Position numbers and translations under genes: made by a program. Positions 1 through 64,000 of a stretch of 64,000 bases of DNA are shown in pieces (within the stretch, counting starts at the first letter, position 1; each line of letters opens with the position of its first letter). Source of the DNA: Chrysomallon squamiferum (taxonomy: Eukaryota > Animalia > Mollusca); assembly GCA_012295275.1 (NCBI GenBank), contig CM022671.1:29698001-29762000 (forward strand), read 5' to 3'. Under the pieces are notes generated by a model. It was not told where the DNA came from. It did no database searches and worked only from the letters and a program-made list of their open reading frames with translations.

Positions 1-3000
1 CATCATCATCATCATCATCATCATAACATTAAAGATAAAATAAATAATTAAATGTAATTGTTAAACCCACAAGAACGCACACGAAATGACAACGCAACAC
101 ATAAAGGATGTTTTTCTTATATTTATATTCACCAATTTTGACTACTCAGCAAGTAGGCAACAATATTACATTAAATACTCGATACAACAATGATCAACTA
201 GTAATATAGCCTGTTTATTTTGTTGGAAACGAACAGAAGAGAAAGCGTTGCCACGAAAAAAAATAAAAAATAAAAAAATATTTCGAAATTACAACTTTCT
301 CTCCACACAATTCCTTACATTTTACAGTCAGTGAAAACAGTCTGGCCCTGCTTTCATGCAATCCCAAAAAATCAAAAAAAGAAACAAAAAGAAGAAGAAA
401 AAAAAGTTGGATATTTCTTCTGACCAAAACCTCTTTACGACAAACACTGAAAAATCCCTCTAGCCTGATTGTAGTTAATAAAATGATGATCTATAATTTA
501 GCAACGGTGTACGTTTTGTGTGAGGAGAGCAAATATCTAAAACTCTGTGAATAGAAATACAATTAGCGGAGACAATATCGATGCCATCTGCCTTATGGTA
601 CGGTGCAAATATAAATGTTTTCATCACTTTTGTGAGAGAAAAAATTCGAAATGTCTGAAGAATCCGACACAGCGTAATACGTTAATCTCAAATAGCACTT
701 AAAAAAATAAATAAAAAAATGAAATAAAAAACACGATTATCGTAACATTAATATCACATCTCCGATTATAAAATGTCACAGAATCGCAAGTGACTTTACA
801 AAAATCGATCATTTCTGAAACAGCTAGTAAATGTCGATTCTTCACACAGTGAATGGATGAACAGTCAATTTATTACCGATCCCAGTTAATGACGGAATTA
901 ACGAGATTAAGCAGATGTCATGTCACACGCTCTTTACACGAAAATACACGGCGAAAGGTTAATCCACACCCTGTCGATTGTCACGTCATCATTTTTTTTG
1001 TTGTTGAATGGTTACTAATGTAAATCTCAAAACAAAGAAACAGGTGACATCAGTTACAACTAGAGCCACTCTCACACTGGCTTTAAAACTTCTCCTTACT
1101 CGCAGAAACTCAAAATTACGTGGATTATAATAAGTTCACTAAGAGCGTAGTACTCGTGGTGAAATCATTATGGAAAAAAAAAAAAAAAAAAAAAAAAATA
1201 ATAATAATAATTAAAATAATAAAAATAATAAGTAAAGAAAATAAAGTTAAACAGTTACACGTATAGGGTTTACTATCACATTAAATGTATATAATTTCAG
1301 AAAAATTCCAAGCATATTTAACAGTTAAAGCGACACACGAGTTTTAAAAACGTCCTCCGTACATCAACGGCGAAGAATACGAAATTTCAACCTTAATATC
1401 CCACACGTTTAAGAACAACTGGTCACTACATATTCTTAAAACGTCATAAAAACTCCGAAAACTTCCAGGATTGCAAGAGAAAACAGTGGCTACTGACTAA
1501 CAATAATAATTAATGATGACTGAAAGGATGGCAATAAATAAAAAATCTGAAATGGAATGCCTGACATGAATACAATAGAATACGTATAGAGGAATTATCA
1601 ATTAATAAATATTATCAGTTTAAATGATGTTCTGATACATATCTTGGATATTTCACAGTTCAGTTCTTCATGTTTATTAACACTGAGTGAGCTATTGACA
1701 GGTAGGTAGTTTAAACTACGCTGATGCAATCACCGTTTTATTCAATATGCTACAAAAAAGAAAACCTATTCGTTACATTCTTGAATATTTTAACTATGAT
1801 ACAAATTATTTGTTCTCTAATTAAACCTGTACACTTCTAATGAAAATAATATGATTAAATAATATTATAAACTATAGCGCAATTTAATCTAAAAAACAAA
1901 ATAATAATAAAAAATAAAAATAAAACAAAATAATAATAATAATAATTTAAAAACGAATAATAATAAAATAAAATTTAATAAAGTCTCCAGTTATCGATCA
2001 GAATTGAGATTTTCACATCACATATATAGCATCAACACACGTATGAAATAATGCTGTTCATGATACACAAAACAATAAGAATTTTGATTATTAAACTAGC
2101 CAATAATGCACTATATACTACTTCCTATATCTTTTAAACACTAATTATTCCCTTTCCTGCTATGGCAACAAAATGCAATACTCATTTTACAAAATCTCTC
2201 TTTAATGGACAGATAGTATGATATAATCGTAACAAATTAATGTCTAAATGTATAGCTGCTATCTTTGTTAAATCAGTCGTTCTGTTCCCGTGTCAGAACT
2301 TTTCTGACAAAAGTATTACTTCACTCTGTGTTGCCCATGATAACAAAACTAAATTTGATTTCTGAACTGTACAATTGCAACTAGTCAGGTGATTACTACC
2401 AGAGTGCTCATCATAAGAAAATCAAATACTGCCTACAAGAACCCTGAAGAAATGTACATGTTGGCAACAAAAAGTATTAATACATTTAGTGTTTTCCCAT
2501 CCAATTGTTTTTTTATTTTAACACGCCAATCTTTGCTAATGATAAAGTATGACATTAAAATATAAGGCCTAAAGACATCAAAGGTGACGTTTTTCACATT
2601 TATTTTTTATTTTAATTAATTATTATTATTATTATGTTGGATTTCATTTTGTGTATCTTAAAGCAAAAAAAAAAAAAAAAAAAAAAATGTTCCCGATAAG
2701 CTAAGTAAATAATTGCCTGGTTGCTATTTATTCAGAATTTCACATTTCTCTCTATAAAAAGATATTTGTGAAGAATCATAAAAGGCAGCCTGTGTTCACC
2801 CTTGTTAAATAGTCATACTTTATTAGTAATAAAGATTGGCCGTCTTGAAATAAGTTTAAACAATGAGCTGAAACTATATAAAGCAACTTTAGGCTCTTTG
2901 TTTGTAACAACATCAGTATTAAGCAGAGTGTTCACAAATAACAATCCCCAAAACTGGGAGAATGGAGAGAACTGATATGGAAAATGGATTTATAGCAATT

Positions 3001-4627
3001 AGTAAATAAGAATACATGTATAGCTGAATAATCTGTCTGACCAAACATTCCAAATAAAACTTTTTTGAAATATTTTATTTAAAAATAAATATTAAAACTA
3101 AAAAAAAGAAAAAAAAAAAGAAAAAAGTAAGACATTACACAATTACTGAAATCTGTTTATAGGTATATTAACATATTGAAGTTCATCTGCTGTTTTTTGT
3201 TTTGTTTTTTCAAACATTGTTGCTGTAGCTGCAATTAAAAAGTGCTGAAAGAAAGACACTTTGGCAATTATTGCAAATTTCAACTATCTACATTTTTTTT
3301 AATTACAGTAAAAATGAAATATAATAATAATAATAATAATTAAAAAAACCCCAATAAACAAACAAATAACAATAATAATTTAATAAAAAAATAAATAAAA
3401 AAAAATGAAATAAAATAAAAAATAAAAAAAACAATTTAGAGACACTTTCCTCACAATTCTAAATTATTACTTTTTACATTTATTTTTTAAACAAACAACA
3501 GTGAGAATATTGAGAAAAAAAGAATTTAAAGAAAGAGGCGACTAAGTGGTTATATCTGATCAGTTCTAGTACTTAACTATATATAAATTTCAAAGACAGC
3601 ACTAAAGCTGAAATAAATTATACAGAGGTCTCAGCAACAACACTATGTACAATAACAGCAAAAATCTGAGACAAAGAGATAATCTACACACTATATATAC
3701 ACATATACACGACATCAACTACATAAAATGTAATGATAAGAATGTGAACAAATTAAAAAAAAAAAGGAAAAAAAAGGAATTACACAAAATTTACAATTGC
3801 TAACATGCAAGTGGTATAGGTAATCCAGATTTATATGCTTGTTACTTGTTTGCAGATTTAAGTTATGTATTTCAGTTTCTGCACCAACATTACACATTGA
3901 TATATATATATATATATATATTTTTATAAATGCCGGTTTTAAATACAAACTGCAGGCTCAGATCTGGCATATAGGGTCCAAAATGAAAACCCCCAGGTAT
4001 CAGTTCAAAATAAATTTCTTTAACTATTTTTAATTATTAATTTTTTTTGAACATGGAATTCTTGTAATGCCTAAAAAAAAAAAAAAATAATAAAACAAAC
4101 ACAAAAGGTTCAAAGCACTTTTGAATCCAGCTACACTATTCTGGTTAAATGTTTAATGTCTGTTTTTTTCTCTGGCACCTTTATAAGGTGTGCAAGTGTT
4201 TATATGCAGTTAAATAATATGGGTGCTTAGTAAAAAAAAAAATTACAATAAACATACATTGTTCCTCTGGATTATTCATTTTGCTCTAGTAATATTTAGG
4301 TACAACACTGATTTTAAAGCTTCCGTTTGCATTAATAATTCTCTATAGGCAATGTGACTGGCCATTTAGTTAAAAAACAAACAAAACAAAAAATATAAAA
4401 TAAAAAATAAAAATAAAAATAAAAATAAAATAAGAAAAAATATATTGTAACAGCAGAAATAAATCTCCATAAATTACTTCTTTTTTTTTTTAAATTCTTT
4501 AAGAAACATAGTTATCTGATTTAATAATATTTCTTTTTAACACAGCTGAAAAATTTGAATTAAAAATGATTATTAGTTTCATCTAAATACAAGAACAAGT
4601 TCTTGTTTATCTACAATGAAAGTAAAT

Positions 4628-4661
<34 letters not shown>

Positions 4662-6784
4662 AAAGGTTCTTTCCATTAAAATTTGTAACAATTCAGGTAG
4701 TTAACTTGACATACTATGTCAGAAGAAAATCATTTGCATTGTGTTAAGCAGGAAGGTAAATTCAGTTTCTGGTTAACATCTGTACCATACAAGTTATCAA
4801 TAATTTGCCTCTTGGAATGGGCACTGCCCCAGGCTATATTTAACCACCTTTTTTTTTTTTTTGTATGCAAAAAATACCTGCTCTTTGACTGTTAATATCC
4901 TTTCTTTAATAACCAGGACCTGTCCATACGAATTATCAACACCAATTCATCAGAAATTCAAATTTCTTATGACTATATTAATAACTTGCACTGAAAACAC
5001 CATTAAAAAGCTTGTTTTTTTTTTGTTTTTTTTTTAAATTTTCACAAGTCAATGAAAAGATAACAATTTTTCTTTTTCAGTGTGAAATTTTTGTGAGTAT
5101 TTGTTGGTGTCTTAGACACTGTAAAGCAGGGTGGCATCATGAACCAGATACAGGTAACATTTTTCACACACTAATTGCATGTGACATGAATACAAATGGC
5201 AGTATGAATAAACACATGCTTACATGAGTACACAGGTATAACATGAAATAAATAACAGATGTGTATATATATGCAATTTCTTTGTGTGATTATAGCAATC
5301 AAAATAAAGCACTCCTCTTATTAAAGGTTGAGGAACATTAGTCGGTGACTTAATTAGAAGAAAATACATCTGACGTTTAAAACCCAGAATCTAATTCTTA
5401 AATGTCTGCTTTGGTCCGAAATTTGAACCACGATTCATCACAATTAATTTCACTGTAACCCTGCATACTTTATTCTCACTAAAAGTTTTTGAAATGATTT
5501 TACAGTTTATCTTTATGCAACAAATCAAAGCATTCCTGATAAATCATGAGCAGATTCTAAACAGAAGGAACAAAATCGAAAAGAATTTGACTCTGCTACA
5601 TCTTGCAAATCTCTCCGCCAATCTACAGAAACTAACACAAAACTGTATACACCAGTTAGTAATGGAGGACTGGTGTCTGAACTGTGATGGTGTTAAAATT
5701 AATGGAGATAAGATTATATAAGATTCTAAAACTCACTCTAGGATAGAATTTGTTGATACTGATGAACAGGGATAATGCAGTTAAAGTTTTATTTTTTTTT
5801 TTTAAAAGAAAGAAAGAATGAATGAAAGAAAAAAAAGACAGAAAGAAAAAGAAAAGATAGTGATAATTACAGTACTATTTAGGATACAAAGAACACACAC
5901 AAAAAAATGTACAGTGTACATCAGCACTCGGTCCCTCAGTTACAGAGTCTTGTTGTAAGTGCTGGGTACAGGTTGCCATAGTAATTGTTGTTTTGTTTTT
6001 TTATAGTTAAATATTATTTATTTTGCAAAGCACAATTATCACACAAGCGAAGCAGTTTCACAGAGCGTGGTCTGGTTAATGGTAGACAACTGGCGGAACG
6101 AACCTCTTTTCAACCTTTTTGTTCGAATACACAATTCTAGACATGGGTAATTGCCATTCTCTTTACAAAAAAATAAATAAATAAATAACAGCATTACATA
6201 ATCTGAACCCTTCTCCTTCAGTAGACCAATGTTCTGTATGTATGTATAATTAATATTAAATTTTTTCCTGTGAAATTTGTAAATAAAATCTTCAGTTTTT
6301 ATGAAAAGGTTATAGAAAAACTTTCATTTATAAATTGTTAGCTGTTGTTCAGCTGCCCTATTCATCCTAACAATTCACAATAGCAAATTATGTAACTGAA
6401 TCGACAAATCTTATCTTTAAGATTGTTTAAGACCAAATGCAAAAATTTTGATTTAAAATGAAAGAATTCAGAATATCTAGATGCCAGTACAACTGTCTTT
6501 GGTTGTCTTGAGATCACTATTTTTGTTGTTCAATTTTTTTTTTTTTTTTTAAATATATATATATATATTTTTTTTTTTTTAGAATCATGTCCCAACCCCA
6601 TCCTCAAAATGTCTGAAAGACTTTTGGAAAAAAAATATATTTAATGAAAAATAAATATCACTGTTGGTACTGTAATAGTATTACCAATATCTAGAGTTTG
6701 TATGATGTAATGTTCCCATAGCTTCCCTGTGACCTGCATTCAGATAAGTTCTTCCACTACACTGTGACTAATGAAGAACCGACG

Positions 6785-7735
6785 TTAACGGCACTCCCAA
6801 ACTTTCACTGTCTGGTCTACACTTCCAGTTATCACATAGGGAGCATTCCTGTGCATGTCTGCAAATTTAAAGATGAAAAAAATAAAATATAAGTGTTACA
6901 AATTTAGGTTTGTTTTGAAACCTGAAATTAATAATTACAGGTGACAAAATTGTCCACGAATAGATATTTAACGTATGTACATGTATATGTATGTATTGAT
7001 ATATGTTTTATATATATGTTTTATATTTATATATATATATATATGTATAAAATAGAACAAAAAATAAAATTAAACAAAACAAAATACAATCAAAATCATA
7101 TAATAAAAATGAATAAATCCTAAATTTTCATAAGGAAGCAGATTGCAAATATAAATTTCTGGAGTTACTTCCCTTGATACATTTTATTATAATCTTACTT
7201 TCGCAAGAAATGATCTATCCTCCCCCCCCCCAAAAAAAGAACTGACAACTCTGAAATTTACTAATAAATGTAAGAGAGTTACAACCAGGATAGACTAAGA
7301 CCTATTTTGAGACGATGCTCAAAGAAAGGTTATAAACTGGTCTTATAAGAGATAAAATAAATAATATTGTAACACACACACATACAACACACAACACACA
7401 ACACACACACACACAAGAATTAACAAGAACTGAAAACAGATTAAAGATGAATTACCTAAAGAAGTTACAAAGTGAGAATGGGCCTCAAGTGTTTTGTGGT
7501 TTCTCTTGTTTTTGATGTCCCACACTCGTAGTGTCTTGTCGTCCGAAGCACTCAGGATAAACTTGCCTCCAGGATGAACCACCAGTCCACGGACCCAGTT
7601 GTCATGTCCCTCCTGATTTCAACACAACAACAAACAACTTGTTTCATTTCAACAACATCACAGCAAAATATTGTAAAACAGAACAATCTGGTATTTTTGA
7701 AGAAAAGGAATTTTTTGAATTTACGAAGAACGCAC

Positions 7736-7776
<41 letters not shown>

Positions 7777-10700
7777 CTGTTATCCAACTAAGCATCAAAA
7801 CATGATTTATTCTTCCTAAAATTATTTATTATATAACTATTTATATAAACACACTGATATACATTAACTCTCTGCATAATAAATCAAAAGCAAATATTTA
7901 GGAAAACAAGTACAGTAGAAGTAACACAAGACAGTAATTACCAGTGAGAACAGACAGATGCCGACGCTGATGTCCCACATTTTAATGGTCTTGTCCCGGG
8001 ATCCAGATATCAGGAAAGGTCCAGTTCGTTTTTGTTTTCCACCCTGAAATAATAAAGAAAAATTATTTTTAGCATATTTCATTAAAAACAAAAACAACAA
8101 CAACAATGAAATAGATAAATATAATCAATTTTTTTTTTTTTTTTTTTTTTAAAATTAAGCTAATGTTGACCAATTAACAATCCTGTTGAAAAACTGATTT
8201 ATCATCTTTTTCAAACATGTTTGTAGAACCCCATTTAAATTTTTCCTTCTGAACAAAACAATCTAAATCTACGGTCTGGTGTCATTAAATTACTCAACAA
8301 TCCACTGACAAAAATCTCTTTAAATAATATAAATTTATTTATCCAAAATCAAAAATTATTCAAAGAAACTTTACACCTGCTTTATTACAGGCAAAACTAA
8401 TAAAAAGAAATAAATATAAAGAAAATTTTAAATTTACAAATTTCGTTATTAATAATTAAAATTTTATTACACTTTTTAAAATTTTATGGTCTCTGATTTA
8501 TTGTTTGTATTAAGAAAGTACATTATTATTATTATTATTCTTTTAAATTTTAATGGAATCAGAGGTATTTCACATATGGATGACATGTGGAAGTACAGGT
8601 TAAAAGACTCACTCCAGTCTCCGCAGCCTCAGAGATGGCAGGCTGTGCTGATTCCGGTGCCCATGCAATACACTCCACAACATGCTTGTGTTCTCGCAGT
8701 TCAGCCTTGCATTCCTTCGTGGCCACAACCCAAACACGAACAGTGCTGAAAAAAAACACAACAAAAAAACAAACCATAATGAAATAGTTATACTACAAGT
8801 ATAAACCAGCATCATATTATTTACTGAAACATTAAACTACAGGGGAAAACTTTTTTTTTTTTTTATATCCCATTTCATTTAATGAAATATTTGTGTTACT
8901 GGTATAAACAGGTTTCATAAGGTTTTGTAAATTATTTATATGTATTAAGTGGAAGCTATCATAAATCTACTTGAAATAACATTACTATGCAGGAAACAAT
9001 CATTATTAACAGAGAACATGTACAATGTAACATAATTAGCAGATTTTATATAAACAATGTATTTTATCATATTTCTTAAATAAATGATATTATTACCATG
9101 TATACAAATGTATATTGAATCTTGTCCTATGCAGTAAATAATATTTTTATTTATTCTTCTGTCATTATCTGTCATTAGCACTTTTAAAACTGCTTTTTGT
9201 AAAAAATAAATATCTTTTAGATGCACCAAAGTAGCCTGACCAAGTTAAATTTCATTCTACTAATCTAAACTTAAATTTCTGGAATTATGTATTCAATGAA
9301 AATGACTAAAATAAATGACATCTTAGTAGTTAATATAAAACTGAATTAAGTCTGGTAGAGATAAAGGCGCGAGTATTATTATGGTGTGATTTAAATTCAT
9401 TTTGTTACCTGATCATTAGAGCAGCTGGCCAACAGCGATCCATCATGGTACACTCGTATCATGCGTACCCATTCTCTGTGTCCAGTGTATGTCTTTACAC
9501 AGTAGCTAACAAAAAAAAAAAAGATAATTTTTATGCTAAGTTTGTTTCCATGCTGCTTTCAAAATTAAACTGATCAAAAATAAGAAATAATTAAAGTAAT
9601 AATTATATAAAATCAAGGATAAAATGGACAATAATCACATAAAGATCATACTGCATCATATGACAGTGAAAGCTAAGAGATTCATATTGAAAATGAAGGA
9701 AAGAATAAATTCAAACTTAAATAAACCGTATAATAATACATACCCAGTAGCTACTTCCCACATTTTGATAGTTTTGTCTCTTGAACAGGATACAATAAAA
9801 TCTCCACTGGGCATGAAAGCCACACTCGAAACATTGTGGTCATGTCCTGAAATCAAATTTTCTATGTTAATTCTGTTAAACAAAATACTGATGAATCCTA
9901 TTTTCAAGAAACAAAAATTAATAAATAAAAACATATAAAAAAAATATATAATAATTTGGTCATGTTATGTAAATCTAACAAACTAATGTTACTTTGGTTA
10001 TGGTTTAAAAACATTTTTTTTTTAATGTAGTATTATTAAAAATTAAGAGTCGTTAAACCATCAAATTAACTATTAACTCAGATAGTATGATACATCTTTT
10101 AGTTAACTACACAATAACCTTTCCACACAAAAACACACACACAAACACCGACAAAAGAGAACAATGTGTGTATTATTGGTATTTAAAGCTTTCATTACTC
10201 ATTTTTATTATTTGTTGGATAAATGGTTACCATGCAAGGTCTTGATGCACTCATAAGCCTGGAAGTCCCATAGCTTCACAGCCATATCAGCTGAACAGGA
10301 TGCTGCAATGAAACAATAAAATTGTACATACTGAATTAAAAACTTTACCTGTCTGTCTAAATAAATAGTGAAAATGCTAATAGAAATAACATAGAAGAGA
10401 AATAAATCTTAAAAAAAAAAAATACAAAAAAATACAAATAATAAAAACAAACTTTCGGATCATTAACATGTTTGTATGTTTTTAATATTCACAACTAAAC
10501 TGTTATTTAGTTCATTTTTTCATAATAGTATTTTTCATTTTTTCAAAATCCATACCCAAAAATTTTCCAGACTGGTCAAAAGCAATATCTTGTACTGAAT
10601 CTGTGTGTCCTTTTAAAGTCCTCTCGTAATCGCCAGCTTCAAAATCCCAAATCTGTCATTAAAACAATTAAAAATTAAATAACATTTCAGCAAAAAAAAT

Positions 10701-13700
10701 AAAATAAAAAAATAAAAATTATGACAATAAACTATAAAGTTGTACTTATATTTTGTATGCGTTACCTTACCATGTGTGTTTTGTGTTATTTGGTTTAAAA
10801 CTACCAAGAACATAAAAAAAAAAAAAAAAAAAATCTAAACTACACTAATAATATTAAGAATGTGGCACAATTTCACATTCATATTACAAAAATATTTCAA
10901 AGGAGAAAAAACAACTGTTGAAGTAAATTTTAGAACAAACATTTAAATAAAAATCTGCACCAAAATGAATCATGAACAATGACCACAAAAGTCTTTTAAA
11001 AACTAATAAACAGAACAGAAATAAATAAGAACAACAGAGAATTAATGGAGAAACAACAAAACACAAGCCCAACAATAATAAAAAAAAAAAAATTTACTAG
11101 GGAGAGGAAGTAAGACACAGTAAGAATGGTCCAGTTATAAAACTTGACAAATGATATCATTTAATTAAAAGTGATGTTTTACTTTAATAGTGGCATCTTC
11201 ACTGGCAGTGACCATGACACTAAAAACTGGGTGGAAGAGAACTCTAGTAATTGGGCTTCGATGGCCGCTGAGGGCGTATCGTTCTGGTGGTCGTGGAATC
11301 CACTCAGAGGGACTTCGTTTGTCACGTGTTGGGGCACCGGTATTGAATTCTTTTTCTGCTTCAGCAAGTTTGGCTTCCAGTTCCATAACCTACACAATTA
11401 TTATATCACATATAACAAATGTAATTATTTCTACTACAAATGTATCTCTTATTATAACACTTAAAACCAAAAATATTAAGAATTAATTAATTAAATTTTC
11501 TAGCATTATCTTTCATTAACAGCAAACAAACTAATTATAGTGTAAGTCCTTAAGTAATAATGTTTTTTAAAATATATTTGATAAAACTGAAGAAAATCTA
11601 TGCCAAACTAATTTGATAAAATCACTGATTTTATTTTTCATTTCTACTCTTAATAATGAAACAATAAATTTTTAATGCAAATAAAATATACAATAACATT
11701 TAAAACAAAAATAAAACAAACATACCTTATTGAAGTATTAAATATTGATCAATTTTAACATTTAATTAATATTAAAGATTTTACAATTTAATTAATTCAG
11801 TTGCATTTGAACTCTTTTGATGCTTAATTACATTCATAAAATAAGTCTAAAATGATATTTTGATCAATATTTTAATTTTTATGCCTTGAATTAAAAAGTA
11901 CCTTTTTCTGAAGCCTAATAACACTAGTCCATTTTTTCTCCAAAAGTCCTGCATACTTCTTTTCAATTTCAAGTGGCTACAAAAAATAATTTTTTTTTTT
12001 TTTTTTTTTAATATTATATTACTAGAATATAAATGTTCATTAACCCAATTATAAACACAAATATAACTGGAAAGAGCACAAAAAAAAAGAAAAAAAAAAG
12101 AATTATTTGAAAATTATTTCTACACCAATTTAAAAAGACAAACAGACCCCCCGCCATAATTAAAACAATTACTCCACCGAAAAACAAGAACAACCCAACC
12201 CACTTTTTTTGTCAAACTTACCAAGCCAGACTCCTTTTGAAAATGTTCGAAAGCATTCATATAGCCATTAGCACTCAGGTAGTCGGCAATTGCCTTATTT
12301 CTGAAAATAAATTTTATAGTTAAAGCATATTTTATTAATTTTTAAAATAAATAATTTAAAAACAAAAAGACAAACTTTTTATTTGCATGTAAAGTGACAT
12401 ATTTTTATTTGTTAGTTTTAAAAACAGATTAAAAATATCTGAATAAATTAGATATAAAATTACTATTATGATGCAAACAATCAAAACCAAATTAAAAAAA
12501 AAATGTCTAACAATTTTTTTTTAGAAATAATTAATCATGGGATCTGAAGATCTAAAGATCTGAAATATGTTAAATGCTTAACAAAAAGATACAAACTCTA
12601 ATCCTATACGCACGACTAATCCTCTTATTTAAATGACTGGGGTTAATTGTTTTTACAATTTATGAACAATTAAACAGAATGTATTTAGGATTTATGCAAA
12701 AGAAAAATCAATATTTATAAATACAGATGCATGTACTTCATTCATCTGATATTGAAATGCATCGCAATTCCCAGAAGATTTAACATCATCGATTCTTACT
12801 TATCATCCTAATGAATGACAAATGTTTTCCCTTAGTTCCATACAACAGTTATGCACAGACATGATAAAACATCTGTTTCAGAGCTTTGTACTTAACGGTA
12901 TGTTGAGACAGTGTCTTTTTATACTGCCACAAACCGCTAGCAGCATCTGCTGATTCTATGGGTGGAGTGAGGCAAAACATTTCTCATTCATTACTTACAG
13001 ATAACAGAACATTCCAAGCATTCCTCACATAAACTCAGTTATTAATGAACATACAACACGAAACTGTTAATTCTAATTAAAAATATAAATTAATATTTTG
13101 TTTCAAAACAGCATAATTAGCCTTAGTGTGTGTGTGTGTATACACATGGGTGCACACACCTAGACTATTGCAAAAATAAAAATAGACAAAATGATTCAAG
13201 CGTATGCTTTAAATGCCACATAACATATGGTGTATTTATCATATCTGGTATTATCATATCCAGCTGACACAGCATAAATGAACATTATAATTATTATATT
13301 TAACATATGCACACGGTTTGTTTGTTACAATGTTGCATAAAACTAAGCAGAAATACATAGATCTTATCAATTAAAAATTATAATAAAAAAATAAAATGTG
13401 AGATAGAAACAGAACCAAGTATTCAGTCAAATAACGCTTGTCACTGTTTTATTATTTTTATTTGATTTTATATAATTTTCAAGCTGAACAACTGAAATAT
13501 AAGTTGCTGGAGATGTATACACGTAACGAATATTACAGACATTCATTAAAAAGTAACAATGTGTGTATTATTTAACATAATAAATAAATAAATCCACAAA
13601 TAATCAAACTCAAAATGATACATTAATACAAATGCCTCAACCTACAGTATAACAGATCTGTTTGCAAAATCTGATTCACACATTATATGCACGAGTAGTT

Positions 13701-14824
13701 CACAGAGAATAAACTAACGTATGTACACATCATGTTCATGTTAAGCTTAGTTTGTGGACACACATCCTATCTGCATAATTTACCTGCTTTCAATTCAAAC
13801 AGACACAATCAGCAGTGATAATACAATCTCACTGTTTTATTAAACTTGAACACCATTTCCCTGATGTTATTATATGAGAAAAATAAAATTAAAAAACCCC
13901 ACAAGGAAACCATTCAATAAAAAAAGTAAATTAAATAAAATATATAAATAAATAAAAAATTAATTAATTAATAAAAAAAATAAAAATGAATAATTCCTGA
14001 GGATGTGAAATAGAACCACTGATTAATCTTTTAAGGTCAACCCCCCCCACAAAAAAAAAACCCACAAGGAAACCATTCAATAAAAAAAAAAAATATATAA
14101 ATAAAAAAATAAAAAAAATAAAATTAAACTATAAAAATAAATAATACTCAAGTAAGTGAAATAGAACCACTGATTAATCCTCTAAGGTAACAACAAATAT
14201 TTGAAAATTAATAGTTTCAAAATCAAATGATCATATGTTAAAAATCTTCCATTTTAAAAGAATTTTACAATATAGTTTCCAAATGTGGAGCAAAGCAATT
14301 TACTTTTCATTCTATATTTTTATGAGAAGTTATTTCTTAAACTAATAACTGACATTCAAGCCGTGACCATGTCAACGATAGTTAAGAGATAATAACGACA
14401 AAAAGATAATGATTATCTCCTTCCACATGAATGATTTTATTATCATAAAGATATAAATATTTCAGTGTGAGAATCTTTTGTTGAAAGAATGTACTGGAAG
14501 GTGAATAACGAAGATGTATAATTCTGTATGCTGACCTACAATTACCAAAGCTGTACTTACAGAGCTCAAGACAAAACCTGTTTACAATACACACACATTA
14601 ATGTCTATGTTAAGAGCATAGCATAATCATGAGATATTTCTTTTTACATTCACCTGTGCAAATTTCTCTTTGTTTTTGAATACCTTTTATAGCTAGGACA
14701 GTTTTATGTATGTCTAAATGGCTGCAAATGTCACATTTAATCCATTTCTCATCTGAACATTTAATTTTATGATGTGTAACAGGCTTAGATTTCTTAACGC
14801 ACACTTATGCACATGCAAACACAA

Positions 14825-14877
<53 letters not shown>

Positions 14878-16892
14878 AATAACTAATAATTCCTCTATCT
14901 TCACATTATCGATACATCTATCCATTAACTGATTTATATGCAAACAGGACTTGCTACATCCAGTAGGGCATGAAAACAGCATTGTTTTGGTCACAAGCCA
15001 CACAAAGACTTAACTATAAATTACAATAATGAACACAATGAGTCATGGTACTTGTAAAAACTAGTTATTTAACTCAGTGTGAAGCACACACATAACATGG
15101 TCGACACAGCTTTTGTCTGGATGAAAAACATGTCATCTTCAGATATATTTCTAATCTTCAAAAGCGAATTTTAATGTACACCAAGCTGTTACACATAAGA
15201 GCTGTAGAAAAACTCAATGTAAGTATTATGTACACAAGAATGGAAGCTTCAGTAATACATGTTTATATAACTGTAACTATATTCACAGGTGTAATGACTA
15301 TTGAACATTTGTCACTTGCACTCATGCACTGACACTTGTTTTTCTTTTTTAAATATTATATAAATGTAATTATATACAGTACTGTAATAACTGTTTAGTA
15401 TCTGTCACCTGTATTCATGAATCCGACATTTTTTTTTAAAACCTTTTAAATAGCCACTGTATGCTGTTGTTTATTTAAAATAACAAATGTTAAATTTCAT
15501 TCCAAATACAAAAATGAGTTCAATATAACAAATAAAAATAATAATAATATAAGTAAAAAAATTGGTCAAGTGAAAAAAAAAAAAGGAAAACAAAGTAATG
15601 AAATAAAATAAAATAAAATAAAATAAAATAAAATAAACACATTAAAATATTCATTAATTCAGTATATTCAGTTTGGATATACCTGTAACAAAATGAACAT
15701 TAAATGCAAGCAAAGGTTAATGAAAAAAAACACACCCCAAAACAGACTCATCACACTGAACAGGTCTTAAGCTGCATTCTGACCAGTTAAAGTTAATGAA
15801 CATTTTCACACTGAAATGATGATATATTTAAACGTGTTTTTAACAAAATACCAAATCAAAAATTATTTTATCACTCCACTATAGCTGGCTAAACCTCAAT
15901 ACTTGCCCATGTTATTTAAGACTTAGATCAAATAGGTTACAAATAAAGTAATAATAATAAAAAAAAAAAAAAAAAAAAGAAGATCGAAACATTTTCAACA
16001 ATATAATGATTACAAGTTACTTAGTTTAAAAAATAAAACAAACAAAAAAATTTAAAATAAATATCCACCAACTGATTTGTTATTGCTAAACATAAGACAG
16101 ACTGGTTACTTTTACAAGTAAGAGCCTACAAAACACAATAAATGTTATAAAATTTATCAAAATGCACATTTTAAATTTGATGTGACCAGACTGAAGAATT
16201 ATTAATCTATATATCTATATATAAACAGCTTTTATTTTTTCAAATATCACACGTCTACTTTTTAAAACAGATTTCTGTAGATGGATATATAAACTATTAT
16301 TTTAAAATAAAATAAAATAAACTTGAAAATATTTTTAAAATTCTAAATCTGGTTAAAATTAACAATATAATTTTAAGGTACTTTTTAAATTTCCAACACC
16401 TTTCAAACAAAAAGCTTTTGTCATTTTCTCTTATTCATGCCACAAGAAATTAATCAGTACACGAGTCTGTATTAAAGTAATAAAATTCTGACAGGTGAAA
16501 TGTTATCAAATTAGGGCAAGAAAAACGGCAACAGACTGCAATGATTTATTACATCAGATTAGCATAAGTATTAACAAGGAAAGGTAATAAAGAAACTAGT
16601 GACAGATTACTGTCGTAAGAAAATGAATGCAAGGATTTAATGCAAAATATTTATCATTCTTACAAATCAGTAAAGAATATATTTGTTGCTGGAGAATAAA
16701 CATAGCAAGACAGCGATAAATTGATTGTTAACAAGCAACCACAAAAAAATCAATACTTGAAACAAGCTACCCACCCACAATATGTTTTACATTCTTGTCC
16801 AGTTTTAAAAATATATATATAATCAAATCTATATTATAACTACAAATAGAAAAATAAAGATTGTTGAGGTATTTTTGGGGGTGTATGTTTAT

Positions 16893-16928
<36 letters not shown>

Positions 16929-17796
16929 AAAACAAATGTTCATATCAGCTTTATATAACAGATGAATAGCTGACTGATATGTAAATAATTAACATGGTCA
17001 AACATATTGTTTTGATTTGTAAAAACAAAAAAAAAAAAAAAAAAATTATTATGACATGTTTTTTTTTTTTCCTTAAGTAGGAAGATTAAGGATTAAATGA
17101 TACTGATTAATCTAGGTATCTGTAACCAGGTAAAAGTATTAAACTGGTTTGTAAAAAAGGAAATAAATATTGTCATTTCAGGGGTTATTTTTGTTGGGAG
17201 TTTAAATGCTAATAATTATTTTTATTTTTTAAATGGGCATAGACCTCAAATGACAAACTCAATAAGACTCAATCAATCAATGAATGAAGAAGTTAACATT
17301 TTTAATTAATAAAACTTGTCGATTTCTGAAACTTAAAGCATGGCAGACTCAGAGCCTAATTATACTGTTATTTGGAACATTGGAACATTTAAACATGATC
17401 AAGTTGACAAATGATTCATTTGTGTATATATCCATAATAATAATAAAAAAATTAGAATGTATTATGTAACATGGACTATAATAGAACCTGTTTCTCATAA
17501 TAAGTATATAACATTTCAGTTATTTTAAAAAATCAGTAAAATGTTTAACTATAGTTGAAGTAACTGACATCCAGCCATCATTCTGGATTGAAGAAAAGAT
17601 GCTACAAAACACTGACAATTGTGAGAACACTGCGACCAGTAAAGCAGTCACTTCATGAAGAGGGAAGTCAAATGTGCATAAGAATTTAAATCTCTAATTC
17701 TGTTTTAATAATTATCTTAAATTTCTTTGTAAAAAAATAAATAAAATAAAATAAAACTACTTACAAATCTTCTTTTTGTCTTTCTGACAGCAACAT
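6785..17796 (-). CDS. PAFAH1B1: Lissencephaly-1 homolog (LIS1; LisH, coiled coil and WD40 dynein regulator), 12 coding exons, about 408 aa
   Basis: Exons in transcript order: 17796-17765, 12300-12222, 11976-11902, 11389-11183, 10652-10556, 10302-10231, 9846-9744, 9505-9409, 8744-8613, 8043-7942, 7612-7456, 6858-6785. Translation: [19 protein letters not shown]...[15 protein letters not shown]...[19 protein letters not shown]...GHDHNVSSV...[11 protein letters not shown]...[13 protein letters not shown]. Introns are GT-AG and in phase, except for a 1-nt discrepancy at the 9409/8745 junction. Confidence 0.97.
13891..14192. repeat. Diverged tandem duplication of about 150 bp in a LIS1 intron
   Basis: CCCACAAGGAAACCATTCAATAAAAAA and GTGAAATAGAACCACTGATTAATC each occur twice, in the same order. 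Confidence 0.85.
14826..14872. repeat. (AC)n microsatellite
   Basis: Seen directly. Confidence 0.9.
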
Positions 17797-18590
17797 TTTT
17801 TAATCTTATGTAGCTGTTTGCTTGTATTTAGTAATTTTACTCTTATAGAATCCACTTGGTTGAGTCAGTGATTTAGGCAATTTATGCCTTAATTCATTCT
17901 TGAAACTACAACAAAAAGAAAATTAATAAAAGTACAACAGTTCAAAATACAATCTTTCAAATGTTCAGTCAACAAGCGATTTATCATTTGCCGAATATTA
18001 ATTATAGAACAATAGGGTATTTTATTTTATATAAGCTATAATCTATTGTATAAACATTCTTAATTTCATATAAATTATAATTATATAGAAAACACTTAAG
18101 TCTTAACCATATTTAAACAGCAAAATGAATGAATATTTTAACATTCTGCCCAAAGTTATATCATATTTGTGTAAACTGGACAGGGTATTTTACTGCATAA
18201 AGAATATAAATGAAAGATGACATAAGAAACAGTTCCATACTGCGACTGTCAGTTTTGAGTTTGAAACACCTGTCCAAACAGCTTCAAATATATTTTTAAA
18301 CACTGTCACATTTTATCAGCCAGAGAAACGTTCTATATCGATGAAATCTTGGGATGTTAAAGAAAATCAAGTATTTTGGTTTTATTACTGTTTCAGATCA
18401 ACAATATTTCAGCTTTGTTATGGTAGTGTCATTAATAATGATAATTTTTGCAGACTTCTTTTGCATGGCCGCCATGATTGGACACCAGTCGATGACTGGT
18501 AGACAGCAACTGTCAGTGAAAAATTCAAAATCAAATCAAACCGTATTTATAACATACTAAACATATTATAAGTAACCGTATCTTAATTAC

Positions 18591-18700
18591 CTTTATGTTT
18601 CTCTACCAAAAATGATTTGTCTTCTGAAAGATTAAAAGACGAAAAATCTGGCTAACCCAAATAACAATAATCCTCTTCCTTCTGTTCTGGCGATCGACGC
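18591..18700 (-). other. Probable non-coding first exon of LIS1
   Basis: Donor AAG|GTAATT at 18591/18590 next to a CpG-rich patch at about 18680-18780. The matching acceptor TTGTAG| puts the start of the ATG-containing exon at 17905. The 5' end is uncertain. Confidence 0.5.
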
Positions 18701-19960
18701 ACCCTTTTGCGCACACGGAAATGATGCCACATAAACCCTGGCGTAATTTCCTTCTCGTCATCGGGTCACTTATTTTTAGAAAAACCATCTCGATTAATTT
18801 TTTTTTACAAATAGAAATAAAACTTGTAAAAGTTTAGATATTTATTGCACAAAATAACATCATGATGATGATGATATGGCATTGTCTGATCAGGATAACA
18901 ATAATTATTATTTGTGAAAAACTGACGAATCACTATTGAACAGTTCTTTTTAATGTATTTCTTCTCCAGTGGAAATTACAGTCAACATAAAAAAAAAAAA
19001 AATTATTTTGAATTTCATTGTTTTTAATATATAATTTTACAGATCTGTAAGAAGGGGGAATTATGAAATATTCAGAAACGTAATTACAGATTTTGAGTTT
19101 TTGTATTAGTATTAATTTTTAAATAATGTATTTTAATTTGATTACCATCATTAATGTCAGTTTTGACATATTTGTTTCCAAAGTAAGAAAATATTTTTAA
19201 AAAATCAAGGTAAACAATAAACAAGTATTTATGCGCTTTCAGCATGTAACATATGCGAAGAAATAAGTAAAAATGTATCGTAAAATTTACTAAATGTATG
19301 ATGTTTTAAATTATTATTAAAACTGAGAAAGGAACTCTCTGACATAATATATTAAAGTCTAATGGCTACTTAAAAATAACAAAAATGTACGCATTAAATT
19401 ATACACAACGGTCTTTAATAAACCAGAAGGCGTTTACTAACTGAAATGAAACATATCTGAAATACTGGAAGCTTTTTCTTATTTTATTTGTGATTCTTAA
19501 AGGAGGAAAATAGACCTAACTGATTGGAATGGCAGCCTTCAGAAGCATCGTGTTTACATATAATATATAGTTACAATAATGAATTCTTTGCTTTCAGATA
19601 TTGCCAACTTATGTAAAATTAACGACTGAAAAGAAAATAATTATATCTTTAGAACTTTATCTATAAGTACGTATAAAAAGTAGTATTGAGATAGAAATTG
19701 AGTTTTCTTTCAGTTACACTATTCATTACCTTTTACCGCAACTAACCTTACTTCGATTTAAATCTTTAAAACGTAAATGATTGTATTGTTACACGTATAA
19801 AAACTATACATAAGTTCGGTCGTATTATATAAATAAAACTATAATAATAATAATAATAATAATGTTTAAATGAGAGAGAAAAAAATATAGATTTACGAGA
19901 GGATGGGGCTAGTCCATTTTTATCGATAATAAAATCCAGTGTTATTCTTGTAATTGCAGC
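18680..19960. promoter_or_regulatory. Divergent (bidirectional) promoter region between LIS1 and METTL16
   Basis: Head-to-head gene orientation. CpG-enriched patch at 18688-18775 in otherwise CpG-poor DNA. Confidence 0.5.
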
Positions 19961-19973
19961 AATAAAAGTCAAA

Positions 19974-22900
19974 ATGTCTTTGAACAAGTTTATGCATCCA
20001 AGAAACAAATACAGAAACCAAAAACCTAACTTTAAAGAGCTTGCATCAAAATATCCAGAGTTTGCACAGCACACCACGACAGACGAATCAGGAAAGGTAC
20101 ATCTTGACTTCAAGGATCCAAATGCACTTCGAGCCTTAACCAAAACTTTGTTAAAACATGATTTTCAACTTGAAGTGGACTTGCCATCTGATCGTCTGGT
20201 TCCAACTATACCACTTCGTCTTAATTACATTCACTGGATTGAAGACATTCTTGGCAGTAAGGAAGCAAATGTCAAAGGGATTGATATTGGTAAGAGTTAA
20301 ACTTAAAGTGAATCATTGCTGGTGTGTCGATGCCATAACAATTTGACAAGGATTTTCAGTTCATTAAAAAAAAATATTCTGAAAAAAAACTCCAACAAAA
20401 AAACAAACATTGTCAGACTTCATACATCCTCTTGAGTTTCTTGTTTTACAGTTGTAATTTATGATTAGCAAAGATTGCCATTAATAATTCAATAATTATT
20501 TGGAAGTAAAACCTCTAAAAATACTCTTTAAATTTTGTTTAAAAGTATTTTCTATTTTTAATGTGAAAATTGCAGTTACTATATTAAACAGTAAATGATT
20601 TAAAAATTATTTGCATAGTGAATGCATAAAATTTCACTGCCAATACCAAAATGTCCCAAATGTAAAACAAACTGAAATTTAAAGTTCATAATATATATTT
20701 ATTATGTAGTTAAAAACAACTTTATAAAAATGTATTAATAATTATTAATAAATACATTTTAAAATATTAGAGTGTAATAGATTTTAGAGCTATTGTAATA
20801 TAGATACAGTATTAATTAACTAATTATTATTGTTTATTTGTTCTTTTTTATTTATTATATAAATGCTTGTGTAAAATATTTGATAGATAATATTTTCTCT
20901 CACTAGGAACGGGATCTTCGTGTGTATATCCCCTTCTTGGCTGTCGACTCAGTAAGTGGTCATTCCTGGCTACAGAAATAGATGCACAGAATGCTCATTT
21001 TGCAGCCAAAAATGTGGAAAAGAATAAAATGGAAGACATGATCAAAGGTTTGTTACTCTGATATCTGGAACTGTATTATTTGTTTAATTTAAAAATACAT
21101 ATATATATTAAATAGTTTCACTTATTCATTTTAATTAACTAGAAACCTTTTTGAAAATACAGTGATGCATACATGTCAATAAATGTATTCATCAAATCTT
21201 TTTGTATATTTTTTAATGTTTGGTTGTAGTGAAAAAAGTTTCAAAAGGAGACATCCTACTGGCTGCTGTGAAGGATCTTGACGAGTCCTATGACTTCTGT
21301 ATGTGCAATCCTCCTTTTTTTGCCGATCACCTCGAGGCTCAGGCAGTTACGACGTCACGCAGCATAGACAGAGCTGACCCGTTTTCTGTGAGCACTGCCA
21401 GTCCCGAGGAGAGTATTTCTGTTGGAGGAGAGACAAACTTCATCTCGCAGATGATAGATGAATCAGTAATGCTGAAAGAGAGGATAAAGTTAGTGTAATT
21501 CTTACCTGAGTTGAGTGTACTGTAATTTGTTGGTAATGATAATTAAAATGTGTAAATACAATAAGTTTTAAGTCATTGTTTTTGTAATATGACAGACATT
21601 TCAACTGCCTGTTTTTATCTCTCTGTCTGTCTGACTGTTGTATGAAGCTGGTGTTGTCTCCCTTACCACACATGCCAATAATATTGTGGGTTTTTTAAGT
21701 TTTCTTATCAAATACATATATGTTTGTTTTGTTAACTGAAACAATAAGCTGCACTATTTCAGGATATTTACAAGTATGGTTGGAAAGAAATCAAGTTTAC
21801 CACAGCTGAAAGAAAAACTTCGATTAACACAGGTACCAATAATATTTTCGAAATATTTTTAATAATAATTAGTACTGGAACATCTGAAATAAAACATTTT
21901 TAGATAGATAATAAAATCTTTGAAGAAATTAATGTTAATTAATTCCATACATTAACAACTATAATACTTTTGTATAATTATTAATATGTAATAATTTCAC
22001 CTGTAGGTCTGTATTCAAAATTCAATATTTCCATTCCTTTGAATCCAAAGTGAAGAACCTTAAACAGATACAGTTTTTCTATAGTAACAGTAATGCATTT
22101 TTTTATAATTTTTCAGGGAGCCAGTTTTGCTACTACTGAATTTTGTCAGGGCAAAACAATGAGATGGGGAATTGCTTGGACATATGACAATTCTGTTACA
22201 TTTCCAGTAAGAGGCAGAGATAATGAAATAATTTTTATATTAAACTGTCTGTGATGTACTAGATTATAATATATTTATTTTTATGTGATGAAAAAAAAAA
22301 AAAATTATTCAAAATGTATAAAATTAATGGAAAAGGGTTCGCTAAGTAAAAAAAACTATTACAAAACATTCATTTCATATGAGTTTTTAAAATGTTTATA
22401 TTATATTCCAGTTCATAACTAATTCCTGTTTTAAAATAATGATGTTTGTGTCAGAAATTTGATTTGGATATAATGAAAAATTGATTTAATTAGACAGATT
22501 TGGTAACCCCTAAATATTCACTAAATATTCATTTATTAAATACATGATTAATCTTCATTAATACACATTCAGTGAAAGATTAACCATTACTGTTCGTGTA
22601 GTTTCTGGGAATTTATGAATGAATTACATTGGCTGTTCTGAAGTTAAGCCAGAAGAAACTTATTTTTATTTATTGTTCCTCACAGTTAAACTAACTTGGT
22701 AACTGAGTGTAACAAAACAAATTCTGTCAAATATAGATCTCTGTATTTAAGACTACAATTTTGTAGAAATCACTTTTCCACGCGACAAGGAAAGAAAAAC
22801 CTCCACTGCAGTACGTGATTCCCCTTGGAGCAGGTTGTTGTCTTTATGAAACAGCCGACCTCACTCAGTACATCAGAAATTTACTCACAGAACTCCAGGT

Positions 22901-24316
22901 AAGTCGTTTTAGGTAAATATAATCATTATTGTTCTCAGTTCATTAAGCACACAATCTGGCTGCAGCATGTTGTGACAGGAAGACAAGTTAACTGTTTGTT
23001 AACATAATTCAGTGAATGGCTGTCTAATTGTAAAATTAGATTTTAATTAGATTTGAATATTAGAAACTATAAAAAAACAAAACAAAACCAAAAAAAAACC
23101 CCCATACTTTTTTTTCTAATTAAATATATTTATGAAAGAAAATTGTTTGGTAAAAATAATTTAATTTTTTGGAATTAGAAAAATATTTAATGGAAATCTT
23201 TTTATTTTATTTTTTTCCTTAGCATAATTGTGTGACATTTATTTTTTAATATTTTTTTAAAAGATTAAATACAAAGAAGGAAAAGGAGATGCTCTGTGCT
23301 CATCCTGGTTTATAATTGCAAAAGACAAATCTTGGTTAAATCAGAGACGAAAAAGAAGACAGTTGCTAAGGGAAACTGACAAACAGAGAAACACGGACCT
23401 TTCAAAAAACACCTTGGATTCTAAAACAGTACAAGATGATTATAAAACAGTACAAGATGATTCTAAAACAGTACAAGATGATTCTAAAACAAACTTAAAC
23501 AATAATAATAATAATAACATCAAGGAAGAAGAATGTGACAAAAACACAGATGAAAAAGTGACAGGAAAAAGAAAACTTGATTCTGTTGAGACTAATTACC
23601 AAGCCAAGAGAATGCATTTAAATACTGATAATGCTGAACTGAACACTGATAAACTGGAATGTAATAAAAATGAACAATCTAGCACTGCACAGATCACATA
23701 TACTGCCGATAGTCAGGTTGTAAAATCAGCATCAGATATTGTCATGATTACAGCAAAACACAAACTTGAATCGTCTGAAGATACAGAAAATCAGACAAAA
23801 AAGTTAAGATTAGATAATGATGACCCAAAAAATAAGAACAATGAAGAACAAAATGTTTATTCAACCAAAGCTCAAAAATTGCCAGCTACACTGAATGATA
23901 CCAATATTTCAAGCAGACTAGATAATCATGGTAAGCAGGCAGATTCAAGTGCTAGCCAAACAGAATGTAAGACTGGTTTTGAAACCAAAGCTATGGAACT
24001 GGCATTTACATCAGACAATATCAGGATCTCAGATAGTCTCAAAGTAGATAACCATGGCAACCAGACAGATTTAAATGCCAACAGTTCTGGTAAAAAGCCT
24101 GTTACTGATATTGTTGGAAAGTGTGTGCCAGCGTCAAGTAAAACAAAAGTGCTGCCAAAAGTAGAAGAAAGAGAAGACTGTGTTTTGAAATGTTACATAA
24201 ATCTGAAAAAGGTAGACAAAGATTTTGTTCTGGAACTGGTTTGGGTTGACGGTGAAAGCAGAGAAGTGATGTTTCAGTTGATGCAATATTTCAAAAACAA
24301 ACTAAAGGCCCCATGA
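19974..24316 (+). CDS. METTL16: RNA N6-adenosine methyltransferase METTL16 (U6 snRNA m6A writer), 7 coding exons, about 686 aa
   Basis: Exons: 19974-20289, 20907-21047, 21230-21488, 21763-21832, 22117-22206, 22767-22898, 23264-24316; all GT-AG and in phase. Motifs: MSLNKFMHPRNKY, RLVPTIPLRLNYIHW, SAM-binding DIGTGSSCVYPLLG, catalytic CMCNPPFF, EFCQGKTMRWGIAW, Arg-rich QRRKRRQ and a C-terminal VCR2/KA1 segment. Confidence 0.96.
23417..23491 (+). repeat. Coding 21-bp tandem repeat (DSKTVQD x3.5) in the METTL16 linker
   Basis: GATT(C/A)TAAAACAGTACAAGAT x3 plus GATTCTAAAACA, seen directly. Confidence 0.9.
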
Positions 24317-27300
24317 AAGAAAATTTTTGACCAAAATATGTTTTGTATATTATCATAAAATATTGCTTAGAATTGAAATACCAGGCATATTAAATCAAAA
24401 TTCAGAGCTGAAAATGTCACTTATTTTTCTTTTCTTTCTGGTTGTTTCTTATTAAATTAAAGGTGATAATTTTGTACTCCATACATACATATATACATAT
24501 ATACTACAACAAAAATTTAAATTCCATATTGTTACTAGTTGTTTTTGTTATTTGTTCCAACTTAATTAATAAATCTCCACAATAGTTTTGAACTGTGTGT
24601 TTTGACTCGTGTTTCAAAATTCCATTAACTTTCTTTATTACTAATATATGATGTTGTAATTTATCCGAGTACAGCTGAACAGGGTTTTAAACCAGTTATA
24701 TTAATATAAAAAAATATATGTCCAACATGTCTATAAAAATTCCATACAGAAATAGCATTTTGCTATCAGTTGTTGCATAACAGATCTTACAAGTGAATAT
24801 TTGGTTAATGACAACACTATAAATTTCTTTATTCCTCTTCAAAACTTGATGTTAAATGAAATTAACTCCTTTATTTCAAAATTATTTGCATCACATGTAG
24901 ATTTATACAAACACATACTCACTTTCACACATGCATATGAACACACATATATAAATATTCAAATTTTCAACATGATCAAAGACAACACCAGGCCAATTTT
25001 GTTAATATTTTTTTTATTGCTTTTCACTCTTGATTATAAATTCATATGTCACTCTGGATTGTAAACCTACACATACACATACAAGCACTCCACACTAATA
25101 AACTAGGCAACCAAACAAAAAACAAAACAACCACCTACACTTAGTTGATGCACAAATAGCAATGAAATGTTCTAAATAGTTACACTTAATGAACACAGTG
25201 ACAGAAGGAATCCATAGTTTCATCATTTCAACAGCTGTTCCAACATAGTGAGATTGGGTATTTAAAAAAAAAATTTGTGCCTATTACTGAAACAATTGTC
25301 CAAATACTTGATGAAAAATTAAAAAAATAATAAACAGCAAAGTGGAAAAAAAAATTGAATTTGTTAAAAAGTTTGCTAAATACAAATGTTACCTGCATTT
25401 ATATTAAACTTGTTTAGTTTCTTGTGATTCATGACATAGTAAATTAAAGAGCCAATTGATTTCATAAGTTATTTTGGTTCTAGTATGAATGTGCGCTTTG
25501 AAACAGGCACAAGATATTCCTGCAGAAATATATATATATATATAAATATAATATGTGTATGTATGTGTATGTATATAAAAAAATGTGACTGGGAACAGCA
25601 AATTTCATTTATGTACATATAAAATAAAGTGTATCAGACCTCTTAAACAAAATGCATGAAGCTGGTAGCCCAATTCATGCTTTGTTTTATTAAATATCAG
25701 CTCTGTAAAATGGCTACCCTTGATACTGAATCAATGTACAGGTAGGTGACACATGAATCATTCTCCTTTATTACTGAACACAGCAAATAAAAATTCTAGT
25801 AATAACATAGTAAAAAAAAAACAATAAGAAAAACAAATGTACAACAAATTGAAAAAACATGAGCACACGCAAACTGGTTAATAGAAAGTGTTAACAAATC
25901 TAACAAATAAATCTATTCAGGAAAGTTGTAACAAAACAGAAGTCAAATCAAGATTGATTTCAATAAGAGTTGATTACAAGATGTAATTTAAGCATTAATG
26001 TAAGAATATTTTAAAATAATTACTTAAGATAATTAAATTGTGAAAAAAAAAAAAAAAAAAAAATATAGCTATGTCACTTTCTTTCAATGTTTTTAAGTTA
26101 AAACTGAAGAGTGCCCTAAAAACAGCTATCTTGAAAAACAAGCATGTCTGTCTGTGCATAATAGGTCTATTCTTCGATATTAATCTTTTAAAAAAATAAG
26201 TGATAAAAAATAAATTTCAACAAAAAACCCTAACAAAGCACTTGGAGATGTAACAAAAAGAAGAAAAAAAAAGCTTGATTTGGTTAGGAATATATTGAAA
26301 TGATTTTGTTTTTAATATAATTTTAACTTTGAGAATACCAATATTCAACTGCTCAAGGAAAGTAACAGCTTGTTAATAATGGTTTTAACCCTCCACGCAA
26401 TTAAATGCATTTTCATAAAGCAACTTAATTTTGTCAGTGTGATTCTGAACAGATCCCAAACAATTTTTCCTTTTCAGGAAAGTGTTACTATCTAAAATTA
26501 TTTTTAAAGAGCCAACCAAACTATAGCTAATCCCACAAAATGATGTTTTCCCTTCCAACATCCAATACTGATGTAAACTTTTCTCTCATTTCTTTCACTG
26601 TAACAAACAAAGCAATTTATTTATTTATTTATTTATTTAAAATTACTGTTGAACAAAGACTTTTCACCTTTGGACAATATAAAATACAATTCACTCTGAT
26701 GAAGTATGGCATATTTAAAATACTGAAGTTTTATATTTATATCAGAACAAAAAATAATAATAATAATCAAACCATATTGGTAAGATTTGATAATATAACA
26801 ACAAGTTAAGTATATTATATTCCCATAGTTACTTTATTCCATTTAAAAGAAAAAGAGAATATTCTGAAACTCTAAAAATTAATTTGAATGTGAAAATAAT
26901 TTCACTTTTCTTTAGATGAAATGCCATTTCATAAAATGTAAATATACTTTGCAACAATTAAAGATATTAAACAGTGTGTAAACAAGAAAATACAAACTGA
27001 AGAAAGTGCAATATTACAAATTTAAAAAAAAAAAAAAAAAAAAATGTTACTAGTGCTCATATTAAATTAGATTTCTACAAATATGTTTTGTACAACAACT
27101 GTATAAAATATTATCTCTTATGATTGATTATATTTTTGGTAAATATTCTTCAACTTCCTTTACATACATAGAAAGATCATATTACTTGCATTACTTAATT
27201 TTCAGTAGGTCTTCACAAATACTAGATATGGCCAAGTCTGTGTAAGGATTATGTACAAAAAAAAAAAAAAAAAAAAAGAGGAATATTCAGGTATTTCTTA

Positions 27301-29451
27301 AATCATGGAATGTATACTACACAAGGATCTACGTAAATTATCCTGTTGGTTACACTATAATCTGTGAACATAATGGTGAAGATAATGCAAATAATTTTAA
27401 GTAGACAAAAAAAAAAAAAAAAAAAAAAAAAAATAATAATAATAATAATTTCAATACAAAATATAAATGATTGATGAGATTATTAACATGATGATGAAAT
27501 TTTTTTTTAAATTTAGAAGGTATCAAAGAGATGTTTTTAAATTTTAGTAGATTTTACCTTTCTGAATAAAATCCCATGAATCTTGTAACAGTATAGTAAC
27601 AGTACATCATTTTAAACAAAAAACAAAACTGGTTAAAAAGTTATTCATTAAATTGTTTAAAAAATATATATATATTAATTACATAGGACCCTGAAATAGT
27701 TCAGAATTATTATTTTTTTTTCTTAAAAGTAATTATTAAGAGCAAAAATTTGTTATTAACTGCCTGCAGTTTTAGTAGAGCTATAACATTTTGTAAGAAA
27801 TATTCACTTACAATGTAAAATTTTAAATATTAAGAAACTATTTCAATATGGCTGTAAATTTTTAACAAATATATATAACATTTTTTGAAATGTTTAAATT
27901 TTCTTTAAAATATTTAAATAAATATTTAGTCATAATATTAAGTCTTTTAAGAAGTGTCACTTAGTATTGTGAATATTTAGTAAATATTAACAACCTGAGA
28001 AAAACTAAAGTATTTATAGTAAAATAAACTTTTTAACAAAGATTAACCATTTTTTCTTTTTATGATCTGTTTTTATTAGCATTAAAACTGATCCATTATT
28101 AAATTATCTGAAAATTAATATAAACTAACATGATGATATGAGACAACCAATAAAAAATTAAAAATTTTATATTTGAAAAATTAATCCAATAACATGCAGG
28201 TGAATTTCATATTTTAGGTTATACAATAAAAAAAAAATCCACAAAAAACAAAAACAAAATTATATGAAAAATATATAATTGTACACATTCATACATATCA
28301 ACTATTCCCTTCTATCTATATCACAGATGTAATTCACCTAAATACTTTTTAAACTTTCACAAAGTTTATTATTAAAAATATCCTGAACCTCCTACAAGAA
28401 TTTTTTTTTCACTCAAAAACTAATCTATCTGGTTTTAACATGGTTGGTGACAGAGAATTTCATACACTTTATTATTATTTTTTTAAAATATTTTATATAT
28501 GATGTCTTCATCCTATGATTTTCTGGTTATGTTGACCATATGAGGATCTTGTTTATGTTAGTAAGTAAAACCTCATCCAAGGTTTATCATCATCATCATT
28601 ATTATGCCACTAATGGACCATCTCCCAAATGTTAGTGAAAACATAATAAATTAACAAAAACAATTTCTTTTTATAAGTAAAACTCTCAGAGCTTCACAAG
28701 TCTGATATATCAAAAAAAAAAAAAAAAAAAAAAATAATCACCAGTTCATATTTATGCATTTTCAATTTCAATTTATGCTATAAATTTTGAGAAATGTAAC
28801 ATTCTCTTTACTCTCCAGGTAAAGATAAAAAACGTTTTTATTTATTTATTTTTTTATTTTTTAAAATGACAAAAAATTATAATTAATTATTCAGTCCTTT
28901 TGTATATATTTTTTAAATGCCTGGTCCTTCAATGAAAACAAGGTTTCAGGACAATTCTTGGAAACAAGATCAGAGTAGCAAAATGAAATTAAAAGCAATT
29001 TATAGAAGCTTTTAACAAGTTGAATGAAGAGGTACTATCAATACCTTTACAGAAACAAAGCATCACAGTGGAGTCATATATCAATACTAGCATATCTCAG
29101 TATATCTAGTAAGAAAAATCTTGTGTTTCTCAGATATCCAGTAAAAATATCATTAATCTTGTCTTAAACCAGACTAGGGCTCTTGTATTTATAATACCAA
29201 CAAGATTTCAGAATATCTGTCTAAGTGGAGCAGAAAACATGGTAACCAGTAATTGTTATTTAAAAAAAAACACAAAACAAAACAAAACAAAACAACTAAT
29301 GTAATTTTCAGGTAAACAATGCTCGTAAACAGTCTACTTTCATTAGGACACCTGTAGGGATACCCGGAGCACCTCTTCATTTCAAAGACATTAATGATTG
29401 ATCTATGATACAATGTTATTTATTACAAAGTACTTAAATAAATGCCAAACA

Positions 29452-32400
29452 TTATCCATCTGTGACGGCTACTTCTGTCAGTTTTGTTTCAGGGTTTGTG
29501 TCTCCGTTAAGTATCGGAGTAGGTGCATTATCGAGTTTGATTTGCAATTCATCCTTAATGCACTTCTCGGACGAGTTTTCAGTTTTGTCTTTGTGATCAC
29601 AACATCCATCAGTCTGTGCGTCGGTGATTTCAGTGATTTTTGCTTCACTTTTGTTCCCTGGGTTTCGTTTTGACATCTCTTGTCGGAAACGCTCGATATC
29701 ATCCGGGCTGTAAATTTTGCAAAATATTCAACCAATCATTTCAATATTCTTTCTTCTACTGATTAAAATGTTATTACTTTAATAATGTGGAACTAATGAT
29801 AAATTTCCTAAAAATTATTATTATTGGTTTTTGTTTTGTTTTTTAACTAACATTTTTCAAAATGGCAAAATGAAATTGCAAAATAAAATGTACATTTACA
29901 CTATTAAAACACTGTAGAGCTTTCCTGTGAATTGATATATATATATATATATGAAAACTGAAAAACATGCTTTGTGTCTAGGTTATTATGTGTCTGGCTC
30001 TATGTGTATATTGTACATGCTCATTTAAACTTCTTTTTTTTTGTCAGAACAGAATGATAAAGAAAACCAAATAGATTTGTGAATCAGAAATATTTACCTT
30101 ATTTGAACAAAGACGATGCCATTGATTACATTCAGTGTATCCAAAACACTTGATAAAGAAGGTGTCTGAATCTGAATAAAAAGTGATGAAACGATTTAAA
30201 AATTAGAAACTCCTAAAAACACTTTTTTCACAAAACAAAATTCACTGTTGAATGTTACCTAAATTTTAAAAATATTGGTATTTTGGATGACTAATGAAAG
30301 CACCCGCTACCCAAACAAATTTTTTTAAAATAAATTTTCTATCTAATTAAAACAATGATCGACACTTTACAGTTGTATACTTTGTTCATTTTAAAGAATT
30401 AAAAGTAATTTCACTACAAATGGTTACTTCATTTCAACAAAAGAACTGTACCAAACCATAATGTGACTGTGTTTTTAACATGACAGAAATATTCTCTTGA
30501 ATTTTAAACTGCACTTGTAACCTTGATCTTACCTTGTCTATAGGAGGAAAACCACATAAAACTGGCAAAATACAAAATGGAAATACCTTTCCTCCAATGA
30601 GTAATAAATAAAGCTATGAGCATCAACCTACTCACTGAATAATTTAAAACCACAATTCCGGTTTACCTGAATAGGAGGAAAGATGATGTTCTTGTCTCCT
30701 TTGTAAATCTCGTTCATCTTTTTCTGAAAGACAACAGCCTGCTGTGTGAGATGTTTCAAACACTCGGAACTCTCCTTAGTCCGGTCATGCTCCTCTCCAA
30801 GCTGCAAAACAACAACTTTATTCATTACCAGTTACTTGTGTTTTCTCGTTTCCCCAGTGTTAAATGGTTTATGCAATAATTTCTAGTGGGGAGATCAGTT
30901 CAACTTGGAGCTATGAAGTTTTGGTACCAAATCAGTTACAGATCAGCCTGACACAATATACCCAGACACACACAAATGATCATTATAAATGTGTAACAGT
31001 TTGTGATTACAATATAAACAGCACAAGGAAAACGATGTCTAAATACATAATAATTCAAATTACCATCTGCTTGTAGATTGCGTATGCTTCCTTCTCACTC
31101 TGAAGTGCTGCACGGAAATCTCCACGACAAGAGTGAGTCCTAGCAACCAGATGGTAACTCATGGCAACCTTTAGACTCTTAGCACCAAAGTACCTACAAA
31201 GAAAAACAACAACATTTAACTTTAAAATAAAATACTGGCTGGACAAATTTTAAAATAATTAAGTAAGTTCACATAAAAGATTGACCAACACTGTTTAAGA
31301 TCAATTTTGTACCCATGGCATGAAGCACCAAGCTCCATAAAGAGAAGGTGAGATTAACATGGAAATATTTCTATAACCTCAACTGATTATGAGAATTGTC
31401 ATGGCCAAAAGGCTTGAACCCTTGCCCGTGAGGTTTATGTAAGTGTATGATAAATATAATTGTGCCACGTCAGAAATGACTTTTAGAAAACAAATTTGCA
31501 GTCTCATCTTTGCAGAATATCTACTGCACATAGAAATTGATGATATTTTTGTAGAAATTATTAATATAAGTAGAAAAGTTTCTTTTCTTTTCTTTTAATA
31601 TCAAGCTAAATCATAAGAAAAATGTACACACATTTAATATCAAAATGACAGATTTAAAAAAATGACTACTAAATATAATAATTTTATTTACTATATTGTA
31701 TCCATGGCATGAAGCACCAAGCTCCATAAAGAGAAGGTGAGATTAACATGGAAATATTTCTATAACCTCAACTGATTATGAGAATCATCATGGCCAAAAG
31801 GCTGGAACCCTTGCCCGTGAGGTATAAATAATATAATTTCTGAACTATTTCAACAGCCCAGATACACAGCTGTTTCATGTATCAAAATAAGCAGTGTAAA
31901 AGTGTATAGAGTTTTAATTCATTACACATTTTTTATTTTTGTTTCCAAGCTTAATGAAGCAGTCATAACCAAATGTAAGGAAAAGTAAGGAAAACATTCA
32001 CAAACAAAATCATCAGTTACTATGAATGAAACAACAAATTTTGAAAAACCTGAATTGTATAGGAAGATATTATCATTCGTTTTGTACCCATGGCATGAAG
32101 CACCAAGCTCTATAAAGAGAAGGTGAGATTAACATGGAAATATTTCTATAACCTCAACTGATTATGAGAATCATCATTGCCAAAAGGCTTGAGCCCTTGC
32201 CCGTGAGGTTTAAATACAATTTCTGAATGTTTCAACAGCCCAGAAACATAGCTGTTACATACAACATAAAAAGCAGGGTAAACTTGTGTGTAATTTTAAT
32301 TCATTACAAATTTTGGATTTCTCAGCTTAATGAAGCAGTGATAACCAAATACAAGGAAAAGCAAGGAAAAGATTCATAAAACAGTTGTTTTTGTATCCAT

Positions 32401-35400
32401 GGGAAAAAGCTCCATAAAAGATGATGGATTAAATGGAAATTCAAACTCAACTGATTATGAGAACCATCATGAAAACCTGGAACCAAGGTTTTACTGAATG
32501 TTTATGGATAAAACAGGGTAAAGTTGTTTTAATTATCCATTTTGGCTCAGCTTAATGAAGCAGTGATAACAAATACAAGCTCCATTAAACTAGTTGTTTT
32601 GTATCCATGGCATGAAGCACCAAGCTCCATAAAGAGATGATGAGATTAACATGGAAATGTTTCTATAACCTCAACTGATTATGAGAACCATCATGACCAA
32701 AAGGCTGGAACCCTTGCCCGTGAGGTTTAAAAAAAAGTGAAAACAAGATGCCAAAGCAAAACCTCTTTAGTAACAGCTTTAAACAGAAGTATGAATACTG
32801 TCTATATACTTTTTCTGTCATGATGAAACAAGCCAGTTCTGTTTCTTGCTCTACATATTTGCAGTAAATTGTCTCATCTGAAACTTTCCACATACAGAAC
32901 TTACTTAACATGTCTTTGGTCAATGAATTAGAGTTGTGTGACAGTTTGAATGAGAAATTACTCAGTGGGAACAAGAGTCAATTCTGTTGTAATTATTGAA
33001 TACAGCTTAATTAGAAATCTAAACTGGTTATTTTTAAGCAGCTTAATGAAATATTTGATAATACCCTTAAAAATCACTCTACAACAATACTGTTATCATT
33101 CTGTACCCATGGCATGAAGCACCAAGCTCCATAAAGAGATGATGAGATTAACATGGAAATATTTCTATAACCTCAACTGATTATGAGAATCATCATGACC
33201 AAAAGGCTAGAACCCTTGCCCGTGAGGTTATCAAAAGTACAGGTAAAAACTGAAATAAATGAAAAACCTGTACCTGTATATATGATGCAGTGTACATAAA
33301 ATTACATCACAAACATTTATTGATGATGAGTAAAAGTATCTTATAACTGTTTACAAAAAATCACAACAGAAATTTGGATGTGACCATCAGAAACTGCAAG
33401 AAGTAAAGTCCTGTGAAAACAAATCAAACTGGGTACTGTGCCACAGAACTGCAAAGTTGTACTCAAAGAAGAATAGGCAAGAGTAACAAGGAAATGTGTC
33501 TAAAGCTCAAAACTGATTTTAAGTTTTATTACAATGAAAATTAAGCCCAGAATACATGGGCTCCAGAGGAAGATGTTTGAGAAGGGACATGGAAATACAG
33601 ACACAGACCGTAACAGCGTAAAACTGTCAGATTCCTTTAAAATATAGTTTGAATCTTTTTAACATTTTCAACTTGGTATTCGGTTCAGTATGAAAGAAAA
33701 AAAACCTGGTTGAGCATTTCAAACTGTTTTTTGTTACTGGGTTTTTGCATTTCATTGTCATCTTGAAAAAAATATTAAATAAATTTAATAAATGGTTACA
33801 CTGGTGCAACACTAATAGAAGTGGTACTTTTAAAAAGGACAAGGATTTAATAAATACAGAGAATTAAAATAAATATATATTAACTAAGAAGTAAAACTTT
33901 AAAAAAAGGTACTTTGATAAATAAAATATATGCTTCTTCACAAAATTCAATAGAAAATCTTTCCTGATCTTAATGTAATGCTACTGGATTTCTTCAACGT
34001 TTGAGACCAAACCTATAAAGTAGCTTCTGGAACAAAAATCTCATATTCTGTACCCATGGCATGAAACACCAGCCTCCACATGGAGCGAGCAGGTGGGATT
34101 AACATGGGTTTCTGTTTACTGTCACCTCAACTGATTATGAAGACCATAAAAGCCTGTAGGCTTGGCTCCTTGCCCGTGAGGTGTACAAACATGGAATATG
34201 AAATATTTTAAATTAGTGAAAAAAAAACCCAATTATATTCACTTTCTAAAAATAAAACTTCAGACAAAGCAACTGATATAAAGTTAACTTTTGTTATTGC
34301 TAGAGATTGTAATAGTATTGTTAGAATATGATGTTCTGAAACAAATTGTTTAAATTAAATTGCAACAGAATCTTACCTGACGTTCAGCTGTAGTGTGTGT
34401 TCAAGAAACTTCAGTGACAGTTCATACTCCTCCACAGCATGCAAGATCAGACCAATGTTGCTCTGAAAAAAAAATAAAAACTTTAATATCTCAGTATTTT
34501 ATAACATCTCATAAATGCATTCTTTTTCCCCATCTGCATTTCACTGGTAATTCAGAAGGAAAAAAAAAAAAAAATCATGTCACCTGTTTGTTAATGACCA
34601 AAATTTTCAATACCATAAACAATATCTTGATACTAAATTTTAGGTATAATTTCCTTTTAAATTTAAGATGATGAATTAACATTGTTTTAATATCTGAACA
34701 TGAATATATTTTTTGTTTGTTTATTTGTTGTTTTTTGTGGGGGGGTTGTCATCAAATATTATTAAAAGTATAGGACATTATTGACTAAGAACAAGAACTT
34801 TTCTTTTTACATGTACCTTCCCATAAACAGAACAGTAGTTGTCTGTCATTATTTCATGCAGTGGGTTTACCAAGTAGTACTGATTTTGTAATGTCAGTGA
34901 AGGTCTGTTACCAATTTCCATGAATAATTCAGACATAAAAAAAGTTTTACTTACATCAATGAGTGCAACATCTGGATGGTTTTCTCCGTGACACAGGATG
35001 GCCAGGTAACGAGCCCTGTACATCAGTCTCAGGGAACTTGATACCTGGTTGTTGGCAAAGCAGTACAATGCCAGATGTGTCTGTACAAACAAAATAATTA
35101 AATAAATTAAAAAATTTTTTTTTTAATAAAATCCCCAACTACTTACATTGCAGTTAAACCTAATACTAGAGTTTAAACTAACAATTATTAAAAGAAAAAT
35201 AGTTTAGTCCAGAGGATACACAATGCAATATTTACTACTTTGTCAAACAGGACTTTAAGTGATGAAAGATAAAGACTGAGCCTTTTTTAATAAATAGATC
35301 ACCATTTGTTTCAAATAAAAACAAAAATCTTCTCAAAAGTTGATGTTGTCATTTTCAAAAATCTTTCAAAATGATTTCTAAATATATAGAATTCACCATA

Positions 35401-35728
35401 TTTTAAAACAATGCTGAAACAATCACATTTATCGTCACAATTTACTACTCACGTATTCTGTGATGGTGTTTGGATGGTCAATGCCAAGCACACGCTCGCT
35501 CATGAGAACAGCTCGCTGTTGGTATGACAACGCTTCTCCATAGTCACCCATGATGTAGTTCAGTCGTGCCAGAAGTCGCAGACAGGCAGAAATTTCTGGG
35601 TGCATTGCACCGTAAACATTATTGAGGAGATTCAGAGCTTCACTGATCAGTTCATAGCCCTCTCTCAACAAACCCTGCTGAATTTTAGACTGTCCACTCG
35701 TAAAGAAGTGATAAGCATCAGTAGCCTA

Positions 35729-35798
<70 letters not shown>

Positions 35799-38700
35799 AA
35801 TAAAATAAAATAAGTTTACCAAAGAAAAGAAAGAGATTATGCTACTGCAGCCACTAATAGAAAACAATATATAGTACTTGATTAAATTAATAAATATGAA
35901 TATCTCTGGAAGCATTTGGAAATCTGGGCAAAGACAAATATATCAAGTTTAACCTATTTTGCAATGTATTGATCTCCTTACTCATAAATTTTAATTTTAG
36001 TGGCATTTATAATTCCTGGCAAAGTGTTAAGAATAATTTCACAATTTACACATTTAAAAATTTATATGCTTTTTAATAATTTATAATTTTACTAGTTCCC
36101 AAAGTATATATATATATATATAAAAAATAATCAATGTAATTAATACCACTTACTTTAGGATGTATATGCTTGACAATAGGGTATACATTGACAATGTCCT
36201 CTTCAAAGAAAATCTGCTTGTTGCGAATGTCCAGATGGTACTCTCTCAGCAGAACCTGGATTCCCACCGAGCGACAGAAAGCTCTCATAAGTGACACACG
36301 CTGCAATCCATACTTCTCTACCGCAGAGTCCACAGAATCACTGCAACAGAAACAAGCTAATAAGTGTAAAATGAATCACAGTATTCAATTGTGTATTAAT
36401 AAAATAAAATAAAATATTCAACATCACTGGACAACAATGTATATTGTATTCAACATCACTGGACAACAATGTATATTGTATTCACATGTTAATACAGCCC
36501 ATCTCTGCTATATGCTTTATATTAAATTATTCCATCAATCAAACTTAATAAACCGTTTAATAAAATACACTGAATTTCATAAAGTATAGCAATATATTTA
36601 AAACAATCTGTAAATAATTATCTTATAGTTGAAGACATTTTCTATTTTGTTGGATTTAACTGTAATTTTACATGATAAATCAGGTAGTTAACATTAACAA
36701 ACTACATTTCATTTCCATTACTTAAAATAAATTCGATAATAAAAAACTTTTATTCCTTACTCATACTGAACTGTAACTTATTTTAAGAATGTCTAAATTA
36801 ATTTATTCATTATTTATAATTATGGATCCACCACAAACAAGTTTTTTAACTTTAAGGCCATGTTATCTCACTCACCACTCGAGGGTGTAAGTGTAGTAGT
36901 CACTAACTTCATCAACAATCTTCTTCCACAGAGTTTTGGGCGTTTCAGAAACCCACTCACTGCTTTCTGCAAAAAGAAACATACAACAATATTTACTGAC
37001 TATTAATATTAGCGAACTACATTTCATTTTCATTACTTGTTGTTATCATTATTACTTTACGTTTTTTTTTAGATTTTTGAAAGTCAAATCTAAGAACTGA
37101 TCTTCAGGCGTCATTGAACTAATTTCTATAATATCCAAACCTTTAACAGCCTTTTCAGAATACCATTATAACAATCCCTAAAGAAAGGTAATATATATAA
37201 TTCTAGACATGAACAATGAATTGGTATTTAGGCAAGCCAAAGTCTGTGAAAGATACAGCACGGCCTGGCTGGGAATCACTGCTACAGTTAAAAAATAACC
37301 ATAAAATTATCAAAAAACTTAAAAATAACTCACCAACACTGAATACAAAGCTGTGCTTATTCTTCTTCTTGCTTTTGCGTTTAGCAGTTCTGCTGGGTAT
37401 CTGAAAAAAGACAACAACAGAAACCTCTGAAACATTTGTCATGTGTTATTGAAAGCACATAATGACCAAATACTCCAAATACTTATTTTACTACATGGCA
37501 TTAAGAAATGTTTCAAATATTTAACAAAATTAAAACCAATGACATGCCATTGATGTATACAATTAATAAAAAAAAATTAAATAATAAAGGCTATTTATTT
37601 GGGTTTTTATATATTTTTTTTATTATTAATCACAAAATGTTGAAGAAAGATTGCATTTAAAAAAATGTAATGAAATTAACTTAATCTTTCCTTCTCCAAC
37701 CCCCAAAATTTTATTGAACACCAATGGTACAAAATATGTCTTACAGAACAAAACATGTTTCAGGTTAGATAAAACAAAACAAAAATGTAAGCAAATGAAA
37801 AATCAAAAACAACAAAATAACAACAAATAAAACAAACATTTCAATAAATGTTATTTCCAAAAGATGTTGCATTTTGAAAAACTTTAAAGAAAAAATTAAA
37901 AACTGGACCTGTTTAATTAAAAAAACCAGCATTATCATAGAAGGAAAAATTATTTGTAACTCTTTTAAAAACTCTTCACCAATATCATTTATTTGTATCC
38001 ATGGCATGAAGCACCAAGCTCCATAAAGAGATGATGAGATTAACATGGAAATATTTCTATAACCTCAACTGATTATGAGAATCATCATAGCCAAAAGGCT
38101 AGAACCCTTGCCCGTGAGGTACAAAACATATTTTTTAACATGTAACAAAAACATGAACTCAAAACTGAAAAAGAATGTCAAAGAAACTACCATCTTGAAT
38201 TCATGACAAACTTGAAAATAAAGTAAATTGTTTTTTTAATCCACTCGATCCTGTTAATGGGTAAAAAAAAAAAAAAAGAAAGAAAAAGAAAAAAAAAAAA
38301 AAGAAAAAGGAAAAATATTAAGCTGGCAACAACTGACATGTATTATCCTTCTGGAGAGAACTGTTAAAGACATTTGTTCATCAACTGAACATTACAACTA
38401 GGATTAGAGTAATCCATAGTCTGGGAATTAAACTGAGCGATATACATACATATACAATATATATAGATTAAATTTTAAACTCAAAATGTAGCAAGTGATT
38501 GCTACTATACAGAAATGATTATTAATCACTCTACCATTAATTCAGTTAAAATGAATTCTTCACATGCAAGTTTATGCATCAAAATAAATCTGTGGTGTAT
38601 TTGTTATCGCTGATTTTATCTGTTGGTAATTAAAAAAGAAAAGATTAAAAAAATCATATCTACTATTATTCAGGTACAGTACATAGAGCAACGAAGAACA

Positions 38701-41700
38701 TTTTCCTTTTAATCATTAATGTTTATGAAAAATGACCTTATTTACAGTTATAATATTATGTTATATACAGGAAGACATCAACAAAATGATTACAAATAAA
38801 TAATGTATACAGCTGTACCCATGGCATGAATCACCAAATCCAGTAAAGGAAACAGTGAGATTAACATGGACAGTTTCTTATCACCTCAGCTGATTATCAA
38901 GTTCATAATGGCCAAAAGACTAGACTCCTTGCCCGTGAGGTTTCATACCAACTGATCATTATTCCAAATATCCCTCAGAAAAACCATCACAATAATAATA
39001 ATAGTAATAACAATGACAATAACAATTACTATAGGAATAATAACAATAATAATAGTAACTAACAATAAGAAGAATAAACTGAAAACAACATCTCCTTGTG
39101 TTATCAGAAAAAGTGTAAACATCTCATGAGTAAAAGATTTCTACAAATATCTTTATCCTTTTCCCAGGATGAACAATTAAAACCATCAAGTTTATATACC
39201 AACACCCGTTAATTATCTACGTTATTACATACCTCCTCAGTTGTCACTTGAGCATGCGGTGTGGGGTATGAGCCAAGGTAACAGTTGAGAAAATGGCTGA
39301 TGGCAGAAGAGAGGTTGACCAGGTCGACACCCTGCATGTACGTCTTGAAGATTCGCTTAGCAGCACGACAGATCAACTCTCCTATAGCTATACTCTGTAC
39401 AGATATTTAAATAATTAAAAAAATAAATTAAAATTTATAACATTTTAGTACTGTATTATTTGCTATCATTTATTCAGAAGTAAAATATTCCAGTAAATTT
39501 TAATATTTAATACAAAAAAAAAATAAAAATAAAAAAAAAACAACAACATATGCATCAAAAATTAATTCAATAAAAATAATTGTTTATCCTTATTTTTAGA
39601 AAGAACTAAACTGTCTTATGTGATGAATTAAACTGAACATTTTTCTTGTGGAAACAGATTCATGAAAAACTGGTAATGTTTCTAAAATAATTCATAACAT
39701 GAAAAATAAAAATAAAAATAATTGCAGAAATATATAACAGAAAAACAAAAGATATATATTTACTCACAAAGACATATGATACTGTTGAGTATTTGGAAAA
39801 TATGTCTGCCACTTTGCCAAGGTAACGCATGTTTATTCCACGATTGTGCATTGCTTCGCTCAGCGTCAGCCCGTCAATTGGAGAAGATGTGTGATCTAAA
39901 CAGTCATTCACCTGAACAATTCACAAAACACAAATATAACTGAGCAATTTACAAAGCAACAACCCTGAGTAAATCCCAAATCAGAAAATAATAATCAAAA
40001 TCAAGCATTTGCCAAGAAGACTGAATTAGATTCAAAGACCTTAACCAAGATCTGAACAAATGTTTCTAACTTTTGAACAGTTTCAAACCAGTATTACGTT
40101 TTTTCTTGTCAAAAGACATGAATAAAAATCGGAAGAGTAAATTTCAGACTTACCAATGTAGGAATCTGGTGCAGTAGAAGAAATTCTGCAGCATCCTTAA
40201 CCAACTGTTTCTCCATCTTGAACATTTTGCTCTACAAGGAAACAAATATATCTGTTTAATACAGTTTACCATACTGACTCACAGAAACACAGACATGCAC
40301 ACACAGACACTGACACACATACACAGACACAGACACACACAGTCACTTAAGGACATCATTTTATTCAAAATCATAAATTTCTCTTTGAACAAAGACATTT
40401 AATGTGAACTTACTTACAAATGAATTTATTTCACATCCTTACTTCAAACCAACTATGAAATAATTTGCCAGAGGATTTTTTAAAAAAAGAAAAGAAAAAG
40501 AGAAATTTCTGTGAATGTACATTATTATTTCTGTATATCAGACAGTTAAGATAGAGTATAAATAAATACAGAAAGTGTGTGGAAGGACAAATGAATGACT
40601 GAAGATGAGGAGGAATGTTTTAACTCACCTCAGGATCAGCATGCTGAACATGTGGCTGAAAGACGTCTGGATTAAAGGTCATGGTGAATTCTGAAATAAA
40701 ACAAAATATAAACTTTTTAAAGACACACAAATCATCAAATTTACTTCTTTGGAAATCAGATGCACTTAACAACAATAACAATACTAATAATTAATAGCAA
40801 AAACAGGCAATTTTGATCACACCATTGAACTGCCTTAATATTACTATAATATCCTTATTAATATTAATAACAGGTTTGCTTATGTAAAACAAGATCATGT
40901 TTGTGATATATTTACCACACAAAAACAATGTTTTTTTTACCTGTTTCACTCAAAGACCCCACAGCTTTGGCAGCTTTCTTTACAATTTCTCTTGTGCTTT
41001 CTTCAACTGAAAGTAATAAAACTGATATTAAGATTCTACAAGACAAATACACTAATCCTTTTCAGTTTATACTGTCAATGTTACTTGATTTTCATGAACA
41101 TTAGGAACACCAAAATAATCAAAATAACATGTAAATATTCCCTGTACTTCAGTTTTAAGAACATTTTAACTGCAAAAACACTGTAAGATAATAATACAAC
41201 ATTAACACTATGCTGAATGAATGAATGAATATCAGTGATTTGTGACTTAAATAATTAAGCTAAATTAAAAAAAAAAAAAATTTAAAATCAAGCTAAAATA
41301 CTGTAAAGAGCTATGCCACCATTAAGATAAATTTAAAAATAGTGTGAACATTATTTACATGTCTGATTGTCTGTTCCTGTGAGGGTCTCAACAATCTTCT
41401 TTGCTTCTTCTGTAGCAATGTCATCGTCAGACTTGTCCTTTTTGTTACAGTCATGCTGTTCATTTACCAGCTCTTCTGTCGACTGAAGTACATACACAAA
41501 GTATGAAACATTTATAAAATCTGGAAATTTTAGGATGAGAAATATTCAGTTATTTTCAAAGTTTATGATGTAAACCCACAATGTGTTTTTCTATTTCCAA
41601 GAAGTGCTTTTATTTTTAAGAGATAAATGTTACAAATGCAGAACTCGACATACCTTGATTTCTACAGTTTTCTTTTCTAGTTGAGTTTCTACGTCAGTGG

Positions 41701-44098
41701 TGTCCATCTCTTTCACTTTGTTCTGTTTGGCCTGCTGTAGCTGCTGGAACTGGAAGGCAGCGTGACGCACGAAGGCAACATATCGGTTTCTGCAATTTAT
41801 CAATGAAAGAAAATTTTAATAATTAAAAAAATCCAGAAAATTTACATAAATTACTTATTTAAGATCTTGTGTTAAGCATATGGATTGTCATTAATATATA
41901 AAGGTAATTTCAGTTTCAGCAGGAAAATTTTCCCCTTTATTTATTTTTTTCTTCTCACTAACATATATCATGTAACACAAAGAATATAACTTATACAAGC
42001 AGTCAACATTCTTAAAAATGTATATATATTTTTCAATAATCTAACCATATGGAAAAGTATTTTTTAACAAGATTTGAATAAAAACCAATCGATTTCTCAC
42101 TTTCTTAATGTAAAACATGATATACATTTATAAAAAAATTATGAAATACATTTATAAAAAAAAAAAAAAAAAAAAAAAAATTAAAAATAGAAAACTAACA
42201 AAACCGCTCAACTTAAATGGACACTAATAAATATACACAAGTCACTCACTCAACAAATGCTTCTATCAACTCCTGTCTCAAACAAGCCAGCTTGTGTCTG
42301 TGGTTTTTAGGGTAACCCTGATCCCTCACTTCTTTACTCAGCTCATCACTGTCAACTGCAATATCAATAAAAATTGGGTAAGTATGGGAAGAAAAAACAC
42401 CCTGTATACATAATTGTGGATTAGAATACATCTGGTCAAAGAAAATTTTAATTTATTAGTAAGGAAGGCATAGCTTTTAAATTATTTTTAATTTTCTTAT
42501 TTTGTAGGGTTGTTTATAAAAGATATCTATTACTGTAATTATGGTTAACAATAGAGAAGCATATTTAAACAAGAGGGGGTAGACTACAAATACATTAAAT
42601 GTTAAGAATTCAGTCTCCAAGAGGACAATAGTTTATATACTAATGATTACATTTAAGAATGGTATAATTTTTTTTTTTTTTTTTTTTTATGTCTTAATAT
42701 AATCAGTTCTCCATCTTTCATTTAATATGAGTATAATAAATGTATTTTAAAAAATTTATGAAATTTTTTTTTTTAATATATAATTGTAATGTAGTATTAT
42801 TAAAAATACTATCAGTTACCTGGAAGATAGTTGACATCAGGAGGAAATGTTCTGAGCAGGTCAAGGACGTAATGTCGCTGATCATTACCAATTATTCCCT
42901 GAAAATTAAATCAAAATATACTTTTTACTGACATTATATTTCTTAAAAAAATTTTTAACATATTTAAAAAAATTAAAACTAGCCAAAAATAAAAAATATA
43001 ATTTTACTACAGCAGAAAATATCAGTTAACACACATCTGTGCTGAGCAAAAAAAACTAAATTTTATTTACTGTCCACAACTTGATATAAACTGTAAAAAC
43101 AAGTGTGTAAATGACACATTATTTGTAAAACTGACTATTCAAGTAGCTCTATATTCTTCAGAATCATCAAGTGAACAGAAAATAATAAATTCTTGAAGAA
43201 AAAGTTATTACACACCTTGCACTCAATGGATGAATACAGTTCTATTTCTTCATCTTTGTTATTTAGCACCCTTTAAAAAAAACACCAGTAATGTTATAAA
43301 GATTTAGGTGAAAGAAACATTATATAATCCAAGATACAATTTGATCAAAATATTTTAAAGGTCAAATAAATATTATTGTGAGATATTTTCTGTGTCAATG
43401 TAAAATTTATCTAATTATAGTTTTTTTATACTGAATTCAGCTATTATATTTCAAATCTAAAAAAAAAAAAATAAATTTAAAAAAATTTTTTAGTAAGACA
43501 TTTCTAAAACAAGTTTACTTACTTGTGTGGCCTAATCTTCAACTGCTGTGCAGTTTTTGAAGCTGAAAAGAAATGTATTTAATGAAAATATAATACAGTT
43601 AAACTAAAGAGATCAAAGATAAATAATTCTTTATATATGAGGATTCTCTAAAATATTTATTACTGCCAAATCTATTATTACTTGCAATGAAAATTCATAA
43701 ATTTACTTGACGAATAAATCAAATGTTTCAGCATTTGAAATCAAAATATGTAAATATAACTTAGCTAAAAATGTTTCTGCACTCCAGAAGTAAAAGAACA
43801 TTATAATTAAGTTAATAAAATAAAAAAATAATAAAAAATAAAAAATAATAAATATATATATATATTTGATAATGACAGACTATATGAAGATCCACTGGTT
43901 TAATGAATTTGCAAGTATTTTTGAAAATCATACCAGCTCTTTGTATTTTTCATGTGTAACAACTGTTTTGCCAAAATCTACAGATCCGTAGACCACTGAC
44001 TGTTCTTGTTCTCTCTCGAGAATTCCTAAATAAAATAAATATTATTCTGTTTATTTTAGAAAGTATCAAATGCCACAAAAAATGTTAAAATTTAACTG

Positions 44099-44143
<45 letters not shown>

Positions 44144-47100
44144 GCATTGTCAGTTTCAGCCCATACTATTGTTATTTATTCATTTAAAAAGAAAAGAAGA
44201 CAAGATTTTACTGAAACCAAAGACTTAAACATATCTGAGTTTACATGTATAACTATTCTAAAGATCTACAAAATTTTTGATCTGAATGTTTAATATATAA
44301 AAGTTTAGTGATGTATTTGCATCTGCAAACTGCAAGGAATATAACATGAAGTGTTAGAAAAAGTGGGTACAAACCTGGGATAATGGATTGAGCAGTAACT
44401 CGGTAACCACGATAGTCAATGACAACAGTTCCTAAAGTGTACAGATTTTCTGGATCAATTCCAAAGTATGCTTTAACTCCCTGCAAGTCACTTCCCTGAA
44501 AAAAAAAGAAGCAAGAATTATCAGGGTATTTTGGTTAATGTCCTGCAGGTGCACACTCTAAACCACACCCTAATTGTAATTTATTACTTTTAAATCAAGT
44601 AAAATATTAAACTATAAATCTATTGACTTAAATATTTCCTGACTTCCAACAAAGGCGATGATGACTTTCTTATAACGAGCAAACCATCATTACTCCATGA
44701 AACTACACTTAGCAGCAAGTGATCTATGACTTGCACTCCCCCACAAACAGGAAAGCACATATAATCACCACTGGATAAACCAGTATAACATACTGATTAC
44801 TGTTCAGAAACAAGTCAATGGTGCTCTAAAAAGGACTGATCATGCGATCTAAGGAAGAATATTCATTGGCCTTTGATAAATCATTATATGGGGAAATGAA
44901 TCCAAGGGAGATACTAATAAGCATAGAATGCTTAGAATTCGTATCTGGAAAAATCATGGTGACAACCTATCTGTGCCAACTGTTAGATATACCCAATGAT
45001 GTATTGTATAACAAGTTTTAAATTCTGTACAACAGCCACCTGTGTATAACAACTACTACTGTCTGGCTGTCAAAGACATGATACATGTACTGAAAATTTA
45101 GAAATTTTTAGAACTAAAACATACCGGAGCATAGTAAGCTGCAGCATCACCTCCAAAGTCTTTGTAATGATCCTTAACATCAAAACCCAGACTGAAGAAA
45201 ATGTTGTTCCAGATAAACATCTGCATTCTGTAATACAGCAAAATCAAGTATGTGAATATTAAATGCCATTAAATATTTTCACTGAAGGTGTGAATATATA
45301 AAGTTTAAACTGTGTGAAATAATTCAGGATTTGAGAAATAACATGTACTGCATCCTCGGTAAAAACTAAAGTTAAATATTTAACCAAAGATATGATAGAG
45401 AAATTATTACATCCCATATAAAATGGTTAAATTCTATCACATACTTTACATTATGTCACATGTATGTTCAAATATAAAACACAGAATATGACATCCTAGA
45501 GATAAAACTAAATTATTTGAAAAAAAAAAAAAAAAAAAAAAAAGAAATAGTCAAACATATGTTGCAGTCGATATTAATTATAATGTATTCCATCCTTTGA
45601 AAGATGAATACTTATGTTAATTTATTCAGGTAATCTGTTTTTAACCATTCCATCTGTGACAAGAAATGCTGTAGATACTTAGGATGTCAACCCAGTATAT
45701 CAGTTGAAAACTTTATTCAAGTCAATTATAATAAAAAAAAAAATAAAAAAATTCTTTTTATCTCACTTTGCATCTTCACCAGGATTAATGGCCATAACAT
45801 TTCCATCAATGACGGCCACCGCACCACGTGTAGCAGCTGCTACAAAATCACTGTGTACCTGCACGAGAGAGAGAGAGGAAACAATAGTTGTTTAATTTTT
45901 CACTCATGGACATTGTGTAGAATATTTAAAAATAAATTTAAAAAAAAACAACTTTTTATTTGAAATACTATGTAAGAGGATAATTATTAAAGCTTTAATT
46001 ATTTAAAAAAATAAAAAATAAACTTTGTGCTGAATTAATAAATTTTGTTACTTTGAAAATGGCTCTCTCTCTGATAAGTCTCTCAGGCAGGTTTTTACGA
46101 GACAGTTCTCTTGTTGTTTGTATTTCCTCGTTCCAGTCTCTCGTCTGACCAGGAATATGTTCTTCATAACCCAATCTCGTGGAAAATGCTAAAAAAAACC
46201 AAAACATTATAATCTTCCAATATTATTTAAATATTATACAAAATATGCAAGAGCTACATGACACTTATGTTAATAGTAATATTTTTGTTATGAATATTAC
46301 AAAATGTCTGGAAAAAAAAATTATGAAGAAAAAAATTCTAATTATCTAAATGAAAGTTTAAAAAAAAACTACTTCTTTCATGTATTTTAGTAATGCAAAT
46401 TTTATGTAAAACTTGGTGTAAAAAGGCTGTGAAAGATATCTTATGACTTGATTGTGAAAATGCAACTGTAAATAAAATCAATAATTAATTTCAGTTTGTA
46501 GACAATCAAAAGCCTCCATTAAATAAGGAAATAAAAAAATTAAAACCTGCTGGTTGAGGATTTATCCATTTTTATCAAGTATAACCAAAAAAAACATTTT
46601 TTTTTAATAAAGAACGTTTCATCATTCTTCCAATGTTAAGCTAATATAGTTCTAATCAGTAACTTATCAAGACACAGAAGCAAACTCCCGAGAATGTCTA
46701 TGTAAGAAAAACTTAAAATATCATCTTGTTCTTACCATCCTCTGCTCTGATGTAGTCAATGACATGATCAGGGTGAGGGGCCATCCAGCTGTACACCTGG
46801 TATGGACTAGGCACACGTTCAAATGGGTGTTTCTGTGATCTCTTTTTCAACAATGTGGAGAAATTCTTTTTAAATGCTGGGCTAATCTGTTTGGAAAAGA
46901 AATAATAAAATATGTATTCACTGGAATTGAAATATTTTATATTTAAAGTTTATGTCTCTATATTAGTCCTGTCTTCTTTTTCTCTTTTTCTTTTTTATTT
47001 AAAATAAAGTTATGGTAATTTTTAAAAAATAAATCAAAAAAAAGTTTTATTCAAGAAAGTATTTTGTATAAAGAAAAGCAAAATAATTCAAAATTTACTT

Positions 47101-50100
47101 TTAATGTGTTCTCTCAAACATTTACTTGTAACCAATCATAAATTATCTTTTTTTTCATTGGTTTACATTGCAAAAACCTGTTAAAACCTGTTTTTGTTGT
47201 AAAATACAAACAATTTTGCAAATACCTGGTTGAGAAGATCAATGAGGGAATGTGATAGGTATTTAGGCTGAGCAGCCTTAGGGTTGAAGTCATCTTCGGT
47301 TGATCTGAAAAGTTAAGAAAATAAACTTGTAAGACTAGAAAAGCCTTATTATTAAAACTGTTGGTTTATTTTTTTATTATGTAACAGAAAATTACAAACT
47401 ATAAATTTAACATAATTCAAAACCATAACACTTTTTCTCAGCTTTAACATACACAATTTTGAAAAACAATTATTTACTTCTGAACCTATCTCATAATACA
47501 AGATATTATGTACAAGGAAAGCAGTCACAAATACAATCTTAAGAAAACAACAAAGAAACAAAAGCACTGTTTATAAACAAATTTACAGAGTGATTACACC
47601 ATCTTTAGTAATTTATTTAGAAAGTGTTTGCAACTTGAGTGTACCTGGAATAGATGCTAATGAGGAACAGATAGTTTGGTATAAAGTTTAACTCACTGAT
47701 TAAGGTAAAAACCTCGAGTAGATGCTGTCACATGATACTTCTTGTCCTCCAGAGTCACAACATAGAGATAAAGCAAGTCACCTGTCAACAAATTAAACAA
47801 ATACCACTACGATGAAATTGAAAATAAAAAACAAACAATCCAAAAAACTGAATTTCAGATATTGCACACGGTATTTATATATGAACAAATGAAAGAGAAT
47901 ACTTTTTTAAAATTTTAAATACTTGAAAACATTTTATGGAATATATATCCTATATATTATTAAAAAATAAATAAATATAACTACAACAAAAGAAACAATC
48001 AATCAATTACACTGTTACATCTATCACTATTTAAAAAGTTATTCCACATATCAATTTAAAAAATAACATTTTAAAAATTAAAACATTAGCTCTATTAGTA
48101 GTTGTAATTCAGAAGTATAAATGTACAGGGGCAACATTTTGGAATTATTTTAATGTATACTGAAGACCAATTTGAACAGGTGTATATTAAGAAAACTGAA
48201 CGTACCATGCATTCGTCTGTTGCCTGGAGGTGGATTCCAACCACTGTATGTGAGAACTTTCAGACATGTTGGACCCTGTTAACAGACAGGTATAGGTAAT
48301 AATTAAAACATGTCTTTGATAGCTGATGTTTGGAACATCATGTAAATATAGAAAAACATAGCCTTTACATACACACACACACACACACTGTAGGTATATA
48401 AATCAGTATAATTCAAACCTACCTTTTCTCTGCAGATTAAATTCTATATAAATTTAAGTCTTATATATAGCTTGTATAGATAGTCTCTACAGTTATTTTA
48501 TATAATATTTTTAATAAAGGTTCCATAATTTCCTTTAGACCTTTGTTTCTCTCAACATATGAACTAATATTATTATCCATTTGCATTTGTGTATAAAGTT
48601 AAATATTGATTATCGTATTACATGAGTGACTTTGTACACATTATGATAATAATACCTTGAGTTCTTTTACTGCTGGATGCAGGGGAGTTAAAGGTCTTGT
48701 GTTGGCTGATGGCATTATGTACTCAGGTGGGGTGCAGTCCATGGAACTTTGGGCTGACCGTTTCTTTTCTAAAAATAGGATTCTGATCAGATAATTACTT
48801 TAATACTTCTGTAATAGATAAATAAGTCCATTGTTGCCGTATCTATTTTCTAATCATACAGCAGTAAAATTTATATCATAAGTTAAACCCTAGAATTTAA
48901 ATACAAAAAAAAAAAAAATAATAATAATAAAAAAATAATATACAAATTTAAAGTAGTATTTTAGTTTATGAATTAAAAAGTAAAAACTACAAATGAGATA
49001 CAGGCATAAAAAAAAAATCCCCACCCCCAAAAAAAACACTTCAAGAAAGACAAACAGGGCAAATCAATAAATTATACCATTTAAGACGTAAACAGAAGAA
49101 TTACAACAAATTTATAATCCGAACCTAGGATGTCACCCGCAGTTATTGTGTTGAGGAAGGACAAAGAGTTGCAGTCAATTCCGTTGTACGCATCAGCAGG
49201 ATCCACAGATTTCAGCAAATCTCTGACGTGTCGAACGTGAATCCTTGCTTCTCGTACTGTGTAAGGCTCTGAAAATTTGAACAAAATAAACTTTTAATCC
49301 TTTCATAGGAAGCCTAGATATGAAACTTCCTTATGAAATGATTTACTGATTCGTTAAGATTCTATTTACAGTCACTGTTTCTAGGGCATGTAGAGATAAA
49401 GAGTAATAGTTGTATTTAAAAAATACTGATGTTATTAATTTTAATTATTATTTTTTTTTATCTTAGTTATACTGACATTATTAGTTTTTATTATTATTTT
49501 TTTTTTGTCTTTGTTTAATGTCAGAAAACATTCAAAAAATAAAATAGAACAATAATGAAAAATCTGAATAGTATTAGTTTAGATATGTTTTATTCCTAAT
49601 CCTTTACATACAAGATAAACAAAAGTAATAACAAATAAAAAATGAAATAAAACAACAAAATTTAAATTAAAATGCATTAAAATAAATGGAAATAAAAAAA
49701 AATGAAAATAATATTTTTTCTTCGATGACAAACCTGTAAAAGAGATTTATTTGCTATCTAATTAAAAATTAAACTAATCCAATTTCTTATTAGATACAAA
49801 AATCAAAATACAAAAATACCTGACCATCAAGCCTAATGAAGTAAAACAAATCTAAATCTACCTTCTACTACTTTAAGGTGAGACCCTTCTTCTAGACCCT
49901 CAATGGTCTTCAGTTCTGCGAAGTTGTCCAGTGTGACACCGTCCAGCTGCAGAGAAAAACATGTCCTGTGACACGTATCTTCACGATCCATCAAAACCTG
50001 GTGGATCTCCTGAACCAGCTCCATAGAGCTCACCTGATAAAAATAAACACTTCTTGAACTGCAGGACAGCACACACCAAAGTTATAAAAGAATACACATA

Positions 50101-53100
50101 TTTGTAATAAATAACCTATCACCAGTAATACCTGATTAAGGCTTCTTATAGTAATTTTGATATATTATCTATTGTTACAAGAAATAAAATAATATTCTAA
50201 AATATTTTATATATATAAGCTTTTATCTTTTAAAAAAAAAATAATAATTTAAACAAAGTGCTTCATAACAAAGCATAGTGCTTTATTTTGAACTGGAAAT
50301 AAAATGATAAATTCTAAATTAAAATGAATTTAGTAATTCATTACGTCCATGAAAGTTTAATAAAATTCAATTAAAATCATTTGAATACATTCTCTAGCAG
50401 TAAATTAGTTTTGATATCCCTTCCTGCCCATCAGTAACAGAAATTCTTAAAACTGACCTGAATTTTTTATACATTTTTTTTTTCAAAATGACTTTTTACG
50501 ACAGATCTGTAAGAATGGAAATGTACGTAATTGTTACTAACAGGCAGTTCAAATGATTCAATTCCTGGTGCAGAAAGTTTGACTGTGAAACCTGTATCTT
50601 GTATGAGAACAAGTTCCTGTTCTTTCTTTTCATCATCGTCCGACTTCTCGTGATCTGCATCATCTGATTTTTCAGGCACTGTCGGGCTGCCTGGGGCACT
50701 GTCATCTGAACTCTTGTCCTCAGAACCAGAGTCGTCAGTCCCATTTATCTCCATATCTTCCACTGAAAAGATAAAACAGTTTAAACTGAAAAACTAATTA
50801 TTCCAGATTTGTTTTAAATACAAAATGTCCAACACTGAGCCAGCAATTCCTGAGACCGAAGATGGCAGTATTATGCTATCAGAAATCAGATACGGAAGGT
50901 GCCATATTTGAATTGTATGAGCAGTACAACAGTTTATTACCTTTTACCTTCTTAATTATGATCTAAATACAAGAGAGGTCATCTTATAATGCTGTATTTT
51001 CCATCTAAAAATTGAAATCTTTTACCCAGTATGAAATCGATCAGAACTGCACAAGCAATCCATAGTAATATTGGTTAACAAGTTTGATATACAGATATGA
51101 AGTATATTTGACTATTTTTAATAAAAGCAGCATGATCATTATGAATGTTACACACCTTTTGTATCACTGTGAAATCTGTTATTCAGCACTCTAAAATTAC
51201 TGTTATCTTTCAGATAATCAAAAACAATGCATACTTTCATGTTCATTGAAATACAGTAATACTTCACTGATACTCAACAGATGTTAAAGAACTCTTCTCT
51301 GTTCCAATAACACCTGAACTGAAAGAAACCTAATAGCCAGAGATAAAACATTTTATCAGTGATTACAGGAACAATGATCAGACCCATAGTTACCATGCAG
51401 TTATTACCTTCCTATGATTATTTGTGAAACAATTGAATTCTGTTTCTTTCTGTTTATTTTTTTTATGTAAATGAAGCTGATTTATACACCTTAGATTTTA
51501 TATCTGTAGTTTAACCACTGCACTTGAATTTCAAATGTTTATATTTTTAAACTGTCTACAGAATTCTAATGAAAGTTACACTTAGCATTAATAAAACAGA
51601 AAGAAAATGTCAGAAATGAAACTTGTTTTGGAAAGCAGCAGATTCTTTTCCAACCATTCTTGACTAACTGAAATATGCAATACTACTACTACTACTCACA
51701 TTGTGGATGTTCATAGTTTTTAACAGATGAACAGAAGAACAGTCCAGTTATATTCAGTACAAGAAATAAACGTCTGCATTTCAGGTAATGTAAAACTTGT
51801 AAAAAGATTTTTACTTCATTACAAATTTATACAACATGATAATTATTAAGTAATTCTCTTAGAAAGGCCTTTCCCCACAGCATCCAGAACAAAAATTTGG
51901 TTTAACACCTGAAATAAATTACTTTATTATTGTAACATTTTCCCCACTTGGATTCAAGATAAATGTAAAGATATTTGTTTTTGATATATTACATTTAATT
52001 TGGATATATTACTTTTAAGGGAATCTATTATTATTATTAATAAAATATATTTTTTCAATGTTGAACATGTATGTGGATCATGTTTTAATCACTTGAATAA
52101 TCTTTATTTTTAAACACAATACACTACATGTTGTCAAAACATAAATCATTGTCTAGGACTTGGTGATAAGATCTTGTTGCCTTCCAGTGGATAGCATTTC
52201 TTGAGATCAATGTAAAGTCTTGTGACAGAAAGAAAACTAGTACCGTGTACTGTAAAGTTCACCAAGACAGGGCATGAACTACCCATTTTATCTAACCAGT
52301 AAATTAATGTTGTATTATTTAGGTATTCAATGCCAATAATTTAATGTGCATGTCTTATAATGCGTAGATATGGTTATATGTATTAACTGGTTGGTCAATA
52401 TAAAATTAGTTTTTATTTTATTTTTTTTATTTTTTAAAGCATTAACAATAACAAAAACAAGCTAATGGGGGTCAAATAACTTAAATAAGGGTGATTAAAG
52501 GAATTTTTTTTAATTTATTTTGTTTTTTAAAATGTTTTTATAATATTTATCACTGAGAATTTAATAAATATATATCTTTGTAGCATATCCAGAAATTAAA
52601 ACCAATTATTAGGCATCTAACCACTTCTGATTTTAACACCAGTTAACATATGAAATATGGAATCACAAATACCTACCAGTTTCCACTCTCACGGCTATGA
52701 ACAGGAATACAAGATGTACAGTTATCACACAAAACCATACAAAACATGTAACTGAAATATTAATGATGTGTGTTCATGTACTGGTACTTGCACAAAGAAC
52801 AGAGAACAAACAAGTCTATAATCTCTCTTATGACATTGAGAATAATCTGATTTTCCACTGACTGCTTATTCTTATTAATGTTAATCTGAAATGGTTTACA
52901 GTTGCTGTTCTCTTTATTCAATTAACATGTATGACGTAATGTGTGTATCTTGATATACTTCATTAAAGTACATTCAGTCTATTTTAGTACAACAAATGTT
53001 TATGTATGTGAAGTAAATTTAATTACATTAATATTGAAGAACTAAATGATTTTAAACATTTTAAAATTGTTTTTATAAACTTTTTTTTTAGTCAAAACTT

Positions 53101-53330
53101 TTGTGGAAGTTATAAACATATTTTATCCTTTAGGTAAATGTTTTAAATCAAGCTTTAAAAATGTTAAAGCTTTTCCCACCATTCTACAAACAAAATAATA
53201 CTGCATAATGTTAATGAAACTTGAAACAGTCCAAAATCTTAATTTGTGGAAAAAGACATTCAGTATAATGTAATATATCATGGCACAACTTGGTCAGTAT
53301 TATATATATTATATACATAAAAACAGTATA

Positions 53331-53363
<33 letters not shown>

Positions 53364-56300
53364 TATAATGTGTATGTATGTATTTACCACTAATTAATCC
53401 ATATTTATCGATTAGTTTAGAATAGTTTTAATGTTTTAATGTCTGGTTTGTTCACGTACATTTTGTAAACAGCATGTTTTCAAGATTCCAAAGGATGACA
53501 ATAGATCAGTTTTAAATTTAAATTTCAAGTATTGGTAATAACTGTTGCAATATCACTATTATAGTACCTCACAAAACAGATGCTATGACCTTTCACTAAC
53601 ATTTTTGAAACAAAACCTTTCAGAAACTAGGTAAAAAGTGTTTGTGATAAAGATGGCTTACATTAGGTTGGAAACATGTGGGGGTGTTTATCGTGTGACC
53701 TTCAGTAAGGGGTCAAAACGTGCAGTTCTTTCACCACAGCGTTCTGAACAGTACAAGGTTTTCATTATTAAACAGGTACACTGTAATGCACACCAATACA
53801 AAAACTAATTTTCATATATTCATGGTACACACTTTCCAAATCTGAATAATCATTCGTGGACATTTGCCAGTGGAAGACAACAAATTCTATCTGGCCAGTT
53901 AATCTGCATGAACATCAGGTGCTTGTACAATTCACCCATACTGTGTGATCCCACTGGCAGCTGAAGAGATTTGATTTCAGAATATCTTGATTCTAAGAAG
54001 AATTAGCCTTTTTACAAAGAAGATAAAACTATTTTTAATTCATTTTTAAATGCTTTATAACATCAACAGACTAAGTCTTGCTTGAAAACAATGAACCAAT
54101 ATTTTAAATTTAAAATAGGATAGATACATACATATAATTTTGAATTTGATACTCAATTATGATTTTAAATTAATAATCTGCTTCCTTTCTCACTGTTTAC
54201 TCCTTATCGAAACCTCACTTCCCTGTGTACACAATTTGAAAGGCCATTTTTCTTTTATCAGAATTTTTTTTTTCATCTGTTAATTATCTATAAATAACCA
54301 TATTATTTCTTTCGCAGCACTGTTAAAATGAAATACAGTCTAAAACTTTCAGGGTTAATGTCAAAACTTAAAGCAGTGCATAAAGAAAATACAATTGTAC
54401 AAATATTATCCGTAGAGGATGTTTTAACCTTTTTGCAAACGGTCGTAGATAATGACATTCAAAATAAAACATTTTAAATACAACAAAAGTTAGAAAATTA
54501 ATATACAAATCAACCCAGTTTTAATCTTTTAGCCATTTTCAATCAGGTTTTCTCAAAATGTTATTTGGAGGAATGCAGTCATGTAAAATAATATGTGACA
54601 TTACAATCAGTTGAATGATTTTAGTAAAAAGAACAATCTGCCTTTTAAACTGTACATCATTACATACAATGAAAATATCATACAAATTATTTACAACTTT
54701 TCTTGCAGTATGTGGTTTTTCAACTATTTTATTTATGCACATAACTGAATGGGAACAAAATTTAGTGGGGTTAACAAAAAAATGTTTAAACTTTACAAAC
54801 TGAAAACTTATACCCTCCTTGTTTATGTTTGAAGAAGCAGTAGTTGGCTTTGAACCAGCATGAACTTCAGAACAAGACAGACATGTCCGAGTTGGCTTAC
54901 TGACCTGATTCATTCAGGTTAAGCAAAACTTTTGGTCTTTTAGGTATTGGTGATTATTAAAGTTAGAATCAAACTGAACAACTGTATAGCATAGTCTAAT
55001 TACTCTGCTGTTACCAGTAAAAAATGATCACTGATTTGTTGTTTCTACTTTTTCAGTATGGTTTAGTGGGGTTTTTTAAATTAAGCTTAGAGGAATGCTA
55101 GTTTTTGGCAGAGGGGAGAACAACTGTATCCCAATGGTTTCTTTTGTCAGTGAAACTTATTTTCTGCCTTTTCCTTACATTTATGTTAAACTAGCAATAC
55201 AGAGTGGCTGTAGATCTTTCAGTCTAGATGGATAATCTGTGATTGTTGACAGTTATATTTACAAGGTTTTGGTCCTGTCTTGACCACAGTTGAAAATGGC
55301 TGGAAAAGAGGTAAACGTTTTTTGTATATAATCTTACATACAACAGAATTGGATGAATAAAAATAAATACATGAGCACTGACCTGAAACGAAGGTGACAT
55401 TGTCAGATATAAAATAATAATTCGAAACTCATAGTCAAATGCAGTGCTTTAGGATATTTTAAAATGTACAAAGCAATTAATCAGTCCAAAACTATTTGTA
55501 TTCATTCTATGCTTACAGTATGTACAACAGATTCTGAAATCAGCACACTCAAAAGATTGTAATATGTCACAGGTGGTGGGGAGGGAAGACTGCCAAAATA
55601 CGCATAATATTCAGAGACCGAAGTAACAAACTTTGAGACCAACTCATATACCCGTATTCCATTACAATTATAGGTTATATAGTTTATAAAAACGTAAACA
55701 GACCATTATTACTTCATTTATTTTATTTATGGTGTTTAAAAGTCCCTAAGTACATTTGTAAAGTTTCTAGTAACTTTTATGTTTTCAGTCTTTTATAATA
55801 TAACAAAATGTACTCAGGCTGTATGCTTAACCAGCATGTGCTACACTTTACAACAATATGTACAATCAAGTCTAGGAAACAATGTAAAAACTACAATGTC
55901 ATGCTCTTCAGAAGTGACCTAGAAACATCCTAGAACAACAACCTAGATACATCACAAACTGATAATGACACTAACTTTCAACACATTTATTAAGAAAAAC
56001 AAAACTGTACAGTATTTAATCAGCAAACTGCAATGATTACCTCCAATAAGCTTTTAATCCCAAAACAGATTAACATACATACAATTTATATACAAAAAAT
56101 GAACATACAAACCCTAACATTTCGTGTTTCTGACGATGTATTCATCTAAAATGTAGTGTATGTGCATTGTCATTCAGTCGTGTGACAGCCAGTTTTTCAA
56201 CAGACGAACTAATTATACTTCAGACTTTGTGCAGGTAAAGACAGGCACTTATGGCATTTTGGGTTTCATAATCCTTGCACAACAAAGCAGAAACATGAAA

Positions 56301-57654
56301 CTGACCATTTTCATACCAATTCTCGAGTATTCAAAACCAAAGATTTTTTCACCATGATGCAAAAGTTAAGAGGGCCAGCATGTATGTCCATTTCAACAAA
56401 CTCTATCATGGCTGCGTGTAAAGAATTATAATTCTATATTTACAAAACAAAATTAAGCTGGTACCTTTACATACATTATTTGTACAATACTCGATCATAC
56501 TAGTTAATATATAAAAATGATAAATGGAATACGCTTTTGAATACATTATTAATATAAATAAAGAGGTTTGTTTTGTGTTTTTGGTGAGTGGTTTACAATT
56601 TCAACAAAAAATTTTAACCCTCAAATTTAAAATTAATTTGGTTGCACATGTATGTAGTAGATCTATACAAAAAGAAAAATAGTTCATAAAAAATATTTTT
56701 AACCAAAATGCTGCCGTAAACTTCATTTTTCAATAATAAACTAATTCATCAGTAATGCACATCCAATAGTCTGCGTAACAATATTAAGAATAACAAATAA
56801 ATTACAGAGACTAGTACCAAGCAATAGAACGAAACACGTGAATTTTTAATATCAGTTTTAAAGGTTCCCATTTTCTTCCTATTTAATGATTTACCCGTGT
56901 TCGACACGCTACAATTGTAATAAGTATCAAATGTGAAGTGTTCGCATGCCGATATGTAATTAGTTTAATTTTTATTATTTAAATAATTTAATAATGCAAA
57001 CGTGATCAGCGAAAATACATACCCACATGCTAAATGTGGATGACGTAATACCCATGCTTCTTGCATAGGCCAGCTGATTGCGTGAGATTTGTTTGGCAGG
57101 AGGTCAGTGTCACGACCCTTCGACCTTGAATAGTAAATTTTGTACGTTCGCCGCACTGATCCAAGCGATCAACTTTTTTTCTAATGTCAGTGAATCAAAT
57201 ATGAGATGCATAAGAAAAAAAGTATTTCACAACGCAAATTAATAATGTTAATTTAAAAAAATCACGTATTCACATGGTAAGAAACTAGGTACTCGGGTAA
57301 TAGAACACATTCATGATTCAACGATTCAATGCAGAACATGAAAATGTAGACTCGACAATGCATGATCTGATATAACAGGATTACTTCCGACTAGGCGACA
57401 CCAAACCTTTCATTGATTTGTATATATGTTTAATAATAAAAGTAAAAACCAAATGAAAATAGATTATAGCTATGTCATATGACGTATGAAAACATGCAAA
57501 GAACATTTAGTTCAGACTTTGCCCTTACATGCTAATGTAACATACCATGGCCATTCATTTGCACTTCATTAGTACTCTCTGTCGCCTCTCCATTTGTATC
57601 TCCATTACTGCTATCCTGTTCATGTTTTTCGTCGGGTGTTGTTATTCCTGCCAT
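29452..57654 (-). CDS. CLUH: Clustered mitochondria protein homolog (clueless; CLU_N, CLU, CLU-central and TPR domains), 35 coding exons, about 1388 aa
   Basis: Exons in transcript order: 57654-57546, 50762-50542, 50033-49862, 49268-49125, 48768-48656, 48275-48206, 47781-47697, 47304-47226, 46886-46736, 46188-46052, 45858-45767, 45227-45125, 44495-44375, 44025-43934, 43562-43523, 43270-43216, 42898-42820, 42355-42250, 41789-41654, 41482-41359, 41006-40941, 40690-40629, 40231-40154, 39911-39768, 39394-39233, 37400-37334, 36966-36876, 36340-36154, 35725-35453, 35080-34955, 34462-34377, 31193-31064, 30801-30667, 30171-30098, 29707-29452. Motifs: [111 protein letters not shown] repeats ([11 protein letters not shown]). 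Exon 43562-43523 is 1 nt short. The first exon is assigned from phase and promoter context. Confidence 0.96.
31305..31434 (-). ncRNA. Box H/ACA snoRNA, copy 1 (predicted 28S dual pseudouridylation guide)
   Basis: Stem ACCUCA/UGAGGU, H box AUAGAA, stem UCCAUG/CAUGGG, ACA+3 nt. Pockets GGGCA/AAUCA and GUUAAUC/UUCAUGC. Lies in CLUH intron 31194-34376, sense to the host. Confidence 0.88.
31694..31823 (-). ncRNA. Box H/ACA snoRNA, copy 2
   Basis: Near-identical to copy 1; boxes and guide strands intact. Confidence 0.88.
32080..32209 (-). ncRNA. Box H/ACA snoRNA, copy 3
   Basis: Near-identical to copy 1; substitutions confined to the upper stems and loops. Confidence 0.87.
32389..32489 (-). pseudogene. 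Degenerate H/ACA snoRNA copy 4 (pseudogene or corrupted consensus)
   Basis: Recognisable TGTATCCATGG...GCTCCATAAA...GATTAA...CTCAACTGATTATGAGAACCATCATGA with many short deletions. The TGCCCG and GCATGAA guide segments are lost. Confidence 0.7.
32597..32726 (-). ncRNA. Box H/ACA snoRNA, copy 5
   Basis: Intact H box AUAGAA, ACA box and both guide pockets. Confidence 0.88.
33099..33228 (-). ncRNA. Box H/ACA snoRNA, copy 6
   Basis: Intact H box AUAGAA, ACA box and both guide pockets. Confidence 0.88.
34046..34182 (-). ncRNA. Box H/ACA snoRNA, copy 7 (diverged paralog)
   Basis: Upper stems are diverged but the guides are unchanged. H box ACAGUA. Compensatory stems CACCUCA/UGAGGUG and ACCCAUG/CAUGGGU. 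Confidence 0.88.
35730..35796. repeat. Poly(A) run (poly-U pyrimidine tract of a CLUH acceptor)
   Basis: About 66 consecutive A immediately upstream (on the minus strand) of the acceptor at 35726. Confidence 0.9.
36415..36484. repeat. Perfect 32-bp tandem duplication
   Basis: TATTCAACATCACTGGACAACAATGTATATTG x2 plus TATTCA. Confidence 0.9.
37991..38120 (-). ncRNA. Box H/ACA snoRNA, copy 8
   Basis: Lies in CLUH intron 37401-39232; about 3 differences from copy 6. Confidence 0.88.
38811..38941 (-). ncRNA. Box H/ACA snoRNA, copy 9 (diverged paralog)
   Basis: H box AUAAGA and ACA box present. Guides GGGCA/AAUCA and GUUAAUC/UUCAUGC retained despite diverged upper stems. Confidence 0.86.
44690..44850. 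mobile_element. Possible decayed fragment of a gastropod dispersed repeat in a CLUH intron
   Basis: TTAGCAGCAAG...GCAC...CCACAAACAGGAAAGCACATA resembles, from memory only, an abundant gastropod interspersed repeat. Not verified. Confidence 0.25.
54814..54913 (-). CDS. Candidate alternative first coding exon of CLUH ([33 protein letters not shown])
   Basis: ATG-open 100-nt segment ending GAG G|GTATAA. It is phase 1, compatible with the acceptor at 50762. No homology support. Confidence 0.35.
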
Positions 57655-57659
57655 CGCTC

Positions 57660-57765
57660 GCTATTGACTAAAACACGTGCGACCACAGTAGTCTTTGAAG
57701 GACGTCACCCCATATATGGAAAATGTGCACATACTACTTTCTAAGTCGTTATTCCATTGGCTTTC
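57660..57765 (-). promoter_or_regulatory. CLUH proximal promoter with E-box, CRE-like, CArG and CCAAT motifs
   Basis: CACGTG at 57674-57679, GACGTCA at 57701-57707, perfect CArG CCATATATGG at 57710-57719 and ATTGG at about 57756-57760. All lie just upstream of the ATG at 57654. Confidence 0.55.
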
Positions 57766-58524
57766 CACTGTATCATAGATTAATTAATCAATACTCCGAT
57801 CAACAAAAGAAAAGTATGCTGATACACAATTGTTTCTACAGAATTTGAGTATAATTTATACCGTTAAAATGAGAAATTTTAATTCATAAAATTAATCTAT
57901 ATATGTTGTATAATTAGTAGTCTTTCGTTTTCTCGTCCAGTCCGAATGTCGGTATTATACGGAGATAGCCGACGCTTTGTTACATTATTCAGTTATTTCA
58001 AACGGCAGGTACTTATATTAATTTTTCAGTTTTTATATACAGAAACAAGTTGTTTAGATGAAAAAATTAAGATTAAAAAGAAATGCAGGACGTCAATAAT
58101 TTAAAACAGTTTAGCATCAACAGTGATGTTTTTAAATAGTCGGTTTATAATTTCACTAGATGTAGAAGTTTTAATTACGAGTTGCTGTAATGAAAGTGAC
58201 AGATGAAATTTAGAATAAACGTACTTTAAATTTTCAAGAAGAAAATTGAAAGTTAAAATCATGAAAGTATAGAACATTTGGAAAGTATAAAAATACTGTT
58301 TGGTCAGTTTTATATTTAGTATTATTTTATTTGTTAACATGACTGGTGACCTAAAAGAATAAAATTATAATTTAGAAATATAAACAATGGTATGTTTGTT
58401 TATTTGTTATTATTTGATTTGATTTTATCATACCGCCACACGTACAGTTTAAGAATAAACTTGGTAAACAAAAATATCGGACTTAGTTATTAACACTATA
58501 TTATGACACGAGTTTTACTGAGTT

Positions 58525-58780
58525 GAATATAAGTGAAACATTACTTATATTAATCATAATAAATCAGTAACAAATTCTATTAATAAAGATCTTAAACTGA
58601 ACTATTCCAGTGAACTAAGAAGCATAATTTGTACTCTTTATAATTATCTAGTTTTACTAACTAGAATATAAGTGAAATTTACTTAAATTAATCATAAAAA
58701 AATCTATAATAAATTATAATAATAATAAAGATCACAGTTAAATTGAAATAGTCCATTTGAACTGAAAGGTATAATTTATA
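58525..58780. repeat. Diverged tandem duplication of about 140 bp
   Basis: GAATATAAGTGAAA...TTAATCATAA...AATAAAGATC...TGAACT...ATAATTT occurs twice. Confidence 0.75.
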
Positions 58781-59250
58781 TTTTACATAATTATGCCGCA
58801 AGTAGTAATGTTCGCGAAGTTTTCTGTTTTTAATTTGGTTAACATGAGCTTGCGACAGGTGTGATAAACATCTGTCTAAAAGAGAAACTGAATAATGTAA
58901 TTATAATATTTCGAGATAATTATGGACACGTAAATAAATAAATAATTATTCTGTTAACTTTCTGTACGTACTTTTATAAATGTTTTTGCATAATTTTAAC
59001 AAACACAAAATTGATGTCAATTAAAATGAAACGAAGTAAGCTTATGATGACTATATATATAATTGATATTTATTAAAATAATGGAGGAGGATGTGCACAC
59101 AGTTATACATACAAAAATTTAATAATAAATAAATAAAATAAATAAGCACTAAAATAGTAAAAGTAAACAAAAATCTTACTTCAGTTTTACATTATTTTTT
59201 TTTTTTATTATAACGAACAAAATATTCTCGTAAAAATGTTCTTTAATTAT

Positions 59251-59735
59251 AAAAACAACAACACGGGCAACTGCCCGTAGTTTGTGTCGGTTCAAGGTTT
59301 TATTTTCAAGCCGCGTCCATCATAGTTCGAAATCTGCACAGCATCACGAAGGGCACAAGGTTAAGGAACGGTCCAATGGATCGTGAAGTGGCCTTGTAAC
59401 GGCTCTTCTAAATCGTTAGAGGGGCCATGACGGGGATTGTAGACCCTCCAGACTTCAAGGTCGTAGCCCGAAGGCGCTTTTTTAGTTTCATTCAAACAAT
59501 CAGAATTCGCCTGAACATAACACCATAGTATTCTGTCCGTTTTGAAGATCATTTGATACACGTTCCGGTTTTGTATTAAGGACCGAGGCCTTTACTCGGC
59601 CGCAAGGACAATGTGTACCTCACCGATGCCCCTTTCTAATGACCTCGGCGAATTTAAAGGGTCATTTTATCGTATTCATATAATCGTTACTTCGTGGTCC
59701 ATGGAACCAATAACACATGCTTAACGACAAATGAA
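59251..59735. mobile_element. GC/CpG-rich, hairpin-rich island; probable non-autonomous dispersed repeat (ncRNA not excluded)
   Basis: Sharp compositional shift from the flanks. Hairpins ACGGGCA-AC-TGCCCGT, ACGGTCCA-A-TGGATCGT, GGCTCTTCTAA-ATCG-TTAGAGGGGCC, CCGAG...CTCGG and AATGACC...GGTCATT. No credible ORF. Confidence 0.4.
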
Positions 59736-59806
59736 TTTCGTTGGTAACATCTGTAAATGAAGACATGCTAATAAAAATGAGGTTTCTCATAAGCGTTGCT
59801 GAAGAG

Positions 59807-59809
<3 letters not shown>

Positions 59810-59861
<52 letters not shown>
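59810..59861. repeat. (AAT)n microsatellite
   Basis: Seen directly. Confidence 0.9.
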
Positions 59862-60921
59862 GTTAAATGAATTAAATAAGTATACAAAATATTTATTTTA
59901 AGGGATGGAAGTGGGGGGTACGCTTTAAGTAATCCGAACATGTGATTTGTTTCAAGTTTGTCCATGTTGTTGAAATTCAAATATGTACAATTTGCACATC
60001 TTTTATTTGCAAAAATTAACCCCCAAAAAACGAACAAACTATTTAATGAAGGTGTAAAACGGGATTCTCATATATATAATAAAAACAAAAACAAAACAAA
60101 ACAAACAAAACAGTTAATGTGTGAAAAAAATAAACATAAGAGATTTAGATTATATGTTAGATTTTGAAAGTAAATTTTTAGACTTCTGCTAGGTTAATTC
60201 TCAAAATACATGAAATCATAATGTGAATTCGGTCTTAAAATAAAAAACACAACAATAGAAAATATTTAAATTTTTCTTTTTTAATAAAATACATAGCATT
60301 TTTGTGAGGAGAGAATTTATAAATAAATAAACAACTGTGAACCTTTAATAAATCCTTAGATACAATATAAAAATATTATTTTGCCGTATCTCTTTGGTGA
60401 AGAAAACAAAATTTAATTGTCTTAATACATCTTCCATTTTAAGGAAACCAACCTTTGTTAAATATGTTATTGACTTTTGAAAATGCATGGAGACTGCCAT
60501 TATTCTCATTTCACATTACTTTAAAACCCGAAAAAAACAAAACATATAAGATGAGTTATTTCAAAAATGTTATATCATTCAGACTATGTTTTATTGTTAT
60601 TTTTATTAATATAAATATTTTTATGTATTACATGAAATGACATTATAAAAACAAGGATAATGACAGTTCCCAAGCATCATCATAAGCTTGTTCTTGTCAT
60701 ACTTTAATTATTAGCAAAGGTTGACGTAACAATCCTGAAGAAGTATACAAAAGAGATATAATAGTCTATTTGTCCATATCACAAGTATACTTTATCTTCT
60801 GCAGTGTGATAGCTGTGTGAGGTATAGTCACTAGACTTAGTTAAATTGTAATATAAATAATAATAATAATAATAACATTATGTAAGAAATCTGGAATTTA
60901 TTTTCTATTCAGAAATGTTTA

Positions 60922-60941
60922 ATAGTAGTAATAGTAGTAGC

Positions 60942-60972
<31 letters not shown>
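60922..60972. repeat. (TAG)n microsatellite
   Basis: Seen directly; slightly interrupted. Confidence 0.85.
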
Positions 60973-63054
60973 ATTACAATAATTATAGTTTCCAGATTTC
61001 TTATCCTGTATCCAGAAAACAGAGAGAGAGAGATATATATTAAGCTTTGGTTCACAAAATGAGATTATCCAAAAATATGGATAAACCCTGGTCCCACGTT
61101 AGGATCATACATTTTATGATATGTGTAGTAACAACAGTATTAATAGTAGCAACCATTCACCAAACTTTTCAAACTAAATAGTGTGTGAGTAAAACTTTTA
61201 ATCACTCTTATTTCAAAACTGCAGAATTTAAATGCCATTTAAAAAAAAGAAAAAAAGAAATAAAGAAGTAAAAAAAAAAAGATGTATAGAAAAACATCTG
61301 CCTTTAACAGAAATTTACAGAAATAGGCAAGATTAAAAATCAGAAAATGTATTAAAAAATATCACAGTTTAGAAAACAAAAGGATATAAATAGTAAAAAA
61401 ATTATGTATTGAGAATGACACAAGTTCCCCATGTGGTATTAATATTATACACAACATTAAGGGTCTTCCTTCATTTGCATCACTTTCAAGATGCTAAAAA
61501 TTAAATCTAGTTCTGGGGATTTGACATTGACATTGAATATGAAATTTTTAATAAGTAGTACCAGATAGTCCCATTTGTTCATTTCATACAGACAGTCTAA
61601 AATTGCTTACTGGAGATAGCACACAATATTTTTTAATATTTATATACAAAATGCCTTTTAACGGTAATGCTATTTATAATTTAACAGAATTAAACAGTTT
61701 TGGTACATTAGTATGTAAAACAAATATGTAATATAAAAAGATTCTGTTTCATATGTTAATATATATTCATGTATATGTTTTCACCTGTTATTTATTATGC
61801 TTTGAAAGATAAAATATAAAAAACTTACAAAAAACATTCTCAGTCTAAATAATGTTTTTTTTTTTAACTTTTTTTGTTTAAATACCTATATCTATATATA
61901 TGTATATACAGATAGATAGATAAATATACTGGTAAAAATTCTGAATGTGTAAGTAATTTTGGGATTATAAAACCATTTTACTTAATAGCTAAGAAAAAAC
62001 TGACTCTAAATAGCAAGAAAATGTTATTTGAAATAAATATATAATTTTTAAATTGTATTTAAAAAAAAATATATATATAAACATTTTCCTTTTCCTAAAT
62101 CCTTCTCTCCCTTCTATAAAATTTAAAGACAATATGTTTCATCCACACTGTTTTTCAAATGAAGATAAAAAGGTAAACACCCCCGCACAAACATTTAACA
62201 ATGCAACTGTTTTTAAAATATATCAATACATATAAAAATAAAACAATATATCTTTGGTTAAATGACATATGGCAAAGTGTGAGCAGATTTATGAAAATAT
62301 TACCGTTAAATAAAGCTAACACAAAATCCATTTCACATTTAGTATTTAACATAAAAACTTTTGTTACTGTGTCTCAAACATTAGTAAAATTCAGTATATT
62401 ACTTGCTGACTGTCGAAACAGCTGAGCTTCGAAACAAAACATTTGTTGGTGTTGAATTATTTACACTGATTCACTGAAAACACAAGGCATAATTTTTAAA
62501 AACAAATGGATTATAAATAATAGATAATCCAGTTACTTGTACTCTGCAATCTCTTTTTTAGTTTTTTTCAAAAATATTTATATTTGTTTTAATATATATT
62601 ATGCCATGAAGTGAGTTTTCAAGAATTAAGAATTAAACATCTGAATACTGGCACCTTGTGAATCTATGGAATCTATTTTTATAGGTCTAACTCTGCATGT
62701 TCCTGTTTGAATTAAAAGATTTTAATATTTTTAATTCTTGTTTTAAATAATTTTTGTTCAAAGATAAAAAGAAAATATACTTTTGTTTAATTTTATAATA
62801 TACAAGCGGAATTGCTAATGATAAATGTGAGTCTTTTGAATAACAAATCCATCTAATTTCATATTTTGCTATAAAATCTTTTATACAACAATTTGTCGAA
62901 TAAAAATAAATATTAAAATAATCCATGAGCAAAGATCTGCAACTTGGTCACAATGCGATTAATAAAATAGAATAATGAAAAACAATATCAAGCACATTCA
63001 ATTTCCTTAGCAACAGTATTGTTTTTGTTTATTCATTTAAACAAACCTGTTCTT

Positions 63055-63222
63055 TAGATGGAAAGGAACATTGATACAGGCATGAAACTGTTACTAAGAT
63101 GGAAGGGAACAATGACCTAGATGAAAAACTGTTGCTAAGATGGAAGGGGACATTGATACAGATATGAAACTGTTGTTAAGATTGAAGGGAACAATGATAT
63201 AGATGTGAACTGGTTGCTAAGG
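63055..63222. repeat. 41-bp minisatellite (4 clear units, decaying to about 63480)
   Basis: Unit starts at 63055, 63096, 63137, 63178 and 63219. Approximate consensus AAGATGGAAGGGAACAWTGATACAGATATGAAACTGTTGCT. Confidence 0.85.
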
Positions 63223-64000
63223 AAGAAAATAATAACTCATGTTGTTACTAAAGTTAAATAAAATGATGATCATGAGAAGACCCTTGTTACTGAGAAGTAA
63301 AGCATCAACAACAACAACAACAAAATAATTACTGACCTGTTGCTAAGATATACCTGAACAATAATGAAGATGTGAAATGGTTGCTAAAATAGAATGAAAT
63401 AAAGATGTGAAACTACTATTCAAATGGAAGGAACAATTATTAGAAAATTTACTAGTATGGAGTGGAACAGTGATATGTATGAAATTCGCTACTTTGCTTA
63501 TAGACAGATGTGGTTACAATTTTATTTATTTATTGTCACTATTTTTTTCAATGGCACATGCATGCTACACATCTAAAGTTCATATTGAAGTTATATATTT
63601 ATTGGAGATGGCAAAGTCATCTGTGACATGCTCAAAATTAAAAACAGTTTTAATGTAACATGATAATTAGGTGGATTAGTACATCCTTACTGTTGAAAAA
63701 TCAACTTTATTCTCCGACCTTTTATAATGCAATTTTAGGCTCTGAATGTCTCAGGGTCAGTCTTGTAAGTACCAATTCAGAATAAATAAAAATGAGCAAA
63801 GCTACAAATAAAAAAATAGTGATGAAATAAAAAAAATAAGCATGACGATGACTATTGTAATAAATAATATGGCTTACTGGTCGTCTGTTGTATGTCATAA
63901 TTTTTTTTTTTTTTTTTTAGAAATGATTTGTGAAGAACCTGCCTATAATACATAAAAAGATATTAAAAAAATATCACAGCTGCATCAGGTAAAATATTGA

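Follow-up and report, generated by a model that had tools for sequence, protein, structure and literature searches.

SNORA48 (ACA48; Rfam RF00554, clan CL00037) is a two-hairpin box H/ACA RNA of about 135 nt, encoded in an intron of EIF4A1. Its listed targets are 28S-U3674 and 28S-U3797, with positions 2833 and 2956 in Xenopus (table in PMC6984369), where three copies lie within 1.7 kb. It has been called conserved in vertebrates only, and no conserved target is listed for the 5' hairpin of the human RNA (PMC4914119). Introns carrying several H/ACA genes within one protein-coding host are known from Drosophila, while one snoRNA per intron is given for vertebrates and silkworm (PMC3089462).

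The 64-kb window analysed here, a single stretch of DNA from the snail Chrysomallon squamiferum, contains an element that shares with SNORA48 the two hairpins, the approximate length and the intronic position. The strands in the Rfam alignment of SNORA48 are similar to those of the snail element, and the 28S targets of SNORA48 fit the snail pockets in the same order and at the same spacing. The snail genes differ in their host, CLUH, and in forming an array of eight intact copies, six of them within one intron. The consensus of Caenorhabditis ceN84 (RF01655) likewise matches the guide strands of both hairpins and the ACA tail, although the snail element scores only 14–21 bits against the ceN84 model (cut-off 80). 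Plasmodium snoR31 (RF01606) has the guide strands of hairpin 1 in common with the snail element, in one pocket only, and S. pombe snR90 (RF01442) has those of hairpin 2, but in its first hairpin; the element scores far below the cut-off of both models. From the Drosophila intronic clusters the array differs in phylum, host and snoRNA. We consider the locus, with high confidence on sequence grounds, to be a tandemly amplified box H/ACA gene in CLUH introns that would guide pseudouridylation at the two LSU uridines of SNORA48.

Copies and host gene

Eight intact copies of the ~130-nt element, one degraded copy and one probable remnant were found, all on the minus strand and sense to CLUH. The features are as follows.

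31194..34376, minus strand: CLUH intron, GT/AG ends; contains six of the intact copies together with the degraded one and the remnant
31306..31435, minus strand: intact H/ACA copy, main type; 158 bits; 112 nt from the 3' splice site
31695..31824, minus strand: intact H/ACA copy, main type; 163 bits
32081..32210, minus strand: intact H/ACA copy, main type; 160 bits
32390..32490, minus strand: degraded copy, likely a pseudogene; 31 bits
32598..32727, minus strand: intact H/ACA copy, main type; 156 bits
33100..33229, minus strand: intact H/ACA copy, main type; 159 bits
33435..33562, minus strand: probable tenth copy, heavily decayed; 20.4 bits, E 0.019 (rough calibration), nhmmer E 0.08
34047..34183, minus strand: intact H/ACA copy, divergent type; 129 bits, H box ACAGUA
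35453..35724, minus strand: CLUH exon, TPR region (Pfam TPR_12), the basis for the host name
37401..39232, minus strand: CLUH intron, GT/AG ends read from the sequence; two intact copies
37992..38121, minus strand: intact H/ACA copy, main type, in the upstream intron; 163 bits
38812..38942, minus strand: intact H/ACA copy, divergent type; 133 bits, H box AUAAGA
39233..39382, minus strand: CLUH exon, CLU central domain (Pfam PF12807, E 4e-13)

A sequence-only reading of this DNA had placed nine copies, seven in the intron 31194–34376 and two in the intron 37401–39232, and both the positions and the orientation agree with ours. The copies at 32081 and 31695 share a 309-nt duplication unit (86%). 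In the degraded copy each hairpin lacks one guide strand, hairpin 1 the 5' one and hairpin 2 the 3' one. Among the intact copies, that at 34047..34183 is 72–74% identical to the remaining ones, and that at 38812..38942 is 78–80% identical to the main type. A pattern of three guide strands plus ACA gave 8 matches in the window and none in 100 shuffles, and a covariance-model scan of the 64 kb found no further match above 12 bits. A scan for C/D guides returned 5 matches (1–6 in 20 shuffles).

The best matches of the exon 35453..35724 are named clustered mitochondria protein homolog, with 100% identity to a gastropod protein. Splicing of the intron 31194–34376 is seen in RNA contigs of all four runs, which span the join. 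These contigs are assembled and come from one study; their intron cover is patchy and alike over copies and spacers, and RNA ends are not readable from them. Such contigs are unsuited to showing a small RNA, and gaps in their cover prove nothing. Literature searches did not find CLUH as a snoRNA host, and none of the 94 homologous loci showed CLUH exons nearby at E <1e-4 (97 stop-free pieces compared).

H/ACA architecture

The hinge of all eight intact copies contains an H box (ANANNA), and an ACA box follows hairpin 2 in each. The H box reads AUAGAA in six of them, the variants ACAGUA and AUAAGA belonging to the divergent copies. Each box lies at a constant distance from its pocket: counted from the first guide base of the 3' strand, the interval is 14 nt in all eight copies, both from hairpin 1 to the start of the H box and from hairpin 2 to the ACA. 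A hairpin-hinge-hairpin-tail fold pairs 93% of 208 cells across the eight copies.

The compensatory changes described in the sequence-only reading were recovered for the hairpin 2 base pair (U-G in four copies, U-A in three, C-G in one) and in part for the hairpin 1 closing pair, which is A-U in four copies and C-G in one and is unpaired in the remaining three. Paired change is clearer in the upper stem, where G-C in six copies is replaced by A-U in two. Just 2/26 pairs change on both sides among the eight paralogues. Folding energies of single copies were not unusual against shuffles (z −0.2 to −1.3), and in most main-type copies the minimum-energy fold of hairpin 1 is unlike the H/ACA form; constraining the folds to that form costs 0.5–8.1 kcal/mol.

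The box H/ACA assignment made earlier is supported by the fit of the pockets to the SNORA48 targets and by homologues with covarying stems. A discrete RNA of about 130 nt with its end 3 nt beyond ACA is predicted.

Predicted rRNA targets

Target sites were scored on rDNA of other eukaryotes, and the loci had been fetched with the motif of the hairpin 2 site; the presence of that site in the tested rDNA is therefore by construction. Hairpin 2 forms 7+7 Watson-Crick pairs (14 bp) around an unpaired UG in LSU rRNA. This site scored 33, the top value, as compared with at most 17 elsewhere in 3/3 LSU and at most 21 in SSU and 5.8S rRNA, and its score was reached in 6 of 20000 shuffles. Hairpin 1 pairs 5+5 (10 bp) around an unpaired UC in LSU rRNA. 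The canonical site is exact and occurs once in each of 3/3 LSU and in 0/3 SSU sequences; the shuffle control stood at 54 of 50000. The distance from pocket to box in H/ACA RNAs is, as a rule, about 14–16 nt. In both pockets the pairing flanks an unpaired UN and lies 14 nt from the box; it amounts to 10 bp and 14 bp, more than the minimum of 8 bp for bipartite pairing (PMC6049503).

In the four rDNA loci that have the exact site without an insertion, 123 nt separate the two target uridines, which equals 3797−3674 as well as the Xenopus distance, 2956−2833. In human 28S numbering we take the sites to be U3674 and U3797, by spacing, order and the known human sites rather than by alignment to human 28S. 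The 5' pocket is thus predicted to fit 28S-U3674 and the 3' pocket 28S-U3797, each a unique LSU site. Because the spacing is that of the SNORA48 targets, SNORA48 and nematode ceN84 most likely have their mollusc counterpart in this element. Targeting of 18S by hairpin 1 had been a first idea; the published SNORA48 table led to its replacement by the canonical LSU site. Viral contigs scanned for rRNA yielded 120 matches at first, attributable to chance, and none later.

Homologues and Rfam

A pattern specifying three of the guide strands had 80 distinct matches in metagenome contigs. The fourth strand, GGGCA, which the pattern did not specify, was present in 20 of these, located in other host genes; the base of hairpin 2 is paired in 20/20 matches with GGGCA versus 12/60 of the others. 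Covariation is strong across homologues: 14 of 17 predicted pairs covary in a MAFFT alignment of 29 sequences, and the guides are kept. In a tree of these sequences four window copies are grouped at 94/88, and the branching of the relatives is unsettled.

In the Rfam comparison, proposed earlier as a check, no family reached its curated cut-off in the window. SNORA48 had the best E-value, on one copy (14.2 bits, E 0.71; cut-off 50 bits). One divergent copy searched singly gave a sole, irrelevant match, and four homologue loci gave no SNORA48 match up to E 1. The element falls outside curated RF00554 and is likely a functional counterpart and orthologue of SNORA48, judging by guides and predicted targets.

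Selection and alternative explanations

Purifying selection, as suggested in the sequence-only reading, is supported by the invariance of the guides as against the variable upper stems and flanks. None of the 24 guide columns varies among the eight intact copies, in keeping with the fixed pocket strands reported there, whereas 40/62 columns of the upper stems and loops do. Not every copy need be under selection: in an SNORA48-type gene only one to three copies might be expressed, the others being passengers of recent duplication or gene conversion that are not selected individually. We regard this as unlikely, but it is the alternative to be taken most seriously. The bodies of six copies are 92–96% identical, two copies have decayed, contigs of 2/4 runs skip 32377–32591, as if some individuals miss one unit, and release of six RNAs from one intron would require a cleavage that is putative here. 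Yet even these six near-identical copies vary in 10/62 upper-stem columns, 1/23 lower-stem columns and 0/24 guide columns. Where the RNA ends, identity also drops to the background level in most pairs (most flanks 44–57%, background 47%), which fits selection, although conversion tracts could mimic it. A second target of the 5' pocket in SSU rRNA near the 3' end, beyond the LSU uridine, seems improbable. The same strands do pair 5+8 with the SSU site, and pockets tolerate at least four unpaired nucleotides (PMC6049503), but here six are unpaired, the first of them not U in most loci, and an opened form requires mismatches and has its U at a distance of 17 nt from the H box. The shuffle control for this site stood at 165 of 20000 and overstates it because of the likeness between the SSU and LSU sites. 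Moreover, pairing of the 5' strand is lengthened to 6–9 bases with LSU in 16/25 homologues and with SSU in 0/25, and a base favouring the SSU site was set by the search pattern and is absent from two of the copies found by the model. We give equally little credence to the broader proposal that the 5' pocket of this ancient family is dual, also modifying or chaperoning an 18S look-alike in invertebrates, with the gene amplified eightfold within a single host in the snail.

A reading of the element as a MITE or SINE, a short transposon merely resembling a snoRNA, is largely refuted and hardly credible. Ten copies in 8 kb and the lack of an Rfam match at the curated cut-off would suit it. Such elements would, however, be dispersed in high copy number, inserted in either orientation and marked by terminal repeats or a tail; within the 64 kb the copies are local and sense, confined to two introns of one gene, and terminal inverted repeats or a poly(A) tail are not visible. 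Homologues in other organisms keep the guide strands and boxes while their stems covary, and both pockets fit known rRNA targets.

On the preferred reading, an amplified SNORA48-type gene, the copies would be transcribed within the CLUH pre-mRNA, and the RNAs would be bound by dyskerin, NOP10, NHP2 and GAR1 and trimmed from the spliced intron. With several copies per intron an extra cut between copies would be needed, as in the Drosophila intronic clusters. The 5' hairpin would guide the counterpart of human 28S-U3674 and the 3' hairpin that of U3797. The array likely grew through local duplication, and gene conversion likely keeps six copies alike while some decay.

Significance

H/ACA genes clustered in introns have been described before, as have this family and its targets; the gene is of an ordinary kind, although its cluster is unusually large. 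The use of the finding lies in annotation and snoRNA evolution rather than in a new mechanism. SNORA48, vertebrate-only in one catalogue, would be extended to a mollusc and to other invertebrate-looking contigs overlooked by Rfam, and the guide strands in common tie it to nematode ceN84. CLUH would be added as a snoRNA host, and a Drosophila-style multi-copy intron is found outside insects, with the birth and death of copies seen at one locus.

Copies of the element and their host gene

The sequence-only reading had described the roughly 130-nt element as nine box H/ACA snoRNA genes within two CLUH introns. The whole 64 kb was searched by BLAST, by nhmmer and with a covariance model derived from the eight intact copies; all nine copies were recovered on the minus strand with the claimed distribution.

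Introns carrying the element
31194-34376, minus strand: intron with seven copies and a remnant; GT/AG ends
37401-39232, minus strand: intron with two copies; GT/AG ends

A weak, decayed and probable tenth copy, absent from the earlier list, was returned by nhmmer and the covariance model at 33435-33562 (minus strand). The rest of the 64 kb gave no further covariance model match above 12 bits. Two guide strands are missing from the copy at 32390-32490. The segment that holds this copy (32377-32591) is skipped by RNA contigs of two of four runs, which have 30 other letters in its place; this hints weakly at a haplotype lacking the unit (copy-number polymorphism), or at an assembly effect.

The splice join across 31194-34376 is present in RNA contigs of all four runs, which come from one study. 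Three of the four host exon pieces scanned matched the Pfam models CLU_N, CLU central domain and TPR, and the 90 residues encoded by one exon match at 100% identity a Gigantopelta aegis (vent snail) protein annotated as clustered mitochondria protein homolog, and at 96% an abalone sequence. Judged from its exon sequence, the host gene is CLUH, and these identities mark the stretch as gastropod DNA.

Pfam matches place a LIS1-like WD40 gene (8500-11400, minus strand), a METTL16-like methyltransferase gene (20900-22900, plus strand) and CLUH (29400-50800, minus strand) side by side; the first two gene names were assigned by recognition. PAFAH1B1, METTL16 and CLUH likewise adjoin one another in human 17p13.3, so that the adjacency would be old microsynteny. 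Local tandem duplications or minisatellites without relation to the array were seen at three places, 13891-14188, 58511-58794 and 63043-63387.

Structure and conservation of the copies

In each intact copy a 6-bp lower stem leads through a pocket into a variable upper stem; an ANANNA H box follows, then another hairpin built alike, and finally ACA. This is the proposed H/ACA layout. Pairing on this structure occurs in 93% of 208 cells, versus 25–46% in slid controls. Among the paralogues, however, both sides have changed in only two of 26 pairs. Single-copy folds were not better than those of shuffled sequences (z −0.2 to −1.3), and unconstrained hairpin 1 frequently adopted another fold. The structure is therefore not established from the paralogues alone.

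Across the eight intact copies none of 24 guide columns is variable, as against 40 of 62 columns in upper stems and loops. For the six near-identical copies (92–96% identity; 72–80% for the two divergent ones) the corresponding figures are 0/24 in guides, 1/23 in lower stems and 10/62 in upper stems and loops. The 100-nt flanks mostly show 44–57% identity, with a background of 47%. Residual spacer homologies (309 nt at 86%, 236 nt at 72%) indicate local tandem duplication.

Homologues in metagenomes

Three pocket strands together with ACA served as the pattern for a metagenome scan, which yielded 94 loci with 80 distinct matches. The fourth strand, GGGCA, lay outside the search pattern and was found 30–48 nt upstream in 20 of these 80 (chance expectation about 1%). 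At least five of the six pairs at the foot of hairpin 2 were formed in all 20 GGGCA-bearing matches versus 12 of the 60 others. Locus L151, one of the 20, comes from DNA that looks bacterial and is probably a chance match.

The covariance model returned 39 matches (28 distinct) on the metagenome loci, and in a structure-fitted alignment of these, 24 of 26 pairs showed both-sided change. For a plain MAFFT alignment, four of the eight copies in the window were combined with 25 model matches out of 28; L151, L134 (a weak match) and one near-duplicate were excluded. From this alignment RNAalifold recovered the lower stem of each hairpin and the foot of the upper stem in hairpin 2, and 14 of its 17 pairs covary; the hairpin-1 upper stem was not recovered from these 29 sequences.

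Exons adjoining the homologues encode a DEAD-box helicase, a bromodomain protein, a PHD protein and a Ras-family GTPase (Pfam matches in four of seven pieces scanned), which we take to be DDX21-, BET-, TRIM33- and Ran-like. No CLUH exons were found beside homologues in the metagenome loci. Several loci carry two to four copies per contig (L142:3999-4616, L153:1078-3546, L162:3218-6388, L156, L177, L180), and in L142 two copies lie between two adjacent exons. These multi-copy loci belong to other organisms and to various host genes, and repeated local amplification seems to be a habit of this snoRNA family. Host switching of snoRNAs is described as the rule in PMC3511168, and H/ACA genes clustered within introns are also reported for Drosophila (PMC3089462). 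At L180:2623-2755 (minus strand), beside a canonical copy, a diverged paralogue has altered guide strands in both hairpins, possibly by target switch or decay.

Predicted target sites in rRNA

Targets were sought in rDNA of other eukaryotes, taken from 22 loci that contaminate prokaryotic assemblies; Rfam confirmed LSU or SSU in seven of eight loci scanned. Such contamination (L215-L236) occurs in many prokaryotic assemblies, with about 280 stretches estimated, and in several of these loci unrelated, insertion-element-like DNA is joined just upstream of the site.

Hairpin 2 forms 7+7 pairs around an unpaired UG of LSU, 14 nt from ACA, with other positions far lower; the rDNA loci were bound to contain this site by construction, whereas its uniqueness was not built in. 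Hairpin 1 forms 5+5 pairs flanking an unpaired UC that lies 14 nt from the H box, and its exact site occurs once in each of three LSU and in none of three SSU sequences. Among the 14 loci that reach 400 nt or more upstream, the exact site lies 123 nt before the hairpin-2 uridine in four, a one-letter variant does so in one, and the exact site is further off across insertions in three; it is absent from six (one diverged, five with unrelated upstream DNA). At least 5+5 pairs to the LSU site are kept in 23 of 25 homologues, with a strict H box at 14 nt in 15, at 15–16 nt in three and none in range in seven.

The same hairpin-1 strands also pair with an SSU site if six bases are left unpaired, and pockets can accommodate four or more according to PMC6049503. 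This geometry is non-canonical, however, and the SSU site resembles the LSU site. Moreover, sequence variation among the 25 homologues extends pairing with the LSU site in 16, but in none does it extend the pairing of that strand with the SSU site, so an SSU target for hairpin 1 appears improbable.

The LSU pair has a counterpart in snoRA48, whose targets are given in PMC6984369 as human 28S-U3674 and U3797 and Xenopus U2833 and U2956, 123 nt apart in both; three snoRA48 copies lie within 1.7 kb in Xenopus. PMC4914119 assigns U3797 to the second SNORA48 hairpin and no conserved target to the first, with SENP3-EIF4A1 as host and conservation listed as 'Vertebrates'. PMC8240307 treats the guide role of SNORA48 as a prediction at that time.

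Relation to known snoRNAs

Rfam assigned no family at curated cut-offs. At loose thresholds the lowest E-value for one copy was that of SNORA48, at 14.2 bits against a cut-off of 50 (not significant alone), and the guide strands are common to ceN84, Plasmodium snoR31 and S. pombe snR90, whose scores are likewise not significant alone. The element would act as SNORA48 does and is likely a SNORA48 orthologue, but it falls outside RF00554 as curated. PMC5824354, PMC1821038 and PMC3273799 added little to the comparison, and a term search of PMC8522698 gave no match. No report of CLUH as a snoRNA host, or of mollusc H/ACA genes, was found in literature outside subscription journals. Within the upstream one of the two snoRNA-bearing introns, 39099-39164 (minus strand) weakly matches the C/D snoRNA snoU2-30 (22.6 bits against a cut-off of 60, E 1.1), but no C/D guide emerged at this place when a simple scan against rRNA was made.

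The analysis shows the gene structure, the pattern of conservation and the fit of guides to targets; the observation of the sequence-only reading is real, and its H/ACA interpretation is correct. From established H/ACA biology, the snoRNA would be co-transcribed with CLUH, assemble with the four core proteins, be released from the spliced intron and pseudouridylate two LSU uridines. The element is ordinary in kind and adds a new member to a known class; what is notable is its eight intact copies and its unrecorded host.

Follow-up and report, generated by a model that had tools for sequence, protein, structure and literature searches.

The window analyzed here, a 64-kb stretch of DNA from Chrysomallon squamiferum, encompasses on its minus strand the gene for CLUH, along which (57654-29455) the CLUH protein of Gigantopelta aegis maps in tblastn pieces of 67-100% identity, mostly 70-100%, the one exception being a self-repeat match at 30%. 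A CLUH exon is 100% identical to the G. aegis protein and 96% identical to that of Haliotis. Two introns of this gene contain copies of a box H/ACA snoRNA gene (Table 1). The preliminary description of the locus had recognized a single RNA at 34046-34182; this element is real, but its host gene and seven further full copies, which BLASTN and nhmmer detect between 31305 and 38941 along with one decayed piece near 32450, had been overlooked. No guide strand or box is missing from any of the eight full copies, and a pattern consisting of the boxes and three guide strands has exactly 8 matches in the window and 0 in 100 shuffles.

Table 1 The CLUH gene, its snoRNA-bearing introns, the snoRNA gene copies and the parts of the copy at 34046-34182
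Feature	Position	Strand	Remarks
Host gene CLUH/TIF31, clustered mitochondria protein homolog	29455..57654	-	coding exons share the strand of the snoRNA copies
CLUH intron with two copies	37401..39232	-	spliced as one piece in RNA contigs from two runs
First copy, upstream 1832-nt intron	38811..38941	-	intact; 74-80% identity to the others
Second copy, upstream intron	37991..38120	-	94-96% identity to copies 2-6 in the six-copy intron
CLUH intron with six copies and the decayed one	31194..34376	-	GT..AG; spliced as one piece in RNA contigs from two runs
Box H/ACA snoRNA gene copy (first in the six-copy intron)	34046..34182	-	from geometry, guide strands and folds
Hairpin 1 5' guide GGGCA	34171..34175	-	pairs with the five bases after U-N, yeast 25S U2191
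Hairpin 1 3' guide AAUCA	34132..34136	-	begins 14 nt before the H box
H box ACAGUA	34117..34122	-	conforms to ANANNA
Hairpin 2 5' guide GUUAAUC	34097..34103	-	pairs with the seven bases after U-N, yeast 25S U2314
Hairpin 2 3' guide UUCAUGC	34059..34065	-	begins 14 nt before ACA
ACA box	34049..34051	-	3 nt from the predicted 3' end
Copy 2, six-copy intron	33099..33228	-	four guide strands and both boxes intact
Copy 3, six-copy intron	32597..32726	-	intact
Decayed partial copy	32390..32490 (approximate limits)	-	lacks GGGCA and UUCAUGC; E 0.045
Copy 4, six-copy intron	32080..32209	-	intact
Copy 5, six-copy intron	31694..31823	-	intact
Copy 6, six-copy intron	31305..31434	-	intact; ~110 nt from the 3' splice site

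On the minus strand, both minimum free energy and pocket-constrained folds of 34046-34182 yield a pair of hairpins, each with an internal loop, together with a hinge and a tail, the parts following one another in the order lower stem, GGGCA, upper stem, AAUCA, H box, GUUAAUC, upper stem, UUCAUGC, ACA. In 8 of the 8 window copies, an H box of the form ANANNA lies in the hinge, the ACA is 3 nt from the predicted end, and each box is separated by 14 nt from the first base of the corresponding 3' guide, so the H/ACA anatomy and the 14-nt spacing initially described for one element hold across the whole set. The folding energy of 34046-34182 is no better than that of shuffles (z -0.64, minus strand), and nowhere in the 64-kb window is the gathering score of any Rfam family reached; hence, the case for a snoRNA rests on geometry, targets and conservation. 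A plus-strand reading of 34046-34182 was dropped, the boxes and pockets being on the minus strand, that is, the sense strand of the host gene. Variation within the species is uninformative here: a 901-nt stretch varies by 22 substitutions and 8 indels, of which 2 and 0, respectively, fall inside the 137-nt element; both substitutions are in hairpin 1, one in the loop and one in the upper stem, and the pockets and boxes carry none. Elsewhere in the window, outside CLUH, there is a weak match to SCARNA7 (14836-14987, minus strand, 20.4 bits, E 0.82) that is probably due to chance.

The copies fall into two classes that do not follow the division between the introns. In each intron, it is the first copy that diverges, with 72-80% identity to the others (72-74% in the case of 34046-34182, which is located ~190 nt from the 5' splice site of its 3183-nt intron), whereas the remaining six are 92-96% identical to one another across both introns. 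Between the 60-nt 5' flanks of the copies, similarity is 45-58%, with a single pair reaching 73%. This pattern of similarity suggests recent duplication or gene conversion between the CLUH introns, as judged from the sequences. DNA contigs from two studies contain the unique spacers 31367-31725 and 33161-35376 and end at the copies, which is consistent with a genuine tandem array. The decayed copy at 32390-32490 adjoins repeated spacer sequence and looks like a by-product of tandem duplication.

The prospective targets were sought in genome contigs with a pattern composed of the complements of both pockets on one molecule, the variable base of GAUUAAC being left free. LSU rRNA was matched in at least 20 loci, and those listed comprise 13 archaeal records (138-nt match) and 7 loci of eukaryotic type (137-nt match); all four eukaryotic-type loci submitted, out of the seven listed, match the eukaryotic LSU rRNA family RF02543. 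The same two-pocket pattern had no match in viral contigs. A distance of 123 nt separates the two target uridines in all seven eukaryotic-type loci listed. With the first uridine set to yeast 2191, all 18 modified yeast positions are reproduced in four of these seven loci, and 14, 15 and 16 of the 18 letters in the other three; offsets of 1 to 6 from this anchor give at most 9 of 18. Thus, the anchoring to yeast positions identifies the sites as Psi2191 and Psi2314, which the yeast table of modified positions assigns to snR32 and snR86, respectively, in agreement with the equivalents originally proposed. The seven eukaryotic-type loci (L003, L007, L008, L011, L016, L017 and L020) are located in bacterial genome records (with the RF02543 identity confirmed for four), which points to contamination of those assemblies.

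Complementarity was computed on LSU rRNA of other organisms, none of the loci being known to be animal. For hairpin 1, the best site in 5 of the 5 LSU loci scanned is the predicted one, with 5+5 pairs, and for hairpin 2, it is again the predicted one in all five, with 7+7 pairs in four and 3+7 in L008, so that the pocket pairing given in the preliminary description is reproduced on the LSU rRNA of other eukaryotes. When the pocket letters were shuffled and compared with L016, matches were obtained in 15 of 20000 trials for hairpin 1 and in 0 of 20000 for hairpin 2. The fit of the hairpin 2 guide to the GAUUAAC variant had also been interpreted as co-evolution with the host rRNA, an interpretation that finds no support for this RNA: GAUUAAC is present in 19 of the 20 LSU loci listed, including all 13 archaeal ones, the remaining locus has GAUCAAC, and none has the G variant. 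GAUUAAC is therefore the common state, and the guide match is no sign of local co-evolution.

To identify homologs, metagenome loci were scanned with a pattern made up of both boxes and all guide strands other than GGGCA. The scan produced 49 matches in 46 loci. In 23 of these matches, GGGCA occurs 32-41 nt upstream, against a background of 2.0%, and 3 more have a one-letter variant of it at the right distance; the other 23, with neither, were discarded as chance. Removal of duplicates left 21 distinct non-window sequences. Because these were chosen by a pattern with three guide strands and the boxes, their likeness to the window copies is partly by construction. A profile built from the 21 non-window sequences alone detects all 8 window copies near full length (E 7e-15 to 2e-21) and nothing else in the window at E<=1, and also finds further paralogs within the metagenome loci. 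In the alignment, the conserved columns are those of the guide strands and boxes. All 21 aligned sequences have both AAUCA, which belonged to the search pattern, and GGGCA, which did not, and the H box is intact in 19 of them.

The identical pocket pair, in the identical order, is found in homologs from four other groups of loci, one of them coral-like. The loci of the first group lie in lysyl-tRNA synthetase genes, with exons identified in 9 of the 9 loci tested; the best named hits are to stony corals at 90-93% identity over a 43-residue query and, given that an insect hit also reaches 90%, the assignment of this group to stony corals is probable rather than certain. The second group consists of L028, L038, L041, L044, L049/L050, L056 and L062. 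The third is represented by L032, whose best hits are at 61% and in which a BET bromodomain gene carries two copies, both between one pair of exons, and the fourth adjoins exons of a Ras-family GTPase that reads as Ran from its sequence. CLUH exons were found in none of the 46 metagenome loci.

The predicted stems of these RNAs covary, that is, the sequence differs and the pairing is retained. In the lower stem of hairpin 2, both partners are changed at two pairs, in 7 and 5 of the 21 sequences, respectively. In all four stems, strands pair better with their own partners than with those of other lineages, the cross-lineage pairing being at least as good in 36, 99, 97 and 38 of 332 comparisons; the separation is weaker for the lower stem of hairpin 2 and the upper stem of hairpin 1. 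This anchored test was used in place of RNAalifold, which on the MAFFT alignment of the 21 sequences returned 10 pairs only, all in hairpin 2, and missed hairpin 1, in which the 5' stem strand does not stay in register from group to group.

The combination of the two guides on one RNA had been regarded as a novelty with respect to yeast, SNORA48 being credited with U3797 only. However, a supplementary table of PMC6984369 lists snoRA48/ACA48 for both human 28S-U3674 and 28S-U3797, the human equivalents that had been proposed for the two sites, so that the pair is already assigned to a vertebrate RNA. For Xenopus tropicalis, the same table gives U2833 and U2956, with three copies, and the human and frog pairs both differ by 123. 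That table notes that Psi3674, long listed among the orphans, had been assigned recently, and it has no entry in the verification cell for snoRA48; PMC8240307 treats the role of SNORA48 as predicted, with no experimental evidence for a guide role as of 2021, and places the gene in intron 4 of rat Eif4a1. In Xenopus, PMC8609340 places both SNORA48 and SNORD10 in eif4a1.

The resemblance of the CLUH copies to SNORA48 (RF00554) extends beyond the targets, which are predicted by complementarity on both sides. As read by eye from the printed Rfam consensus, the U3674 pocket of SNORA48 is located in the 5' hairpin and the U3797 pocket in the 3' hairpin, as here, and the consensus, at 135 nt, represents an intronic RNA. 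The differences are in the guides and the host: hairpin 1 of the SNORA48 consensus has GGGUA and AUAUCA against GGGCA and AAUCA here, hairpin 2 has GUUCAUC against GUUAAUC, with UUCAUGC in both, and the SNORA48 host in rat and frog is EIF4A1, where it lies beside SNORD10, as opposed to CLUH. Residence in EIF4A1 next to SNORD10 characterizes the vertebrate gene without strictly defining the family. The G variant GAUGAAC, given for human 28S rRNA in the preliminary description, would fit the GUUCAUC of SNORA48; if human 28S rRNA does carry it, a compensatory change at the variable base seems to have occurred on the vertebrate side.

The comparison with the Rfam models of SNORA48, snR32 and snR86 that the preliminary description had suggested yields no match in the window copies. 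The snR32 and snR86 models are absent from all Rfam scans of the window, and in the stretches for which the cutoff was relaxed to E<=10, RF00554 still has no match to the window copies. The homolog at L032:4480-4617, by comparison, aligns to RF00554 positions 1-135 with 28.2 bits (E 0.0048 in 2.6 kb), below the Rfam threshold of 50 bits, and 1.3 kb away, in an intron of the BET bromodomain gene, L032:3086-3180 matches a SNORD10-like C/D snoRNA with 28.7 bits (threshold 37). No SNORD10-like motif was detected in the window. Given the lack of an RF00554 match in the window copies, we regard the CLUH element as a likely orthologue of SNORA48 from an invertebrate but not as a formal member of the Rfam family.

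Another known RNA that appears to carry both pockets in the same order is Caenorhabditis ceN84 (RF01655), the consensus of which contains UGGGCA and AAUC in hairpin 1, and UAAUC and UUCAUG in hairpin 2. Two window copies match ceN84 with 21.4 and 13.5 bits and L032 matches it with 25.8 bits, all below the gathering score of 80. The target assignment is our reading of the Rfam consensus, and in the open-access literature we found no paper that names ceN84 targets. By this reading, ceN84, which is in no Rfam clan, may be the nematode counterpart of SNORA48. The resemblance to other guides is partial. Yeast snR32 and snR86 act on the same two sites, Psi2191 and Psi2314, but are two separate RNAs, with members of the snR86 family ~1 kb long. 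The Plasmodium snoR31 consensus has the hairpin 1 pocket in common with the CLUH copies, and Schizosaccharomyces pombe snR90 (first hairpin) and Dictyostelium DdR18 (3' hairpin) share the hairpin 2 pocket, each with a sub-threshold match in one hairpin. The two separate guides of yeast may represent either a split or the ancestral state, and PMC5824354 reports that in fungi the snR86 guide has switched from one hairpin to the other. The dual guide is, on these sequence comparisons, the known SNORA48 arrangement, widespread in animals.

Taking these observations together, we consider it highly probable that 34046-34182 is one of eight intronic copies, in a gastropod CLUH gene, of a predicted guide for the equivalents of U2191 and U2314, and likely an orthologue of SNORA48. 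We rate as improbable the principal alternative, namely, that the function is SNORA48-like and the descent separate, the two pockets having been joined independently in vertebrates and invertebrates by shuffling of guide hairpins. Such shuffling of antisense elements between snoRNA families is documented. The failure of the window copies to match the SNORA48 model, the change of host from group to group (CLUH, lysyl-tRNA synthetase, the BET bromodomain gene, the Ran-type GTPase and EIF4A1) and the single pockets of snoR31, snR90 and DdR18 would all be compatible with independent joining. Against it, all groups share one order of the pockets with SNORA48 and nematode ceN84, the L032 homolog aligns to the whole SNORA48 model, including the stems, and lies near a SNORD10-like gene, and snoRNAs usually do move between introns and hosts.

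It appears quite improbable that hairpin 2 alone is a working guide, with the 5+5 pocket of hairpin 1 conserved but non-modifying on endogenous rRNA, or serving as a chaperone contact. Hairpin 1 has just 10 pairs with its target, three coral-like loci have a one-letter change in GGGCA, and PMC8522698 describes conserved antisense elements that act on artificial substrates while leaving endogenous rRNA unmodified. Nevertheless, the invariance of GGGCA and AAUCA across the aligned homologs argues for a functional pocket, and pseudouridine has been mapped at the hairpin 1 target in both yeast and human.

H/ACA RNAs are released from introns, and each hairpin is bound by dyskerin/Cbf5, Nop10, Nhp2 and Gar1, with the target uridine presented in the pocket. 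By this general scheme, the CLUH snoRNA would be expected to be co-transcribed with CLUH and then freed from the spliced intron, each of its hairpins binding dyskerin/Cbf5, Nop10, Nhp2 and Gar1; hairpin 1 would bracket the equivalent of U2191 and hairpin 2 that of U2314, 14 nt from the respective box, and dyskerin would isomerize the bracketed uridine. The RNA contigs over 34046-34182 extend beyond both predicted ends, and contigs cover parts of the six-copy intron, one of them running on beyond the first copy for ~110 nt in the direction of the splice site; such contigs do not tell pre-mRNA from stable intron or DNA and hence are not counted as evidence of a mature RNA.

The presence of several copies in one intron implies either cutting between the copies or a long RNA capped by snoRNAs. 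In silkworm and vertebrates, introns mostly hold a single snoRNA each, and this is also given as the usual rule in PMC7038934. In Drosophila, several H/ACA loci are clustered in introns (PMC3089462), as in CLUH, albeit in a different organism and different host genes. We find it very improbable that most of the CLUH copies are never separated, such that exonucleases trim the two introns to snoRNA-capped RNAs of ~2.9 kb and ~0.95 kb and few or no free guides are produced. The six and two copies in single introns fit this scheme, and long RNAs with snoRNA ends form in this manner in mammals (PMC7038934); the general clustering of Drosophila H/ACA loci in introns (PMC3089462) indicates, in turn, that clustering in itself is ordinary, and the internal CLUH copies retain all guide strands and boxes, as expected of working guides. 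To a related, more elaborate version we assign little probability: the six-copy intron might be trimmed to a stable 2.9-kb RNA with six H/ACA RNPs, an invertebrate sno-lncRNA that would tie the output of CLUH, a mitochondrial-distribution gene, to dyskerin binding and ribosome modification. If true, this RNA would present 12 pockets for two rRNA sites, in the vent-snail lineage. Finally, that a lineage-specific RNA has newly joined the jobs of snR32 and snR86 and co-evolved with the host rRNA, a scenario to which the separate guides of budding yeast lend some color, is almost certainly wrong, the pair being combined on one RNA in vertebrates, in the ceN84 consensus and in coral-like and other loci, and the matched rRNA variant being general among the loci listed, archaea included.

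The element is real, rightly read and ordinary, most likely an unannotated relative of SNORA48, and the understanding of H/ACA guides is unchanged by these findings. The open-access literature yielded no paper about this mollusc RNA, and there is an annotation gap, in that the vertebrate-trained SNORA48 model of Rfam misses these invertebrate genes; the alignment of homologs could seed a wider SNORA48 model that takes in ceN84. The weak assignment of Psi3674 gains comparative support, the hairpin 1 pocket being imperfect in vertebrates and a perfect 5+5 in the invertebrate RNAs. If the coral-like placement holds, the distribution of homologs suggests that the dual guide is no younger than the ancestor shared by corals and bilaterians. 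The six-copy intron offers a usable case for studying the processing of multi-H/ACA introns in animals outside Drosophila.

Some of the sequences in the homologous loci depart from the common form. Among the coral-like loci, the paralogs L035:708-847 and L042:365-499 have intact pockets and a broken H box, and L043, L048 and L057 have a one-letter change in the 5' guide of hairpin 1. L049 carries four copies within ~3.2 kb. The paralogs L049:5225-5367, L049:6258-6389 and L044:772-908 have changes in the pocket of hairpin 2 (GAAAAUC in place of GUUAAUC, or UUCAUGG) and are possibly decaying or retargeted.
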